A DNA stretch of 64,000 bases from the NCBI GenBank assembly GCA_013360215.1, contig JABWCP010000004.1, positions 62,001 through 126,000 on the forward strand, written 5' to 3'. Under the pieces are notes generated by a model. That model was not told where the DNA came from. It searched no databases and saw nothing but the letters and a program-made list of their open reading frames with translations. Shown here piece by piece: positions 1 to 64,000 of this stretch (the first letter of the stretch is position 1; each line of letters starts with the position of its first letter). This DNA comes from a bacterium. GTDB taxonomy: Bacteria; CLD3; SB21. The position numbers and the translations under genes were made by a program.

Positions 1-125
1 TAAGCTGGTTTATTATCCGAGTTACATGTCGAAGTAAACGGGAGCACTGCAATTTTTTTATTTTGTGCTGTGAGAGTGTATGTGGATATAAAAAACACCG
101 TTACAAAAATAAACCGTTTCATTCT

Positions 126-1658
126 TTAAGATCTCCATTTACGACCGTCTTTATTCAATAACTTATCCGCCGCTTCCGGTCCCCAAGAACCCGCAGCATA
201 ATTTGGAAACTCCGCTTTATTGTTTTTCCAATGTTCTAAAACCGGCATTACGAGCCACCACGCTACCTCGACCATATCTTTACGCATAAAAAGCGTTGCG
301 TCGCCGCGCATACAGTCGAGAATCAATCTTTGATAGGCTTCGGCAATTTCCACCTGAAACGCTTCTTTATAATTAAAATGCATATCTACCGACTGGAGCT
401 GCATTTCCGGACCCGGTACTTTGGCTTCAAAACTCATCGTAATACTTTCATCCGGCTGGATTTGTATCACCAGTACATTGGGCGCCACATCATCGGCCGC
501 CGTCTGAGTAAACATCATATGCGGTGTTCGTTTAAAAAAGATCGCTATCTCCGAATCACGTCGAGGCATTCTTTTTCCAGTCCGCAAATAAAACGGTACG
601 CCCGCCCAGCGCCAATTATCCACATAAAATTTTGCTGCAACATAGGTTTCGGTATTTGATTGAGGATCCACTTTGGGCTCGGTGCGATAGCCGGGAACCG
701 GTTTGCCATTGATCTGTCCGGCTCCGTATTGCCCGCGCACAAAATAATCATTCACCTGATCAGGTTTTACGGGGCGAATGGCGCGCATGACTTTGACGCG
801 CTCGTCACGTACAGCATTAGCATCAAATGTAGTAGGTGGCTCCATCGCAACGAGCGCCATGACTTGAAGCACATGATTTTGTATCATATCTCTCAAAGCG
901 CCGGCATTGTCATAATAACCGCCCCGATCTTCGACTCCCAAAGCTTCCGCCGCTGTTATTTGTATATGGTCTATATAATTGCGATTCCACAAAGGTTCAA
1001 AAATCCCGTTCGCAAAACGAAACGCCAATACGTTTTGAACGGTCTCTTTTCCGAGGTAGTGATCTATACGATAGACCTGCCATTCTTCGAAAGCTTTAGC
1101 CACTTCCGCATTGAGTGCACGCGCCGATTCGAGATCACGGCCAAATGGTTTTTCGATAATAATGCGTCGCCAGTAATTACCTCCGCGCACCTGTGACATA
1201 TTGTGTTCAGCCAACTTCTGACATATCGTAGCAAATACCGTAGGCGGCGTCGCGAGATAATAGATACGGTTATCATTACAGGCACGCGTCGCGCAGTTGT
1301 TTTTGATCAGCGAATCCATAGTTTGATACAATGCATTCTCATCAAAACCTCCGCCGACATAAAAGGAGTTTTGAACAAATTCATTCACGATTTTCGGATA
1401 TACGGCATCGGATTTGGCAAATTCACGCAATGCAGCGCTTACCATTTCGCGATATGCTTCGCTGCTCATCTCCGGTTTGCCGCATCCTATTACTGTGAAT
1501 TTCTCAGGAAGCAAACCTTCTTTGGCACTATTAAAAAGCGCCGGTAAAATTTTACGTCGCGCCAGATCACCGGAACCGCCGAAGATAATCACCGAACATG
1601 TGCCGGCACGCGCATCGGATTTGACCTGCCGCAAAGCTTCTGTGACGTGAGCTGCCAT
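126..1658 (-). CDS. zwf: Glucose-6-phosphate 1-dehydrogenase
   Basis: GGSGDLA NADP-binding motif, EKPFG, RIDHYLGKE signature, NWRWAGVPFYLRTGKR. Confidence 0.97.
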   Translation of the reverse strand: MAAHVTEALRQVKSDARAGTCSVIIFGGSGDLARRKILPALFNSAKEGLLPEKFTVIGCGKPEMSSEAYREMVSAALREFAKSDAVYPKIVNEFVQNSFYVGGGFDENALYQTMDSLIKNNCATRACNDNRIYYLATPPTVFATICQKLAEHNMSQVRGGNYWRRIIIEKPFGRDLESARALNAEVAKAFEEWQVYRIDHYLGKETVQNVLAFRFANGIFEPLWNRNYIDHIQITAAEALGVEDRGGYYDNAGALRDMIQNHVLQVMALVAMEPPTTFDANAVRDERVKVMRAIRPVKPDQVNDYFVRGQYGAGQINGKPVPGYRTEPKVDPQSNTETYVAAKFYVDNWRWAGVPFYLRTGKRMPRRDSEIAIFFKRTPHMMFTQTAADDVAPNVLVIQIQPDESITMSFEAKVPGPEMQLQSVDMHFNYKEAFQVEIAEAYQRLILDCMRGDATLFMRKDMVEVAWWLVMPVLEHWKNNKAEFPNYAAGSWGPEAADKLLNKDGRKWRS

Positions 1659-1725
1659 GAAGAGCCTCCAGATAAAAGTTATACTGTTATTTTAAATCAA
1701 TATGATTACAAATAATCATCCGTTT

Positions 1726-2904
1726 TTAAGCACAACGGAGTGTGATCACGGTGATTTCGGGTGGAGAACCGATACGCATTGGCGGGCCCCAATAACCGGT
1801 TCCGCGATTGACATACACCCACATATTTTCATGCCGATGCAGTCCTTTCAAATACGGTTGTGCCATCGCCGCCAATAGATTACCCGGAAAAAATTGTCCG
1901 CCGTGTGTGTGTCCTGACAGCTGCAAATCAAAACCCGCTGCCGATGCTGCCGGCGCACTTTTAGGTTGATGCGCAAGCAATATTCGCGAATAATCTGATG
2001 ATGTGCCATCAATAGCTTTTACAGGATCGGATAAGTGCCCGGGAATAAAATCCGTTGCCCCATAATCCGTTATACCGGCGAGACAAATCTGCTGATTTTC
2101 GCGATGAATAAGACGGTGTTCATTGAGCAATACATCAAATCCTAATCTTTTAGCTTCATCACACCAAGCTTTTGCCCCGGAGTAATACTCATGATTACCT
2201 GTGACAAAAAAAACACCATGCGGCGCTTGAAGTTGCTTCAGTGGTTCCACTTCCTCACGAAGCCAAGCTACCGTACCGTCAACCAAATCGCCGGTGAACG
2301 CCACTAAGTCAGGTTTTTGCGCCATTACATGATCGGTAACACGCTGGACAAATTCGCGCTTAATAGTCGGTCCCACATGAAGGTCGGAAAACTGTACGAT
2401 CCGAAATCCATCGAAATTTTTAGGTAGATTTTGAAGCGGTACTTCAATCGCTTCAACTACCGGGTCATTGTGCGCCTTAAAAATACCATACCCCGCAACC
2501 GCCGTACAAAAACCGGCCACACCGAGATTTACACTTTGAATGAGAAACTGTCTTCGGGTTTCGTCTGTAACGGTTTCATTGGGTTTTGTGAACAGCCATG
2601 TAAAACCATGGTGCAACCATCCACCTACATCCCGAAGTAAAAATGCAACTAATAGGAGACTGAACAATCCAAGACTCGAATATCCGCACCACAGCAGAAC
2701 ATCCAAACTTATGCTTTCGTGCTGACGCTGCAATACCATCATAAATCCGCCAAGCGGCAAAAGACATAAAACAGCGATCACTATCCATCCGATATAGACC
2801 GGTAAACCAAAATGAGCCATAGCCGGTACGATGCGGCGACCTACATACCAATAACCTGACATAACGATGGCCGTCCACGTCAGAAAAAACCAGATAAATC
2901 GCAT
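1726..2904 (-). CDS. Membrane-anchored calcineurin-like metallophosphoesterase (YkuE-like)
   Basis: N-terminal TM helices; DLH, GDLVD, GNHE, LAHQP and SGHTHGGQ motifs. Confidence 0.9.
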   Translation of the reverse strand: MRFIWFFLTWTAIVMSGYWYVGRRIVPAMAHFGLPVYIGWIVIAVLCLLPLGGFMMVLQRQHESISLDVLLWCGYSSLGLFSLLLVAFLLRDVGGWLHHGFTWLFTKPNETVTDETRRQFLIQSVNLGVAGFCTAVAGYGIFKAHNDPVVEAIEVPLQNLPKNFDGFRIVQFSDLHVGPTIKREFVQRVTDHVMAQKPDLVAFTGDLVDGTVAWLREEVEPLKQLQAPHGVFFVTGNHEYYSGAKAWCDEAKRLGFDVLLNEHRLIHRENQQICLAGITDYGATDFIPGHLSDPVKAIDGTSSDYSRILLAHQPKSAPAASAAGFDLQLSGHTHGGQFFPGNLLAAMAQPYLKGLHRHENMWVYVNRGTGYWGPPMRIGSPPEITVITLRCA

Positions 2905-2938
2905 TAATTAGTATCCGATAATTTTGATTCTAAAAAAT

Positions 2939-2963
2939 AAGGTCGGATGGATCATCCGACCTT
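2939..2963 (-). terminator. Intrinsic terminator hairpin after the DppA-like genes
   Basis: AAGGTCGGATG-gat-CATCCGACCTT perfect inverted repeat with T-rich tracts on both strands. Confidence 0.75.
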
Positions 2964-2989
2964 TTATTACTTTCAGAAATTCTATTCGT

Positions 2990-4594
2990 TTACTGTTTGA
3001 TCCAGGTTTTTTCAAAACGACGCGTAGCACTGGCATGAAGCTCAAATCCCATGACATTGTCTCGCATAGGAACAATCGTCAACGCATGAGCGATCGTTAC
3101 CCATGGAAAATCTTTATTAAATACTTCGCATGCTTTTTTATATATATCAGCACGTGCATTGGGATCAAAAGTTTGACGACCGCGTTTTATAAGATTATGC
3201 ATTTCTTCGGATGCATAAAACGATACGTTGGTAGACGATTGTTGTTTGGTAATATCTTTATCTAAAAGTGGATAAAAGAAAAAGTGCGGATCCGGTGCAT
3301 CGCCGACCCATCCGGAAACAGACATCTCATGTTCCCCACGCCCGCGCCGACGTAAAAATTCGCCCCAGTTTGATATTTTTTCTTCTTCCGCGGTTATACC
3401 TACAGCTTTAAGATCGTTGATGATCAGTTCCGCAGCTAAAGGCGGGTTGGGCATATAATCGCGAACCAGCGGCAAACCCCATAGTTTGCATTTGAATCCG
3501 TTTGGAAAACCGGCTTCTTTGAGCAGTTGTTTGGCGCGTTCCGGATCATAAGGTGCTGCCTGTATCTGATCATTGTGACCTAAAAGAGTAGGAGGAACCG
3601 GGTTTTTGGCCTGGCTACCGAGTTGTGCAAATACTTCGCGTACAATCCGTTCTTTGTTGATCGCCAATACGATTGCCTCTCGCACTTTGGGATTATCAAA
3701 TGGCTTTTTTCTCATATTCATACCTACATAAGCCACATTCATACCGGGCTGTTTGGTTACTTTTACTCCGGGAGTTTTTTCGATATCCGCGAGATCCTTT
3801 TGAGTCGGCAAACCCATCATATTGATCACCCCCGATTTCAATGCAAGCCAACGTTCATGCGGATCAGGTACAGGTCTGAAGATCACCGTATCAAGATAGG
3901 GACGCCCGTGCCAATACCCATCAAAAGCGGCTGTACGCACTGACCCGTCCGCATCCCAGCTGACAAATTTGAAAGGACCGGCGCCGACGGGATTTTTGCT
4001 AAATTCTGCGCCGTATTTTTGTACGGCCGCAGGACTTACTATGGCTAAAAAATTGAGCGACAAGATATTGAGAAATGTTGCATCGGCTTTTTGTAAAACG
4101 ATTTTTACCGTAGAATCGTTTATGGCTTCGATGGATTGAAAAATATTGTCCATATTAAAGTTTTTCCAAAGCGCATAGCCGCTGCTGCTTTCCCCTTCGC
4201 CGCCCGATTTTTGTCGTTCAAATGTAAAAACAACAGATTGCGCGTTGAACGGCGTACCGTCATGAAAAGTCAATCCTGTTTTTAGGTTGAATGTATAAGT
4301 ACGGCCATCCAAAGAAATCTTCCATGATTTGGCAAGTCCCGGATCCAATGCAATTTTGCCGGCACGTTGAATGATCAAACCTTCAAAAAGATTTCCTACT
4401 ATAATAGAAGATTCCGTTTCCTCCACAAACGCCGGATCAAGTGTTACCGGGGGGCCGTTCTTACCATAGATCACTGTACCGCCATATTGCGGTGTGTCTC
4501 CGGTTGCATCACTTACAGCATCGTTTTTTTTACAGGCCGTTGTAAATACAAGTGCCACCGCTAAAACGATCTGAAATAAGGATCGTTGATTCAT
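2990..4594 (-). CDS. ABC transporter family-5 (DppA/OppA-like) substrate-binding lipoprotein
   Basis: Start moved to MNQRSLF; lipobox-like FTTAC; TLDPA, LFEGL, PGLAKSW, FHDGTPFNA, PVGAGPF. Confidence 0.9.
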   Translation of the reverse strand: MNQRSLFQIVLAVALVFTTACKKNDAVSDATGDTPQYGGTVIYGKNGPPVTLDPAFVEETESSIIVGNLFEGLIIQRAGKIALDPGLAKSWKISLDGRTYTFNLKTGLTFHDGTPFNAQSVVFTFERQKSGGEGESSSGYALWKNFNMDNIFQSIEAINDSTVKIVLQKADATFLNILSLNFLAIVSPAAVQKYGAEFSKNPVGAGPFKFVSWDADGSVRTAAFDGYWHGRPYLDTVIFRPVPDPHERWLALKSGVINMMGLPTQKDLADIEKTPGVKVTKQPGMNVAYVGMNMRKKPFDNPKVREAIVLAINKERIVREVFAQLGSQAKNPVPPTLLGHNDQIQAAPYDPERAKQLLKEAGFPNGFKCKLWGLPLVRDYMPNPPLAAELIINDLKAVGITAEEEKISNWGEFLRRRGRGEHEMSVSGWVGDAPDPHFFFYPLLDKDITKQQSSTNVSFYASEEMHNLIKRGRQTFDPNARADIYKKACEVFNKDFPWVTIAHALTIVPMRDNVMGFELHASATRRFEKTWIKQ

Positions 4595-4655
4595 AAATAC
4601 ATCCTTTCGGTATGAATGATGTAGTATGGAAATAATTTTTCCAATCACGCTATGG

Positions 4656-6266
4656 TTAGGATTTGACCCACACATTTTTCAGATTACGCGTATAACTTGC
4701 ATACGGGTTAAAATTCATTACTTCACGCCGACGCGGAATCACAATTTGCGTATGTGCGATGGTAAACCAAGGTACATCACGTTGGAATATTTGACACGCG
4801 TTTTTATATAGCTGATCACGCTCTTCCGTTTTTGTAGCTGCTTTAGCTTTAAGCAAAACGCGATACATTTCGTCGTTATCATAAAAAGCGCTGTTTCCGG
4901 TTCCTTTTTGACGCACGGTGGTTTTGGATAAGAGAGGATAAAAGAAATTATCGGGATCTGGAATATCGGCAATCCAACCTCCGATCAACAAATCGTAATC
5001 ACCGAGATAGGTATCCTGAATATATGTCTCCCACGGCGGAGTAACTACCTCGATCTCAATACCTACTTTTTCCAATTCACTACGAATCATTTCAACGGCT
5101 TTTTCCGGGTGCGGCATGTATTCCCTAGGCAAAGGTACATTCCACAATTTCAGTTTGAGGTTTCTTTTATATCCGGCTTCTTTCAGAAGCCTTTCTGATT
5201 CTGCCGGATTATATGGTGTTGGGCGAAGATCGTCATTATAACCGAGCATACCCGGAGGTATGGGGTTTTTTGCCGGCACACCAAAACTGCCATAAATAGC
5301 TTGAACCAGTTTTTCACGATTGATCGCATAAGCTACGGCTTTTCGCACACGAATGTCTGACATGGGCTTTTTGCTCATGTTCATTGCCAAAAAAGAGACA
5401 TTGGCGCCGGGTTGTTTAAATTGAATAATTTGCTCATTGCGTTTGACTCGAGCCAGCATGTCAAACGGCGGCGGTTCGATCAAATGAAATTCACCTTGTT
5501 CCAAACGCGCAATTCGTTTCTCCGGGTCGGGCTCACTCAAAAATCGTATGGTGTCCAAATAAGGACGCTCTCCCCAATAATTAGGATTGGCTACAAGTGA
5601 AAGATCATTCCAATCGCTGGAAACGCTCATCATGAAAGCGCCTGTACCTACGGGATGCTTTTCAAAGTCCGCACCGTATTTTTCCACAGCCGTAGGACTT
5701 ACTATAGCCAAAAACTGCATACTCAGAATTTTCAAAAAAGTAGCATCTGCACGGTGAAGTTTGAATTGTACCGTTGAATCATTGACGGCGCGGACTTCTC
5801 GAATGAGTTCATCCATATTAAAATTGATCCAGTTAGAAAACTGGTCAGCGGAGCGACGGGCACCCTTTTTTTGGCGATCCAAACTATATAAAACTGCTTT
5901 GGCATCAAACGGTGTCCCGTCGTGAAAACGTACGCCGCTTTGAAGATTAAACGTATAGCTTAATCCGTCTACGGCGATGATCCACGATTTGGCCAGCCCT
6001 GGCACAACATCCACATTACCCGGTTGGAGGCGCACTAAGGTTTCAAAAATATTATCGGTCAGAATAGAGGATTCCGTCTCCGCAACTTTGGCCGGATCTA
6101 GTGTGACCGGCGGACCATGTTTACCGTAGAGTAATGTACCTCCAAAGCGAGGTTGATTATCGGAAACAGTATTTACGTTTTCTTTTTTGGAACATCCGCT
6201 CACAAAAAAGAACATAAACGATAATATCAGTAACAAAAAACGGAAGAGGATTTTATAATTCGGCAT
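4656..6266 (-). CDS. ABC transporter family-5 (DppA/OppA-like) substrate-binding lipoprotein, paralog of the neighbour
   Basis: Lipobox-like VSGC; TLDPA, PGLAKSW, FHDGTPFDA, PVGTGAF. Confidence 0.9.
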   Translation of the reverse strand: MPNYKILFRFLLLILSFMFFFVSGCSKKENVNTVSDNQPRFGGTLLYGKHGPPVTLDPAKVAETESSILTDNIFETLVRLQPGNVDVVPGLAKSWIIAVDGLSYTFNLQSGVRFHDGTPFDAKAVLYSLDRQKKGARRSADQFSNWINFNMDELIREVRAVNDSTVQFKLHRADATFLKILSMQFLAIVSPTAVEKYGADFEKHPVGTGAFMMSVSSDWNDLSLVANPNYWGERPYLDTIRFLSEPDPEKRIARLEQGEFHLIEPPPFDMLARVKRNEQIIQFKQPGANVSFLAMNMSKKPMSDIRVRKAVAYAINREKLVQAIYGSFGVPAKNPIPPGMLGYNDDLRPTPYNPAESERLLKEAGYKRNLKLKLWNVPLPREYMPHPEKAVEMIRSELEKVGIEIEVVTPPWETYIQDTYLGDYDLLIGGWIADIPDPDNFFYPLLSKTTVRQKGTGNSAFYDNDEMYRVLLKAKAATKTEERDQLYKNACQIFQRDVPWFTIAHTQIVIPRRREVMNFNPYASYTRNLKNVWVKS

Positions 6267-6277
6267 GTTGTAAGTAA

Positions 6278-9049
6278 TTATGATATCGGTTGAAGTTGAA
6301 GTTCAAAAGGCATGAGTTGAGCTGCGCTATCCATCTTGATGCGGGCGTATTCGATGATTTCCTGATTTTCGAGCGACTGCTCTTTTAGACCGTCTGCTGC
6401 GATGACATACTTATTCGTCGCTAAAGCTTCTTTGATAAATGTCATTGAACTGAATGTTTCAGACAAAATACTGCTGAGCGTTATCAAATAAAACTGACGG
6501 TACAATTCGGATTTGCCGAGCGCTTCGATTTCATTTCGCGCACTTTTGAGGTAATCAGGAAATTTCCCGGGTTCGATCGTATACGTTTTTTCCGCTTCTT
6601 CTCCGGTTTCCGGATCGATCATCGGTTTTCCGTTTTTGTCTTTTTTGATCACCTTGACATCAATTTTTCCATACGTACCGGCAAAAGCCTTTTGTAAGAT
6701 ATCATGAAGCGGCAATGGTTCACGTTGTGCCGCTACACCGAGATCGGCACGCAGCCTTTCGACAAGCTGCCGCACACCCAACTCAACGCGCAACTCATTG
6801 GACCGCAGTTTAGTCGATGAATAACTTAATAAAGCCACGGCTTCATCGGACAGTCCGAGCGCTTTTTGATAAAACGCCGTTTCATCTTTTATGGTACGAT
6901 TGACAAAACCGAGCAACTGCTCTCGGGCGTCTACTTGTTTACGCAGGGTGGACACGTCTATGTTTTCACGCGCTTCTTTGTATTCGTATTGTTCAAGAAT
7001 ACGATTGGGGTCAATATTTTTTATACCGCGTAAAAGTTCCGTCTGTGTCATTTTGATCAGCGGACGTTTACCTTTACGGCGCAATTCGTGCACCTCCATA
7101 TCCCAACCGGACGCAACAAACTGAGCAACGAGAATACTCCGCACTTTTTCATACTTACCATAATAGCCAGCGGCAAACTTTCCTTCGCTTTCCAGTTCTC
7201 GTTTTTCCCGATCTTCTTCATTAGAAACAACGTCGAGAAACTTGTCATCAATGATCTTATAAACTTTCTGTCGCAATTCGGTACGTGCAACATCAATCTC
7301 TTCTTGCGTATGTTCTCTTTTGTAGATGTAATCAAAGAGAATCTGATCATCCAAAAGACGGAGTGCTTGGGCTAATTCGCGATTATTGAGATAGTGATAC
7401 AAAATGATCCATTGTTCTTCAAACGGACGACTTTTAAGCGGTGTTTGTTTTTCCTTTTCGGGCACAACTGCGTTTTGTTTATCAAACCCGTTATAATACA
7501 ACGTCTCACGGTCGGTGTGTGAACCGTCAAACTCATACCGAAGTTTTTTGATTTCCTGAAACAATGTCAGACGGCGCGTAAAGCTGTAGGTCAGCGAAAG
7601 ACGGCCTGCAAGTACTTTGATCAATTGATCCGAAACGATGTCGCCCAGTTCGTGCACCAAAAGTGCGGCCACATAAAACGACATGAGCGCGGAGGCGTGA
7701 CGTTTTTCAGCGGCACGCTCGATAAACATTTCGTGAATAAGAGGGAAGTCCGTCTGATCCGTAAGATACGCCCGGAAAAGATCGTGAACACGTTCAAACC
7801 CTTCCAAGGACGCCGTATTGCTCATCATACGATTAAAAACAAAACGCACTTCAAGATCAGGTACGCGCGCGCGATATTGCGCAGGAAGATTTTGCATCAC
7901 CTTGTCGCTGTTGATCGTCTCAATATCAAGCTTGATTTCCCGGCAAAACATTTCAACAACCGCTTCATCCACTTCGACGTTATTTTTGACGGCGCCAAGC
8001 AGTTTTCCGAACGCGTACATTACATAATGTTTCATTTTCGGTGAATACGAGCGCACAATGTCCAACGTTTTTTCAAAAAGCGATACCGTTTTCGTATCGG
8101 TCATTATTTTGAAAAGACGACGTTCGTCAAAATAATAGTAGATCAATCCCTCAAGCTCTTCGTACGCGGTAAGTTCACGCACAATGGCGTTTTGTGCGTT
8201 TTCGCTCAACGATTCGCCTTTTTGCTGTTGAACGATCTGCAACGTTTTTTGAATTTCCGTTTTTAAAGATTTATCGGCGTCTTGTATTTCTTTCGTCAAT
8301 TCTGCATTGGCCTGAAGCGACTTGGTAAAATCATAAAGATCGGGCAGTACGGTTTCGGATTCACCCACTTCTTTGAGACGATCATATAAGAAATCTACGA
8401 CGTAGTCTGAAAAGCCATATGTTTCAACCGCATCACGAATAATAGACTTAAAAAAAACAGGATACACATCGGTATCCAGATCTAATTTACCGCCCCATCC
8501 GTCATGCACTTTTTTATAACCGGCGAGATATATTTTATCTGCAAAATGCGCAAAGTGATGCATCAGATTAACCATCGCACCGACATCGTTCTTTTTACTG
8601 ATAAATGCGGCATAGAGCGAAATCACACGCATAAAGCGATCAACGTCGTCATCCGCATCAAGAAACGGCTGGAACACCGAAAAAATGGAACGCGCTACCT
8701 GCACTTGATCATCAATAAAGTGGGATGGAGATGCCAACTCAATTTCTTTACCGCGAAACCAAAATTCATCAACGTCGGAAACCGCGTGACCGTGCTGTAA
8801 CATGAGATCAAACACCTTCATATACAGCACGCGTTGGGTGATAAAAAGCGAAGGCAACGAATCGTACCCTTTACGGATATTCCCGCTTTCCTCAAGTGTG
8901 ATAAGGATATTCATCAACGCTTTGAAAGCCGGTTTTGCATTCGCATCGCTTATACCGATGCGTTCAGTAAGCTGCGCTATATAGTCTTCATAAATGGTTT
9001 TGACCTGATCGTCAACACCGACGGTCAGGATATGCTTAATATCTATCAT
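6278..9049 (-). CDS. Large hypothetical protein (923 aa), probably cytoplasmic and alpha-helical
   Basis: Long ORF; ATGA overlap with the stop of the upstream acyl-CoA ligase; no motif recognised. Confidence 0.85.
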   Translation of the reverse strand: MIDIKHILTVGVDDQVKTIYEDYIAQLTERIGISDANAKPAFKALMNILITLEESGNIRKGYDSLPSLFITQRVLYMKVFDLMLQHGHAVSDVDEFWFRGKEIELASPSHFIDDQVQVARSIFSVFQPFLDADDDVDRFMRVISLYAAFISKKNDVGAMVNLMHHFAHFADKIYLAGYKKVHDGWGGKLDLDTDVYPVFFKSIIRDAVETYGFSDYVVDFLYDRLKEVGESETVLPDLYDFTKSLQANAELTKEIQDADKSLKTEIQKTLQIVQQQKGESLSENAQNAIVRELTAYEELEGLIYYYFDERRLFKIMTDTKTVSLFEKTLDIVRSYSPKMKHYVMYAFGKLLGAVKNNVEVDEAVVEMFCREIKLDIETINSDKVMQNLPAQYRARVPDLEVRFVFNRMMSNTASLEGFERVHDLFRAYLTDQTDFPLIHEMFIERAAEKRHASALMSFYVAALLVHELGDIVSDQLIKVLAGRLSLTYSFTRRLTLFQEIKKLRYEFDGSHTDRETLYYNGFDKQNAVVPEKEKQTPLKSRPFEEQWIILYHYLNNRELAQALRLLDDQILFDYIYKREHTQEEIDVARTELRQKVYKIIDDKFLDVVSNEEDREKRELESEGKFAAGYYGKYEKVRSILVAQFVASGWDMEVHELRRKGKRPLIKMTQTELLRGIKNIDPNRILEQYEYKEARENIDVSTLRKQVDAREQLLGFVNRTIKDETAFYQKALGLSDEAVALLSYSSTKLRSNELRVELGVRQLVERLRADLGVAAQREPLPLHDILQKAFAGTYGKIDVKVIKKDKNGKPMIDPETGEEAEKTYTIEPGKFPDYLKSARNEIEALGKSELYRQFYLITLSSILSETFSSMTFIKEALATNKYVIAADGLKEQSLENQEIIEYARIKMDSAAQLMPFELQLQPIS

Positions 9050-10866
9050 GTCAAACTATCGCCTTCCGTCATACGTTCTGTTTCGCGGTTGTATATCGTA
9101 TCAATCATATCTTTAAAATTTTTAGTAACGACATGGCGTTTGATCGAAAGTTTGGGAGTAAGCTCACCGCTTTCTATCGAAAATGCTTTGGGTAATAATG
9201 CAAACTTCCGCACTTTTTCATATCGCGCAAATCCGGCTTTATCTTGCGCTTCTTGGATCAATTTATCTATCATGGCATATACTTCTTTGTTTTCCAGCAA
9301 TTCTTCTTCGCTGTCAAACTTGATACCGTGCTGCATCGCCCAGTCGCGGAGGCGTTCGCGTTTGGGAACGATCAACGCCGAGATAAAATTACGGCGATCG
9401 CCGATGACAAGCGCTTGCTCTACAAAAGGAATGGTGATCAACGTGTTTTCAATTGGCTGCGGTGCAATGTTTTTTCCGCCGGATGTTACGATGATGTTTT
9501 TCTTACGATCCGTTATGTGTAAATGATTATCAGAGTCAAGAAATCCGATATCGCCGGTGTGCAACCATCCATCCGAGTCTATCATTTCACGTGTGGCTTC
9601 TTCGTTCTTGTAATACCCCATCATGACGTGAGGCCCGCGTGTCAATACTTCGCCATCCTGTGCGATACGCACTTCGACACCGTCAATAGCCGGACCGACG
9701 GCTCCAAATTTTACTTTTTCAGGACGATTGACGGTGATTACCGGAGAAGTTTCGGTTAATCCGTATCCTTCGAGGATCATCACACCCATATAAGCAAAAA
9801 ACTCAGCAATCTCTTTGGCCAAAGGAGCGCCGCCCGACACAAAAAATCGTAAGCGCCCGCCGAGCCGATGATGCAGTTTTGAAAAAACAAGTTTTTCTGC
9901 GATTTTGTATTTGAATCCGCGTTCACCGGTTTCATAAGCCGATTTACCTACACCGAGTGCCCATTCAAAAATTTTACGGCGGATAGGAGGCGCCGTGGAT
10001 AGTCCCTCTTTTACGCGGTCGTACATTTTTTCGTATAGACGAGGTACGGCGGTCATTACGGTCGGATTTATTTCTCCCATGTTTTGCGGCACCTTTTCGA
10101 TGCTTTCCGCATAAGCAATGGCGCAACCGCGAATCACCGGCATAAAGTGTCCGGCCATACGTTCAAAACTGTGCGCGAGTGGTAAAAACGACAACATGGT
10201 ATCGGTTTCACCGACGGTAGCCACTTTAACAGCCGCTAAACTATTACTCAAAATATTATTGTGCGAGAGCATCACGCCTTTGGGCATACCCGTTGTACCG
10301 GATGTATAAATGATCGTTGCCAATCCTTTGGGATCTATACTGTCGATTTGTTTTTCGATATATCCGGGGTTTTCAGTGCCAAATTTTTTTCCTAACTCCT
10401 GAAGCTCTGAAAAAAACAAAACGTAGTCTTTGTGTTTATCTTCATGAGTTATAAGGACGGCGTTGTTCAACATCGGGCACTGATTTTTGCACTCGATGAT
10501 TTTTGCAAGTTGCTCCCGATCCGATGCGATGACTAAACGTGCATCCGAATTTTGCAGAATGTATTCGACCTGCGGCGTAGGAAGATTGGGGTAAATCGGA
10601 ACCGTTACGGCGCCAAGTGATAAAATCGCAAAATCGGACATAGCCCACTCTTCCTGCGTCGGGCAAAGAACAGCTACCTTATCGTCTTTCTTAATTCCCA
10701 GCGATGCCATACCCAGCGCCAGATTGCAGACGATTTCGTGCACTTGTCCATACGTCAAAGCGCGGTACTTGCCATCGCGTTTGCTCATATACAATGTTTT
10801 ATGACCAAAACGACGCGCACTCTGGTGAAATACATCCGCCAGATTTCTGGGTGACCCGTTATCCAT
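9046..10866 (-). CDS. Long-chain fatty acid--CoA ligase (AMP-binding)
   Basis: IIYTSGTTGMPKG, EGYGLTE, GWLHTGDIG, DRKKNIIVTSGGKNIAP; likely start MDNGSPR. Confidence 0.93.
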   Translation of the reverse strand: MDNGSPRNLADVFHQSARRFGHKTLYMSKRDGKYRALTYGQVHEIVCNLALGMASLGIKKDDKVAVLCPTQEEWAMSDFAILSLGAVTVPIYPNLPTPQVEYILQNSDARLVIASDREQLAKIIECKNQCPMLNNAVLITHEDKHKDYVLFFSELQELGKKFGTENPGYIEKQIDSIDPKGLATIIYTSGTTGMPKGVMLSHNNILSNSLAAVKVATVGETDTMLSFLPLAHSFERMAGHFMPVIRGCAIAYAESIEKVPQNMGEINPTVMTAVPRLYEKMYDRVKEGLSTAPPIRRKIFEWALGVGKSAYETGERGFKYKIAEKLVFSKLHHRLGGRLRFFVSGGAPLAKEIAEFFAYMGVMILEGYGLTETSPVITVNRPEKVKFGAVGPAIDGVEVRIAQDGEVLTRGPHVMMGYYKNEEATREMIDSDGWLHTGDIGFLDSDNHLHITDRKKNIIVTSGGKNIAPQPIENTLITIPFVEQALVIGDRRNFISALIVPKRERLRDWAMQHGIKFDSEEELLENKEVYAMIDKLIQEAQDKAGFARYEKVRKFALLPKAFSIESGELTPKLSIKRHVVTKNFKDMIDTIYNRETERMTEGDSLT

Positions 10867-11018
10867 GTCGGTATCTCCAAAGAAAGGTTGTGAGTATAGG
10901 CGTGAAACCGATGCGTTAGTAAAAACAACATCGGATGAAACGTCAGAATGGAACAGTGAAAAATTAGACAATGCTCATAATAAAAGCAAAGGTTTTGGAG
11001 CTCAAAGAAGGTTTGATC

Positions 11019-12650
11019 TTACAGTTCGATCAAACGATGATCCCAAGAATCCAAAGTGATATTCTCACTGATCGTATCAAACAAAGTAAAGCCATATTTA
11101 TTCAAATAATACAACATCGAAAGCTCACGCTCCTGAAAGTTACCATTGGGACGAATATGCAGCATGGCTTTCGTCAGTTGGCCATGGGCCGTCAGAGCGG
11201 CACGTTTTTCGGCTTCGCGTGTTTTTTGTGTAAGCACCTGCATCGCTTGTTGCATCTTGTCCATCGCCGTAGCGGATGCACCTTTGAGCGAAGCATCTAT
11301 CGCCGTCAATTGCGGTTCAAGGTTTTTCATACCGTTTTGCACTTCGTTCATAAACCTCAGAAGCGCCGGTTCAAGCGAAACATTGGATTGTTGATTGATT
11401 CGTTCGATCACCGTTTCGCCGTCATTGATGATATCCGCTATCGTTATTTGATATTTATCGAGCACTTTTTTGATTTTTTTCTCAACTAAAGTAAAAAATG
11501 GCCTGGGAATTATGACCGGCGAAGTCATATCCATGTGAGTGTACAAATCCCGAAACTGTGCAAAGTAGGCGATTTCGCCAGGACCGGCCACATAAAAAAC
11601 AGTTGGTAATAACGTATCTTGAATCAATGGTCTCAGAATAACATTCGGAATAAATCGTTGCGGCTCATTCTCCAGAATATTAAGGATATCATTTTTGTGT
11701 GTTTTCCAGATGTCCCGTGTAATACGGATTTTGTCGTGTCCTTTGCCATTAAACGAAAATTTATTCTCGCCATAGTCCGTCAAAAAAACATAACTCGGTT
11801 CGGTTTCAACCTGAACGTGATAACCGGCAGCTTTTAATGCATTGCTTTGATTTAGAACAGCTTCATGTAATGATTCGGATTCTTTGAGGGCCCGTTCAAA
11901 AATAGGTTTTACTATGCCTTTAAAACGTACATCCGAAGGATCCATTAGAACCAATCCCATCGGGCTAAGCCACGATGATAGCAGCATTCCAAAAGCCTCC
12001 GCCCAGGGTTTTCCGGGTTGGTAGGATTTTGTAATCGTATCAAATAAAGCCTGTGAAAAATCGGTAGGATTGAGCGCTGTCTTCAGTTCTTCTATTATTC
12101 GCGATATGTCATCCGTCAACGCAAACCGGTGTACCGGAGTTTTGTTCTGATTTTCAGAAATGCCGCCATCATAAAAAATTTTGACAAGCTCGTTTTGAAT
12201 GTTGATAAGCTGCGTTGAGCGTACTTCTTCAAAATCGTGATCTTCAAGTTCCAACCAAAACACCGGTACAAAATTATAGACAGGAAATTTTGTTTTGAGC
12301 AATTGGCAATATTTTACCGTACCTAGTGCTTTCAGAACCGTATATATCGGACCTCCCAAAAGCCCCGTTTGTTGACCGGTGACAACTGCGACGGTATTCG
12401 GCTGACGAAGCAACGCAACATTTTCCAAAGCTTGTTTTGCCGATTGGAAACGATGTTGCTGATCGACAAGAATGTCCGATAGAAGATCACGGTTTGTTTT
12501 ATATTTTTTTAAAACTTCGCTGAACGTATCGGGCCATGCTTTTTGATCGGATGGGTTAGCGGAAAAAAACGAAGCCGTTTTTTCGGGCGAATAAAGATAA
12601 TCCGTAAATAACGATGTTGTGTTTTTGAGTTCGCGAAAGGAAATAGTCAT
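11019..12650 (-). CDS. bshC: Bacillithiol biosynthesis cysteine-adding enzyme BshC
   Basis: VVTGQQTGLLGGPIYT, VFWLELEDHDFEE, PNVILRP, YVAGPGEIAY, QER motifs. Confidence 0.92.
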   Translation of the reverse strand: MTISFRELKNTTSLFTDYLYSPEKTASFFSANPSDQKAWPDTFSEVLKKYKTNRDLLSDILVDQQHRFQSAKQALENVALLRQPNTVAVVTGQQTGLLGGPIYTVLKALGTVKYCQLLKTKFPVYNFVPVFWLELEDHDFEEVRSTQLINIQNELVKIFYDGGISENQNKTPVHRFALTDDISRIIEELKTALNPTDFSQALFDTITKSYQPGKPWAEAFGMLLSSWLSPMGLVLMDPSDVRFKGIVKPIFERALKESESLHEAVLNQSNALKAAGYHVQVETEPSYVFLTDYGENKFSFNGKGHDKIRITRDIWKTHKNDILNILENEPQRFIPNVILRPLIQDTLLPTVFYVAGPGEIAYFAQFRDLYTHMDMTSPVIIPRPFFTLVEKKIKKVLDKYQITIADIINDGETVIERINQQSNVSLEPALLRFMNEVQNGMKNLEPQLTAIDASLKGASATAMDKMQQAMQVLTQKTREAEKRAALTAHGQLTKAMLHIRPNGNFQERELSMLYYLNKYGFTLFDTISENITLDSWDHRLIEL

Positions 12651-12654
12651 GCTG

Positions 12655-14409
12655 TCATCCTGTTGTATTGCTATAGGCTACACGATTACGTCCGCCTGAT
12701 TTGGCACGGTAAAGCTGTTCATCCGCGCGTTGTATGAGTTCGTCTATGGTTTGCGCTTCGTCGGGAAATGTGGCCACGCCCATACTGACCGTAATATCAC
12801 CCATGGGCTGTGTTTGTTCATACGGAAAATCTTCATCTTGAATTGCCGCGCGCAATTTTTCGGCAAATTTCACGGCGGCGACTTTTGGCGTTTCTGGTAA
12901 TACGATGACAAATTCTTCGCCGCCGTAGCGTGCGATGATATCGCTGGTACGCGTGATGTTTTTAAAAACAACGGCAAGCCGTTTTAGTATCTCATCGCCG
13001 GCGGGGTGACCGTGGCGATCATTGTATGATTTGAAATGATCTACGTCGATCATGATCATGGACAGTTTTGACCAATGACGTTTGGCACGCCGAATTTCAC
13101 GCTCCAGTTGGTGATGAAAATAGCGATAATTAAAAACATCTGTCATCGCATCGGTGATGGCTTGTTTTTCGGCAAGCATATAGGCTTCACGCACATCCTC
13201 ATATAACTGAACATTGTCTAACCGAAGACCGACGGTCGTAGTAAAGGAATGAATAATCTGCCGAAACGCATCGCTCATACGTCCATCCGGAATACCCAGC
13301 GCCAAAACACCTTTGAGATCATAAAAACAACAATTGAAAAAATATCTGCTCGCATCACGAAGGCGGGAAGGGTAATCAAGATCACGCCGATTGTATTGAT
13401 GAATCAAATTTCGCCACCACTGTCCGTCTTTTTTTACAAACGCTTCACAATCCTGATTTTCGCACTCAAAATCATCCGCCGCACGGGCGCGACCACGAAT
13501 GGGAACAAAACAAACAGTCTGTGCATGAAAAGATTCGAAAAGCACTTCTAAACGGCGCGCATGCCTTTCATTTTCCCGTTGTAGTGCGATGAGTTTGTGA
13601 ACATCTATGGTTACTGATTGATTATCATAAACCGTCTCAAAAAAAGGAGGTTCTGTAAAAGGGATGTGTTCTGTTTCAGGGAGAAAATCATATTTGTAAC
13701 TGGAAAAAACATCTAGCGTTAAATCTTTTTCGTTAACCACATATATCACTGCGCCGGCTAGAGAAAGTTGATCGCTGATAAGCTGAGGCATCTCACGGTA
13801 AATCGTCGAGCGATCACGGTAAGCCATGATTTGCGACGTGAGCTGATTGATCTGCATCAGATCGGCATTATTGGTGCGAACCTCCTGTATGAGACGATCG
13901 AGAGTATTATTGGTTTTTTGGAGTTCCTTGTTGGCATAGGAGATTTCATTGATTTTATCCGTCAGGCGATGAACCAGACGCAGTGTAAAACGTCGCAGTT
14001 CAATATTTTCCGATTCGAGACTAACATTCTTATTTGTATGTGCCTCAGAATCAAAACAAGCGCGGATCAGATCAGAAAGCGTTTCGTATTCAATCGGCTT
14101 AACCAAAAAACCGTCGCATCCGGCCATGGTTGCGAGCTGTTGATCGTCTTCATTCGGCGTTGCAGTAGTGGCGATTATAGGTGTATGCTTGAGCGTTTCC
14201 GAACTGCGCATCTTGATCGTGAGTTCAAATCCGTCCAAACCCGGCAGCAAAAGATCTATCAAAATAAGATCGGGACGTTCGGCAAACGCTCTAGCCAAAC
14301 CGGACTCGCCGGTCGTCGCTGTTATAATCGTATGACCCATGCGCTGAATAAGCTGCGTCATGTATGTCATGGCGACCGGATCGTCTTCGATATACAGTAT
14401 TTTTTTCAT
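12655..14409 (-). CDS. Response regulator diguanylate cyclase (REC-coiled coil-GAF-like-GGDEF)
   Basis: REC (YIEDD, DLLLPGLDG, KP); C-terminal ARYGGEEF with RxxD I-site (RTSD). Confidence 0.92.
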   Translation of the reverse strand: MKKILYIEDDPVAMTYMTQLIQRMGHTIITATTGESGLARAFAERPDLILIDLLLPGLDGFELTIKMRSSETLKHTPIIATTATPNEDDQQLATMAGCDGFLVKPIEYETLSDLIRACFDSEAHTNKNVSLESENIELRRFTLRLVHRLTDKINEISYANKELQKTNNTLDRLIQEVRTNNADLMQINQLTSQIMAYRDRSTIYREMPQLISDQLSLAGAVIYVVNEKDLTLDVFSSYKYDFLPETEHIPFTEPPFFETVYDNQSVTIDVHKLIALQRENERHARRLEVLFESFHAQTVCFVPIRGRARAADDFECENQDCEAFVKKDGQWWRNLIHQYNRRDLDYPSRLRDASRYFFNCCFYDLKGVLALGIPDGRMSDAFRQIIHSFTTTVGLRLDNVQLYEDVREAYMLAEKQAITDAMTDVFNYRYFHHQLEREIRRAKRHWSKLSMIMIDVDHFKSYNDRHGHPAGDEILKRLAVVFKNITRTSDIIARYGGEEFVIVLPETPKVAAVKFAEKLRAAIQDEDFPYEQTQPMGDITVSMGVATFPDEAQTIDELIQRADEQLYRAKSGGRNRVAYSNTTG

Positions 14410-14430
14410 GCCTGAGACGTCAGATTATCC

Positions 14431-15798
14431 TTACACTTCTTCCACGCTAACGGTTGTTTCAATGAGATGTTTAGGTATCAGGCACGGAAAAAATGCGACG
14501 ATTTCCTGTGGCTTTGGACGCCCTCCTGCAAAACCGGTTACTCCCGGAGGCCCGCTGGTAACCAGGGGCGCAATTTCCTTGCCGAAGCGATCTACCTTTT
14601 TCTGATCTTTATCTTTTACGCCGACACGCAAAACCACTTCGTTAATGGGATTGGGTATCGCGACCATGCCTTCATGACACGTATTTACACCAAGAAATTC
14701 GGTGTGTGTTTCTTCGTATTCCATTCCTGCCCGCGTAAGACGTTTCCATAAAACTTCTGATGCCAACTTAGCCTTGGGCAACGCATCAGGGCCGGAAATC
14801 GTAAGTTGTCCTGTCGCTTTATATCCTTTGAGATAACTGGCACTAACTTTGTAAAACTCCGTTGAAGGTTTACCTTGTACACCGAATACTTTAACACGAT
14901 CTTTTCCGGCTTGCTCCAAACGAATGGATGTAAAATCAGCGATGACGTCCGGCGTGATATAGTTATGCGGGTCACCCATTTCGTACACCAACTGTTCTGA
15001 AACGGTGTCCACCGTCACCATCCCGCCTGTGTTTTCATGTTTACTGACATAAAATGTTCCGTCAGGATAGGCCTCCACAACGGGATAACCGATATTCCAC
15101 ATATCCGGCACATCCTGCCACCGCGTAAAATTACCGCCTGTGCATTGCGCGCCGCATTCGATGATATGACCCGCAACTGTTCCTGCGGCCAATTTATTCC
15201 AATCATCAAACGACCAGCCGAATTCATAAATCATCGGCGCCATTGCCAATCCGGTATCTGTAGTTCGCCCTGCGACAACGATCTGTGCACCTTTTTGTAA
15301 AGCTTCGACTAAAGGCATAGAACTCATATACACATTGGCGCTTAAGATGTCGCGACCTTGTTTCATCAGATCATACAAACTTTCGCCGGTGTCCATGGAC
15401 TTCATCGAGATTTGTTTAGTTTCCAATTCACTGATACGAGGAAGAATGTTATCCCCATACACGACGCCGATCTTCAAACCTTTGATTCCTAATTTTTTGG
15501 CCACGGCAAAAAGCGCCTGACGACATGCTTCCGGATTTACACCGCCGGCATTAGCAATCACTTTGATGTTTTTTTCTACGATCGTCGGTAATATGCGTTC
15601 GATAAGCTGCACGAAATCGGTAGCGTAACCAAGCTCCGGTTTTTTGAGTTTTTGACGTTGCATGATGGACATCGTAACTTCGGCAAGATAATCCAATGTG
15701 AGATAATCCAATGGACCGCCTTGAACTAAATGCACAGGCGCATCAATGCTGTCACCCCAAAATCCTTGACCGTTGGCTATAAAAATTTTGTCTTTCAT
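14431..15798 (-). CDS. Acyclic terpene utilization AtuA-family protein
   Basis: GFWGD, DYLAEVTM, NAGGVNP, GHIIECGAQCTGGN, EQLVYEMGDP, YITPDV. Confidence 0.88.
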   Translation of the reverse strand: MKDKIFIANGQGFWGDSIDAPVHLVQGGPLDYLTLDYLAEVTMSIMQRQKLKKPELGYATDFVQLIERILPTIVEKNIKVIANAGGVNPEACRQALFAVAKKLGIKGLKIGVVYGDNILPRISELETKQISMKSMDTGESLYDLMKQGRDILSANVYMSSMPLVEALQKGAQIVVAGRTTDTGLAMAPMIYEFGWSFDDWNKLAAGTVAGHIIECGAQCTGGNFTRWQDVPDMWNIGYPVVEAYPDGTFYVSKHENTGGMVTVDTVSEQLVYEMGDPHNYITPDVIADFTSIRLEQAGKDRVKVFGVQGKPSTEFYKVSASYLKGYKATGQLTISGPDALPKAKLASEVLWKRLTRAGMEYEETHTEFLGVNTCHEGMVAIPNPINEVVLRVGVKDKDQKKVDRFGKEIAPLVTSGPPGVTGFAGGRPKPQEIVAFFPCLIPKHLIETTVSVEEV

Positions 15799-15908
15799 TT
15801 TGAGCTTTTTATTTATGAGGTTGTTACAAACAATCAATTGATGAAACTACGAAAACAAATTAAGCTTTTAAATGAAATTCTGTGGTTTCTGCTCTATTTA
15901 TAAAGCGG

Positions 15909-18380
15909 TTATCCGGCGGATTGGGTATCAAGTAGTTTCTTTATGGCTTTGGATAATTCTTCGACCGTATATGGTTTATTGACTATATGGTCAGGATATT
16001 TACTGTGGAGCAATTGTAAACGATCCGCTCCGATATATCCGGATGTGAAAAGGAATTTTAATTCCGGTTTAATTTCGAGCAGTTTTTCCAATGTTTCGAT
16101 GCCATCCATGCCGGGCATTTGCACGTCGAGTATTACGAGATCAACCGGTTTTTGGTTCATGACTTCAACGGCGCGATACCCGTTTTCCGCCGTATAACAT
16201 TGATACCCTAGACGCTTCAAAACCATTTCTCCCATTTCCAATATGGGTTTTTCATCATCCACTAGCAGTATGGTGCCGGTGCCGGTTTCATATTGCGGTT
16301 TTTGCGCCTGCACATGGGGTATCGTAACGCGTTGGGAAACCGGGAAACCAAGCTCCATGCGCGTTCCTACACCGATTTGCGAATGAACACGAATATATCC
16401 TCCGTGATTGGTAATGATTGTTTTGACGACAGCCAACCCCAATCCGGTTCCTTTGCCTATATCTTTGGTCGAGAAAAACGGTTCGAAAATCTTATCCATT
16501 ACTTCCGGAGGAATGCCGGTGCCCGAATCGGCTATGGATAGCTGTACATAAAGACCTTCCGGCATATTATATTTTGCCGATTCTGCTTCATCCAGTTCAA
16601 CCATTTTGGTTTCGATACCGATACTCCCTTTATTATTCATCGCATCGCGGGCGTTGACACACAGATTGATGATGATTTGCTGTACCTGTGTTGCATCGGC
16701 ATCTATAAAAGGAATCTCGGGTTCTAAGTGTAAGGTGATCGTAATATTTTTGCCAAGAAACCGATCCAGCATGTTTCGGGTTTCATCAACCAGGCTATTG
16801 ATGTTGAGTAATGCTGCGCTGGACGGAGTTTGGCGGGCAAAAACCAAAAGTTGCTTGACGATATCCGACGCACGCCGCGCTGATGACACGATCACGTCGG
16901 CGTGCTGATGAACGGTATGCTTATCATAATTTTGGTTAAGCAACAGTTCGGCTGTAGGTAAAATCACAGCCAGCATATTATTGATGTCATGAGCGATACC
17001 TCCGGCAACGCGGCCAAGGCTCTCCGTTTTTTGGGCCTGAATCAGGTTTTGTTCTAGTTTTTTTCGCTCCGTCAGATCGGTCATCGAGCCCAATACGCGA
17101 GTTGGCCGACCTTGCTCATCTCTCAGTATATAAGCCCGATCATAAAAGTAACCGTAACTTCCGTCAGGCAAACGAAAGCGAAACTCATCACTCCAAAAAT
17201 TCTGCGTACTTTCTAAAACGTTTTTGTATTTTTGGGTTACACGTTCACGATCTTCCGGATGCAGCCGCTCTTGCCAAAGTTGGTAATTGTCCTGCGGGTA
17301 ATATTCTTCTACGGCAAACAATTTACGGGCGGATTCATTCCACCATACTTTATCCTGCCGTGCATCCCAATCCCAAACCGCATCATTGGTCGCTCGAGCG
17401 ATGATTTCAAAACGCTCGACATTTTCCTTAATAGATTTTTCTGCTTTTTTACGTTCGTCTATATTAGTCATTGTGCCCAGCATACGATAAATCGAATTTT
17501 TTTCATCACGGAGAAAAAGGCCGTTATCGTCCATAAACACGTAACCACCATCTTTTTTTCGAAAGCGATATTCCACGCGATATCGATTACCGGAAGCCAT
17601 CGCTTCATCTAAAAGAGAAATGGCGTTAGGCCTGTCTTCGGGATGAATCATTGTTTCCCATGTTTTCAGATCAACCCGTAAAAACTCCCCTTTGGTAAAC
17701 CCTGTGTTGATTTCGATCGCTCCCGTCCAAGTGATCGCACCGGTCGTTACGTCAAGATCATAAATCAACTGACCTGTTTGCTCAGCTATGATACGATAGC
17801 GTTCTTCTTTTTCAGCTAACGCACGCTCCGTTTCACGACGGCTCAGAAGCTCTTGCCGCATGATACTAAAAAGCAAAGTGATCAGCAGTGTTGCAAATAA
17901 CTCCGGAGTCATATTAACAAAAAAAACAGAAATGATGTGCGTGGCCGGCATCGGATTGGGATCAAAAAGAAGATATAATCCGACAATCTGCGGTAACAGG
18001 AAAAGGTAATAGTATAGAATCACAACCATCGCCCACAAAATAGGTTCTTGACGTGACCTGGTGAATCGCGAAAAAAAACGATGATAAACAAGCCATGCCA
18101 TTGCGGCCGAAACGCCATGTGAAACAGCCGAAAATAATTGGAGTTCGTTTGCTGCATTCACTGCCGTCATTGCACCGGTGATGATGACAAACCCCCAATG
18201 CGGAAGGAATAAAATACTGATGAGTATGGCAACCTCATTGAGGCTGCTGGATGTCATAAAGTTGAACGTGGGAATAACAAAGCGGATATAGCTCATGCCA
18301 ATGGACAAAAGCCCAAAGCCAACAGCAATCAAGGTGTTTTTAATAAAAAAACGCTTGTCATGTTTCACCACTATCATCAC
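15909..18380 (-). CDS. Membrane-bound hybrid sensor histidine kinase (multi-TM, 2 PAS, HisKA, HATPase, REC)
   Basis: IHPEDR/LHPEDR PAS motifs; [10 protein letters not shown]-box; [19 protein letters not shown]-terminal REC (LVDDE, LDVQMP). Confidence 0.93.
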
Positions 18381-18490
18381 AATTCCCCATAGGTGAACAA
18401 TTGCAAAGTCGGAACGTTATTTTATAAATCAAGCGTATCGGAATTCAACTAAATGAGAAACCACAGAGATCAAACAAAACGAAAACGCTC

Positions 18491-18694
18491 TTACGACTGG
18501 AGTCGGATTTTTTGAGTGACGTCTTCGTCTTTTTCGTAATATTCGTATGTCTTTTTCTCTTCGATCACAGTACCCATGGATTCAAAAAGTTTGGATAGGT
18601 CTTCGCACGCGCCGCCTTTATAGCCTTTGATCGCATATTCCAGCGAGCCGTCGCGGGTTATGGTAAAAACGATTTCTTTATAGTCGGATGTCAT
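18491..18694 (-). CDS. DUF2997-like small protein
   Basis: FTITRDGS..IKGYKGGACED..GTVIEEKKTYEYY pattern; follows the DUF1257-like gene; start moved to MTSDY. Confidence 0.8.
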   Translation of the reverse strand: MTSDYKEIVFTITRDGSLEYAIKGYKGGACEDLSKLFESMGTVIEEKKTYEYYEKDEDVTQKIRLQS

Positions 18695-18702
18695 AGCGCC
18701 CT

Positions 18703-19077
18703 CTACCCGTTCCATTTTCTTAAAACCAACCGCACCGATTGATCTTCGTTGACCGATTCTTTTACCAATTGAAATCCGGCTTTTTGCGCTTCTGAAACAA
18801 CTCGACTATAGGCATATTTTTGTGTCAATTTGCCGATAAAATCTTTATCCGAGGCCAAAACCATATCATCTCCCGCAATCTCATATTCACCGCTACGGTT
18901 TTTTATAAAACCGATCATTCCAAATGCCGTTTTTGCCGTTAGATCGACATCGTACGAACGCCCTAAAAGGGTTTTTATTTTTTTGGAATTAGAAATTTCG
19001 CAACCCATTTCTTTCAAAGCATTTTCCAAATGGACACGCTCGCGAAGAGCGGTTTTCAGCGAAACGAACTTAGACAT
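18703..19077 (-). CDS. DUF1257/Ycf35-like protein
   Basis: MSKFVSLKT..L..AL..MG start, IGF, LTQKYAY, GF..V.E pattern. Confidence 0.82.
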   Translation of the reverse strand: MSKFVSLKTALRERVHLENALKEMGCEISNSKKIKTLLGRSYDVDLTAKTAFGMIGFIKNRSGEYEIAGDDMVLASDKDFIGKLTQKYAYSRVVSEAQKAGFQLVKESVNEDQSVRLVLRKWNG

Positions 19078-19119
19078 GAAATTACTTTCGTTTGGTAACG
19101 CGACGGTTTAACTTGGCTC

Positions 19120-19148
19120 AAAGTAGAGAATTTTTTTTCGTCTTGCAA
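19120..19148 (-). promoter_or_regulatory. Putative sigma70 promoter for the DUF1257-DUF2997 pair
   Basis: Minus strand TTGCAA-17 nt-TACTTT. Confidence 0.5.
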
Positions 19149-19176
19149 TCTCAAAAAATCAAGGTGTATTGAAGTT

Positions 19177-19737
19177 ATGCGTAAATGGATTGTTGTTTTT
19201 TTGAGTTTGGCTTGTTTGTTTTTTTATCTTAAAAACTATGACATCTCATCGGTTGACGGCCTTCCCGAAAACCACGGCGTCATAACCAAAATCAGCGATG
19301 GCGATACATTCCTGATCGAAGTGAACGGGAAAACGGAAAAAGTGCGTTTGATCGGAATTGACACGCCCGAATCCAAGGATAATCTCAAAGCCAAAAAAGA
19401 CGCGGCTCGTAATTCTGCTGATCTTGATGCGATGGTTCGGCAGGGGATCGAAGCACGCCGTTTTGTGGAACAGAATTTTCCTCTCGGAACAACCCTCCGC
19501 ATCGAAACCGATCGCGATACGCGAGATCGTTACGGCCGGATGCTCGCCTATCTTTTTACGGAAGACGGCAGGATGATCAATGAGACCATCATTCGCGAAG
19601 GTTACGCCACACCGTTATTTTATTCGCCTAACTACAAATACAAATCGCGTCTTGAGGAAGCATACCGTTATGCTAAATCAAACAAAAAAGGCCTTTGGCA
19701 AAATGGCAAACCGTTGCATATCCGAAAAGACGAATAA
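19177..19737 (+). CDS. Thermonuclease (SNase) family protein, exported or membrane-anchored
   Basis: Hydrophobic N-terminus; ISDGDT, VRLIGIDTPE, DRYGRMLAY, KKGLW. Confidence 0.93.
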   Translation: MRKWIVVFLSLACLFFYLKNYDISSVDGLPENHGVITKISDGDTFLIEVNGKTEKVRLIGIDTPESKDNLKAKKDAARNSADLDAMVRQGIEARRFVEQNFPLGTTLRIETDRDTRDRYGRMLAYLFTEDGRMINETIIREGYATPLFYSPNYKYKSRLEEAYRYAKSNKKGLWQNGKPLHIRKDE

Positions 19738-19844
19738 GTTTATATAAGGCTATTTTTTTATAGATTTTCTGCTTTGCATCCCATACTTTGCCGCGGTTTT
19801 TTAAGGCAATCGAAAATTAAAAATATCATATAAGGATTTGTTAT

Positions 19845-20939
19845 ATGCCACTTCGTTGCGGTATCGTCGGTCTCCCCAATGTGGGTAAATCAACCATTTT
19901 TAATGCACTTACTGCAGCCGGCGCTCTGGCGGCAAACTATCCTTTTGCAACGATCGAACCCAATGTCGGCGTAGTGACAGTCCCAGATCATCGTATTGAC
20001 GCTCTGACCAAAGTGGTCAAACCCAAACGCGTACTTTATACGACTGTGAATTTTGTTGACATCGCAGGACTTGTCAAAGGCGCCAATGCCGGGGAAGGAT
20101 TGGGCAATCAGTTTCTTAGCCACATTCGTGAAGTGGATGCTATCGGCCACGTCGTACGTTGTTTTGACAACGCGGATGTCGTCCACGTCGAAGGCAGTGT
20201 TAACCCCGAACGTGATATAGCCATCATTGATACCGAACTTGTACTCAAGGATCTCGAATCCGTAAACAAACGCATTTCCCAAGTTGAACGAACTGCAAAA
20301 AGCGGTGATAAGGATGCGAAACTTGCTTTTGATGTGCTGAGCAAAGTCAAAGCACAACTCAATGACGGAAAACCGGTTCGTCTGATGAGTTTATCCGAAA
20401 ATGACCGCAAAGCTATCGCGGATCTTTTTTTGCTTACAGACAAACCCGTGCTTTATATATGCAATGTATCGGAGAGCGATGTACTCACGGAAAATAATTA
20501 TGTCAAACAAGTCCGCTCCATTGCCGAAAAAGAAAATGCACGTGTTGTTGTGATTTCGGGGCAGATCGAATCAGAAATTCAGCAATTACCTGAAGAAGAA
20601 CGTAAGGGATTTCTCGAAAGTTTAGGTCTCAAGGAACCGGGGCTTCATGCGCTTATTCGTGAAACATATTCGTTATTGGATATGATTTCTTTTCTTACCG
20701 CCGGCGTCGAAGAAGTGCGTGCATGGACGATCACACGCGGCACTAAAAATCCTCAGGCCGCCGGAGTGATCCATTCGGATTTTGAAAAAGGCTTTATATG
20801 CGCGGATGTGATTTGGTGGGAAGATTTTGTCAAACACGGAGGCGAACAAGCCTGTAAAGACAAAGGCCTGCTCCGTACCGAAGGAAAAGAATACGTCGTC
20901 AAAGACGGCGACGTAATGCACTTTAAGTTTAATGTGTAA
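19845..20939 (+). CDS. ychF: Redox-regulated ATPase YchF
   Basis: GIVGLPNVGKST, NYPFATIEPN, DIAGLVKGA, GLGNQFL, C-terminal DGDVMHFKFNV. Confidence 0.97.
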   Translation: MPLRCGIVGLPNVGKSTIFNALTAAGALAANYPFATIEPNVGVVTVPDHRIDALTKVVKPKRVLYTTVNFVDIAGLVKGANAGEGLGNQFLSHIREVDAIGHVVRCFDNADVVHVEGSVNPERDIAIIDTELVLKDLESVNKRISQVERTAKSGDKDAKLAFDVLSKVKAQLNDGKPVRLMSLSENDRKAIADLFLLTDKPVLYICNVSESDVLTENNYVKQVRSIAEKENARVVVISGQIESEIQQLPEEERKGFLESLGLKEPGLHALIRETYSLLDMISFLTAGVEEVRAWTITRGTKNPQAAGVIHSDFEKGFICADVIWWEDFVKHGGEQACKDKGLLRTEGKEYVVKDGDVMHFKFNV

Positions 20940-20969
20940 GAATAGACATTAAATCTTAAATCTAGAAAA

Positions 20970-21947
<978 letters not shown>

Positions 21948-21961
21948 TTAAGCCAATTAAA

Positions 21962-22528
21962 TTATTTCGTATCTTTAGGAGGATCAAAATGTCGGCGGCA
22001 CCGCGCTTCGTACGTACCTGTCGCGCCTACCAAAACGCGATCGGCGCTTTGGACAAGTCGCTGTGTATAGTTGGCCGGTGCACCACATACCATACAGATA
22101 GCCATGGGTTTGTCTACCACTTCAGCCACCGCAAGAAGCTGCGGCATCGGCTCAAAAGGCCGACCTAGATAATCTTTGTCCAATCCGGCAACGATTACGC
22201 GTTTACCCATGTATGCTAATTTATTACATATTTCAACAATCGAAGCATCAAAAAACTGTGCTTCGTCAACTCCGATGACGTCCGTTCTAGGATCAAGTTT
22301 CTCCATGATTTCGGACGCTTTTTCGATAACTTCAGAAGGCATTTTAAGTTCGCTGTGAGAAACAATATGATCTTCACTATAACGCGAATCAATTTGCGGT
22401 TTAAAAACCTGAACACGCATTTTGGCAATTTCCGCCCGGCGCATGCGGCGAATAAGTTCTTCAGATTTCCCACTGAACATGCTTCCGGCTATCACTTCGA
22501 TCCAACCGCTGTTATGTACAATATTCAT
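21962..22528 (-). CDS. tdk: Thymidine kinase
   Basis: [20 protein letters not shown]-terminal Zn site, YEARCR. Confidence 0.95.
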
Positions 22529-22661
22529 ATATGGAACGGGTTAAATTAATGCTCTGCAAACTACAAATTATTTACATCCATCAGCGCGGCATAATAATGT
22601 TATTTTGGTGTTTCCGCAAATTGTTTTTATTAACTTATGTACAAAGAAATATATTGATTCT

Positions 22662-23561
22662 ATGAACCAAGAAATAACCATCAACGGCGTAGGCATTCAC
22701 AGTGGGAAACCAAACAGTGTTCTTATTCGCCCACATGATCATGGTGTACTTTTTAATGTTGAGGGAACGCCAATTCCTGCGCTTATCCAACATGTAAAAG
22801 ACACCCAACGCGCTACTACGATTTCTGTCGGCGGTCGTTCGTTACGTACCATAGAGCACCTCTGCTCAGCCATCTACGGATTAAACCTCTGCGGTGCTGA
22901 AATCACTGTAACCGGCGGTGAAATCCCCATCTTAGATGGAAGCGCAATGCCTTTTATCGAAGCACTCGCTGACACTCTTACTACTGAAAGCCAAAATGAA
23001 CCACTAACCATTGATCGTACCATCACTCATCGTAACCCTGACAACGGAGCGTTTATTCGAATCGAACCAAGCCAAGATTTTCATGTCACTTATACTCAGC
23101 GTTTTCAAAAACGCGCCATTGATACTTTTTCTTTTTTAAGTTCACCTAAAAATTACATCAAAGAAATCGCGTCAGCCCGTACATTTGCTTACGCGGGTGA
23201 ATTGCAATTGCTATATCGTAAGGGGTTTATTCGCGGTTTGGATCCTAATGCCGGTTTTATAATTTTGGATTCGGAACCCAATTGGGACTTGATGGAAGAA
23301 ATTATCGGTGATGATGCGCGCAGTGCGGTTCATGAAACGCCCTTTTATAAGATATTATCAAAAATTCCTCCGCGCTATCCCAACGAGGCCACGCGTCATA
23401 AAGTGCTCGATATTTTAGGTGATTTTTCACTTCTCGGTATGCCTATCAAAGGTTTGATAACCGCGGATGGTACTGGTCATTCAGAAAATATAGCTCTCGT
23501 ACAAAAAATCGCAGAAACCTACGGATTGATTCATTTTGACCCGCTTGGGGATGACGAATAA
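22662..23561 (+). CDS. lpxC: UDP-3-O-acyl-N-acetylglucosamine deacetylase LpxC (divergent, stand-alone)
   Basis: GVGIHSG, TIEHL, EIPILDGSA, EIASARTF, RHKVLDILGD, GH; start moved to MNQEIT. Confidence 0.82.
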   Translation: MNQEITINGVGIHSGKPNSVLIRPHDHGVLFNVEGTPIPALIQHVKDTQRATTISVGGRSLRTIEHLCSAIYGLNLCGAEITVTGGEIPILDGSAMPFIEALADTLTTESQNEPLTIDRTITHRNPDNGAFIRIEPSQDFHVTYTQRFQKRAIDTFSFLSSPKNYIKEIASARTFAYAGELQLLYRKGFIRGLDPNAGFIILDSEPNWDLMEEIIGDDARSAVHETPFYKILSKIPPRYPNEATRHKVLDILGDFSLLGMPIKGLITADGTGHSENIALVQKIAETYGLIHFDPLGDDE

Positions 23562-23570
23562 TTTTTGAAT

Positions 23571-23601
23571 AAAAAAGCCGACGCAAAATACGTCGGCTTT
23601 T
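23571..23601. terminator. Bidirectional intrinsic terminator
   Basis: AAAAAAGCCGACG-caaaata-CGTCGGCTTTT between convergent genes. Confidence 0.85.
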
Positions 23602-23627
23602 AAATTAACATGATACCGGAGAGGATT

Positions 23628-25088
23628 TTATAATTTTAACAGACTAAACATACAACCTTCGATGTCTTGTTTTAAGTCTTCGTGATTTTCCGGATAATAA
23701 TATCCTTCACACATACCTGTAAAAACATAGACCATAGTAATGTCACCATTGGTGATCGTACCACCGCCGGTTTTATTTTGTAAATCAAAGACAAATGAGC
23801 CTGTGGATGATAAAGCTGCATCGGTTTTGGTGATGGTAAATGTCAGTGTCACACTGGAACCGTCACGAATCAGAGTAAACTGAGAGGTCGAACCGTCACT
23901 TTCTGTGATCGTACCCGTGGTTTCAAAATTATAACGTTTTCCTGTTACCGTTGCATTGAGTGTTCTTCCCCGGCTATCCGAACCCGTAATAGTATACGAT
24001 AAACCTTCCGGCGTACCATTGCCGGTAGGCACTGAAGTTCGCGTGATAGTCAATACTGTAGAATATGTCGTACCGTCAAGGAAGTAGAATGTTGACGAAT
24101 CGGTTGATACCGCTCCACTCATGATTACTTTTGTGATTTTACGATAAAGGCTATCGCCGGCCGGGAAATCTGTCTGAATCTGGATAGTTCCACTCTTAGA
24201 AAGATTGCTGCTATCGGCCGTGATATTCATCGTTGAAACCGAATACCGGTGTGTTCCGTCACGAAGTGTTATATCCATAGTTCCGCTCAGCGTTCGCTCG
24301 CCCGTTGTAGCATTGACAGTACGGGTATATGTTATCTCGGATGTACTTGATGATGCATCGGTATAATTAGTGGTGGTTTCCTTATGGGAGGTGCCTCCAA
24401 CCGGATCAATAGAAATACTCATAACTCGATTGGATATGCCTGATACCGTCGCAAAACCGGTAGTTGTAGCAGAATAACTCAGTTTTCTGTCGGCAAACTT
24501 AACACGTCCGACGTTACGAATTATTGTCCCGCTCGTAATCTGTGTAAACCCGGGGTAATCTTCATACGTTTTGATAATCGTAGAATCCTTAAAACTTGAT
24601 GTCATCACAGTATTCTGAGTAATGATCACATTTGGATCGTATGTAAATGTCGCGCGATAAAATTTCTTTTCAACACGACTACTGCTCGGGAAATTTTTAG
24701 TTGATACATCAATACTTGTCAACCGTAGTGTTGTCGGATCAAACACACGTATGATCGTAGCTTGCGTGCCATCCGGATAATTACGTGTGATGGTATCACG
24801 ACCCACAAATGTAAATGACGAAGAACTTTTCATGAGATGTTCGTCAGATATATCTTTAATTATTGCACTCGCTGTATAGTCGGATTCATCACCGGCGCCG
24901 TTATACCCATTTTCGGAAGTTATTTCCTCATTGTCCGAAAACTCGTCATCCACTTGACTGACCAACGCTGTTGTTTTCACCGCCGCTTCAACAACCTCTT
25001 TTTGGTCATCGGTTAGTGTGCCATCACTTTTTTCTTTTTCACACGCAATCATAAAAACCAATAGCAGCAATATCCATAATCGTTTCAT
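23628..25088 (-). CDS. Hypothetical Thr/Ser-rich lipoprotein
   Basis: Signal peptide II (MKRLWILLLLVFMIAC); beta-strand-like pattern with recurrent xDGT/S turns. Confidence 0.8.
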   Translation of the reverse strand: MKRLWILLLLVFMIACEKEKSDGTLTDDQKEVVEAAVKTTALVSQVDDEFSDNEEITSENGYNGAGDESDYTASAIIKDISDEHLMKSSSSFTFVGRDTITRNYPDGTQATIIRVFDPTTLRLTSIDVSTKNFPSSSRVEKKFYRATFTYDPNVIITQNTVMTSSFKDSTIIKTYEDYPGFTQITSGTIIRNVGRVKFADRKLSYSATTTGFATVSGISNRVMSISIDPVGGTSHKETTTNYTDASSSTSEITYTRTVNATTGERTLSGTMDITLRDGTHRYSVSTMNITADSSNLSKSGTIQIQTDFPAGDSLYRKITKVIMSGAVSTDSSTFYFLDGTTYSTVLTITRTSVPTGNGTPEGLSYTITGSDSRGRTLNATVTGKRYNFETTGTITESDGSTSQFTLIRDGSSVTLTFTITKTDAALSSTGSFVFDLQNKTGGGTITNGDITMVYVFTGMCEGYYYPENHEDLKQDIEGCMFSLLKL

Positions 25089-25356
25089 ACTTTAGAAAAC
25101 TCCTTATTTATTTAAATACTGTTTTAATTGGTCGCTAATAATTACCTACACGTTTATGCAGGCTTTGTGCCAATCTATAAAAAACTGTTATTATTTAGTT
25201 TAACTTTCAAAAATGATTTTCAAAAATCTACTTTGACGGATTTATTGCCATGTTATTTTGACGCTTTGTAACAATTTTAACCACACATATAGTAATGTTT
25301 ATTCTTGTATTTTCTTTGATGAACCTTTAGCTTTCTAAAAAAAGTAGTCCCAGCTT

Positions 25357-26889
25357 ATGCAAAACGATCTCGAAGTTTACATACAAGCGCGCTACCCTTT
25401 GATTTATTTGGTTTCATGGGAGGAAGAGCGCATTCTCAAAACGCTCGATCAGATCGCTATTCATCTTCGGAAAATGCTTTTTGTCTGGACGCAAACACAG
25501 GGCTTGTATAATTATGTGTTGCCAGACCATTTGGACGAATCCAAATCCGATCCCGAAGTGTTGCTTAACCATATTGCAGCTTCTCAAGATAACGGCATTT
25601 TTGTTTTGTTTGATTTTCACGCGTTTATCGAAAATCACCGTATTCGGCGCCAATTGCGCGATCTTTCCAAATTACTTCGTAAAAGCAATAAAACGATTAT
25701 TATCGTCGCACCGCAAATGACGATCCCTCTCGAACTATCCAAAGATATCGCGGTTATGGATTTTGATCTACCGGGTTTAGCGGAGCTCAATATCGCTTTT
25801 CAAAATGCACTCAAAGTTCTCAATAAGCGCCGTGATGTGGTTCTGGAGTTGACACCGCAGATTTCTGAAAAACTATTGAAAGCCGCACAAGGGTTAACCT
25901 TGGTAGAATTTGAAAATGTACTGGCTAAATCGGTAGTGCACAGCAAAGCGATCAACGCACATACGATCCAAGAAGTATTAGAAGAGAAAAAGCAGATCAT
26001 TAGGAAATCAAGCACCCTAGAATATTTTTCTCCGGATGAAAATTTTGAACAAGTCGGCGGACTTGAAAATCTCAAACAATGGCTTACTAAACGCGCGGAG
26101 GCTTTTACTGAACGCGCCGCTCAATTCGGATTGCCTACACCGAAGGGACTTTTATTGGTTGGTACCCAAGGTTGCGGAAAAAGCCTCACGGCTAAAGCTG
26201 TAGCAGCACATTGGAATCTGCCGTTGCTCAAACTGGATGTAGGCAGTGTTTTTAGCGGTATTGTCGGATCGTCTGAAGCCAATATGCGTCATGCCATCAA
26301 AGTAGCCGAATCCATCAGTCCTTGTATTTTGTGGATTGACGAACTCGAAAAAGGGTTTTCAGGTATGGCAAGTTCCAATTTTTCTGATGGCGGCACAGCC
26401 GCGAGAGTATTCGGTTCATTTACCACCTGGCTTCAGGAAAAAAAGAAACCTGTTTTTGTAATTGCTACATCCAACGATATAACTCTTCTTCCTCCGGAAA
26501 TACTTCGTAAAGGTCGTTTTGATGAAATCTTTTTTGTGGATTTGCCGGAACAAGTAGAGAGGGAAGCTATTTTTACTATTCATCTTCAGAAGCGCCACCG
26601 TACTACGGATTCGTTTGACGTCGTAAAGCTAGCCTTGTTGTCCGAAGGATATAGCGGTGCCGAGATCGAACAGGCTATCATTGCCGGTTTGTACGATGCT
26701 TTTGAGGCCGGACGTGAATTGACAACCGACGATATTTCAAATAACCTGCGTGCCACGGTGCCGCTCTCGCGTGTCATGGCCGAACAGATTTCGGCATTAC
26801 GCCAATGGGCTGAAAAACGTGCCCGTAAAGCTTCGCGAAATCGCAGTGCAGGAACAGGCATTGACCTGGATCGCTTTAGTGTCAACTAA
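25357..26889 (+). CDS. Ycf46-family AAA+ ATPase
   Basis: ARYPLIY..S.EEER N-terminus; Walker A GTQGCGKS; Walker [21 protein letters not shown]. Confidence 0.9.
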
Positions 26890-26916
26890 CTATATTTTAT
26901 TTATCCCGGTAATATC

Positions 26917-27360
26917 ATGATTATTGAAACATTATCTGAATTTTTTGAACGCGATTTGCTGAAGCTCAAAGAAGAACTCGCAAGTTACAGCGATGAAACA
27001 GCTATCTGGAAGATCGAAGGCGATATCCGAAATACGGCCGGGAATCTTGCACTGCATTTGGTCGGTAACATCAATCATTTCATTGGTGCCGTACTCGGAA
27101 AAACAGGATACATTCGCGAAAGGGAACGTGAATTTTCTGATTCCGGTGTTCCACGCATTAAGCTAATACAGGACATAGATGCAACGATTGTGATGGTGAA
27201 GACAACTCTTTCCCGCATGGATGACTCCGCACTGTATCAAAATTATCCGATCGAGAAGCATGGCAAAACAGTAACCGTCGAACACATGCTCTTGCACCTG
27301 CTTGCACATTTAAACTACCATATCGGACAAGTAAACTATCATCGTCGCCTCATCGGTTAA
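26917..27360 (+). CDS. DinB/YfiT-superfamily protein (DUF1572-like)
   Basis: NTAGNLALHLVGN, REREF, HLNYHIGQVNY His motifs. Confidence 0.85.
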   Translation: MIIETLSEFFERDLLKLKEELASYSDETAIWKIEGDIRNTAGNLALHLVGNINHFIGAVLGKTGYIREREREFSDSGVPRIKLIQDIDATIVMVKTTLSRMDDSALYQNYPIEKHGKTVTVEHMLLHLLAHLNYHIGQVNYHRRLIG

Positions 27361-27725
27361 CATTGCTTCATAGCTTACCCGCCTCAATTGTGAAAAAACC
27401 TAACAACGGTTTTGATGTTTTATAGTGGTATGGAAGAAATCAAAATCTCATTAGAATGATTTAACTACTCCGTTATGGAACTTCACATTATTAAACGCGT
27501 AACAGTAGAGTCAACGATCTTATGATTGTCAACAAATGAAATGGCTTGCGTTGGCTTTCTAACAAGTAATGGTTTTTAACTCCGCACAAAATTTATATTT
27601 TTTCGCTTCATACATTATCACCGGCGCACACAGAATCTTAAATATCAGAATTTTTATACACAGTAAACATTCTAATAGGTTTTCATGTTTTACATGTTCT
27701 TGACACCATTACAGGAATCTGAACG

Positions 27726-28547
27726 ATGAAAGAGATGCGAACAGGGCAATTTTTCGGTGATACCGATAAAATTATGCATCTGGACGGTATTACGCTTACC
27801 AAAACGGTTTATACCCATGATTATGTAGATTGGCATTACCATCAAAATGCTTATTTCACATTTCTTCTTCGCGGCGGTCTGATCGAAACCGATCGAAAAA
27901 AAACCGTACGGTGTGCTCCCGGTGACTTATTGTTTCATTATTGGCAAGAGTCACACTGTAATATTAAACCTCCAGAATTCACTCAAGGATTCCATATCGA
28001 AATCGAGCAGTCTTGGTTTGACAATCTGGAATTGGATCGTCGCATGTTTGAAGGAAGTTTTCAGATTACCGATCCTGCAGTTCGTATCGCATTCTATTCT
28101 ATGGCGCGCGAACTCAGTTGCCCGGATACGGCTTCTGTGGTTTCTATAGAAGATGCGCTTTGCCGCGCTCTTCTGCATGTATCTAAAACTACGGCTTCTC
28201 AGTCAAATAAGCCTTTGTGGGTAGCGCAAATACGAGATGTTTTGCATGCCCGCCCATTTGACACGCATACATTGATTGAACTGGCCACGACTCTGCATAT
28301 ACACCCGGTACATTTATCGCGCGCCTTCACTCAATATTTCGGTGTTCCGTTGGGTACATATATTCGACAAATACGTCTGCAAAAATCTATTGAGCAGATG
28401 TATGATCCTTCTTTGTCACTTACTAATATTGCGTTGCAATGCGGCTTTTCTGACCAAAGCCACTTCGTTCGTTGTTTCAAAGCAGTTACCGGAATAACGC
28501 CGTTTCGCTATCGCCGAGAGTTGTGCAAGATCAATGAACCATGTTAA
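27726..28547 (+). CDS. AraC-family transcriptional regulator
   Basis: Cupin-like WHYH N-terminus; HPVHLSRAF; CGFSDQSHFVRCFK HTH. Confidence 0.93.
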   Translation: MKEMRTGQFFGDTDKIMHLDGITLTKTVYTHDYVDWHYHQNAYFTFLLRGGLIETDRKKTVRCAPGDLLFHYWQESHCNIKPPEFTQGFHIEIEQSWFDNLELDRRMFEGSFQITDPAVRIAFYSMARELSCPDTASVVSIEDALCRALLHVSKTTASQSNKPLWVAQIRDVLHARPFDTHTLIELATTLHIHPVHLSRAFTQYFGVPLGTYIRQIRLQKSIEQMYDPSLSLTNIALQCGFSDQSHFVRCFKAVTGITPFRYRRELCKINEPC

Positions 28548-28618
28548 ATACGTTCTATTTCCAAGCCTCCGTACGTGTTATATTATGATAACACTAAAAT
28601 AAAACATAGAGGGGCAGT

Positions 28619-29734
28619 ATGAAAATTTTCGTAATTCTATGCATGGTCCTTTGTACGAGTATTCCTTTGGTTTCTCAGATTCCTATAGATCGTCACGACG
28701 GTATCAAAGTTTCCGACGCTTCTTCGATGCATATACTACCAAGTACTTTGCTCAAGTTGGATAGCGCTGCAAGTCAGGGTGTTTTAAAAAACATTACGAG
28801 TATTTTGATCGCACGCAATGGAACGCTTGTTTTTGAAAAGTATTATAACGGCGCCGACGAAGCTACGCTTCACAATACACGCAGCGCTACCAAAACTATC
28901 ACAGCAATACTTACCGGTTTAGCGATAGATCAACAGTTTATTCCTTCGGAAAAAACACCTGTATTTCCGTATTTCAGGGACAAAAAGGAAATTCGGAATC
29001 CCGATCCGCGTAAAAATCAAATTACCATAGAAGATTTGCTTACCATGAGCTCTTTGCTCGAATGCGATGACGATAATCAGTTCTCGAACGGAAACGAAGA
29101 GCGCATGTATCTTATTGAGGATTACGTTCAGTTCGCCCTGGATTTGCCGATTCGGGGGTTTGCTGCATGGAATCCCAAACCTCAGGATTCGCCTTACGGA
29201 CGAAGCTTTAGTTATTGTACAGCCGGTGTAGTTTTGCTTGGAGGTGTATTGGAACGTAGCTCCAATATGCGTGTTGACGCATTTGCAAAAAAATATTTGT
29301 TCGATCCGTTGGGAATTCAGCAAACTGCATGGCAAATCACACCTATGGGAATGCCAATGACAGGCGGTGGGCTTGGTTTACGAAGCCGCGACTTACTCAA
29401 AATCGCTCAACTGTATGAAAACAAAGGTATATGGAACGGGAAGCGTATCATTTCGGAATCGTGGATAGAAAAATCCACAAAACCCCATGCTCAGGCTCGT
29501 GAAAACACCGATTATGGTTATTTATGCTGGTTACAAAAATTTGGCGCTAATGACAAAACCTACTTTGGGTATTATATGGCCGGTAACGGTGGAAGTAAAA
29601 TCGCCGTGTTTCCCGAGCTACATCTCACAGTTGTAATCACAAGTACGTGGTACGGTACTGGAAAAGCACATGCACAAAGCGAAAAAATTTTATCTGACTA
29701 TATTATTCCAGCGGTGCAACTTGAATCGAAATAA
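28619..29734 (+). CDS. Exported serine hydrolase, beta-lactamase class C-like
   Basis: Signal peptide; SxxK (RSATK); LLTMSS; FSYCT; LFDPLGI; YGYLCW. Confidence 0.88.
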   Translation: MKIFVILCMVLCTSIPLVSQIPIDRHDGIKVSDASSMHILPSTLLKLDSAASQGVLKNITSILIARNGTLVFEKYYNGADEATLHNTRSATKTITAILTGLAIDQQFIPSEKTPVFPYFRDKKEIRNPDPRKNQITIEDLLTMSSLLECDDDNQFSNGNEERMYLIEDYVQFALDLPIRGFAAWNPKPQDSPYGRSFSYCTAGVVLLGGVLERSSNMRVDAFAKKYLFDPLGIQQTAWQITPMGMPMTGGGLGLRSRDLLKIAQLYENKGIWNGKRIISESWIEKSTKPHAQARENTDYGYLCWLQKFGANDKTYFGYYMAGNGGSKIAVFPELHLTVVITSTWYGTGKAHAQSEKILSDYIIPAVQLESK

Positions 29735-30434
29735 ATTTTATCTATTCTTAATTTTATTTTTTTTAGAATCTTGCTCCACCGGCTTTCCGGAAATACCACC
29801 GGGTGTGACACACAAATTTCATGCAACTGATTTTCCTGATTCTTTTGTACTGCTTACAGTTCCTAATAAATACGAATCAAAACGCCCGACCCCAGTGCTT
29901 ATTGCTTTGCATGGCTCAGGAGATAGAGCAGAAGCTTTTCATGACTTTTGGAAGAAATCAGCGGATTCTCTTGGTCTCATCCTAGTAACGCCGCAAGGAT
30001 TAGAAAAAATGAATATGGGTTTTGGGTGGAATCGCAATAAGGCTACCGAGCGTTATATCAAAAATGTTTTAGTTGACGTACGAAAACGTATTCAGATAGA
30101 TTCCACACAAATTTATTTTGCCGGTTTTTCATCCGGAGGATCGCTGGCGGCTTATCTGACCTTAAAGAAGATAATACCCAATCGAGGGGCGATTTTATTT
30201 GGAGCCTCTTTGGATACGCGTTCCCTTTTACTTAACTCAGGTGAAAAATATCGGTTTTATATCGGACATGGAACGTTAGAACAAAATTATCCACATATTA
30301 GTTCTGTAGCGGATACATTAGCCCAATCCGGCCATAGTGTTCGTTTTGTTCCTTACCCAAACATAGGTCACACGATACCTGAACCGAAACACAAAGAATT
30401 ACTCAATGCGCTTAGGTGGATTTTAGAAAAGTAA
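29721..30434 (+). CDS. Alpha/beta-hydrolase (esterase/phospholipase-like), possible lipoprotein
   Basis: ALHGSG, GFSSGG nucleophile elbow, C-terminal GH; likely TTG start before signal FYLFLILFFLESC. Confidence 0.78.
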   Translation: MNRNKFYLFLILFFLESCSTGFPEIPPGVTHKFHATDFPDSFVLLTVPNKYESKRPTPVLIALHGSGDRAEAFHDFWKKSADSLGLILVTPQGLEKMNMGFGWNRNKATERYIKNVLVDVRKRIQIDSTQIYFAGFSSGGSLAAYLTLKKIIPNRGAILFGASLDTRSLLLNSGEKYRFYIGHGTLEQNYPHISSVADTLAQSGHSVRFVPYPNIGHTIPEPKHKELLNALRWILEK

Positions 30435-30610
30435 AAGACACATTAGGTATTTCTTAATACCGAACAAATTAGCCCCGCGTGATATCGCGGAGCTTCATGG
30501 AGACTAGTGGAAATATATTATTTCTTCTGTTATTTCTAAAAGAATTATGTTTTAGATTGTTACACTTATTACTTAAAATCATTCACACAATAAAAAACTT
30601 GCAGTCGATT

Positions 30611-31528
30611 TCACCACTTTTGAATGTACGTGCGGGGGATATAGCCTTTTTTGGCTAAGCGGGGGAGTTCTTTTTTGAGGACTTGGTAGGTTGCAGATGA
30701 ATATTCGCAGACGATAAAAGCCCGGTTCGCCGCTTTTTCAAGGTTTTCGTATAAAGCTTGGGTAAGTCTTTCCTGATCACCGCCTTTTTCATCAAAATAA
30801 TAAATATATTTTGACCACGGCATATAGGTCATCACAGATTTGCCCGTTCGTTCTGCTTCATGGGCTATGATTTTATAGTTGGATTCCGTTTTAGGTACAA
30901 GAATGGCAAAACTTTCAGGCAATTCAACAAATGAACGCGTCAGATCGTCAAAATTCTTTCCAAAACCTGTCACCACAAAAAACACTTCTTTGCCCATAGG
31001 CCGTAATCTGGGATTTACAGTAAATTCAAGGCGACTGTATATCAGATTACGACGACCGATATCCATCGTAAAGTCACTGGCGCCGGCCTGACGGTTGAGT
31101 TTTTCACTGACACTAAAGATATCCCAATCCCGCTGCTCGGATAGAACATTCATATCGAGCACAAAAAGCGTATTTGGAAAATTCTTTGGAAGCTGTATGA
31201 CTTTACGGATATAGTTGACGTTTTCCAGTTGAATGCGTTCGCTTTTGATAAAACCAGGTTGGATATCAAATTCATGAGTCAGGAGCGAATCAATGGCCTC
31301 ATCAAAAGGTACATACCGATTGAGTTGTTCCAAACTGACGCCAATCGTAAGTCGTCGCGGTTCAGGAATAACCTGTTCAGCTACAGGTTCTTCTTTGATA
31401 TAAGCAAAAGGATCTTCTTGTTTAGAAACACGTGTGATTGAAATAATGAGGTGAACCGTAAGCAAAACCAATGTAAGCGCACCAAGCGCTTTCACTATAA
31501 ATTTCTTATTTTTTAACCATTCATTCAT
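30611..31528 (-). CDS. Membrane-anchored hypothetical protein with a degenerate YibQ/divergent polysaccharide deacetylase-like C-terminus
   Basis: Single N-terminal TM; segment FFVVTGFG...LPESFAILVP...AERTGKSVMTYMPW resembles the YibQ fold start. Confidence 0.55.
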   Translation of the reverse strand: MNEWLKNKKFIVKALGALTLVLLTVHLIISITRVSKQEDPFAYIKEEPVAEQVIPEPRRLTIGVSLEQLNRYVPFDEAIDSLLTHEFDIQPGFIKSERIQLENVNYIRKVIQLPKNFPNTLFVLDMNVLSEQRDWDIFSVSEKLNRQAGASDFTMDIGRRNLIYSRLEFTVNPRLRPMGKEVFFVVTGFGKNFDDLTRSFVELPESFAILVPKTESNYKIIAHEAERTGKSVMTYMPWSKYIYYFDEKGGDQERLTQALYENLEKAANRAFIVCEYSSATYQVLKKELPRLAKKGYIPRTYIQKW

Positions 31529-32718
31529 AATTTAGCATGTTCGTCTTTGGCAAATTCGAATATCCACTGCAAAAGCAGGTTATATTTTTCACCCAACGTC
31601 ACTTTGCGCCTTGCCATTACAGTATTTGCGACCTGCATCGCTTTATCCATTTTATACAATGTTATTTTCGGCGAATCTACCCACGCATAAGATGGTATAA
31701 CTTTGGGGGGGAATCCTCCACCGAAAACATTGCTGCACACACCGACTACCGTACCGGTGTTGAACATCGTATTGATCCCGCTTTTGGAATGATCTCCCAT
31801 CGTCAAGCCTACAAATAAAGAACCGGTATTAATTTCTGCTCCATTGATCGTAATGGATACCGGGCCATAATTGTTTTTTAAGTCACTCGTATTCGTATCG
31901 GCGCCAAGATTGCACCATTCTCCGATATACGAATGCCCCAGAAAACCATCATGCTGTTTATTGCTATAACCTTGTATGATCGAGCCTTCAACTTCGCCCC
32001 CGACTTTACAAACAGGGCCAATGGATGTACTGCCGTAAATTTTTGCACCGATTTTTATCACACTATGGTCTCCGATATAGCACGGACCTTCAATGACAGC
32101 ATTAGGCATCACTTGAACATGGCTGCCGATCATAATAGGGCCGTGCTCAGCATCTAACACAACGCCTGGTTTTATAGATGACCCTTCGCCGATCGTGATC
32201 GCATCAGCATTTACCAAATGCGCACCCGCATAAATCGTTGCTCGTGTATGACCCGGTTTGTTTCGATCAAAATCTTCACGAAGGCCTTCTGCATTATATT
32301 TCATCAAATCCCATGGATATTTTATCATCCGGGCATCGGCATCCAATTTTACCGATTTCACACTATTCCAAAAACCAACTATAACACCTTGGTTTATAAA
32401 CTCTCCTCCGCTGTGCTCTGACATTTGTTGCATCAAAGCATCGTTCATAAGCACACGCCCGTTGATAAACAAACATTCCCCGGAAATTTTATGATTGATT
32501 CGGCGATCAGGATGTTGCTCATGATACACCGAAGCCAGCAGCGGCCGGCATTGATAAAAAATTTCTGCTTCCGGGAAATATCTTGCAATGCGCTCGGCAA
32601 GAGTTGAAGCGCCGCAACGTAATTCGAATACCGGCCGTGTCAGTGTGAGCGGATATAAATTTACGTAGTGGTCGTCTTCGTATATGCAGATTTGCATTGT
32701 TTTCTTTAAACTATTCAT
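31525..32718 (-). CDS. GlmU-related putative sugar nucleotidyltransferase with hexapeptide repeats
   Basis: LYPLTLTRPVFELRCG; KVGGEV, SNKQHDGFLGHSYIGEWCNLGADTNTSDLKNNY. Confidence 0.88.
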   Translation of the reverse strand: MNSLKKTMQICIYEDDHYVNLYPLTLTRPVFELRCGASTLAERIARYFPEAEIFYQCRPLLASVYHEQHPDRRINHKISGECLFINGRVLMNDALMQQMSEHSGGEFINQGVIVGFWNSVKSVKLDADARMIKYPWDLMKYNAEGLREDFDRNKPGHTRATIYAGAHLVNADAITIGEGSSIKPGVVLDAEHGPIMIGSHVQVMPNAVIEGPCYIGDHSVIKIGAKIYGSTSIGPVCKVGGEVEGSIIQGYSNKQHDGFLGHSYIGEWCNLGADTNTSDLKNNYGPVSITINGAEINTGSLFVGLTMGDHSKSGINTMFNTGTVVGVCSNVFGGGFPPKVIPSYAWVDSPKITLYKMDKAMQVANTVMARRKVTLGEKYNLLLQWIFEFAKDEHAKL

Positions 32719-33746
32719 TGTGATGGTTTACGACCCGAGATACTAAAGCCTTTCGAAAAAAGAAAGTAGCTAAACACTTTCAAAATTATCAGTGCTTTAA
32801 CAATAGCTTTTCTGACAAACGTATCGGTTGTAATCAAACTTGGTAGATGTAAAGTGTTAATAAATTTTTCTCTTCTCATTTCAATGGCCAATATATATGG
32901 ATTGAACTGTTTCTCCTTAGGCATGTCATATTTCGAATCATAAGCCATAACACCTCGACGATACATAGAATTAGGCATGATTCCGGTTTTTTTATAATTC
33001 AAAATTGCGTTATCAATTTGCTGCCGGTTAAAATTAGCTGTTCGTTCAGCCAAAAATTTTGCTTCTTTTGATAATTCAGGAAATCGTTCGGAAATATATT
33101 CATACCGATCTTCTTCATACGAATTGATATGTTTTGTTTTACCATCATTGCTTTTTAGATCAAGTCCTTTCTTTTCCCATGATTCCCAAATATTCTCAAC
33201 TTCTTTTCGGCGTCTATAATTAAGTGCATTATTATCATCAATGATTAGTAATAAGCCGTTTGGAGCAAGCAATTTAAAACAAGAACTCAAAAACAACTTA
33301 TGATCATACATATGTGATATAGCATCAACAGTGAGTATCAAATCATAGTAAGAATCTTGTGTGTAGGTGTGAATATCCTGTAGTATTGGTTTCACAGTTG
33401 GTGGCAGTCCAAGGATAGGGAACATTTTTTCCATCCCCTTAACAAACATTTCCATTACTTCTAAGCCAACTACTTCTTTTGCTCCCAAAGTAAACATATA
33501 GACGCATTCCCATCCGGCGCCGCAACCGGCCACTAATACTTTTTTGTTTTCAACATCAATTCCGTGTAAACTTAGAATCGTTTTCCACGCTAAAAGTTTA
33601 CGATTCAGATTCGATTCGGTATCCATGGTCTTAAGTTTACGATCAAAGTACTTTTCGTAGGACGGAAATAGTGATTGTTCGCCGTTTATCTTTTTTACTA
33701 ATTGGATCCGCTCAAAAAGATTATGTATAGAGTTTTTTGTTTTCAT
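32715..33746 (-). CDS. Class I SAM-dependent methyltransferase
   Basis: VLVAGCGAG motif I; YDLIL..DAISH; LAPNGLL. Confidence 0.8.
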   Translation of the reverse strand: MKTKNSIHNLFERIQLVKKINGEQSLFPSYEKYFDRKLKTMDTESNLNRKLLAWKTILSLHGIDVENKKVLVAGCGAGWECVYMFTLGAKEVVGLEVMEMFVKGMEKMFPILGLPPTVKPILQDIHTYTQDSYYDLILTVDAISHMYDHKLFLSSCFKLLAPNGLLLIIDDNNALNYRRRKEVENIWESWEKKGLDLKSNDGKTKHINSYEEDRYEYISERFPELSKEAKFLAERTANFNRQQIDNAILNYKKTGIMPNSMYRRGVMAYDSKYDMPKEKQFNPYILAIEMRREKFINTLHLPSLITTDTFVRKAIVKALIILKVFSYFLFSKGFSISGRKPSQ

Positions 33747-33785
33747 TACTTTCAAAAAAGTATTTTTTAAAATATTCTTTATTAA

Positions 33786-34559
33786 TTAAGCTAATCCGAG
33801 CTTATTGACATCCTGTCCGCCGTCCCTGAAAAATTTAACAGGATCGGGTACAGAGGGAAATTCGCGCACAAGAAAAGATTCTCCGTACTTTGCATCAATC
33901 AACGAACCAAAATGCGCCGCCCGGTTACGAATGGCATCAGTGAATTCCGGAGAACTGATATAGGTTTGTGGTTCGTCGGATTTGTAAGTCGGATTAAAAA
34001 ATTGCGATGCAAAAGCAGCCATTGCTTTCATTTTGATATCGATCGTATCTGTAATATCTACGATAAATATATGCCCGTCTATCCGGCTAAATTCGTACCG
34101 CGCAGCATAATATATAACCTTCGCAGGCCTAAACTTCTCCTGTAATTTTCCTTTGTCCGACGTCTCAATTTTGGAAAGACCGCTGTAAAAAGACGATTCG
34201 CGTACTAAATCACTGGCATGCATGTGATCGGGATGGCGATCATTCCAATATTGGCAAAAAACAAATTCCGGTTGGTATTTTCTAATGATACGAATGGCTT
34301 TGAGTTGATTGGCGCGATCATTGATAAACTCGGTATCGGGTAATTCCAGGTTTTCACGCACGTTTACGCCTAGTATTTTTGCTGCATCTTCAGCTTCTTT
34401 ATCGCGCATTTCGGCTGATCCGCGCGTCCCGGCCTCGCCTCGTGTGATGTCACAAATCCCGACTTTGTATCCTAGTTTGACCAATTTAGCGACGGTTCCG
34501 CCGGCCGATAACTCTACATCATCAGGGTGCGCACCGAAAAACAAAGCATCTAACTTCAT
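33786..34559 (-). CDS. bshB1: Bacillithiol biosynthesis deacetylase BshB1
   Basis: GAHPDDVEL, DITRGEAGTRG, DRHPDH, AFASQF. Confidence 0.9.
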   Translation of the reverse strand: MKLDALFFGAHPDDVELSAGGTVAKLVKLGYKVGICDITRGEAGTRGSAEMRDKEAEDAAKILGVNVRENLELPDTEFINDRANQLKAIRIIRKYQPEFVFCQYWNDRHPDHMHASDLVRESSFYSGLSKIETSDKGKLQEKFRPAKVIYYAARYEFSRIDGHIFIVDITDTIDIKMKAMAAFASQFFNPTYKSDEPQTYISSPEFTDAIRNRAAHFGSLIDAKYGESFLVREFPSVPDPVKFFRDGGQDVNKLGLA

Positions 34560-34645
34560 GTATGATCTCTTTAATTTTTGTCCATGTTACAAAACACTAG
34601 AGGAAAATTCAAGGTGAATGACTTGCCCGAAAGGATTGCGTCAAA

Positions 34646-35290
34646 CTAATTTTTCTTAGACTTTGCAGAACGGATTTGATTTTGAAAGTATGAGCAGTTT
34701 TCATTGACAGGACATTCTTCGCATTTGGGGTTCGTGGGTCTACAAATTTCACGCCCTAAAAAAGAAATAGCCATACCTACATCACCCCAATATTTCTTTT
34801 CAACGACAGCCATTAGATCTTTTTCTATTTTTTCCGGCTTTTCTTCTTTTGTAACGCCTACTCTGGGCGCCACACGTACGACATGCAAATCCACGATAAT
34901 TCCCTCCGCTGGTCCTCCGGATTCGCGAATAATCACACTGGCCGATTTGCGGCCTATTCCTTTGAGTGATGTCAAAGTTTCCATCATAGTCGGTATGTTT
35001 TCATCTGAACCGACAGTTTTTGCAATGCCGGCTAACCATTTAGCTTTGTTACCAAAATTGCGCACATCTCGTATGTGTGACGCGATTTCATCTTCTGTCG
35101 CCTTAGCCAGTTCGCGCATAGACGGATAAACGCCAAAAAACCTCGGCCCGACCTCGTTAATATGCTTGTCGGAATCCTGCGCCGATAAAAGCGTCATGAC
35201 TAAAAGCTGGTATCTGTTTTTGTATTCTAAAGGATGCTTTTTGTTTTTATACTTTTTGATGATCGGCATCAAGGCGTCGTTCCAATTCAT
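34646..35290 (-). CDS. nth: Endonuclease III
   Basis: LLSAQ, HhH LKGIGRKSA, VDLHV, CxxxxxxCxxCxxxxxC Fe-S motif. Confidence 0.9.
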   Translation of the reverse strand: MNWNDALMPIIKKYKNKKHPLEYKNRYQLLVMTLLSAQDSDKHINEVGPRFFGVYPSMRELAKATEDEIASHIRDVRNFGNKAKWLAGIAKTVGSDENIPTMMETLTSLKGIGRKSASVIIRESGGPAEGIIVDLHVVRVAPRVGVTKEEKPEKIEKDLMAVVEKKYWGDVGMAISFLGREICRPTNPKCEECPVNENCSYFQNQIRSAKSKKN

Positions 35291-35313
35291 AAACCTCCTT
35301 TGTATTTATATTT

Positions 35314-36486
35314 TCAGAATAAGCTTTCTTGTACCACCCCGCCGCGTAGAAAACTCGCTGGTTCTCCGCGTACCACTTTTTTATCGAATCCGTATTTTTT
35401 ATAAAACAGGTTAAACAAATTTGATATGTGGTCGGCCATATTACCTTCGCCACGCATGCGTTTTCCAAATTCCGTATTATTTAGTTTTCCTCCGCGCACC
35501 GATTGGATAGCGTGTAATATCTTTTCCTTTTTATTGGGCTCATTTCGCGTAAGCCAATCAGAAAAAAGTTCACGCAACTGGTACGGTAATCGAAGTACGG
35601 TATATCCGGCACTGGTCGCTCCCGAATCTGCAGCTCTCCTTAATATTTCGGGTATTTCGTGATCGTTGAGTCCGGGGATAATAGGAGCCATCAAAACACC
35701 CACAGGAATATTGTTTTTAGCTAATAATTCGATCGCCTTAAGACGGTTATCGGGTCGCGATGTGCGAGGCTCCAATCTACGCGCAAGACCTGTATCCAAC
35801 GTCGTGATCGAGATCATGGCCCCGAATAAATTCAGCTTTGAAAGTTGTGAAATGATATCCAAATCACGCGTTATAAGATAATTTTTGGTAATCATTCGCA
35901 CGGGGTTTCTATATTTGAGAAACACCTCCAAACATGCACGCGTAATTTTTAATTTTCGCTCGATCGGCTGATAACAGTCTGTGTTACTAGAAAAAGCAAT
36001 TGGTTCCGCTTTCCACGACGGCTTCAAAAATTCTTTCTCAAGTAGTTTTGCAGCATCGTATTTGACGTGAATTTTAGTTTCAAAATCCAAACCTAAGGAA
36101 TGACCTAAAAATTCATGTGAAGGCCTTGCATAGCAATAAACACATCCGTGTTCACAACCCCGATACGGATTGATTCCATAAGTAAAAGGTATGTCGGGAC
36201 TGTCATTTTTTGAAAGAATAGTTCGTGATTTGTCTTCGATAAGTTCCGTGGGTACAGTTCGTTCAGGATCTATATCTTCTTCTGTAATATCGTCTATGCT
36301 TTTATCCTGATGCTGCGTATCAAAACGATTGGGTGGATTAAACCCGGAAGAACGCCCTTTGATGTTGGTTGTAAATGGCGTTTGCGGCGCAATTTCAAAA
36401 TCATTATATTCGCTCGCTTCATCCGATTCGTATTTTACGATGCGATATGAATCTGATTTTTCTTCATGTTTTTCCGGCTTTGGCAT
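35314..36486 (-). CDS. PA0069/Rv2578c-family radical SAM protein (SplB-related)
   Basis: NPYRGCEHGCVYCYARP, TDCYQPIE, LEPR. Confidence 0.92.
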   Translation of the reverse strand: MPKPEKHEEKSDSYRIVKYESDEASEYNDFEIAPQTPFTTNIKGRSSGFNPPNRFDTQHQDKSIDDITEEDIDPERTVPTELIEDKSRTILSKNDSPDIPFTYGINPYRGCEHGCVYCYARPSHEFLGHSLGLDFETKIHVKYDAAKLLEKEFLKPSWKAEPIAFSSNTDCYQPIERKLKITRACLEVFLKYRNPVRMITKNYLITRDLDIISQLSKLNLFGAMISITTLDTGLARRLEPRTSRPDNRLKAIELLAKNNIPVGVLMAPIIPGLNDHEIPEILRRAADSGATSAGYTVLRLPYQLRELFSDWLTRNEPNKKEKILHAIQSVRGGKLNNTEFGKRMRGEGNMADHISNLFNLFYKKYGFDKKVVRGEPASFLRGGVVQESLF

Positions 36487-36578
36487 AGCATCAACTTATC
36501 GCATTTAGGAGCAAGACGCAAGCCTGCCGGTTGTAATTCACACACAATAACCATGATTTCATAATTTGGAGTTTTCGC

Positions 36579-39275
36579 ATGGAATACCTTCCGTCTTCTA
36601 AGAATCCGATTCATTCTCAGCGCCGTCGAGGAAAATTTTATGATGTGAGTGATATCTTGGCTCAAAAACCTTCGACGATCTCCGGAGAAGATATACAGTT
36701 TTTTGAAGAACTTGATCTTGTGTACCGCACAATGTGTGGGATTCTCTATAATTTTGTACCTTTATCCGGCCATCCTGGTGGAAGTCTGTCCAGTGGACGT
36801 ATCGTTGAGGGTCTTTTATACCAATCCATGGACTACGATTTTTCCAAGCCGGATATCGATATCAACGACATGATTTGCTACACTGCCGGCCATAAAGCCA
36901 TGGGGTTGTATGCCATGTGGGCGTTACGCAATGAGTTAATTCGCATAGCCAATCCCGGAATGCTTGCCCCCGAACGCCGTCAATTGCGCCTTGAAGATCT
37001 TTTAGGTTTTCGTAAAAACCCGACGCAAGGTACGCCATTATTTGAAAAATTTAAATCGGTTTCACTGGATGGCCATCCGTCATGCATTGTTCCTTTTGTG
37101 AAAACGGCAACCGGTCCTAGTGGTGTTGGCGTACCTGCGGCATTCGGTCTTGCTTTTGGTGCACTGGACATGTACCCCGAAAATCCTCCCCGTACACATT
37201 TACTCGAAGGAGAAGGCGGCATGACACCGGGTCGTGTTTATGAAGCTATAGCCGCAGCCGCTTCCGCTCAGCTTCGTAATGCGGTTTTACACATTGATTG
37301 GAATCAATCAACGATTGATTCAGACCGATGCACCGCTGAAGGTGATAAACACGGCGACTACGTACAGTGGGATCCTGTTGAACTCATGTATCTTAATGAC
37401 TGGAATGTTATTTTTGTACCCGAAGGCCACAATTATCATCAGGTACTCACGGCTCAAAAAATTGCTCTATCTCTCCAATCCGATATGCCTACAGCCATCG
37501 TGTATCGCACGGTCAAAGGTTATACCTATGGCGTCACCGGTAAAGCTTCACATGGTGCCGGTTATAAATTTTGTTCGCCTGAGTTTTATAATTTCATCAA
37601 ACCCTTTGAAGAACAATTTGGTGTGATGTTTCCTCGTTTTGCCGGCGATGCAAAAAACCCTGTGGATGTTGAAACCTTTTATTGGAATACGCTTTTAGTA
37701 ATTCGTGAAGTGCTTGAAAAAAATTCTTTTTTACCGCAAGAAGCTGCCAAACGCCTTGCCTTATCTCAAGATCGTCTATACTCTCATAGCCGTACCCACC
37801 GCGCACATGCGCCAAAGCTAGCCAATATTTATGACGGCACAGTCAACTTAAGCGCAATGCCTGACGATATTCGTTTGGAGCCGGGAACATCCACCACCAT
37901 TCGCGGACAAGTAGGTAAAGTTCTTAATTATCTTAACAAAAAATCAAATGGCGCCTTAGTAGCAACGGCCGCCGATCTTTTCGAATCAACAAGCATTGCG
38001 GCTGTTGGAAAAGGATTTTCGGACGGTATGTTTAACGCAAAAACCAATCCGGGTGCACGTTTAGTACCTGTGGGTGGTATTTGTGAAGACGCGATGGGCG
38101 CTTTTATGTCCGGTGTTTCAAGTTATCGTAATCATATCGGCATCAGCGCCTCGTACGCGGCTTTTATTGTCGCGATGGAACACACCGCAGCGCGGTGTCA
38201 TTCGATCGGTCAGCAAAATTATTGGGAACGTACCGGCGAACCGATGCATACATGGATTATGGTCAATGGGCACGCAGGTCCTAAAACCGGAGAAGACGGA
38301 CCGACACATGCCGACCCACAGTGTTTGCAACTTCTATGTGAAGATTTCCCCTCAGGCAAACTTATAACGCTAACACCCTGGTCACCGGACGAAGTGTGGC
38401 CCCTTATGATCGAAGGGCTCATGAAGCGACCCGCCGTGCTTGCACCTTTTGTAACCCGACCCGCCGAGACAGTCCCAGATCGTGTCAAACTCGGATTGGA
38501 TCCAGCGATCGCTGCAGCTAAAGGTGTTTATGCTTTTCGCCGAGCCAATATGAATGCGCGTGAATATCACGGCACCTTGGTACTGCAAGGCTGCGGAGTA
38601 GCCAGTATGTTTATCAATGGAGTTTTGGAAAAAATCGACAAAGCCGGTTTGAACATGAATATTTTTTATGTTGCCAGCACTGAACTTTTCAAACTCCTTC
38701 CTGAAAAGGAACAGGAGGCTATTTTTCCGGAACATCTCCGTACCCACGCAATGGGTTTGACAGATTTTACATTGCCTACAATGTATCAGTGGATAAGATG
38801 GAATGAAGGACTTAACCGCACACTGCATCCATTCCGGCATGGACACCACCTTTCTACCGGATCGGCTGAAAAAGTGCTTGAGGAAGCAGGGCTTCACAGC
38901 GAAGGTCAATTCAAAGAAATTATGAAGTACGCACGTATGATCGAAAAGATGAATTTGACTAAACCTCAAACAGATTCAGTTAAAGCTGAAGAAAAGATTA
39001 GATCGAATCGAGGTCGTCAAAAAAGTAAAAAGACTGGAGCGGGTCGTATAAACCATGAAAAACAAACAAAGTTGCAGAGAAAAAACACCGGAACTAAGTC
39101 AAACAAGGGTATAAACCGGAATAAAAAAGCGCCAAATAAAATTACTATCAAACCCGGACCCGGTAGACCAAGAAAAAATAAGCTTGTTCGTCCGATAATA
39201 AAATCACAAAAGTCTAAGAAGAATAAGACGACTAAGAAAATAAAGCCAGGACCAGGAAGGCCAAGAAAAAAATGA
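36579..39275 (+). CDS. Transketolase-like ThDP enzyme with a basic C-terminal tail containing two AT-hook motifs
   Basis: SGHPGGSLS, AGHKA, LDGHP, GEG..N ThDP motif, GEDGPTH; tail with IKPGPGRPRK twice. Confidence 0.85.
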   Translation: MEYLPSSKNPIHSQRRRGKFYDVSDILAQKPSTISGEDIQFFEELDLVYRTMCGILYNFVPLSGHPGGSLSSGRIVEGLLYQSMDYDFSKPDIDINDMICYTAGHKAMGLYAMWALRNELIRIANPGMLAPERRQLRLEDLLGFRKNPTQGTPLFEKFKSVSLDGHPSCIVPFVKTATGPSGVGVPAAFGLAFGALDMYPENPPRTHLLEGEGGMTPGRVYEAIAAAASAQLRNAVLHIDWNQSTIDSDRCTAEGDKHGDYVQWDPVELMYLNDWNVIFVPEGHNYHQVLTAQKIALSLQSDMPTAIVYRTVKGYTYGVTGKASHGAGYKFCSPEFYNFIKPFEEQFGVMFPRFAGDAKNPVDVETFYWNTLLVIREVLEKNSFLPQEAAKRLALSQDRLYSHSRTHRAHAPKLANIYDGTVNLSAMPDDIRLEPGTSTTIRGQVGKVLNYLNKKSNGALVATAADLFESTSIAAVGKGFSDGMFNAKTNPGARLVPVGGICEDAMGAFMSGVSSYRNHIGISASYAAFIVAMEHTAARCHSIGQQNYWERTGEPMHTWIMVNGHAGPKTGEDGPTHADPQCLQLLCEDFPSGKLITLTPWSPDEVWPLMIEGLMKRPAVLAPFVTRPAETVPDRVKLGLDPAIAAAKGVYAFRRANMNAREYHGTLVLQGCGVASMFINGVLEKIDKAGLNMNIFYVASTELFKLLPEKEQEAIFPEHLRTHAMGLTDFTLPTMYQWIRWNEGLNRTLHPFRHGHHLSTGSAEKVLEEAGLHSEGQFKEIMKYARMIEKMNLTKPQTDSVKAEEKIRSNRGRQKSKKTGAGRINHEKQTKLQRKNTGTKSNKGINRNKKAPNKITIKPGPGRPRKNKLVRPIIKSQKSKKNKTTKKIKPGPGRPRKK

Positions 39276-39294
39276 TAAAAAAACAGCAATAACG

Positions 39295-39328
39295 AAAAGC
39301 CCCGTTAAATTTATTAGCGGGGCTTTTT
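39295..39328. terminator. Bidirectional intrinsic terminator
   Basis: AAAAGCCCCGTTAA...TTAGCGGGGCTTTTT between convergent genes. Confidence 0.85.
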
Positions 39329-39373
39329 ACTAAACAAAAACATGTTCGAAAGAGTCGATCTTAAATGTATAAA

Positions 39374-39919
39374 TCAAAATTCTATTTTAAACGGTATCTT
39401 TACCAATTCCCAATGCAAATAAACCGTACATGATTTATCGGTTACACTCTCAAAACCATACGTTAGAACTTCTTGAAATTTTGCAGTTTCTTTTTTAACC
39501 GTTACCCGTAAAGCATCTTCATTTTGATCATAGGAATAACTTCCCCAAGCTGTTGAGTTTTTGTTAAAAATAACAACGAACTCTGATTCCCCTGGTATCA
39601 TATGCAAACCATACGTTCCGGCTTTCAGAGTTTGGCCTTCGATTTTAACGTCTTTGCTTACAGTGAAAGTCGTATTCTCATTCGCTCCGGCACGCCAGGG
39701 TATCATCTTGCCGTCACGATTTTTTGTCAAACCAAACGGAACAAGCTCTCCCCATATTTTCCTGCCTTTCACAGAAGGTTGGCTATAATTAATTGATATT
39801 TTTTCTGAACCTACTTTTTGCTCTGATTTGGCCGGAGGACTCGGTTTTTTATTATCTTGAGAAAATACCAAACCCGATAGTATTAGACTAAACGCAAGAT
39901 AACGAAGTGTTTTTTTCAT
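39374..39919 (-). CDS. DUF2911-family exported protein
   Basis: Signal peptide; SPPA, YSQPSVKGRKIWGELVP, WRAGANENT. Confidence 0.88.
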   Translation of the reverse strand: MKKTLRYLAFSLILSGLVFSQDNKKPSPPAKSEQKVGSEKISINYSQPSVKGRKIWGELVPFGLTKNRDGKMIPWRAGANENTTFTVSKDVKIEGQTLKAGTYGLHMIPGESEFVVIFNKNSTAWGSYSYDQNEDALRVTVKKETAKFQEVLTYGFESVTDKSCTVYLHWELVKIPFKIEF

Positions 39920-39946
39920 GCGGATCTCCTTTTATGGTGTAATTAA

Positions 39947-39972
39947 AAACGGTTACCGAAAAGTAACCGTTT
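39947..39972 (-). terminator. Intrinsic terminator after the pgl-surE operon
   Basis: Minus strand AAACGGTTAC-ttttcg-GTAACCGTTT followed by T residues. Confidence 0.7.
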
Positions 39973-40013
39973 ATACGATGTAAACTTTTAAAAGTTTGTT
40001 TCTCAAAGCGATT

Positions 40014-40778
40014 TTAAATTTCAATATTCCACGTTTTTAATTCATCCAAAAACTTATGTGCCGTAAGGTCTATTTGGATTGGGGTCACGGAAACTTTGTT
40101 TTTTAAGACAACTACATCGTCAACATCATCTTCATGATCCAATATCATTTTTTTTCCGGTCAACCAATAGTACGCACGACCGCTTAAGTCTGTTCTTTGC
40201 TCAAACTCTTCTTCATATCGCCCGCGACCCTGCCGCGTCACCGCGATCCCTCTTATGGACGTACGAGGACCGGGAGGAATATTTATATTTAGTAGTGTAT
40301 CCGAAGGCAACCCTTTATCCAAAACCATACGCGCTATTTTTGCCGTAATTTCTGCGGCAAATGTAAGATCCGTTTTATGATCGAAAGCAATCATAGATGA
40401 AGCAATAGAAGGTATGCCCATGATAATACCTTCCGTAGCGGCGGAAACAGTACCGGAATATAGCACATTAGTTGCGGTATTTGATCCGTGATTAATACCT
40501 GAAACTATCAAATCTGGTTTTTTATGAACTAAGTTTTTTACACCGATTTTCACACAGTCGGCAGGAGTTCCGGAAATTGCGTATCCTTTGAATTTTTCTG
40601 GCCGGTGATAGTCAAGCACACGAATAGGATCGTGTATCGTGATGGCATGGCCGACAGCGCTACGTTCTATCTGAGGTGCGACGACAGTTACATCCCCTAA
40701 TTTTTTTAATTCTTTATATAACGCAAAAATACCATTAGCATCTATTCCGTCATCATTAGTCAGAAGTATGTGTTTCAT
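40014..40778 (-). CDS. surE: 5'/3'-nucleotidase SurE
   Basis: ILLTNDDG, GTPADCV, SGINHGSN, YSGTVSAA. Confidence 0.96.
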   Translation of the reverse strand: MKHILLTNDDGIDANGIFALYKELKKLGDVTVVAPQIERSAVGHAITIHDPIRVLDYHRPEKFKGYAISGTPADCVKIGVKNLVHKKPDLIVSGINHGSNTATNVLYSGTVSAATEGIIMGIPSIASSMIAFDHKTDLTFAAEITAKIARMVLDKGLPSDTLLNINIPPGPRTSIRGIAVTRQGRGRYEEEFEQRTDLSGRAYYWLTGKKMILDHEDDVDDVVVLKNKVSVTPIQIDLTAHKFLDELKTWNIEI

Positions 40779-40801
40779 TTTATTCAAAATTATTATTTGT
40801 A

Positions 40802-41674
40802 TCAGCTTTTGGTTGGTTTGAATTGGGTGTCCGTATTCGGCTCAAAAAATTTAAACAACCTCGAGAGCGTTTTTTTAAGTTCATTTCTTGGTACTATCAA
40901 ATCTACAAATCCGTGCTCAACTAAAAACTCGGCTGTTTGAAATCCATCCGGAAGATCTTTTCCAGTTGCTTCTTTGACCACACGAGGACCGGCAAAACCA
41001 ATCAAAGCTCCAGGTTCAGCTATGATAACATCACCCAGCATTGCAAAACTAGCCGTGACTCCGCCGGTCGTAGGATCTGTAAGCAATGAAATATATGGAA
41101 TACCTTTTTCATGGAGTAAGGCAAGCTTCGCTGATGTTTTCGCCATTTGCATAAGCGAAAGAGCTCCTTCCATCATACGTGCTCCGCCGGAAGCTGAAAC
41201 GATAATCATCGGGAGCTTGTTTTTGTATGCTTGATCAATGGCTCTCGATATCTTCTCACCAACAACAGACCCCATGCTCCCGCCGATAAAACCAAAATCC
41301 ATGATTGCCACCATTACAGGACGACCTTCGATGGTACCATAACCCGTTCTTATGGCGTCTTTTATCTTCGTTTTCTTAATCATCGCCTGGATGCGATCGC
41401 TGTACTTTTTGGTATCGACGAACTGAAATGGATCAACTGAAATCATATTAGATTCTGTTTCGACAAAGGAGTTTTCGTCTAACATAATTTCAATATACGT
41501 GCGTGCAAATACGCGAAAATGATAACCGCATTTTACGCACATAAAATAATTTTTTTCCACGTCTTTTTTATACTGAACTTCGCCGCACTTATCGCATTTT
41601 CTCCACACATTCGGCAACTCACGCTTTTCTGTGCTTTCATTAACACCGTCTTTTTTTCTTTGAAACCAGTTCAT
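40802..41674 (-). CDS. accD: Acetyl-CoA carboxylase carboxyltransferase beta subunit
   Basis: CxxC..CxxC Zn ribbon; GGSMGSVVGEKI; SGGARMMEG; PTTGGVTASFA. Confidence 0.96.
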   Translation of the reverse strand: MNWFQRKKDGVNESTEKRELPNVWRKCDKCGEVQYKKDVEKNYFMCVKCGYHFRVFARTYIEIMLDENSFVETESNMISVDPFQFVDTKKYSDRIQAMIKKTKIKDAIRTGYGTIEGRPVMVAIMDFGFIGGSMGSVVGEKISRAIDQAYKNKLPMIIVSASGGARMMEGALSLMQMAKTSAKLALLHEKGIPYISLLTDPTTGGVTASFAMLGDVIIAEPGALIGFAGPRVVKEATGKDLPDGFQTAEFLVEHGFVDLIVPRNELKKTLSRLFKFFEPNTDTQFKPTKS

Positions 41675-41690
41675 AGTCTCCTCAATATTT

Positions 41691-42173
41691 CTAAATAAGA
41701 TTAAGATCCATCAATAAGGCGTCTTCTGTATTCATAAAACCATCATGATAATAGTTTTTTCTAACACCTACTTTTTCAAATAGAAATTTTTGATACAATG
41801 CGATCGCCGTCGTATTGGACTTCCTGACCTCTAACATAACCTTCACACATTTGTTTTGACGCGCGATAGAGATGATGTTTTGCATCATAAGTTTACCCAA
41901 CCCGCGGCCTCTATAATCCGGTGTAACAGCGATATTAGCCAGATGGCACTCATCCAATATTATCCAAAGAACAATGAAACCGATTATCAATTTGTTTTGT
42001 TCCAAAACCAACGGCAATGCAATATCGGTATTTTTTAATTCATCTGCAAAATTACTTCGCGTCCACGGGCTGTCAAATGATGCGCCTTCAATTCGCATGA
42101 CCGTATCAAGGTCATCGTTTGTCATCTTGCGCAATATTAAATTTCCGGGAATTATCAACTCATTAAAGTTCAT
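41691..42173 (-). CDS. rimI: Ribosomal protein S18-alanine N-acetyltransferase
   Basis: NIAVTPDYRGRGLG, LEVRKSN, RKNYY, EDA; next to tsaB. Confidence 0.88.
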   Translation of the reverse strand: MNFNELIIPGNLILRKMTNDDLDTVMRIEGASFDSPWTRSNFADELKNTDIALPLVLEQNKLIIGFIVLWIILDECHLANIAVTPDYRGRGLGKLMMQNIISIARQNKCVKVMLEVRKSNTTAIALYQKFLFEKVGVRKNYYHDGFMNTEDALLMDLNLI

Positions 42174-42823
42174 GAAGCTCCGCGAAATCCTTGAAAATAA
42201 TCCGGAACCACATTATCCAAATCAGCATATATACCCGCTATAGCTTTAGTTAAGCCGATTTTACCGACGGAAAACACATTAGGTAAACCGTCTTGAGAAT
42301 TAGAAGTATGAATACCTGATAATTCACCAAATGATATTGGATCATCAGTTAGAAGTAAATCCCCTTGGAGCAAATTATTTTCGAGCTCATCAAACTTCCA
42401 TACTTGTCCCTTTATCAAAACATTATGGTCTTCAAAAAATGCGATATAATATTCTTTTTTTCTCGAAGTCAGAGCAACCCATATACGCCGATAATGATCT
42501 ATCCACGGCAGCGCGATGGCTTCAAGTGTAGGTACGGTTACCAACGGTACTTTAAAAGAAAAAGCTAATCCTTTTGCTACAGATAAACCGATCCTTAAGC
42601 CTGTAAATGATCCCGGACCTATTGTGACGGCAATGGCTTGAATATCTTTTGAACTAATCGAACTTTGTTGCATTACGTATTCTACAAGTAACATCATCCG
42701 CTCTGAATGTGCGTTATTGATATTGAGATGAATACTTGAGATAAGTTTAATCTCTGATTCGTTACCTTCTACTAGCGCAACGCCGCATATTGATGTTGAT
42801 GCATCTAATACTAATAATTTCAT
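42170..42823 (-). CDS. tsaB: tRNA t6A modification protein TsaB
   Basis: LDAST, HSE, GPGSFTGLRIG. Confidence 0.93.
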   Translation of the reverse strand: MKLLVLDASTSICGVALVEGNESEIKLISSIHLNINNAHSERMMLLVEYVMQQSSISSKDIQAIAVTIGPGSFTGLRIGLSVAKGLAFSFKVPLVTVPTLEAIALPWIDHYRRIWVALTSRKKEYYIAFFEDHNVLIKGQVWKFDELENNLLQGDLLLTDDPISFGELSGIHTSNSQDGLPNVFSVGKIGLTKAIAGIYADLDNVVPDYFQGFRGAS

Positions 42824-43260
42824 AATTCGCGTCGAATACTAATTTGCCTTTCTTGTTCATTTCTCTTTTCAAAATAGACTCGCCACGATGATTGAGGTAG
42901 TTTTTTTTCAACACGTTCAGACCATTCAGCAATTACTACATAATCTTCTTGATCCATCATTTCCTCTATGCCCAATTCGGCTATATCTTTTTCTGTATTT
43001 ATGCGATAAAAATCACAGTGTCTTATGATAAGAGTTTTTCCGTTTTTATACCCTTCGTATTCGTTTACTATTACAAATGTCGGGCTATGCACGGGCTCCT
43101 GAACACCTAAACCTTTACATAGACCTTTCGCAAATATCGTTTTCCCGCTGCCAAGGTAACCGAAAAGTGCTATAATATCGCCGGGTTTTATTTTTTCGGC
43201 AAAATCTTCAGCATAATCAAAAGTTTCTTTTTCTGAATGCGATATATAATCGGATATCAT
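42820..43260 (-). CDS. tsaE: tRNA t6A modification ATPase TsaE
   Basis: GYLGSGKT, SPTF, HCDFYR, EW. Confidence 0.93.
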   Translation of the reverse strand: MISDYISHSEKETFDYAEDFAEKIKPGDIIALFGYLGSGKTIFAKGLCKGLGVQEPVHSPTFVIVNEYEGYKNGKTLIIRHCDFYRINTEKDIAELGIEEMMDQEDYVVIAEWSERVEKKLPQSSWRVYFEKRNEQERQISIRREL

Positions 43261-43985
43261 TGCAATTCGGATGCGGCTTCTTTATCAAGATACCAATAGA
43301 GTTCACCGGCGGGTCTTACCATTTGAGCCGGCAGTATATCTTCTGTAGTCCCTTGAAGTACTTGTTTAATAATAGATGATTTTGATTTACCCGAAACAAG
43401 AAACAAAACATTCGAAGCATGATTGATGGTAGGAAATGTAAAAGTTACTCTATGTCGCCCTAATTTTTTTACAAAATTATCCATTACAAGAAACTTTGTT
43501 TCGGTAATTCCATCCGTTCCTGGAAAAAGCGACGCGGTATGACCGTCTTCTCCAAGGCCAAGAAGTATCAGATCAAATTTTGGAAAACCTCCATCCGACA
43601 GCCCAAAAAAATCTTTAATGTCATCTTCAGCTTGCTGTGCGGCTAACATGCAGTCTTCTTCTGTACCAATACGATGAATATTGGCATCAGGAAACCCTAT
43701 TGGGTCCATCAATGCATTTTTTGCCATTCCAAAGTTGCTATCGGGATGTGTAGAAATAACATCGCGCTCGTCACCCCAAAAGAGATGTACTTTTTTCCAA
43801 TCTATAGATTCCTTGTGTTTTTTTGCCAAAACTTCATAAACCATTTTGGGTGTTTTGCCACCAGCTAAAGACCATGAAAAATGTCCATGCATGGATATGG
43901 CTTGATGACCTATGGATATTATTTTTTCAGCCGTTTTTTCTGCCAATTCATCCGCAGAAGTAAAAACCGTAGTGTGTGTTTTCAT
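43257..43985 (-). CDS. pgl: 6-phosphogluconolactonase
   Basis: LAGGKTP, WGDER, SNF, LGLGEDGHTASLFP. Confidence 0.94.
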   Translation of the reverse strand: MKTHTTVFTSADELAEKTAEKIISIGHQAISMHGHFSWSLAGGKTPKMVYEVLAKKHKESIDWKKVHLFWGDERDVISTHPDSNFGMAKNALMDPIGFPDANIHRIGTEEDCMLAAQQAEDDIKDFFGLSDGGFPKFDLILLGLGEDGHTASLFPGTDGITETKFLVMDNFVKKLGRHRVTFTFPTINHASNVLFLVSGKSKSSIIKQVLQGTTEDILPAQMVRPAGELYWYLDKEAASELQ

Positions 43986-44098
43986 AGTTTTGATCGGTTA
44001 GTGTTTTAGGCAGACGTATTTAGGCAAGAATTGTGTTGAGTATCGTTTGGAACATTTTAAATTTGAAAAAAAGAATATACAAAACAAAGGACAATTTT

Positions 44099-45277
44099 GT
44101 GAAAGAAGTTTTTATTCTTAGTGCTGTCCGAACTCCTATTGGAAAATACGGCGGTGTGTTTTCTTCTATCAAAGCAAAAGAACTTGGAATAATCGCCGCA
44201 GCAGAATCAATAAAGAAAGCAGGATTAACTCAAGACTCTGTAGATGAAGCTATATTTGGATGCGCGCGACAAGCCGGTATCGGACCCAACATCTCAAGAC
44301 AAATTGCTGTCGGTGTTGGTATTCCATCACAAAAGACTGCATATACGATTAATAAAGCTTGTGGCTCAGGGCTCAAATCCGTTATCAACGCCTATACCTC
44401 CATAGTTCTCGGTGACAACGATGTCGTACTTGCCGGAGGTGTAGAGAGCATGAGTAATATTCCATATTTACTTACCCAAGCACGTTGGGGATATCGTATG
44501 GGTAATAGTGAAATTTTGGATGCTAATCATACGGATGGATATTTTTGTCCGATGGCTGACAAACTCATGGGCGCTACAGTCGAAGACCTGGCTCTAAAAT
44601 ATAATATTACTCGCGATGAACAGGATGTTTTTGCATTACAATCCCAATTGAAAGCAGAGAGTGCTATCAAAACCGGTAAATTTAATAATGAAATCATTCC
44701 TGTAAAAGTGGCTACCAAAAAAGGTGATCAGATCATAACGACAGATGAGCATCCACGGATTGGCGCCACTATTGAAGATTTCAAAAAATTAAAACCGGTT
44801 TTTAAAAAAGATGGTACGATCACCGCCGGCTCTTCATCCGGAGTTACGGATGGCGCATCAGCCTTGATAATAGCTGGAAAAGAATTTGTACAAAATAATA
44901 ATCTGAAACCCCTTGCTCGTATTATCGGTTATGCATCAGCAGGCGTTAATCCTTCTGAAATGGGTATTGCGCCGGTACCCGCTGTACAAAAACTTCTAAA
45001 AAAAACAAACTTACGGCTTCAAGATATAGACCTAATTGAACTCAACGAAGCTTTTGCTGCTCAAGCGATTGCTTGTGATCGTGAATTACATTTTGAAAAA
45101 GATAAAGTGAATGTACATGGAGGGGCCATTGCTTTGGGGCACCCGACGGGTTGTACGGGAGCTCGTATTACAACAACACTAGTTCATTCGCTTCATGATC
45201 GTAAAGCAAAATTGGGAATTGCGACCTTATGTATTAGCGGAGGCTTAGGGTTAGCGTTATTGATTGAAAAGGTATAA
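44099..45277 (+). CDS. Acetyl-CoA C-acetyltransferase (thiolase)
   Basis: GTG start KEVFILSAVRTPIG; NKACGSG, NEAFA, GHPTG, CISGG. Confidence 0.94.
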   Translation: MKEVFILSAVRTPIGKYGGVFSSIKAKELGIIAAAESIKKAGLTQDSVDEAIFGCARQAGIGPNISRQIAVGVGIPSQKTAYTINKACGSGLKSVINAYTSIVLGDNDVVLAGGVESMSNIPYLLTQARWGYRMGNSEILDANHTDGYFCPMADKLMGATVEDLALKYNITRDEQDVFALQSQLKAESAIKTGKFNNEIIPVKVATKKGDQIITTDEHPRIGATIEDFKKLKPVFKKDGTITAGSSSGVTDGASALIIAGKEFVQNNNLKPLARIIGYASAGVNPSEMGIAPVPAVQKLLKKTNLRLQDIDLIELNEAFAAQAIACDRELHFEKDKVNVHGGAIALGHPTGCTGARITTTLVHSLHDRKAKLGIATLCISGGLGLALLIEKV

Positions 45278-45312
45278 AAAATAGGGGCTTGAGTGAAGGA
45301 TCCCAAGCCCCT
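45278..45312 (-). terminator. Intrinsic terminator of dnaA
   Basis: AGGGGCTTG...CAAGCCCCT stem followed by a T-run on the minus strand. Confidence 0.75.
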
Positions 45313-45346
45313 GATCGTCTATGTGAAGGTGAAAGGAGGAGTTTTA

Positions 45347-46768
45347 TTAAAACGCCGCCAGTTCAATTTTTCTTTTTATGATCTCAACGTCTTCTTTTAT
45401 TTTTGTGTTTGATTTCATCCATTCTTCTACCATTTTGCAAGCGTATATCACGGTGCTGTGATCCCTCCCTCCAAAATGGATTCCTATAGTTTTTAAAGAA
45501 CTTCCCAAGATTTCTTTTACCAAATACATACATATTTGGCGAACTTCAGCTATTTCCTTTTTTCTTCCCTTCGTAAGCATTTGATCTACGGGAATCGAAT
45601 AATAATCCGATACGATCTTCTGAATGGTTTCGATGGATAAATTTTTTCTTTTGCTGGCTATAGTATCTTTAAGCACAGCCTTAGCAACATCAAGATTAAG
45701 CTCCGTATTGGTTATCGAGGCATAAGCAAGTAATCTGATCAAAGAACCTTCGAGCTCGCGGATATTTGATGTAATATTCATTGCGACAAACTCGCATACA
45801 TCCGGAGGTAAATATACGCCGTCTTCTTCGCTGCGTTTTTGGAGAATAGCAATACGAGTTTCAAGATCCGGCGGCTGAATATCCGTTACCAGTCCCATTT
45901 GAAATCGAGAAATCAAACGTTCTTCAACTTGTTTCAATTCTTTGGGCGGACGATCCGATGTTAGAATAATTTGTTTACCAAGTTGGTGAAGCGTATTAAA
46001 TGTATGAAAAAATTCTTCCTGGATTTTTCCTTTATCGGCGAAGAATTGTATATCATCCACCATGAGCAGATCAAAGCTACGGTATAAACGACTAAACTCT
46101 AAAACATCATTTTTTCGAATCGCTGCAACAAAATCATTCGTAAAAGTCTCACTCGTCACATAACATATTTTTTTTTCAGGAAAGTTTCTTTTTACCTGAT
46201 TACCTATGGCTTGTATAAGATGCGTTTTTCCCAGACCGGCACCACCATAAATAACGAGTGGATTAAATGACGTTTTACCTGGTTTTTCAGAAACAGCTAA
46301 AGCGGCTGCTTTTGCAAATTTGTTTCCATTTCCTTCGATATAGTTATCAAAAGTATATCGTATGTTTATGAAGCTGTCATAAACGACTTGAGTTGTTTCT
46401 TTTGGTTTATTTACAGAAGCTTGAAGAACGAGTGGTGTGGATGGTGTAGAAACTGTTTGGATCGGCTCTGTAATTTCTTTTACGATGTATGTTACGCCGA
46501 TTGAACGACCACAAACTTCGCGTAATGTATTCAAAATCAAATCGTTATAACGGCTTTCTAACCATTCGACAAAAAATTGATTAGGTATAAATGCAACAAA
46601 CTTCTCATTTTCTATAATATGAGGTTCTATTGGATTAATCCACGTTCTAAAGGAAGGACCGGGTATTTGTGATTTGATTAAATCACAACAGCGATTCCAT
46701 ACTGATTTGGCATCAAGTCCGACGATCGCTGACATATTACCCGATTCTGTTGTAGTAGGCTCAACCAT
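45347..46768 (-). CDS. dnaA: Chromosomal replication initiator DnaA
   Basis: YTFDNY, FNPLVIYGGAGLGKTHL, DDIQF, QEEFFHTFN, NIRELEG, FGGRDHSTV. Confidence 0.98.
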   Translation of the reverse strand: MVEPTTTESGNMSAIVGLDAKSVWNRCCDLIKSQIPGPSFRTWINPIEPHIIENEKFVAFIPNQFFVEWLESRYNDLILNTLREVCGRSIGVTYIVKEITEPIQTVSTPSTPLVLQASVNKPKETTQVVYDSFINIRYTFDNYIEGNGNKFAKAAALAVSEKPGKTSFNPLVIYGGAGLGKTHLIQAIGNQVKRNFPEKKICYVTSETFTNDFVAAIRKNDVLEFSRLYRSFDLLMVDDIQFFADKGKIQEEFFHTFNTLHQLGKQIILTSDRPPKELKQVEERLISRFQMGLVTDIQPPDLETRIAILQKRSEEDGVYLPPDVCEFVAMNITSNIRELEGSLIRLLAYASITNTELNLDVAKAVLKDTIASKRKNLSIETIQKIVSDYYSIPVDQMLTKGRKKEIAEVRQICMYLVKEILGSSLKTIGIHFGGRDHSTVIYACKMVEEWMKSNTKIKEDVEIIKRKIELAAF

Positions 46769-46991
46769 GACTTAAAAACAAGTTATTAACAATATAAACA
46801 CAAAACAAAAAAAACAACACAGGTTAACAAAACAAATTAAGATCAAAGAAAAAAACAATCAAGTTAATTATTTACAGTAGTTTGAATAAAAAAAGTAAGA
46901 AAAACGAGGGGGTAATTAGTAAATAACCTAAAACAACAACAACATATAAACAAATTATCAACACAAAACAAATACGATGAAACACGACTAC

Positions 46992-47019
46992 AATTTATCA
47001 AAGACAAGGTCTTTGTCAA
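46992..47019 (-). promoter_or_regulatory. Putative dnaA sigma70 promoter
   Basis: Minus strand TTGACA-16 nt-TAAATT with TGn extended -10. Confidence 0.6.
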
Positions 47020-47214
47020 GTGCTTTGTCAAAGCATAGTATATGTGAATAGTTATCTTTTTGTTATTTTGGTGTTTATTTCTAAAACTTTTTTTAACTTT
47101 TTTTTCTTGACAGATATGCCATCAACAACAGAATTTTATAAAACTAATAGATTCAAATATTAGCGTGGATTAAACATGAAAACAGTTTATTTGTTAAAAA
47201 CGCTACTTTTAAGC

Positions 47215-47243
47215 TTGACTTTCCACACCTTATGTTATATATT
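47215..47243 (+). promoter_or_regulatory. Putative rpmH sigma70 promoter
   Basis: TTGACT-17 nt-TATATT. Confidence 0.7.
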
Positions 47244-47363
47244 CCCCACCCATTTGTATGTATACGTGTATTAGATTGCTACTTAAATGTGATATACTTA
47301 TACATTGCGGTTATTGGAAATGCGAAAATATTGTTTAACAAATAAATAATTTGCGAGGATCAC

Positions 47364-47507
47364 GTGAAACGTACCTATCAACCCAGCAAGCGTAAACGTA
47401 AAAATAAACACGGATTTCGCTCGCGTATGAAAACAAAAGGCGGAAAAAATGTTTTGGCATCTCGCCGAGCCAAAGGTCGTAAAAAACTTTCAGTAAGCGA
47501 CGAATAA
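47364..47507 (+). CDS. rpmH: 50S ribosomal protein L34 (below the ORF-track length cut-off)
   Basis: Manual translation from [56 protein letters not shown] upstream. Confidence 0.97.
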
Positions 47508-47529
47508 TTTTTTTTGAAATTAAGATTTT

Positions 47530-47564
47530 ATAAGGCTTCTTTCAAAACACGAGAGAAGCCTTAT
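47530..47564 (+). terminator. Hairpin between rpmH and yidD (terminator or stabiliser)
   Basis: ATAAGGCTTCT...AGAAGCCTTAT 11-bp inverted repeat followed by TTATT. Confidence 0.6.
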
Positions 47565-47576
47565 TTATTCTATGGT

Positions 47577-47837
47577 ATGACAATGCTCCGACGTTCTGTA
47601 CTTTATTTTTTTGTCAGCCTCATCCGTATTTATCAACATACGCTTTCTGTTTATTTTCCGTCCTCTTGTCGTTTTTATCCTTCATGTTCTCAATATAGCA
47701 TCGAATCACTAAAATCTCACGGTTTGTTCAAAGGGCTTTGGTTGACGATCCGACGCATATCTAAATGCCACCCATTTCATGAAGGTGGATATGATCCCGT
47801 GCCACAAAATCAAAACACTAATAATAATTGCTGCTGA
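47577..47837 (+). CDS. yidD: Membrane protein insertion efficiency factor YidD
   Basis: [32 protein letters not shown]. Confidence 0.94.
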
Positions 47838-47858
47838 TATTTTCTGGAGACAAACTCA

Positions 47859-49583
47859 ATGGATAGACGTACGATTTTCGGGCTTTTTATGATTGCTCTT
47901 ATCATAATATTGTATCCTTTTTACATGCAGGTTGTCGCACCACCTGTAGATCCCTCTGTTAAAACCACATCAGCTGTTGATAGTTCCTCAACTCCAACTC
48001 ATCATGATACTGTTCTACAATCTAAGACTAACATTTCAAGAGAAAGCGTTCAACCTAAAACGGTTAGCTTGACAAATGATACAATAAAACAATCTGAAAA
48101 AATTATTCGAATTAATTCAGAAATATATTCAGCTGAAATATCAAATTTCGGTGGCGGATCCATTAAAAGCTGGAAAATACTTCCTTACAAAACTCATGAT
48201 GGACAACCTGTAGATTTTATTGAGTCCTCAAAAAACTTAAATCTGAATTTTGTTTTTCAGGGAAAAAATTTTAATACGTGGAATATACCATACTCCATAA
48301 CTAATACGGATTCAGTTATTGACTTAAAAACCACACAAAAAAAATCTTTAACGTTTGTTTATCATTTTGACTCCGAAAGACAGATCATTCAAAATCTAAC
48401 TTTTTATAATAATAGATATGATGTTGATATAGAAGTTCAGTTTAAAAATTTTGGCGATGATATAACTAATGGTGAATACCAGATACAATGGTTGTCAGCG
48501 CTCAAGAGCACAGAACTTGATCTCAACGGTGATCTGAGTCATACCATATCTTATGCTTATATGGGTGATGAAAAAGAAGAGTTTGATATTGGAACCGACC
48601 CCTCAAAAGAAACTTCCTGGTCCGGAGTTACGAAATGGGTTGCTTCTCGAACAAAATACTTTGCAGTATATATTATTCCACAAGAAAAAGATGGGATTGG
48701 CTGCAAGCTAACTAGCACAACAATTCACGAAAACGGTTTGCTTACAAAAAAATCAAATTTCATGAATATTCAAATGAAGTTTGAACCCAACGTTGTTGAT
48801 CGTTATAAATTTTATATTGGTCCGATGGATTATCATATTTTAAAAGAATATGATGATAATGTAGTTGTCACGATGGAATGGGGTTGGGCCGTATTTAGAC
48901 CACTTACGAAAGCTATTTTTTATACATTCAACTTTCTTTATGATATAATCCCAAATTATGGATGGGTTATCATAGTTTTTACTCTTTTAGTCAGAATAGT
49001 TCTTTATCCTTTGACTTATAAGACTTTCGTAGGCATGCAAAAAATGAAAGTTGTTATGCCACGACAAAAAGAGATTCAAAAGAAATACAAAGACAATCCT
49101 TCCAAAATGCAACAAGAGATGATGAAGCTTTATAAAGAAGCCGGCTACAATCCTCTTTCAGGTTGCCTACCCATGTTAATACAAATGCCTTTATTGTTTC
49201 CTATTTATCAAGTTTTTAACCAAAGCATAGAGTTGCGTTTGGCTCCTTTTTTTGGATGGATAACCGATTTATCAAGGCCGGATACGATAGCTATTTTACA
49301 TACAGGCCTGCCTTTTATAGGCGATTTTCATGTAAATCCTCTTCCTATCATCATGACTTTACTTACATTTTTACAACAAAAAATAGCTCCGATGACACCG
49401 ATGGGAGACGACTCCGATCCGGCTCAACGTTTTAATCAAAAATTCCTTCTATACGGTATGCCGATTATGTTCTTTTTCTTGTTTAACGGATTTGCTTCCG
49501 GGTTAGTTTTATACTGGACAGTATTCAACGTATTGACGATGGCACAACAAGTTATGATGCAAAAATTTGTTGAAGTAAAATAA
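47859..49583 (+). CDS. yidC: Membrane protein insertase YidC
   Basis: N-terminal TM plus periplasmic domain; PNYGWVII, GCLPMLIQMP, WITDLS, GLVLYW. Confidence 0.96.
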   Translation: MDRRTIFGLFMIALIIILYPFYMQVVAPPVDPSVKTTSAVDSSSTPTHHDTVLQSKTNISRESVQPKTVSLTNDTIKQSEKIIRINSEIYSAEISNFGGGSIKSWKILPYKTHDGQPVDFIESSKNLNLNFVFQGKNFNTWNIPYSITNTDSVIDLKTTQKKSLTFVYHFDSERQIIQNLTFYNNRYDVDIEVQFKNFGDDITNGEYQIQWLSALKSTELDLNGDLSHTISYAYMGDEKEEFDIGTDPSKETSWSGVTKWVASRTKYFAVYIIPQEKDGIGCKLTSTTIHENGLLTKKSNFMNIQMKFEPNVVDRYKFYIGPMDYHILKEYDDNVVVTMEWGWAVFRPLTKAIFYTFNFLYDIIPNYGWVIIVFTLLVRIVLYPLTYKTFVGMQKMKVVMPRQKEIQKKYKDNPSKMQQEMMKLYKEAGYNPLSGCLPMLIQMPLLFPIYQVFNQSIELRLAPFFGWITDLSRPDTIAILHTGLPFIGDFHVNPLPIIMTLLTFLQQKIAPMTPMGDDSDPAQRFNQKFLLYGMPIMFFFLFNGFASGLVLYWTVFNVLTMAQQVMMQKFVEVK

Positions 49584-49597
49584 AAGAATCTAATTTT

Positions 49598-49638
49598 AAA
49601 GTCACTCGGATAACTATAGGTTTGAAGAGTGACTTTTT
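49598..49638 (+). terminator. Terminator-like hairpin after yidC
   Basis: AAAGTCACTC...GAGTGACTTTTT. Confidence 0.6.
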
Positions 49639-49656
49639 ATTTTATTATTTCCAAAA

Positions 49657-51033
49657 ATGAATTTTGACGAAACGATTGCCGCTATAAGTACCCCTATTGG
49701 AACAGGAGGGGTTTGTATGATACGCGTTTGCGGTAAAGAAGCCCTTAATTTAGCCGATCAAATTTTTTTAGGTCATTCAAAACCAAGCCAGCATATTAGC
49801 CACACTCTTCATAACGGTTATATTATTGAACCCTTAACAAAAGAAAAAATTGATCATGTCTTGATCGGGATTATGCGCGGTAAACAAACGTATACAGGTC
49901 TTGATACGATAGAAATATACGGTCACGGTGGAATATTAAACGCTAAAAGGATTTTAGATGTCTGTATCAAGTATGGTGCCCGTCATGCTGAACCTGGAGA
50001 GTTTACTAAAATTGCCTTTCTTAATGGAAAAATGGATTTATCCCAAGTCGAGGCTGTGGCCGATCTTATTCACGCCAAAACAGAAAGCGCTAGACGTTCA
50101 TCCATGGCACAATTCATGGGAAACCTATCTCATGAGATCGATGAATTAAAAAGCCAACTTATTAAGCTTTGTTCACTTCTCGAGTTAGATCTTGATTTCG
50201 GAGAAGAAAACCTGATCAGTATTACCAAAGAATCCATTGATGCTCAAATAACCAATGTACAACTACAAATAGAAAAACTCTTATCCACCTACAATACAGG
50301 TCACCTTATAAGGGAAGGTGCAAAAATATCAATCATAGGAAAGCCGAATGTTGGGAAGTCAAGCCTTTTGAACGCAATGCTAAAGCGAAATAGGGCTATA
50401 GTAAGCGACATACCGGGAACTACGAGAGATTTTATTGAAGAAAGCTTAGATATACAGGGAATGCCTTTTATATTTGTTGATACGGCTGGTATACGTCAAT
50501 CAAAAGACGTAATAGAAAATCAAGGTATCCAATCATCAATGGAGATAGCGAAAAACAGCGACTTGATATTAGCCATTTTCGATGGATCGGAAGATTTAAA
50601 CGAAGAAGATATTAATATTTTAAAAATGGTTGAAGATCTAATATCGAAACAAAAGCACGTAAAAGCCTTATTTATAGCCAATAAATGCGACAAAGAAAAC
50701 TATAACCCACAAAGAACTAAAAACGATTTTATAGAGATTTCGGCAAAAAATGATATAGGGATTGATAAACTAAAAAGAAGTATTGGTGATTTATTTCTTA
50801 ACAATTTCTCTATTGAATCACCAATGATAACTAGGTTGCGCCACAAAAACTCTTTAGAAAACAGCTTAGTATCATTAAATAACGCAAAAATTAGCCTTCA
50901 TAATAAGATGTCTTATGAGTTCATTTCTCTAGATATTAAAAACGCTATTCGACACCTTGGAGAGATAATTGGTGAAGTTACTGGGGACGATGTTTTAAAC
51001 AACATTTTTTCAAATTTTTGCATTGGAAAGTGA
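49657..51033 (+). CDS. mnmE: tRNA modification GTPase MnmE
   Basis: TIAAISTP, AEPGEFT, GKPNVGKSSL, IPGTTRD, DTAG, C-terminal FCIGK. Confidence 0.97.
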   Translation: MNFDETIAAISTPIGTGGVCMIRVCGKEALNLADQIFLGHSKPSQHISHTLHNGYIIEPLTKEKIDHVLIGIMRGKQTYTGLDTIEIYGHGGILNAKRILDVCIKYGARHAEPGEFTKIAFLNGKMDLSQVEAVADLIHAKTESARRSSMAQFMGNLSHEIDELKSQLIKLCSLLELDLDFGEENLISITKESIDAQITNVQLQIEKLLSTYNTGHLIREGAKISIIGKPNVGKSSLLNAMLKRNRAIVSDIPGTTRDFIEESLDIQGMPFIFVDTAGIRQSKDVIENQGIQSSMEIAKNSDLILAIFDGSEDLNEEDINILKMVEDLISKQKHVKALFIANKCDKENYNPQRTKNDFIEISAKNDIGIDKLKRSIGDLFLNNFSIESPMITRLRHKNSLENSLVSLNNAKISLHNKMSYEFISLDIKNAIRHLGEIIGEVTGDDVLNNIFSNFCIGK

Positions 51034-51100
51034 AATAATTCGTGCTCCTAAAAAACAGAACATTGATTTAAATAAAACATATTTATAATAAACCGGAGCA

Positions 51101-51116
51101 TGTTTCACGTGAAACA
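51101..51116. other. parS centromere-like site 1
   Basis: Perfect palindrome TGTTTCACGTGAAACA (consensus chromosomal parS). Confidence 0.93.
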
Positions 51117-51159
51117 AAAAGTAAAAAAACCGACGTTTCATAAGTTTTAACCATAAAAC

Positions 51160-51175
51160 TGTTTCACGTGAAACA
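51160..51175. other. parS centromere-like site 2
   Basis: Perfect palindrome TGTTTCACGTGAAACA. Confidence 0.93.
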
Positions 51176-51186
51176 ATAAAAAGCAA

Positions 51187-53103
51187 ATGGATGTTTTTGA
51201 TGTGGTAATAGTAGGTGGAGGGCATGCGGGTTATGAAGCGGCTTTTGCGGCATCTAGACTTGGATGTATTACACTCCTTCTTAGCATGGAAAAAATAAAA
51301 ATAGGAACTTTATCTTGTAACCCGGCAATTGGTGGCACGGCAAAAGGTCATTTAGTAAAAGAAATTGATTCACTTGGCGGTGAAATGGGGTTTATAACTG
51401 ATCAGGTAGGAATTCAGTTCAGAATGCTTAATAAATCTCGCGGCCCCGCCGTGTGGTCACCTAGAGCTCAAGTTGATCGAGCCGCTTATCCATTAAAAAC
51501 CCAAGAGCTTCTAGGTTTGAGAAAAAATGTATCCATTCGCGATGCAAATATTGTCGGTGTTGTAGTTGAGTCCAATCAAATAAAAGGTGTAGTTACTGAT
51601 ACTAATGAGCTTATTAAAGGTAAAACTGTAATACTTACTTGTGGTACCTTCTTAAATGGCATAATTCACATAGGACTAAAAAATGTTAGCGCAGGAAGAA
51701 TAGGAGAAAAACCATCACTTGGTATAACTGAGTCTTTAATTAGTTTGGGATTTGAAAGTTCTCGTTTAAAAACAGGAACTCCTCCAAGAATTCACAAAGA
51801 TAGTATTAACTTTTCAGTTTGCGAACCACAATATGGTGATAATCCACCAGAACCGTTTTCATATCGAACCGATAGCATAACCAATACTCAGATTCCTTGC
51901 CATCTTACTTATACCAACGAAAAAACTCATGATATTTTGAAATCAGGTTTTGATCAATCGCCAATGTTCACAGGTAGAATAAAAGGATTGGGACCAAGGT
52001 ATTGCCCATCTATAGAAGATAAAATCAATCGCTTTTCAGATAAAGAAAGGCATCAAATATTTTTAGAACCGGAAGGTTATGATTCCATAGAATACTATGT
52101 AAATGGATTTTCTACAAGTCTTCCTGAAGAAATTCAAATCAGCGCAATAAGATCTGTTACTGGCTTAGAAAACGCACATGTTTTAAGACCTGGTTACGCG
52201 GTTGAATATGATTTTTTTCCTCCGTATCAAATTAATTTAAATATGGAGACAAAATATGTAGAAGGCCTCTTTTTTGCGGGTCAGATCAATGGTACATCTG
52301 GATATGAGGAAGCAGCTGCTCAAGGAATGATGGCCGGAATAAATGCAGCTTTAAAAGTAAAACAAAAAGATCCTTTTATTTTACGTCGAAACGAAGCATA
52401 TATCGGCGTACTTATTGATGATCTTGTTAACAAAAGCACACTTGAACCGTACCGTATTTTTACTTCGCTAGCAGAGTATCGTTTACTCTTAAGGCAGGAT
52501 AATGCTGATATGCGCCTTATGGAAAAAGGAAACGCATTTGGCCTTATCGATGAACACCAAATGGAAAAGTTTATCAGAAAAAAAGATGCAATAAATCAAA
52601 TAGAAACTTGGATAGAAAAAACAAATTTGCAACCAAAAAAAATCAACCCTTTTTTAATAAAAAAGGGGTCCGCAATCTTAGAAGAACCGGAACCTTTAGT
52701 TAAAATATTAAAAAGACCGGAAGTAACTTTAACTGATTTATTAGATTGTGAAGAAGGAATTTTCGAACCAAATATTGTGAATTTATTAAAATATCGAGAC
52801 ACATTAAGGGAAGTTGATACATCAATAAAGTATGATGGTTATTTAAAAAGACAACAGGAGCAGGTTGATAGATTTTTGCGAATGGAGAACAAAAAAATAC
52901 CATCCAATTTTGATTACGATAAAATAACATCACTTTCGAAAGAAGCACGTGAAAAATTAAAAAAAGTTAAACCTGGCAACGTAGGGCAAGCGAGCCGGAT
53001 TTCCGGTGTTTCTCCAAGTGATATATCGCTATTATTAGTTTTTTTAGAAAGAGGCTCATTAGGAAAGAATATCCAAGATTCATTTAATGGTACACTAAAT
53101 TAA
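51187..53103 (+). CDS. mnmG: tRNA uridine 5-carboxymethylaminomethyl modification enzyme MnmG (GidA)
   Basis: VGGGHAG, SCNPAIGG, RLKTGTPPR, GPRYCPSIEDK, GQINGTSGYEEAAAQG. Confidence 0.98.
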   Translation: MDVFDVVIVGGGHAGYEAAFAASRLGCITLLLSMEKIKIGTLSCNPAIGGTAKGHLVKEIDSLGGEMGFITDQVGIQFRMLNKSRGPAVWSPRAQVDRAAYPLKTQELLGLRKNVSIRDANIVGVVVESNQIKGVVTDTNELIKGKTVILTCGTFLNGIIHIGLKNVSAGRIGEKPSLGITESLISLGFESSRLKTGTPPRIHKDSINFSVCEPQYGDNPPEPFSYRTDSITNTQIPCHLTYTNEKTHDILKSGFDQSPMFTGRIKGLGPRYCPSIEDKINRFSDKERHQIFLEPEGYDSIEYYVNGFSTSLPEEIQISAIRSVTGLENAHVLRPGYAVEYDFFPPYQINLNMETKYVEGLFFAGQINGTSGYEEAAAQGMMAGINAALKVKQKDPFILRRNEAYIGVLIDDLVNKSTLEPYRIFTSLAEYRLLLRQDNADMRLMEKGNAFGLIDEHQMEKFIRKKDAINQIETWIEKTNLQPKKINPFLIKKGSAILEEPEPLVKILKRPEVTLTDLLDCEEGIFEPNIVNLLKYRDTLREVDTSIKYDGYLKRQQEQVDRFLRMENKKIPSNFDYDKITSLSKEAREKLKKVKPGNVGQASRISGVSPSDISLLLVFLERGSLGKNIQDSFNGTLN

Positions 53104-53106
53104 TAT

Positions 53107-53790
53107 ATGCAAAACAAACAAATAAATTGGGATGTTTTTTTTCAAATATTTGAAAATAATATACTTAGCTTAAACAGCGTTCAGAAAAATCAATTTTTTT
53201 CTTTTTATGATTTTCTTCTGGATTGGAATAAAAAAATTAATCTCATCGGCCGTCAAGAAGAGGGTATCATTTCTCGTCATTTTCTTAATTCTGCATTAAT
53301 TGCTTTTTTTGTTAAATTTAAAAAAGAACAGAAAGTAATAGATATCGGCAGTGGCGGAGGTTTTCCTGCAATTATTTTAAATATTATTTTTTCTGAAACA
53401 CAATTCACTCTGGTCGAATCAATTAAAAAAAAATGTGATTTTCTTCAAGAAGCCGCAAAGTTTGTCGGACTTAAAAATTTATTGGTAATAAATGAACGGG
53501 CTGAAAAAATTGCGAAAACAAAATCTTTTTCATCTCAGTATGAATTCGTAACCGCACGTGCAGTTTCAGCTTTAGATGAACTTATTCCTTTGACGAGTCC
53601 GTTTTTAAAAAACGAGGGTAGGATGCTTTTTTTAAAGGGAAGGCAGGTAGATATAGAAGTCGAATCGGTTAAAAAATCAAATTGGCCTGATAAATACTCA
53701 ATGACGATTCATCGCTTTCAAAACATCCCTTTTATTCCTAGTGATCAAGAAAGCGCTTTAGTTGACATAAAATTTTTTCTTGATAGGTAG
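53107..53790 (+). CDS. rsmG: 16S rRNA m7G527 methyltransferase RsmG (GidB)
   Basis: WNKKINL, RHF, DIGSGGGFP, VTARAV, LKG; directly after mnmG. Confidence 0.94.
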   Translation: MQNKQINWDVFFQIFENNILSLNSVQKNQFFSFYDFLLDWNKKINLIGRQEEGIISRHFLNSALIAFFVKFKKEQKVIDIGSGGGFPAIILNIIFSETQFTLVESIKKKCDFLQEAAKFVGLKNLLVINERAEKIAKTKSFSSQYEFVTARAVSALDELIPLTSPFLKNEGRMLFLKGRQVDIEVESVKKSNWPDKYSMTIHRFQNIPFIPSDQESALVDIKFFLDR

Positions 53791-53948
53791 TTCATTTTTT
53801 TTTAAGTTATTAAATTATAATCCAACCGAGGGAGATCATCCGAGAGGCCTTTTTTACTACGAATTGATTTCAACTTAAGACGAACTTTCCGAATAAGGCT
53901 TTGATTGTGCGATTGTTGATTCATCAATATGATCTGCAGGTGGGTGGA

Positions 53949-56900
53949 TTGTTTCTCCATATTAATTTAAAAAAACTTCTCGTAGTTTCATTTCTATTTT
54001 ACTTATTCAATCCGATTAAATCTTTTTCTCAGGATTTGGATAGTATTTCCCCTTCACTCCAATCGGCGGATTCAATTCTGTTTTTCATCCAAGAAAAAGA
54101 AGTTGATAAAAAAATCAATAGAACTCTTACTTCTTACGATGGCAAACAAGACTCTGTTTGGAATGATCCCAATGTTATAAAAGCTTTTGAAGACGAATTA
54201 ATGGGTTTGATGTCAGAAATTGATGCCAATCTTTCAATAACCGGTCAACTTGATCTGGTGATAAATCAAGCAATCGAAAATGAGGCAAAAAAAAATAAAG
54301 ACTCTAGGTCAACGCGATCGTTATTTTCTTTATACCCCTTTCAATATTATAACACGATTTCTGTAGACCCCAATCAAAATTACTTTTTAATACGTGGTGG
54401 TTCCTTAGATTTTTCACAAACACAAAAACTATTACCGGGTTATAAAGTAACGGCAAAATTGGATTCATCGGGCAATTATGTTTTTGCTGATGAATTTGGC
54501 CAAACAACAAAGAAACAACGGCTCAAAGAAACAACCGTAATAAAACAGGAATCTTATATATCAAATTCGTTTGTTTATCAGATTAGAAGTGTTTTTACTA
54601 AAACTGTGGTTACTGGTATTGCTTCAAAAGAAGAACGTCAATCCGGGGCCGTAAGACTCTTTAGTGCCAGCGTTACAACCAACGAAACCTTTCAAAAAAT
54701 ATTTGGTGGTGATGAAGTCACTGTAGACGCGACAGGCAATATTAATCTGAATGTTTCCGGAGCCAGCGAAAAATCTTCTAACCAAAGTACATCTACCGGA
54801 AAAAGTTCTCAATTCATACCAAAATTTGAACAACAACAAAAATTCAACTTACGCGGTACAATAGGAAAAAAAGTTGAGATTTTATTTGATCAAGATAGTG
54901 AGCGTGAGTTTAGTTTTGAGAATAATATAAAAATCACTTATACGGGTTTTGATGATGAAATTTTACAAAAATTAGAAGCTGGCAATATTGATCTAAGCTT
55001 ACCAGGAACACAATACGTAACACAGGGTGGCCAGAACAAGGGACTCTTTGGTGTAAAATCAATCTTTAAGTTTGGCGATCTTACACTTACATCTATCGCA
55101 AGTATACAAAACGGAGAAAAGAAAGTAATTGAAATCAATCCGGGTTCAGGCAATAATTCGGCATCAATAAAGAAAATAGCCGCTAAAGATTACGAAAGAG
55201 GAAAGTTTTTCTTTTTAGACAGACGATATTTTAATCGTTATGAAATATATGATCCTCAAAACGGCCGTAAGCACACTTATGATCCTGCGAACGAAATTGT
55301 AAATATAAGACTTTTCCGCAAAAGCGAGGGCAATGATAGAAACCCTGAAAAAAGGATAGGGGTTGTAACTTATAACAATTCCACTTTGACAAATCCAAAT
55401 CTGCACAACATGACGGTTTCTCAAATAACTGCTTTGGATTCTGCAAATGCGGCCACTATGATTTTTTTAGAAGTTCCTAAAGAACAGTTTTCTTGTAATT
55501 TCCAGCTAGGAATAATAACTCTCAGTACCAAACTCATTGACGGTGAGGCATTAGCAGTTTATTATGAAACACCACAACAGGTATTCGGAGATGTTTCTTC
55601 TGACACTTTGAAATTAAAACTATTATGGAAACCTACCCCTCTTCCTACAGATTCAACTTGGGATTTAGAATTAAAAAATATTTACGCTTTTGACGGCATA
55701 ACCGGTCTGAGTGCCGAAGAAGGAGAAAGTGTAAAAATAAAATTTAAACCCTCATCAAATAATGACATAACAAGTTTTCCAAATATTAGCGGTAAAGATC
55801 GGGGATTACTTGATATACTTCACGTAGATGAAACCAACCAAAGTGGTAAATCAAATGATCCAGATCAAATAATTGATATAGCTTCTTCGGATTTGGCTGG
55901 ATATGGTTTAGACTACAACAATGGTTGGATTATTTTCCCACGTTTAAGACCTTTTGATCCTCCCTCAACACCGCTTCCCGGTTTTCGAGACGAGGTTTTT
56001 CCGGCTTCAAATAACGATCCCAATCTCGGTGAAGTACGAATACCTATTATATACAATGAAGCAAGGTCGTCTGATAAATTTAAACAATTTAACGATCGTT
56101 ATTCGATAGAAATAGAAAGTAAAAAAAGCAACTCTGCAAAAACCAATTTAGGTATTAATGTTTTAGAAGGTAGTGAAGTTGTACGGCTAGATGGTGATGT
56201 TTTGGAAAAAAATATTGGATACACTATTGACTATACTTCCGGTGATTTGATTCTAATTGATCCACGCGCCACTCTTCCGACTGCTAACATTAAGATCGAA
56301 TACGAACAAGCACAACTATTTCAAGTTGATAAAAAATCTATTTTTGGTACACGTGCAGAATATAATTTGTCTAATTACGGATTAGGCTCCAATTCATTTA
56401 TTGGAACAACGGCGCTTTTTCATAGTCAATCTACAGTAAACAAACGTGTTCAAATCAATGAAGAGCCGTTTAATAATTTTGTATGGGATATAAATACAAA
56501 TATCGAATTAGAAGCTAATTATCTAACAAAATTCATTAACTATATTCCTTTTGTTTCCTCCAATCAGAATTCTAAAATCAATTTTGCGGCTGAATACGCA
56601 AAACTACTTCCTACTCCAAATACGAGTAATGGGTTGATGGAAAATGATGAAAATGGAGTTGCGTATATAGATGATTTTGAAGCAATAAAAAGAACCTATC
56701 CTATGGGTTCAAATAGAAAATCCTGGACTCTTGCCAGCAAACCTATTGAGAAAAACGCTTCCAAGCGTCGAAAATTAATCTGGTATCAAAATGAAATTTC
56801 AAGAAGCAAAATATCTAATATTAAAACCAACAATACAGATAGAGCGACCGTATTAACTCTAACCTTACAAAATAAAATAAGTGATGAGGCCCCAACGGAC

Positions 56901-59900
56901 GGCGTATGGGGTGGAGTAATGCGTGGTTTTTCTTTGTCTTCGGCGGGAGAACTTGGATTGAGTCGTTTTATCGAATTTTGGATAAAAAATAATACTCCAG
57001 AGGGTAAACACGCTAAAATAAATATCGAGATTGGTGAAATTTCTGAGGATCAAAACGGAAACGGGGGAGCTCCTAATCGAGAAGTCAAATCAGCTTTGCA
57101 GCCTGTAATTGAAAAAAATCAAGATATAGGGCTTGATGATCTAAGTGATGCCGGCGAAGACAGTCTTTTATCAAAACTAGGTATTACCAAGTCTCACTAT
57201 GGAAACCTGAGTTTGTCGCAAAAAGCAATTATTGACAGTTTACAAATAATTTTCCCTTGGGGAACAATCGCTTTGGATCCTGATGATCCATTTGGTGATA
57301 ATTGGAATAATGAACAAGCACGTTTTGGAAACAAAGATATCCAAAACGCCGAAGCCAATCGGGACATAAGAAATATCAAAGTAAATGGCTACGAAAATAA
57401 TACTTTTCCTATTACAGATGGTGGTTTAAGAATAGGTGATACTGAAGATATCAATAACAACGGTGTTATTGACATACAAAACGTTTATGCTCGGTACAGT
57501 GTAACAACAGATACACATAGTTTGGATAAAGATATAATAGTTGGGCGCGGAGAAGATGGTTGGATGCTCTATCGGTTACCGATTTTACGACCGGACACAA
57601 TTATCAATTCAAATTCAATCGACCTTGTGCTTCCAAAAATAACTTCAGCAAGAATTTGGATTTCTTCTGAAGATCCGGAATCTGAAATAATAAGCGTACA
57701 ATTATCAGAAATACAATTTATCAATAGCGAATGGAAATTACCCATAGAGGTGCCCAACGGAGTATTACTCAATCCCAATGGAAAAATTCCGTCAAATAGC
57801 GAAAACAGTAAAATAGTAGAAATTTCCTCTATTAGTACTGATGAAGGTGGTGGTTATACAAGACCTAGCGGGGTAAAAAGAGAAAAACCAATTGATCAAA
57901 ATGGGAATAATGCTCAAAGAGAGGTAAAAGAACAATCACTGCTTCTTCGTCTTAACGAATTACCCGTTAACTCAAAAGCTATAATTAGCAAATCCAACTC
58001 TCAAAGAGATTTTCGAAACTATGGACGAATTAAAATGTTTGTTCACGGGGATAGGGGCGGTTCAATACCTTTACCGATTTCAAGTGAAAGTAGTGATAGT
58101 CCGCTAAAATATTTTATCCGCTTTGCAGATCGATACAATAGTTATTATGAAATTGAGCAGCCTATATTTGCCGGATGGTCAGAAGATAAAAACTCACTCG
58201 ATATTGATATAAGAGAAAACCTTACTTCCTTAAAATTTCAAAGAACTGGTAATGACACTCTCTCAGAGTATAACATCGGAAACAACAAAATTATTCGAAT
58301 CAAAGGTAACCCTTCATTAGACAATGTTCAGTTTATTTATATTGGCGTACATAACACTTCTTTGCTAAATGCCTATACCGGTGAAATATGGTTTAATGAA
58401 CTTCGTGTAACAGATGCCGATGATAAATCCGGAGAAGCCGTCATGGCACGCTTATCATTAAATGTGGGAGATATGCTGACTCTCAGTGGAAGTACGGAGT
58501 ATCGTTCTGCTGATTTTCGAACCGTGGAACAACGTTTTAACCCATCTGGCGGAAACCAAAAATCTTGGAGTATCAGTGGGAACCTAAATCTTCATAAATT
58601 TCATATTGAAAGGTGGGGTATTTCTCTCCCTTTGAGCTTTAATGCAAATCACAGCACATCTGATCCTAAGTTTCTACCTAATAACGATATTTTGGTTACC
58701 GATGCTAAAGAAGCCAACAATGAAAAAATCAGAACATTACGATTGCGAAACGAAGAAATCAGAGATAGTCTTAAAGCTTGGAGATTGTCGGCCTCGTTGG
58801 ATTCTAGCTTATTTCGTGACAGTTTATTAAACGACAGTCTTTTACAAATAGCTTTAAATTTTAAAAACATGATAAAGTCGGAATCATTTTCACGAGGTTT
58901 TTCTTTAAATTTTTCTAAAGCTAAAAACGAAAATGACTTTTGGCTCTTGCGATGGACAATCAACAACGTAACCTCTAACTTCAACTGGAGTGAAACCGAA
59001 ACGAATACTCCGACGTCACCACAGAGCATTTCTAGAAACTGGTCGAGTAATACTGCATACAATATTTCTTTCGCAAGAAAATCATATAAACCTCTCAGTT
59101 GGCTCCCCTTAACCAAAACACCGTTTATTGGTGTTGTTTTTAAAAATATAAGCGAGACGGATTTAAATTATAAATTCATTACTTCAGCAAACACCGATTT
59201 CCAGATTAGCTCAACTTATCGTTCAGAAACAATAAGAGACGCATACAATAACCCAATAAAAAAACCTGTTAATACCACATTAACCGGATCGCGAGGATAT
59301 GGACTGAGTGTAAGCCCTTGGCAATCATTGACATCCTCAATGAATGTTAAATATAATATGGATTTACAGGGTCTTTCCTATGGTCAAATACTTAAAGGAG
59401 TCGGGCGCGGGCTGAACCCTTTTGACGGTTTTAGTGATTTTCGCTTTGATTCGCCGTTGGATACGATTCGTGGTATAAATGATTCTCTTATTTTTAATAG
59501 AGATTTTTCCTCAACCAATACATTTGTGATATCTTATAGTCCTCAAAGTTTTACATGGCTCACTCATACTATCAATTATAACGCCGCTACCGGCAGCAGT
59601 CGTAATAGAGCAGCTAACTCACAACTCAACAAAAGCGCAACGATACAAAGATCTGTCCAGATTTCTTCCAGCTTCAGTTTGAAATCTTTTATCGGAAGCG
59701 TTAAAGAGCCGTTCAAAAATATCGATACAAGACAACCATTATCCGCTGCAGAGGATTCGCGAAAAAATAGACGTGATCGTTTCAAAAATCCAGGAAGTGA
59801 TAATTCGGCTAAATCATCTGACAAGGACTCCGGTAATGTAATCACTAAAGGTTCTTCATTTTTTAAAACCGCATCTCTTCGTGCCGGATCAACGTTTGAG

Positions 59901-61025
59901 AAAATACTTTTGATGATAAATGACACCCGTTTTAATATAGATTTTAAAAATTCTGTTAACCTTGGTGCTTTAGAAAATCAATTAGACCCTGCGGCAAAAT
60001 GGTTCGGATATATGAGTACCGATAATAGCGGTATGTTAGATCATATTTTTACATGGGATTTAGAACCTATTAACCAATATAGAACACCTGTGGATTCTGT
60101 TCTTAAACAACAAGTAAAGAGTTTAACTACAAACTCGAAATCTATTAACTATGGTTTCATGTATGGTTTTAATTTTGGGCCATTTACACTCGACATTAAG
60201 TATGATCGTTCGGAAACTCGAAGCATTTCTACAATTAACACGCAAGAAATTAGTATCAGACGTTCTTCATTGTTCCCATATCTTAAATTTGTTCCTTTTC
60301 CTTTTTATGAAATGACATTACGCGCATCCAATGTTGGTCGGTGGCCTATATTTAATTTATTGGCCGGAGCAACACGTAATATAAACTTTAGCATAGGCTA
60401 TTTATCAAACGAAAATATAACTCTTAATGAAATCAGGTCGCGTGTGGATGGAATTATCTTTTATAATAACGACGGTTCCGTTGACTCCAATAGGACTATA
60501 CAAAATATCGGCGGGCGCCGAATGCAAACGTCATTTATGGAAAAATCAATAACATTTCCGCAGATAACTTTTGATATTTCATGGAAAGGTAATGTGACTC
60601 AAACCATTTCTTTTTCAAAATCAAACACAGAAAAAATAAATCGGGGCAACACAAAAACAAACGATAATACAATGAATATCTTATCTAATATTTCTTATTC
60701 AAAACGCGGTGGTTTTCGTATTCCTATTTGGTTTTTAAAGAAAAAACAACTTGATAATGAAGTGCGAATGTCTTCACAATTTACATTTAGAAAAACCCAA
60801 AGCTTTTCTCAATCAAACACACGCACGAATGATGGTTTTAGACAGCCAAAGCAAAAAACATCTGAGACGACATATTGGTCGGTAGAACCAAGGATAGACT
60901 ATTCATTTACCCGTTGGGTAACAGGTGGAACTTTTTATAGATATGAATATAACAAAAGCCTAACATTAGGAAAAACAACACGCATTTTGTTTGGATTAAA
61001 TGTTAATATCACGATCGGAGCTTAA
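53949..61025 (+). CDS. sprA: SprA/Sov-like giant outer-membrane beta-barrel (type IX secretion translocon family)
   Basis: About 2360 aa; signal peptide; GTIGKKV..DQDSEREF.FEN.IKI.YTG.DDEILQKLEAGNI.LSL; AYIDDFE; EIWFNELRV; terminal beta-strand; likely TTG start after AGGTGG. Confidence 0.85.
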   Translation: MFLHINLKKLLVVSFLFYLFNPIKSFSQDLDSISPSLQSADSILFFIQEKEVDKKINRTLTSYDGKQDSVWNDPNVIKAFEDELMGLMSEIDANLSITGQLDLVINQAIENEAKKNKDSRSTRSLFSLYPFQYYNTISVDPNQNYFLIRGGSLDFSQTQKLLPGYKVTAKLDSSGNYVFADEFGQTTKKQRLKETTVIKQESYISNSFVYQIRSVFTKTVVTGIASKEERQSGAVRLFSASVTTNETFQKIFGGDEVTVDATGNINLNVSGASEKSSNQSTSTGKSSQFIPKFEQQQKFNLRGTIGKKVEILFDQDSEREFSFENNIKITYTGFDDEILQKLEAGNIDLSLPGTQYVTQGGQNKGLFGVKSIFKFGDLTLTSIASIQNGEKKVIEINPGSGNNSASIKKIAAKDYERGKFFFLDRRYFNRYEIYDPQNGRKHTYDPANEIVNIRLFRKSEGNDRNPEKRIGVVTYNNSTLTNPNLHNMTVSQITALDSANAATMIFLEVPKEQFSCNFQLGIITLSTKLIDGEALAVYYETPQQVFGDVSSDTLKLKLLWKPTPLPTDSTWDLELKNIYAFDGITGLSAEEGESVKIKFKPSSNNDITSFPNISGKDRGLLDILHVDETNQSGKSNDPDQIIDIASSDLAGYGLDYNNGWIIFPRLRPFDPPSTPLPGFRDEVFPASNNDPNLGEVRIPIIYNEARSSDKFKQFNDRYSIEIESKKSNSAKTNLGINVLEGSEVVRLDGDVLEKNIGYTIDYTSGDLILIDPRATLPTANIKIEYEQAQLFQVDKKSIFGTRAEYNLSNYGLGSNSFIGTTALFHSQSTVNKRVQINEEPFNNFVWDINTNIELEANYLTKFINYIPFVSSNQNSKINFAAEYAKLLPTPNTSNGLMENDENGVAYIDDFEAIKRTYPMGSNRKSWTLASKPIEKNASKRRKLIWYQNEISRSKISNIKTNNTDRATVLTLTLQNKISDEAPTDGVWGGVMRGFSLSSAGELGLSRFIEFWIKNNTPEGKHAKINIEIGEISEDQNGNGGAPNREVKSALQPVIEKNQDIGLDDLSDAGEDSLLSKLGITKSHYGNLSLSQKAIIDSLQIIFPWGTIALDPDDPFGDNWNNEQARFGNKDIQNAEANRDIRNIKVNGYENNTFPITDGGLRIGDTEDINNNGVIDIQNVYARYSVTTDTHSLDKDIIVGRGEDGWMLYRLPILRPDTIINSNSIDLVLPKITSARIWISSEDPESEIISVQLSEIQFINSEWKLPIEVPNGVLLNPNGKIPSNSENSKIVEISSISTDEGGGYTRPSGVKREKPIDQNGNNAQREVKEQSLLLRLNELPVNSKAIISKSNSQRDFRNYGRIKMFVHGDRGGSIPLPISSESSDSPLKYFIRFADRYNSYYEIEQPIFAGWSEDKNSLDIDIRENLTSLKFQRTGNDTLSEYNIGNNKIIRIKGNPSLDNVQFIYIGVHNTSLLNAYTGEIWFNELRVTDADDKSGEAVMARLSLNVGDMLTLSGSTEYRSADFRTVEQRFNPSGGNQKSWSISGNLNLHKFHIERWGISLPLSFNANHSTSDPKFLPNNDILVTDAKEANNEKIRTLRLRNEEIRDSLKAWRLSASLDSSLFRDSLLNDSLLQIALNFKNMIKSESFSRGFSLNFSKAKNENDFWLLRWTINNVTSNFNWSETETNTPTSPQSISRNWSSNTAYNISFARKSYKPLSWLPLTKTPFIGVVFKNISETDLNYKFITSANTDFQISSTYRSETIRDAYNNPIKKPVNTTLTGSRGYGLSVSPWQSLTSSMNVKYNMDLQGLSYGQILKGVGRGLNPFDGFSDFRFDSPLDTIRGINDSLIFNRDFSSTNTFVISYSPQSFTWLTHTINYNAATGSSRNRAANSQLNKSATIQRSVQISSSFSLKSFIGSVKEPFKNIDTRQPLSAAEDSRKNRRDRFKNPGSDNSAKSSDKDSGNVITKGSSFFKTASLRAGSTFEKILLMINDTRFNIDFKNSVNLGALENQLDPAAKWFGYMSTDNSGMLDHIFTWDLEPINQYRTPVDSVLKQQVKSLTTNSKSINYGFMYGFNFGPFTLDIKYDRSETRSISTINTQEISIRRSSLFPYLKFVPFPFYEMTLRASNVGRWPIFNLLAGATRNINFSIGYLSNENITLNEIRSRVDGIIFYNNDGSVDSNRTIQNIGGRRMQTSFMEKSITFPQITFDISWKGNVTQTISFSKSNTEKINRGNTKTNDNTMNILSNISYSKRGGFRIPIWFLKKKQLDNEVRMSSQFTFRKTQSFSQSNTRTNDGFRQPKQKTSETTYWSVEPRIDYSFTRWVTGGTFYRYEYNKSLTLGKTTRILFGLNVNITIGA

Positions 61026-61043
61026 AAATTAATGTAAAAACAA

Positions 61044-61215
61044 TGTTGATATAAGTAATATGTTATCAACAATTTATACCTATTAACATAATATTGCTAC
61101 TTACTAATAAACCAATAACATTTTATATAACATAAACCTTTAAAATACAGACCCATTAAAAATTCTTCACATATTAACAAATCTATACTACTACTACTAC
61201 TATATATAATAAATA
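61044..61215. other. Candidate oriC unwinding element (DnaA boxes, DnaA-trios, AT-rich tract)
   Basis: TGTTGATAT, TTATCAACA, CTATTAACA, overlapping TTCTTCACA/ATATTAACA, then (CTA)5 at 61188-61202 and TATATAATAAATAA. Confidence 0.7.
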
Positions 61216-61234
61216 AGAATAATAGAGGTATATA

Positions 61235-63295
61235 ATGTATAAACTCTTTTTTCTAAGTATATTGATGTTTTCCTGTAACAATGAAATGGTCTACAAACAA
61301 AACTTGTTAAATGCAAAAATAGAAAGAAAAAATAAAGAAATATATAAGCTTTTAAATAAAGAATCTGAAACAGAACGATTAAATGCTGTTCGGTGTTTAG
61401 GTGAACTTCAGGATAGTAATAGTATTCTTCTTATCGAAGAAAAAATCAAAACAGAAAAATCTGATTTAGTGTATAATGCTTATTTATTTTCATTAGGACA
61501 ATTAGGTTTTCTTAATAATCATAATCTAAACTTAAGAATAGAAAAATTCCTTATAGAACAAATTGAACCTAATAAAGATACACAGTATCAATTATATGTA
61601 GATGCATTAAGTAAAGTAGGGTATCAAAATTCAATAATAAAAATTTTAGAAATTGCAAAAAAAGATACAAATCCCACTTTAAAGAAACATGTTAATTTGA
61701 GTTTAGCAAGACTAGCAAATAGAAATCAAAAAAATATAAACGTAATTACGTATCTTAATGAAAGTATTACCAGTAAAAACGATGATGTACGATGGTCAGC
61801 CGCCTATGCATATATGCGTATATCTGACACAAATACAGTAAAGTATATTTTAAACTATGTAAAAGATAGTGATCCACGAGTTCGTATGGATATAGTACGT
61901 GCAATCGGAAATATGAAGATCAATAAAACCAATGAATTCTATAAAACAACGATAAATACGTTGATTGAAATTCTGCATAATGACCCAGATTGGCGTGTCC
62001 GATCCAACGCAGCCTCTAGTCTCGGGAATTATAAATTTGATTTCGAAGATATTAAGAAGATTTATTATTTAACGGCCTTAGAAAAAACAAAAGATAAAAA
62101 TGAACACGTAAGAATAAGTGCAATACGATCGATAGCAAAAAGTTATTCTGGTGATATAAAACCTAACAACGTATTTCTTGATGATTTGTTTGATCGTTAT
62201 TTAACGAATACCGATAAAAACATGGAAAACGCTGAATTTTTTAATGCGCTTTGTTTTATGTTTGGAAATAAGCTTTTAGAAAACGGCGAATTTATCGAAT
62301 ATTGTAAAAAAGTGAATCAAATAAAAAACGCATATGTTAGAGCTAAAATATTTGAATCATTATCTAACCTCACATCTCCAGATTTGATGGTTTATTATAA
62401 AACAGCATTAAATGATTCATTTTTACTTGTTCGATATCAAACGATCGAGGGTTTGAGTAAAATTAATAATAACGAAGCAAGGGATTTAATTTTTCAATCT
62501 ATTAATACGAGCGATCCTACATTGTTATCGATCGTTGCAGGAAAAATTGCCGAAGATACAGTATATCGAAAAGATGACAGCAAAAAGGAAGCCCTAACAA
62601 AAAAGATTATACAGGCTTTTGAATCAATTCGAAAACCGTTTGATACGGAAGGAAAAATAGGTGTTATAGATGCTCTGATCCAGATTAACCATAAAAGCTC
62701 TTATCCCTTCATAAAAACTTTTATCAAAGATCCTGAAAACAAAATTTCTACATACGCCGCCGAACAACTCGAAAAAACAACCGGTGTCTCTTATAAAGAC
62801 TCCTTGCCAAAAACAAATTCTAATACATCTTTAGACTACAAAAAATTAGATCAAATTTTTGTGAAAAAACCAAAAGCGAAAATTCATACATCCAAAGGAT
62901 TAATTGAATTGGTTTTCCATACAAGTGAAGCACCTATAAGTGTTTTAAATTTTGTTGAATTAGCTGAAAAAAAATATTTTGAAGGCGTTTATTTTCATCG
63001 CGTTGTTCCCAACTTTGTAATTCAAACCGGCGATCCGACGGGAACCGGTTGGGGCGGTCCAGGATATTCGATAGTATCAGAGTATAATACATTACATTAT
63101 TCACGAGGTGTAGTCGGAATGGCTAGTGCGGGTAAAGATACCGAAGGCTCACAATGGTTTATAACTCATTCAGATCAGACGCATCTTGATGGGAGGTATT
63201 CTATTTTTGCAAGTGTAGAGAACGGGATGGATGTTGTAGATCAAATACAAGTCGGCGATCAAGTAAAAAAAATAGAAATAGTGTGGAATGAATAA
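61235..63295 (+). CDS. Lipoprotein with HEAT repeats and a C-terminal cyclophilin-type PPIase
   Basis: Lipobox-like LMFSC; HEAT-like DDVRWSAAYA, DPRVR, DWRVRSNAA; FHRVVPNFVIQTGDP, GMASAGKDTEGSQWFI, HLDG. Confidence 0.9.
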   Translation: MYKLFFLSILMFSCNNEMVYKQNLLNAKIERKNKEIYKLLNKESETERLNAVRCLGELQDSNSILLIEEKIKTEKSDLVYNAYLFSLGQLGFLNNHNLNLRIEKFLIEQIEPNKDTQYQLYVDALSKVGYQNSIIKILEIAKKDTNPTLKKHVNLSLARLANRNQKNINVITYLNESITSKNDDVRWSAAYAYMRISDTNTVKYILNYVKDSDPRVRMDIVRAIGNMKINKTNEFYKTTINTLIEILHNDPDWRVRSNAASSLGNYKFDFEDIKKIYYLTALEKTKDKNEHVRISAIRSIAKSYSGDIKPNNVFLDDLFDRYLTNTDKNMENAEFFNALCFMFGNKLLENGEFIEYCKKVNQIKNAYVRAKIFESLSNLTSPDLMVYYKTALNDSFLLVRYQTIEGLSKINNNEARDLIFQSINTSDPTLLSIVAGKIAEDTVYRKDDSKKEALTKKIIQAFESIRKPFDTEGKIGVIDALIQINHKSSYPFIKTFIKDPENKISTYAAEQLEKTTGVSYKDSLPKTNSNTSLDYKKLDQIFVKKPKAKIHTSKGLIELVFHTSEAPISVLNFVELAEKKYFEGVYFHRVVPNFVIQTGDPTGTGWGGPGYSIVSEYNTLHYSRGVVGMASAGKDTEGSQWFITHSDQTHLDGRYSIFASVENGMDVVDQIQVGDQVKKIEIVWNE

Positions 63296-63298
63296 TGC

Positions 63299-64000
63299 TT
63301 ATTCATTCAAATTCTTAACGAATAACAAACAAACCTGATTATATAAAAACATACCAGCTTGATTTAAAAAAACAACATCTGAATTGTTATTTATATAAGG
63401 TTCCGATTCGTAAAGGGCTTTTTCAAACTTCGCGTCAAAAGAAATACCGAACGTATCCAAAAAAACTTTTTTATTAATACCCCTTTTTTGTCTCAAGTTT
63501 AAAAAAACAAACTCGGTTATTCTTTCATTTATATTTAAATCCTCCTCGGCTTCAATTATTTTTTGGTTTTCAATTCCTGCGTAAGCAATGTATGTAGACA
63601 GATCGCGTACATTCCACCATCGTCGCGAGTTATCGAAGCTATGTGCAGATGGGCCAAACCCTAAGTATGAAAGCCCATTCCAATACGATGAGTTATGTTT
63701 AGACTCAAACCCATCCTTTGCAAAATTAGATATTTCGTAATGAGAATAACCTGATTTTTCAAGATATTCCGAAAGCCAAGAAAACATTTCAAATTCTCTT
63801 TCATCGTCAAGAAGAACAACTTTTTTCGATTTTACCATTTTATGGAGATAGGTTCGTTCTTCAATGGTCAGGTTGTAAATCGAAATATGCTCGGGATCCA
63901 TTTTGATTATACCCGTAACCGTATTTTGCAGATTTTCCAATGTTTGTCCCGGCAAGCCAAAAATAACATCAACACTGATGTTTTTAAAACCGGCTTTTCT
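63299..64000 (-). CDS. hemW: Radical SAM heme chaperone HemW (5' end outside the window)
   Basis: Frame open to the edge (AGFKNISVDVIFGLPGQT); HISIYNLTIE, YEISNFA, HNSSYW, GFGPSAHS. Confidence 0.88.
   Translation of the reverse strand, partial: RKAGFKNISVDVIFGLPGQTLENLQNTVTGIIKMDPEHISIYNLTIEERTYLHKMVKSKKVVLLDDEREFEMFSWLSEYLEKSGYSHYEISNFAKDGFESKHNSSYWNGLSYLGFGPSAHSFDNSRRWWNVRDLSTYIAYAGIENQKIIEAEEDLNINERITEFVFLNLRQKRGINKKVFLDTFGISFDAKFEKALYESEPYINNNSDVVFLNQAGMFLYNQVCLLFVKNLNE

What the first reader, a model, noticed from the sequence alone, without database searches (positions are those of the whole stretch)
38940..39275. Transketolase-like enzyme fused to a histone-like basic tail with two AT-hooks
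Seen: after the enzyme core, about 110 Lys/Arg-rich residues continue in frame and contain IKPGPGRPRK twice (39147-39176, 39240-39269). The KPGPGRPRK copies differ only at synonymous positions (aaa ccc gga ccc ggt aga cca aga aaa vs aag cca gga cca gga agg cca aga aaa), which points to selection on the peptide. Known: GRP flanked by K/R/P is the HMGA-type AT-hook that binds AT-rich minor grooves and is rare in bacteria (Myxococcus CarD is an example). Inference: a ThDP enzyme tethered to the nucleoid or RNA, or moonlighting as a DNA-binding protein. It is divergent from two DNA-repair genes and lies near an AT-rich origin domain.
Basis: partly seen in the sequence, partly recalled or inferred. 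Interest (0 to 1): 0.75.

Follow-up and report, generated by a model that had tools for sequence, protein, structure and literature searches.

The report
Transketolase-like enzyme with AT-hook-type basic tail
An uncultured sludge bacterium makes a transketolase-like enzyme that ends in a long, floppy, positively charged tail carrying DNA-hook-like motifs, and many other enzymes of the same bacterial family carry similar tails, which hints that they are anchored to DNA or another negatively charged polymer.

Summary
ORF 36579-39275 (+) encodes 898 aa: a transketolase-fold ThDP enzyme (aa 1-~790) continuing in frame into a ~108-aa tail (39 K+R of 111, net +34) that has IKPGPGRPRK twice at the stated coordinates. 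It is not an assembly fusion. Contigs from two other studies bridge the junction without indels, and five tail haplotypes in public assemblies all keep the frame.

Between strains the core differs at 4-8 of 790 residues and the tail at up to 33 of 110, yet both GRP blocks are invariant. Sister strains carry a third, canonical RGRPK.

The tail is predicted disordered and has no detectable homologue. It occurs only in this species; three related genera have 29-35-aa Lys-rich tails without GRP.

The main correction is that the tail is not special to this enzyme. In this genome at least 15 other Pfam-identified proteins (aconitase, SucD, canonical transketolase, PGM/PMM, 3-HAO and others) carry Lys-rich terminal tails, and aconitase and transketolase tails recur across the family but not in outgroups.

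Nucleic-acid anchoring is the best reading but is inferred. RNA or polyphosphate binding is not excluded. Pfam's AT_hook model does not match.

The parts
36579..39275 (+). Whole gene: 898-aa transketolase-like ThDP enzyme with a basic tail (stop TGA 39273-39275, then TAA)
   Evidence: Single ORF. Full-length 896-900-aa versions were gene-called in several public assemblies.
36579..38948 (+). Enzyme core, aa 1-790: transketolase fold with the cofactor and active-site residues kept, but not a canonical Tkt
   Evidence: Pfam Transketolase_N 3.2e-12; Transket_pyr below cut-off. NCBIfam transketolase models score far below their cut-offs. AF2 pLDDT 84, pTM 0.84. Foldseek finds transketolases at E about 1e-35, TMt about 0.8, about 20% identity. 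Invariant EGEGG...N, E503, GEDGPTH in 68 homologues, aligned to the matching motifs of the genome's own Tkt.
38949..39272 (+). Polycationic C-terminal tail, aa 791-898, net charge +34, predicted disordered
   Evidence: Composition. pLDDT <50 for aa 815-898. No Pfam hit. 0 phmmer hits in 1.84 billion representatives.
39009..39023 (+). Degenerate hook RGRQK (aa 811-815); reads RGRPK in sister-strain variants P0121, P0130, P0134
39147..39176 (+). GRP motif 1, IKPGPGRPRK (GRP = aa 862-864)
   Evidence: Block KITIKPGPGRP is invariant in 6 of 6 full-length strain variants.
39240..39269 (+). GRP motif 2, IKPGPGRPRK (GRP = aa 893-895)
   Evidence: In the strain variant of run X12 it carries 4 synonymous and 0 non-synonymous changes.
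39294..39328 (.). Hairpin with A- and U-runs between the convergent genes: likely bidirectional intrinsic terminator 19 nt after the stop
   Evidence: 15-bp stem, -22 kcal/mol, z -5.4, 0 of 200 shuffles fold as well. The simple terminator scan did not list it.
39017..39289 (-). Antisense 90-aa Phe/Leu-rich ORF: mirror image of the Lys codons, rejected as a gene
   Evidence: Listed. Interrupted by a stop (TTA>TGA) in the natural variant of run X12, in which the sense frame stays open.

Best explanation
One gene makes one protein: a divergent transketolase-fold, ThDP-dependent enzyme followed by a ~108-residue intrinsically disordered, polycationic tail (net +34).

The tail carries two PGRPRK motifs of the AT-hook type, and a third canonical RGRPK in sister strains. 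These motifs sit in fast-evolving Lys/Arg/Asn/Thr-rich spacer.

[quoted passage not shown] The Arg of each GRP core would insert and the flanking Lys/Arg would hold the backbone, while the catalytic core stays a normal enzyme. If the enzyme dimerises as transketolases do (recalled, not tested here), it would present 4-6 hooks.

The tail is the most elaborate case of a trait of this bacterial family, in which histone-H1-like Lys-rich tails have been added to many cytosolic enzymes.

Shown: gene continuity, fold, disorder prediction, selection on the motifs, species-specific origin, family-wide tails.

Inferred: any binding, its ligand, and its physiological purpose.

My odds: one protein 0.9; motifs under peptide-level selection 0.85; binds nucleic acid in the cell 0.6; DNA rather than RNA or polyphosphate 0.4. 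The overall confidence of 0.5 is for the statement as a whole, the inferred anchoring role included.
For: One protein:
- Uninterrupted ORF with a strong hairpin 19 nt after the stop.
- A contig of run X10 covers 38745-39450 with 0 differences. A 3673-nt contig of run X12, from another study, spans 38300-39450 with 22 substitutions and no indel.
- Six full-length cluster members of 896-900 aa give five tail haplotypes, all in frame, with indels only in whole codons.
- Orthologs in G004, G001 and G003 continue in frame into 29-35-aa Lys-rich tails at the same point.

Selection on the motifs:
- Between strains the core differs at 4-8 of 790 positions and the tail at 28-33 of 110 in three variants. 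KITIKPGPGRP and KKIKPGPGRPRKK are invariant.
- In the X12 variant, motif 2 has 4 synonymous and 0 non-synonymous changes, while the spacer just before it has 4 non-synonymous changes.
- The two copies differ by 6 synonymous changes only.

AT-hook character:
- GRP core with K/R within 5 residues on both sides and flanking P, which fits the definitions read.
- RGRPK is present in variants P0121, P0130 and P0134.
- Conservation of the motifs, and not merely of charge, argues for a shape-specific ligand.

Disorder: pLDDT <50 for aa 815-898.

Enzyme intact: invariant ThDP and active-site residues; transketolase fold.

Family trait:
- Lys-rich tails on SucD, aconitase, PGM/PMM, canonical Tkt, CP-ATP-grasp, 3-HAO, LMW phosphatase and others.
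- Aconitase tails in 11 of 11 same-family genomes with a complete C-terminus, against 0 of 7 outgroups.
- Tkt tails in 12 of 14 same-family genomes, against 0 of 8 outgroups.

Precedent: the disordered AT-hook domain of CarD binds the AT-rich minor groove and probably mediates nucleoid localisation (passages of PMC4374960).
Against: - No binding datum of any kind exists.
- The two repeated motifs read P-G-R-P and lack the first Arg of the RGR core that the review describes as lying deep in the groove.
- Pfam AT_hook (13 positions) gave no match to the tail at E<=10, none anywhere in the genome, and none in the variants that carry RGRPK. The test therefore has little power, but membership is not demonstrated.
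- The other tails of the family lack GRP. The 21-nt pattern encoding GPGRPRK occurs twice in G000 and in 0 of 14 family genomes. Whatever the tails do in general therefore does not need hooks and could rest on charge alone, which fits RNA or polyphosphate as well.
- The genome has PPK1 and PPK2.
- It also has three HU genes, so there is no evident gap in nucleoid proteins to fill.
- RNA-library contigs cover only 38408-38842, not the tail.
Confidence: 0.5

Rival explanations
1. The tail binds RNA (ribosomes, mRNA or structured RNA) rather than DNA, as extended AT-hooks do. The enzyme would then be held in an RNA-rich zone or condensate.
For: Motif 1 also meets the published search rule for extended AT-hooks, more than 3 K/R within 6-20 residues on each side of GRP: 5 and 6 here (rule read). 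Such motifs bound RNA about ten-fold better than DNA in that paper. The review notes that canonical hooks bind structured RNA too.
Against: The rule was derived from human and mouse proteins only. Motif 2 has no residues at +6 to +20. No RNA datum exists. The tail also has K/R directly beside the core, as canonical DNA-binding hooks do.
Confidence: 0.15
2. The tails of this family, this one included, bind polyphosphate and place enzymes on polyphosphate granules, as the histone-H1-like tail of AlgP does.
For: AlgP, with a Lys-rich disordered C-terminal domain, localises to polyphosphate granules and needs that domain for granule spacing (abstract and passages of PMC9239181). The genome encodes PPK1 and PPK2. 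PPK2 lies directly upstream of the Lys-tailed canonical transketolase. The organism occurs in activated-sludge metagenomes. Most tails of the family have no sequence motif, only charge.
Against: Polyphosphate binding needs charge, not a conserved PGPGRP peptide, yet the GRP blocks are the invariant parts of a tail that otherwise changes at about 25-30% of positions between strains. PPK genes are common: the family models matched 7 and 8 of the 14 control genomes. AlgP also binds DNA, so the two readings are not exclusive.
Confidence: 0.12
3. The tail has no specific ligand. It would be a charge, solubility or spacing appendage, or a nearly neutral extension tolerated in a lineage prone to Lys-rich ends, or it would fold back on the mildly acidic core to tune activity.
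For: The core has net charge -9 and the tail +34. The tail is gained, lost and resized freely: 108, 35, 32 and 29 aa in four genomes and 1-10 aa in the other ten. It evolves far faster than the core. It has no homologue anywhere.
Against: The frame is kept in five haplotypes despite 25-30% residue change. The motif blocks are invariant, with only synonymous change. The tail composition is far from what random AT-rich read-through would give.
Confidence: 0.15
4. The tail is not part of the enzyme: an assembly chimera, a separately translated peptide starting at the internal Met (MNLTKPQ), or the mirror of an antisense gene.
For: An ATG lies at the junction. An antisense 90-aa ORF exists. RNA-library contigs stop near 38840.
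Against: Contigs from two further studies bridge the junction. Multiple independent assemblies call the 896-900-aa protein. The junction Met is Leu in G001 and G003, whose ORFs still run on. The antisense ORF is broken in a natural variant. The RNA contigs come from one sample, and contigs cannot show transcript ends.
Confidence: 0.03

Closest known systems
Myxococcus xanthus CarD (HMGA-like C-terminal domain)
   Same: A bacterial protein with a folded N-terminal part and an intrinsically unfolded basic C-terminal domain carrying repeated GRP hooks. [quoted passage not shown] The reference list of that paper cites work titled as showing that HMGA-like and histone-H1-like domains are functionally equivalent in this factor (title only seen).
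   Different: CarD is a transcription factor with four RGRP hooks preceded by an acidic segment. Here the carrier is a metabolic ThDP enzyme, the repeated hooks read PGRP, there is no acidic segment, and no sequence homology exists.
Eukaryotic HMGA AT-hooks and extended AT-hooks
   Same: GRP core flanked by K/R and P, two to three hooks in a disordered chain, further basic patches 6-20 residues away.
   Different: No match to Pfam AT_hook. Pro replaces the first Arg of the RGR core in both repeated motifs. Independent, species-level origin.
Bacterial histone-H1-like Lys-rich tails (AlgP, PhaF; Ku and TopA of actinobacteria)
   Same: Long, disordered, Lys-rich terminal domains that bind DNA and, for AlgP, associate with polyphosphate granules (abstracts of PMC3553676 and PMC7398561 in the listing). 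They are variable between strains.
   Different: Those carriers are DNA- or granule-associated proteins and their tails are built of KPAA/PAKKA-type repeats. Here the carriers are mostly metabolic enzymes and the tails have no such repeat unit.
Bifunctional metabolic enzymes of yeast mitochondrial nucleoids (Aco1, Ilv5, Idh, Kgd1)
   Same: Central-metabolism enzymes, aconitase and a ThDP enzyme subunit among them, that also sit on and protect DNA (passages of PMC7463775). This is a functional analogy for enzymes on a nucleoid.
   Different: Those enzymes bind DNA through regions of the folded protein, not through appended basic tails. There is no evolutionary link.
Canonical transketolase (Tkt)
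   Same: Same three-domain fold. Equivalents of the ThDP-binding, cofactor-activating and sugar-phosphate-binding motifs are kept (the functional labels of these residues are recalled, not from a call).
   Different: About 20% identity and about 130 extra residues in insertions. GEG replaces GDG in the ThDP motif. NCBIfam Tkt models score 61-116 bits against cut-offs of 488-788. A canonical Tkt is encoded elsewhere in the genome. NCBI records name the protein 'hypothetical protein'.

Membership tests
AT-hook (HMGA type) | Gly-Arg-Pro core | tested here: met
   GRP at aa 862-864 and 893-895. Definition read in PMC11354804 section 1.1 and the PMC4615771 abstract.
AT-hook (HMGA type) | [quoted passage not shown] | tested here: met
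   K at -4 and R, K at +1, +2, with P at -1, -3 and in the core, for both motifs.
AT-hook (HMGA type) | Arg before the Gly (RGR core that lies in the minor groove) | tested here: not met
   Both repeated motifs read P-G-R-P. An RGR exists at aa 811-813 but is followed by Q in the window. Strain variants P0121, P0130 and P0134 have RGRPK there.
AT-hook (HMGA type) | Match to the curated profile (Pfam PF02178) | tested here: inconclusive
   No match at E<=10 to the tail, to the whole genome in six frames, or to variants with RGRPK. The 13-position model and HMMER's filters give this test little power.
AT-hook (HMGA type) | [quoted passage not shown] | not testable with these tools
   Needs EMSA or footprinting with minor-groove competitors.
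Extended AT-hook (eAT-hook) | More than 3 K/R within 6-20 residues on both sides of GRP | tested here: inconclusive
   Motif 1 has 5 and 6 and meets the rule. Motif 2 has 7 and 0 because the protein ends. The rule was read.
Transketolase (canonical Tkt, EC 2.2.1.1) | Three-domain transketolase fold | tested here: met
   Foldseek top hits are all transketolases, E 2.7e-35 and weaker, TMt 0.76-0.85, on a model with pLDDT 84.
Transketolase (canonical Tkt, EC 2.2.1.1) | ThDP-binding motif GDG...N and cofactor-activating Glu | tested here: met
   Invariant E210-G-E212-G-G...N242 (Glu in place of Asp) and E503 in 68 of 68 sequences. These align to GDG...N and GIREHAMG of the genome's own Tkt.
Transketolase (canonical Tkt, EC 2.2.1.1) | Score above the curated equivalog cut-offs | tested here: not met
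   NF004559 115.8 bits against 488; TIGR00232 69.7 bits against 682. Pfam Transket_pyr 22.3 bits against 27. It is therefore filed as transketolase-like, not as Tkt.
Transketolase (canonical Tkt, EC 2.2.1.1) | Ketol transfer between sugar phosphates | not testable with these tools
   Needs an enzyme assay.
Bacterial histone-H1-like tails (AlgP type) | Long, disordered, Lys-rich terminal domain | tested here: met
   28 K and 11 R of 111 residues; pLDDT <50.
Bacterial histone-H1-like tails (AlgP type) | Tandem KPAA/PAKKA-type Lys-Ala-Pro repeats | tested here: not met
   Only 3 Ala. The only repeat is the 32-nt hook pair.

The most novel reading that the evidence does not exclude
In this Bacteroidota-related family a sizeable set of central-metabolism enzymes has been fitted with histone-H1-like tails. 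The set includes aconitase, succinyl-CoA synthetase alpha, transketolase, this transketolase-like enzyme, phosphoglucomutase and kynurenine-pathway enzymes. On this reading part of metabolism runs tethered to the nucleoid, or to polyphosphate: a bacterial counterpart of the enzyme-coated mitochondrial nucleoid. The AT-hook-bearing tail would then be a recent refinement that adds groove-specific binding to plain charge.
Probability: 0.3. Interest if true: 0.8.

Novelty: new variant of a known kind. Interest (0 to 1): 0.58.

Why it matters
AT-hook and H1-like tails are known in bacteria on transcription factors, nucleoid proteins and DNA enzymes. Here they sit on ordinary metabolic enzymes, across a whole family of uncultured sludge bacteria.

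If the tails bind DNA, RNA or polyphosphate, this is a natural case of enzymes being localised by appended polycationic disordered regions in a bacterium. That bears on how bacterial cytoplasm is organised without membranes.

The hook-bearing tail offers a clean test object. It is short, recent in origin, and its motifs are visibly under selection inside a rapidly changing spacer.

The carrier is also an uncharacterised transketolase-fold family, with more than 4,000 database relatives and all catalytic motifs kept. Its substrate is unknown.

Tried and rejected
- Pfam scan of the tail alone: no AT_hook or any other meaningful hit. Six-frame search of the genome with PF02178: none. Variants with RGRPK: none.
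- ESM Atlas look-alikes of the tail: no usable hit.
- phmmer of the tail against 1.84 billion representatives: 0 hits.
- Fusion with a downstream gene: rejected. There is no GRP-encoding frame downstream of the short-tailed orthologs, and their downstream DNA is unrelated.
- Antisense ORF as the real gene: rejected.
- Internal start at MNLTKPQ: no support.
- Rfam scan of 36000-40000: only a sub-threshold rimP-leader match on the terminator hairpin (28.8 bits against 47), taken as chance.
- The simple terminator scan missed the hairpin; folding shows it.
- RNA-library contigs of runs X15 and X16 (one sample) cover only 38408-38842, so nothing can be said on transcription of the tail.
- The search for related loci in genome contigs gave only 4 loci; the genome search was used instead.
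- Literature searches for Lys-rich tails on bacterial metabolic enzymes found no paper describing the pattern. They cover only the held open-access library. Supplements were not consulted.
- HU genes are present, so 'tails replace missing nucleoid proteins' is not supported.
- Conserved neighbourhood as a clue to enzyme function: only the divergent radical-SAM gene recurs, in 7 of 14 relatives' loci, which is compatible with plain synteny.
Full report
**What is there.** The window holds one ORF, 36579..39275 (+), of 898 codons. After the last conserved core residues (...KYARMIEK, about residue 790) the frame runs on for 108 residues to TGA at 39273, followed at once by TAA. The 111 residues from 38940 contain 28 Lys, 11 Arg and only 5 Asp+Glu. 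The tail has net charge +34 and the core -9.

IKPGPGRPRK is encoded twice, at 39147-39176 and 39240-39269 exactly as reported. The two copies differ at six third-codon positions and at no residue. A 10-residue exact repeat appeared in 0 of 20,000 shuffles of the tail, and six random substitutions would all be silent with P about 1e-4.

**Which strand.** The antisense ORF 39017-39289 (90 aa, Phe/Leu-rich) shares its wobble positions with the sense frame, so silent differences between the copies do not by themselves choose the strand. A natural variant settles it. In the contig of run X12, 13 substitutions fall in 39211-39273. The sense frame stays open, with TGA becoming AGA and the next TAA stopping it. 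The antisense ORF acquires a TGA.

**One protein, not an artefact.**
- A contig of run X10 covers 38745-39450 without a difference. A 3673-nt contig of run X12, from a different study, spans 38300-39450 with 22 substitutions and no indel.
- The 90%-identity cluster of this protein has 16 members. Six are full length (896-900 aa), and one of these was seen on 12 contigs. NCBI records call it 'hypothetical protein'.
- These six give five tail haplotypes, all in frame, with length changes only in whole codons.
- A 15-bp hairpin (-22 kcal/mol, z -5.4) flanked by A- and U-runs lies 19 nt after the stop, between this gene and the convergent DUF2911 gene.
- The junction Met (MNLTKPQ) is Leu in two related genera whose ORFs also run on, so a separate start there has no support.
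- RNA-library contigs of one sample cover only 38408-38842, so transcription of the tail is neither shown nor excluded.

**The core.**
- Pfam finds Transketolase_N (3.2e-12) and a sub-threshold Transket_pyr. NCBIfam transketolase equivalogs score 61-116 bits against cut-offs of 488-788. The best PDB sequence match is a split transketolase at 2.7e-16.
- An AlphaFold2 model built on 68 homologues has pLDDT 84 and pTM 0.84. Its Foldseek hits are all transketolases (E down to 2.7e-35, TMt about 0.8, about 20% identity).
- In the 68 sequences, EGEGG...N242, E503, H65, H105, H166, H325, R442, H565, GEDGPTH and R627 are invariant. A profile alignment places them on SGHPG, AGH, GHPE, GDG...N, R, GIREHAMG, THDS...GEDGPTHQ and LTRQ of the genome's own canonical transketolase. 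That these are the cofactor and sugar-phosphate contacts of transketolase is recalled knowledge.
- The core is therefore a catalytically intact, divergent transketolase-fold enzyme of unknown substrate. It belongs to a large family: 4131 hits at E<=0.001 among the 8000 candidates scored. It is a paralogue of a normal Tkt encoded on another contig.

**The tail.**
- It is predicted disordered: pLDDT <50 for residues 815-898.
- It matches no Pfam family. It has no hit at E<=0.001 among 1.84 billion representative proteins and no usable Atlas neighbour.
- Between strains the core differs at 4-8 of 790 positions. The tail differs at 28, 28 and 33 of 110 positions in three variants, and at 1 and 10 in the other two.
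- Within that variability, the blocks KIRSNRGR, INRNKKA, KITIKPGPGRP and KKIKPGPGRPRKK never change.
- In the X12 variant the second motif has four silent and no replacement changes, while the spacer just upstream has four replacements.
- Where the window reads NRGRQK (39006-39023), variants P0121, P0130 and P0134 read NRGRPK, a canonical RGRP hook. The species therefore carries two to three hooks, about 30-50 residues apart.
- This is the signature of short linear motifs under selection in a fast-evolving disordered linker.

**Is it an AT-hook?** By the wording of the literature read here it qualifies. [quoted passage not shown] Here K sits at -4, R and K at +1 and +2, and prolines lie around the core.

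Two points speak against plain membership. The repeated motifs read PGRP, so they lack the first Arg of the RGR core said to lie deep in the groove. Pfam's AT_hook model finds nothing in the tail, in the genome, or in the RGRPK-bearing variants. The last result shows that this test has little power. I therefore call the motifs AT-hook-type and leave membership open. Motif 1 also satisfies the search rule for extended AT-hooks, which prefer RNA.

**Where the tail comes from.**
- Among orthologs from the 14 genomes with a complete C-terminus, only G000 (108 aa), G003 (35), G004 (32) and G001 (29) extend well beyond the core. The other ten extend 1-10 residues.
- Of the 120 best database homologues, only the window's own cluster has GRP in its last 150 residues (1 of 120).
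- About 36 of the 120, named KSB1-like where named, carry a Cys-rich extension instead.
- Nothing downstream of the short-tailed orthologs encodes a hook.
- The 21-nt pattern for GPGRPRK occurs twice in G000 and in 0 of 14 family genomes.
- The long tail and its hooks are thus a species-level elaboration of a short Lys-rich tail that arose in one branch of the family.

**The wider pattern, which changes the reading.**
- In the 3.72-Mb genome (GC 44.8%) the GRP-in-basic-context motif is unique to this protein among plausible genes. Lys-rich terminal tails are not unique.
- Scans of the ORFs (19 of 2752 non-overlapping ORFs of at least 150 aa were flagged under strict criteria) and Pfam annotation show tails lying outside the recognised domains of these proteins:
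  - succinyl-CoA ligase alpha
  - aconitase (84 aa, +37)
  - PGM/PMM (N-terminal, 88 aa, +37)
  - the canonical transketolase (54 aa, +24)
  - a circularly permuted ATP-grasp protein
  - 3-hydroxyanthranilate dioxygenase
  - a cyclase/formamidase-like protein
  - an LMW phosphatase
  - two glyoxalase-fold proteins
  - a DinB_2 protein
  - a methyltransferase
  - a YbjN-like protein
  - a SWIB protein
  - a hybrid histidine kinase
- Flags on L1, PrmA, CMD and RsfS were doubtful and are not counted. Topoisomerase I also has a tail by eye but was not scanned.
- Across relatives, aconitase ends in a 60-95-aa Lys-rich tail (K+R at least 21 in the last 50 residues) in 11 of 11 same-family genomes with a complete C-terminus, against 0 of 7 outgroups. 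One outgroup row was dropped because the longest ORF was another gene.
- Canonical Tkt does so (K+R at least 16) in 12 of 14 family genomes, not in G003 and G006, against 0 of 8 outgroups. One row was dropped for the same reason, and one family ORF that ran off its contig was left out.
- The aconitase tail also changes faster than its core between strains (10 of 88 against 3-4 of 738). The Tkt tail does not (1 of 54 against 6-7 of 662).
- The enzyme in the finding was therefore not singled out for a DNA-related second job. It shares a family-wide trait, with hooks as an extra.

**Mechanism.** I take the tail to be a polyanion anchor.

For DNA:
- The hooks fit the AT-hook wording, and the motif rather than the charge alone is conserved.
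- The genome is moderately AT-rich.
- In CarD an unfolded hook-bearing C-terminal domain binds AT-rich minor grooves and probably places the protein on the nucleoid.

For RNA:
- The extended-hook pattern is met by motif 1.

For polyphosphate:
- AlgP's Lys-rich domain is needed for granule organisation.
- PPK1 and PPK2 are present, with PPK2 directly upstream of the tailed Tkt.
- The organism occurs in activated sludge.
- Most tails in the family carry charge only.

A ligand-free role (charge balance, spacing, self-regulation) cannot be dismissed. The yeast mitochondrial nucleoid, coated with aconitase, Ilv5 and dehydrogenase subunits, is the nearest functional analogy. None of this is tested.

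- The divergent neighbours are a radical-SAM protein and, behind it, an EndoIII-like glycosylase.
- The radical-SAM gene keeps this position in 7 of the 14 relatives' loci L006-L019, including genomes whose ortholog has no tail.
- dnaA, an AT-rich 1.1-kb gap, yidC-mnmE-mnmG-rsmG and the GC-skew minimum lie 6-9 kb downstream.
- Both facts are correct as positions. They give no evidence of a functional link.

**Taxon and limits.**
- Named relatives are Bacteroidota or Ignavibacteriae MAGs, and the window encodes a SprA-like protein. The organism is otherwise unnamed.
- The literature searches listed under Tried and rejected found no description of Lys-rich tails on bacterial metabolic enzymes in the held library. 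Papers outside it, and supplements, were not seen.

Noticed in passing
G000 contigs; loci L035-L044, L046, L104, L106-L108: At least 15 other Pfam-identified proteins of this genome carry Lys-rich terminal tails outside their domains, with net charge +16 to +37 where computed. Among them are SucD, aconitase, PGM/PMM, canonical Tkt, CP-ATP-grasp, 3-HAO, a cyclase-like protein and LMWPc. Aconitase and Tkt tails recur across the family but not in outgroups.
   Followed up: partly
L113 / L049 (G000:C36:13597-14265 and 14453-16600): A PPK2 polyphosphate kinase gene lies directly upstream, on the same strand, of the Lys-tailed canonical transketolase.
   Followed up: no
Proteins P0027-P0030, P0035, P0050, P0051 and about 30 more: A clade of the same transketolase-like family (860-954 aa; named KSB1 where named) carries a ~85-aa Cys-rich C-terminal extension with several CxxC pairs, where this species has the basic tail. 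The C-terminus of this family is a hot spot for add-ons.
   Followed up: no
window 45347-53790: Classical origin neighbourhood: dnaA (-), a 1.1-kb AT-rich intergenic gap (46769-47858), then yidC, mnmE, mnmG and rsmG (+). The cumulative GC-skew minimum is at about 47-48 kb. GC falls from about 0.44 to about 0.34 from there to the window's end.
   Followed up: partly
window 39211-39273: In the strain variant of run X12, 13 of the 22 substitutions in the 1151 nt laid are packed into 63 nt at the 3' end of the gene, with none in the preceding 412 nt. This looks like a recombined or hypervariable end.
   Followed up: partly
alignment A1, residues 210-214 of the window protein: The ThDP motif of this family reads GEG instead of the usual GDG. 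It is invariant in 68 of 68 sequences.
   Followed up: no
L040 and L106 (G000:C19:135770-136387 and 239714-240418): Two enzymes that could belong to one pathway are both Lys-tailed: 3-hydroxyanthranilate dioxygenase, and a 'Cyclase' family protein of the kynurenine-formamidase kind (the latter label is recalled).
   Followed up: no
window 53901-61025: A 2374-aa ORF with a SprA_N domain (type IX secretion or gliding component). This fits a Bacteroidota-related organism.
   Followed up: no
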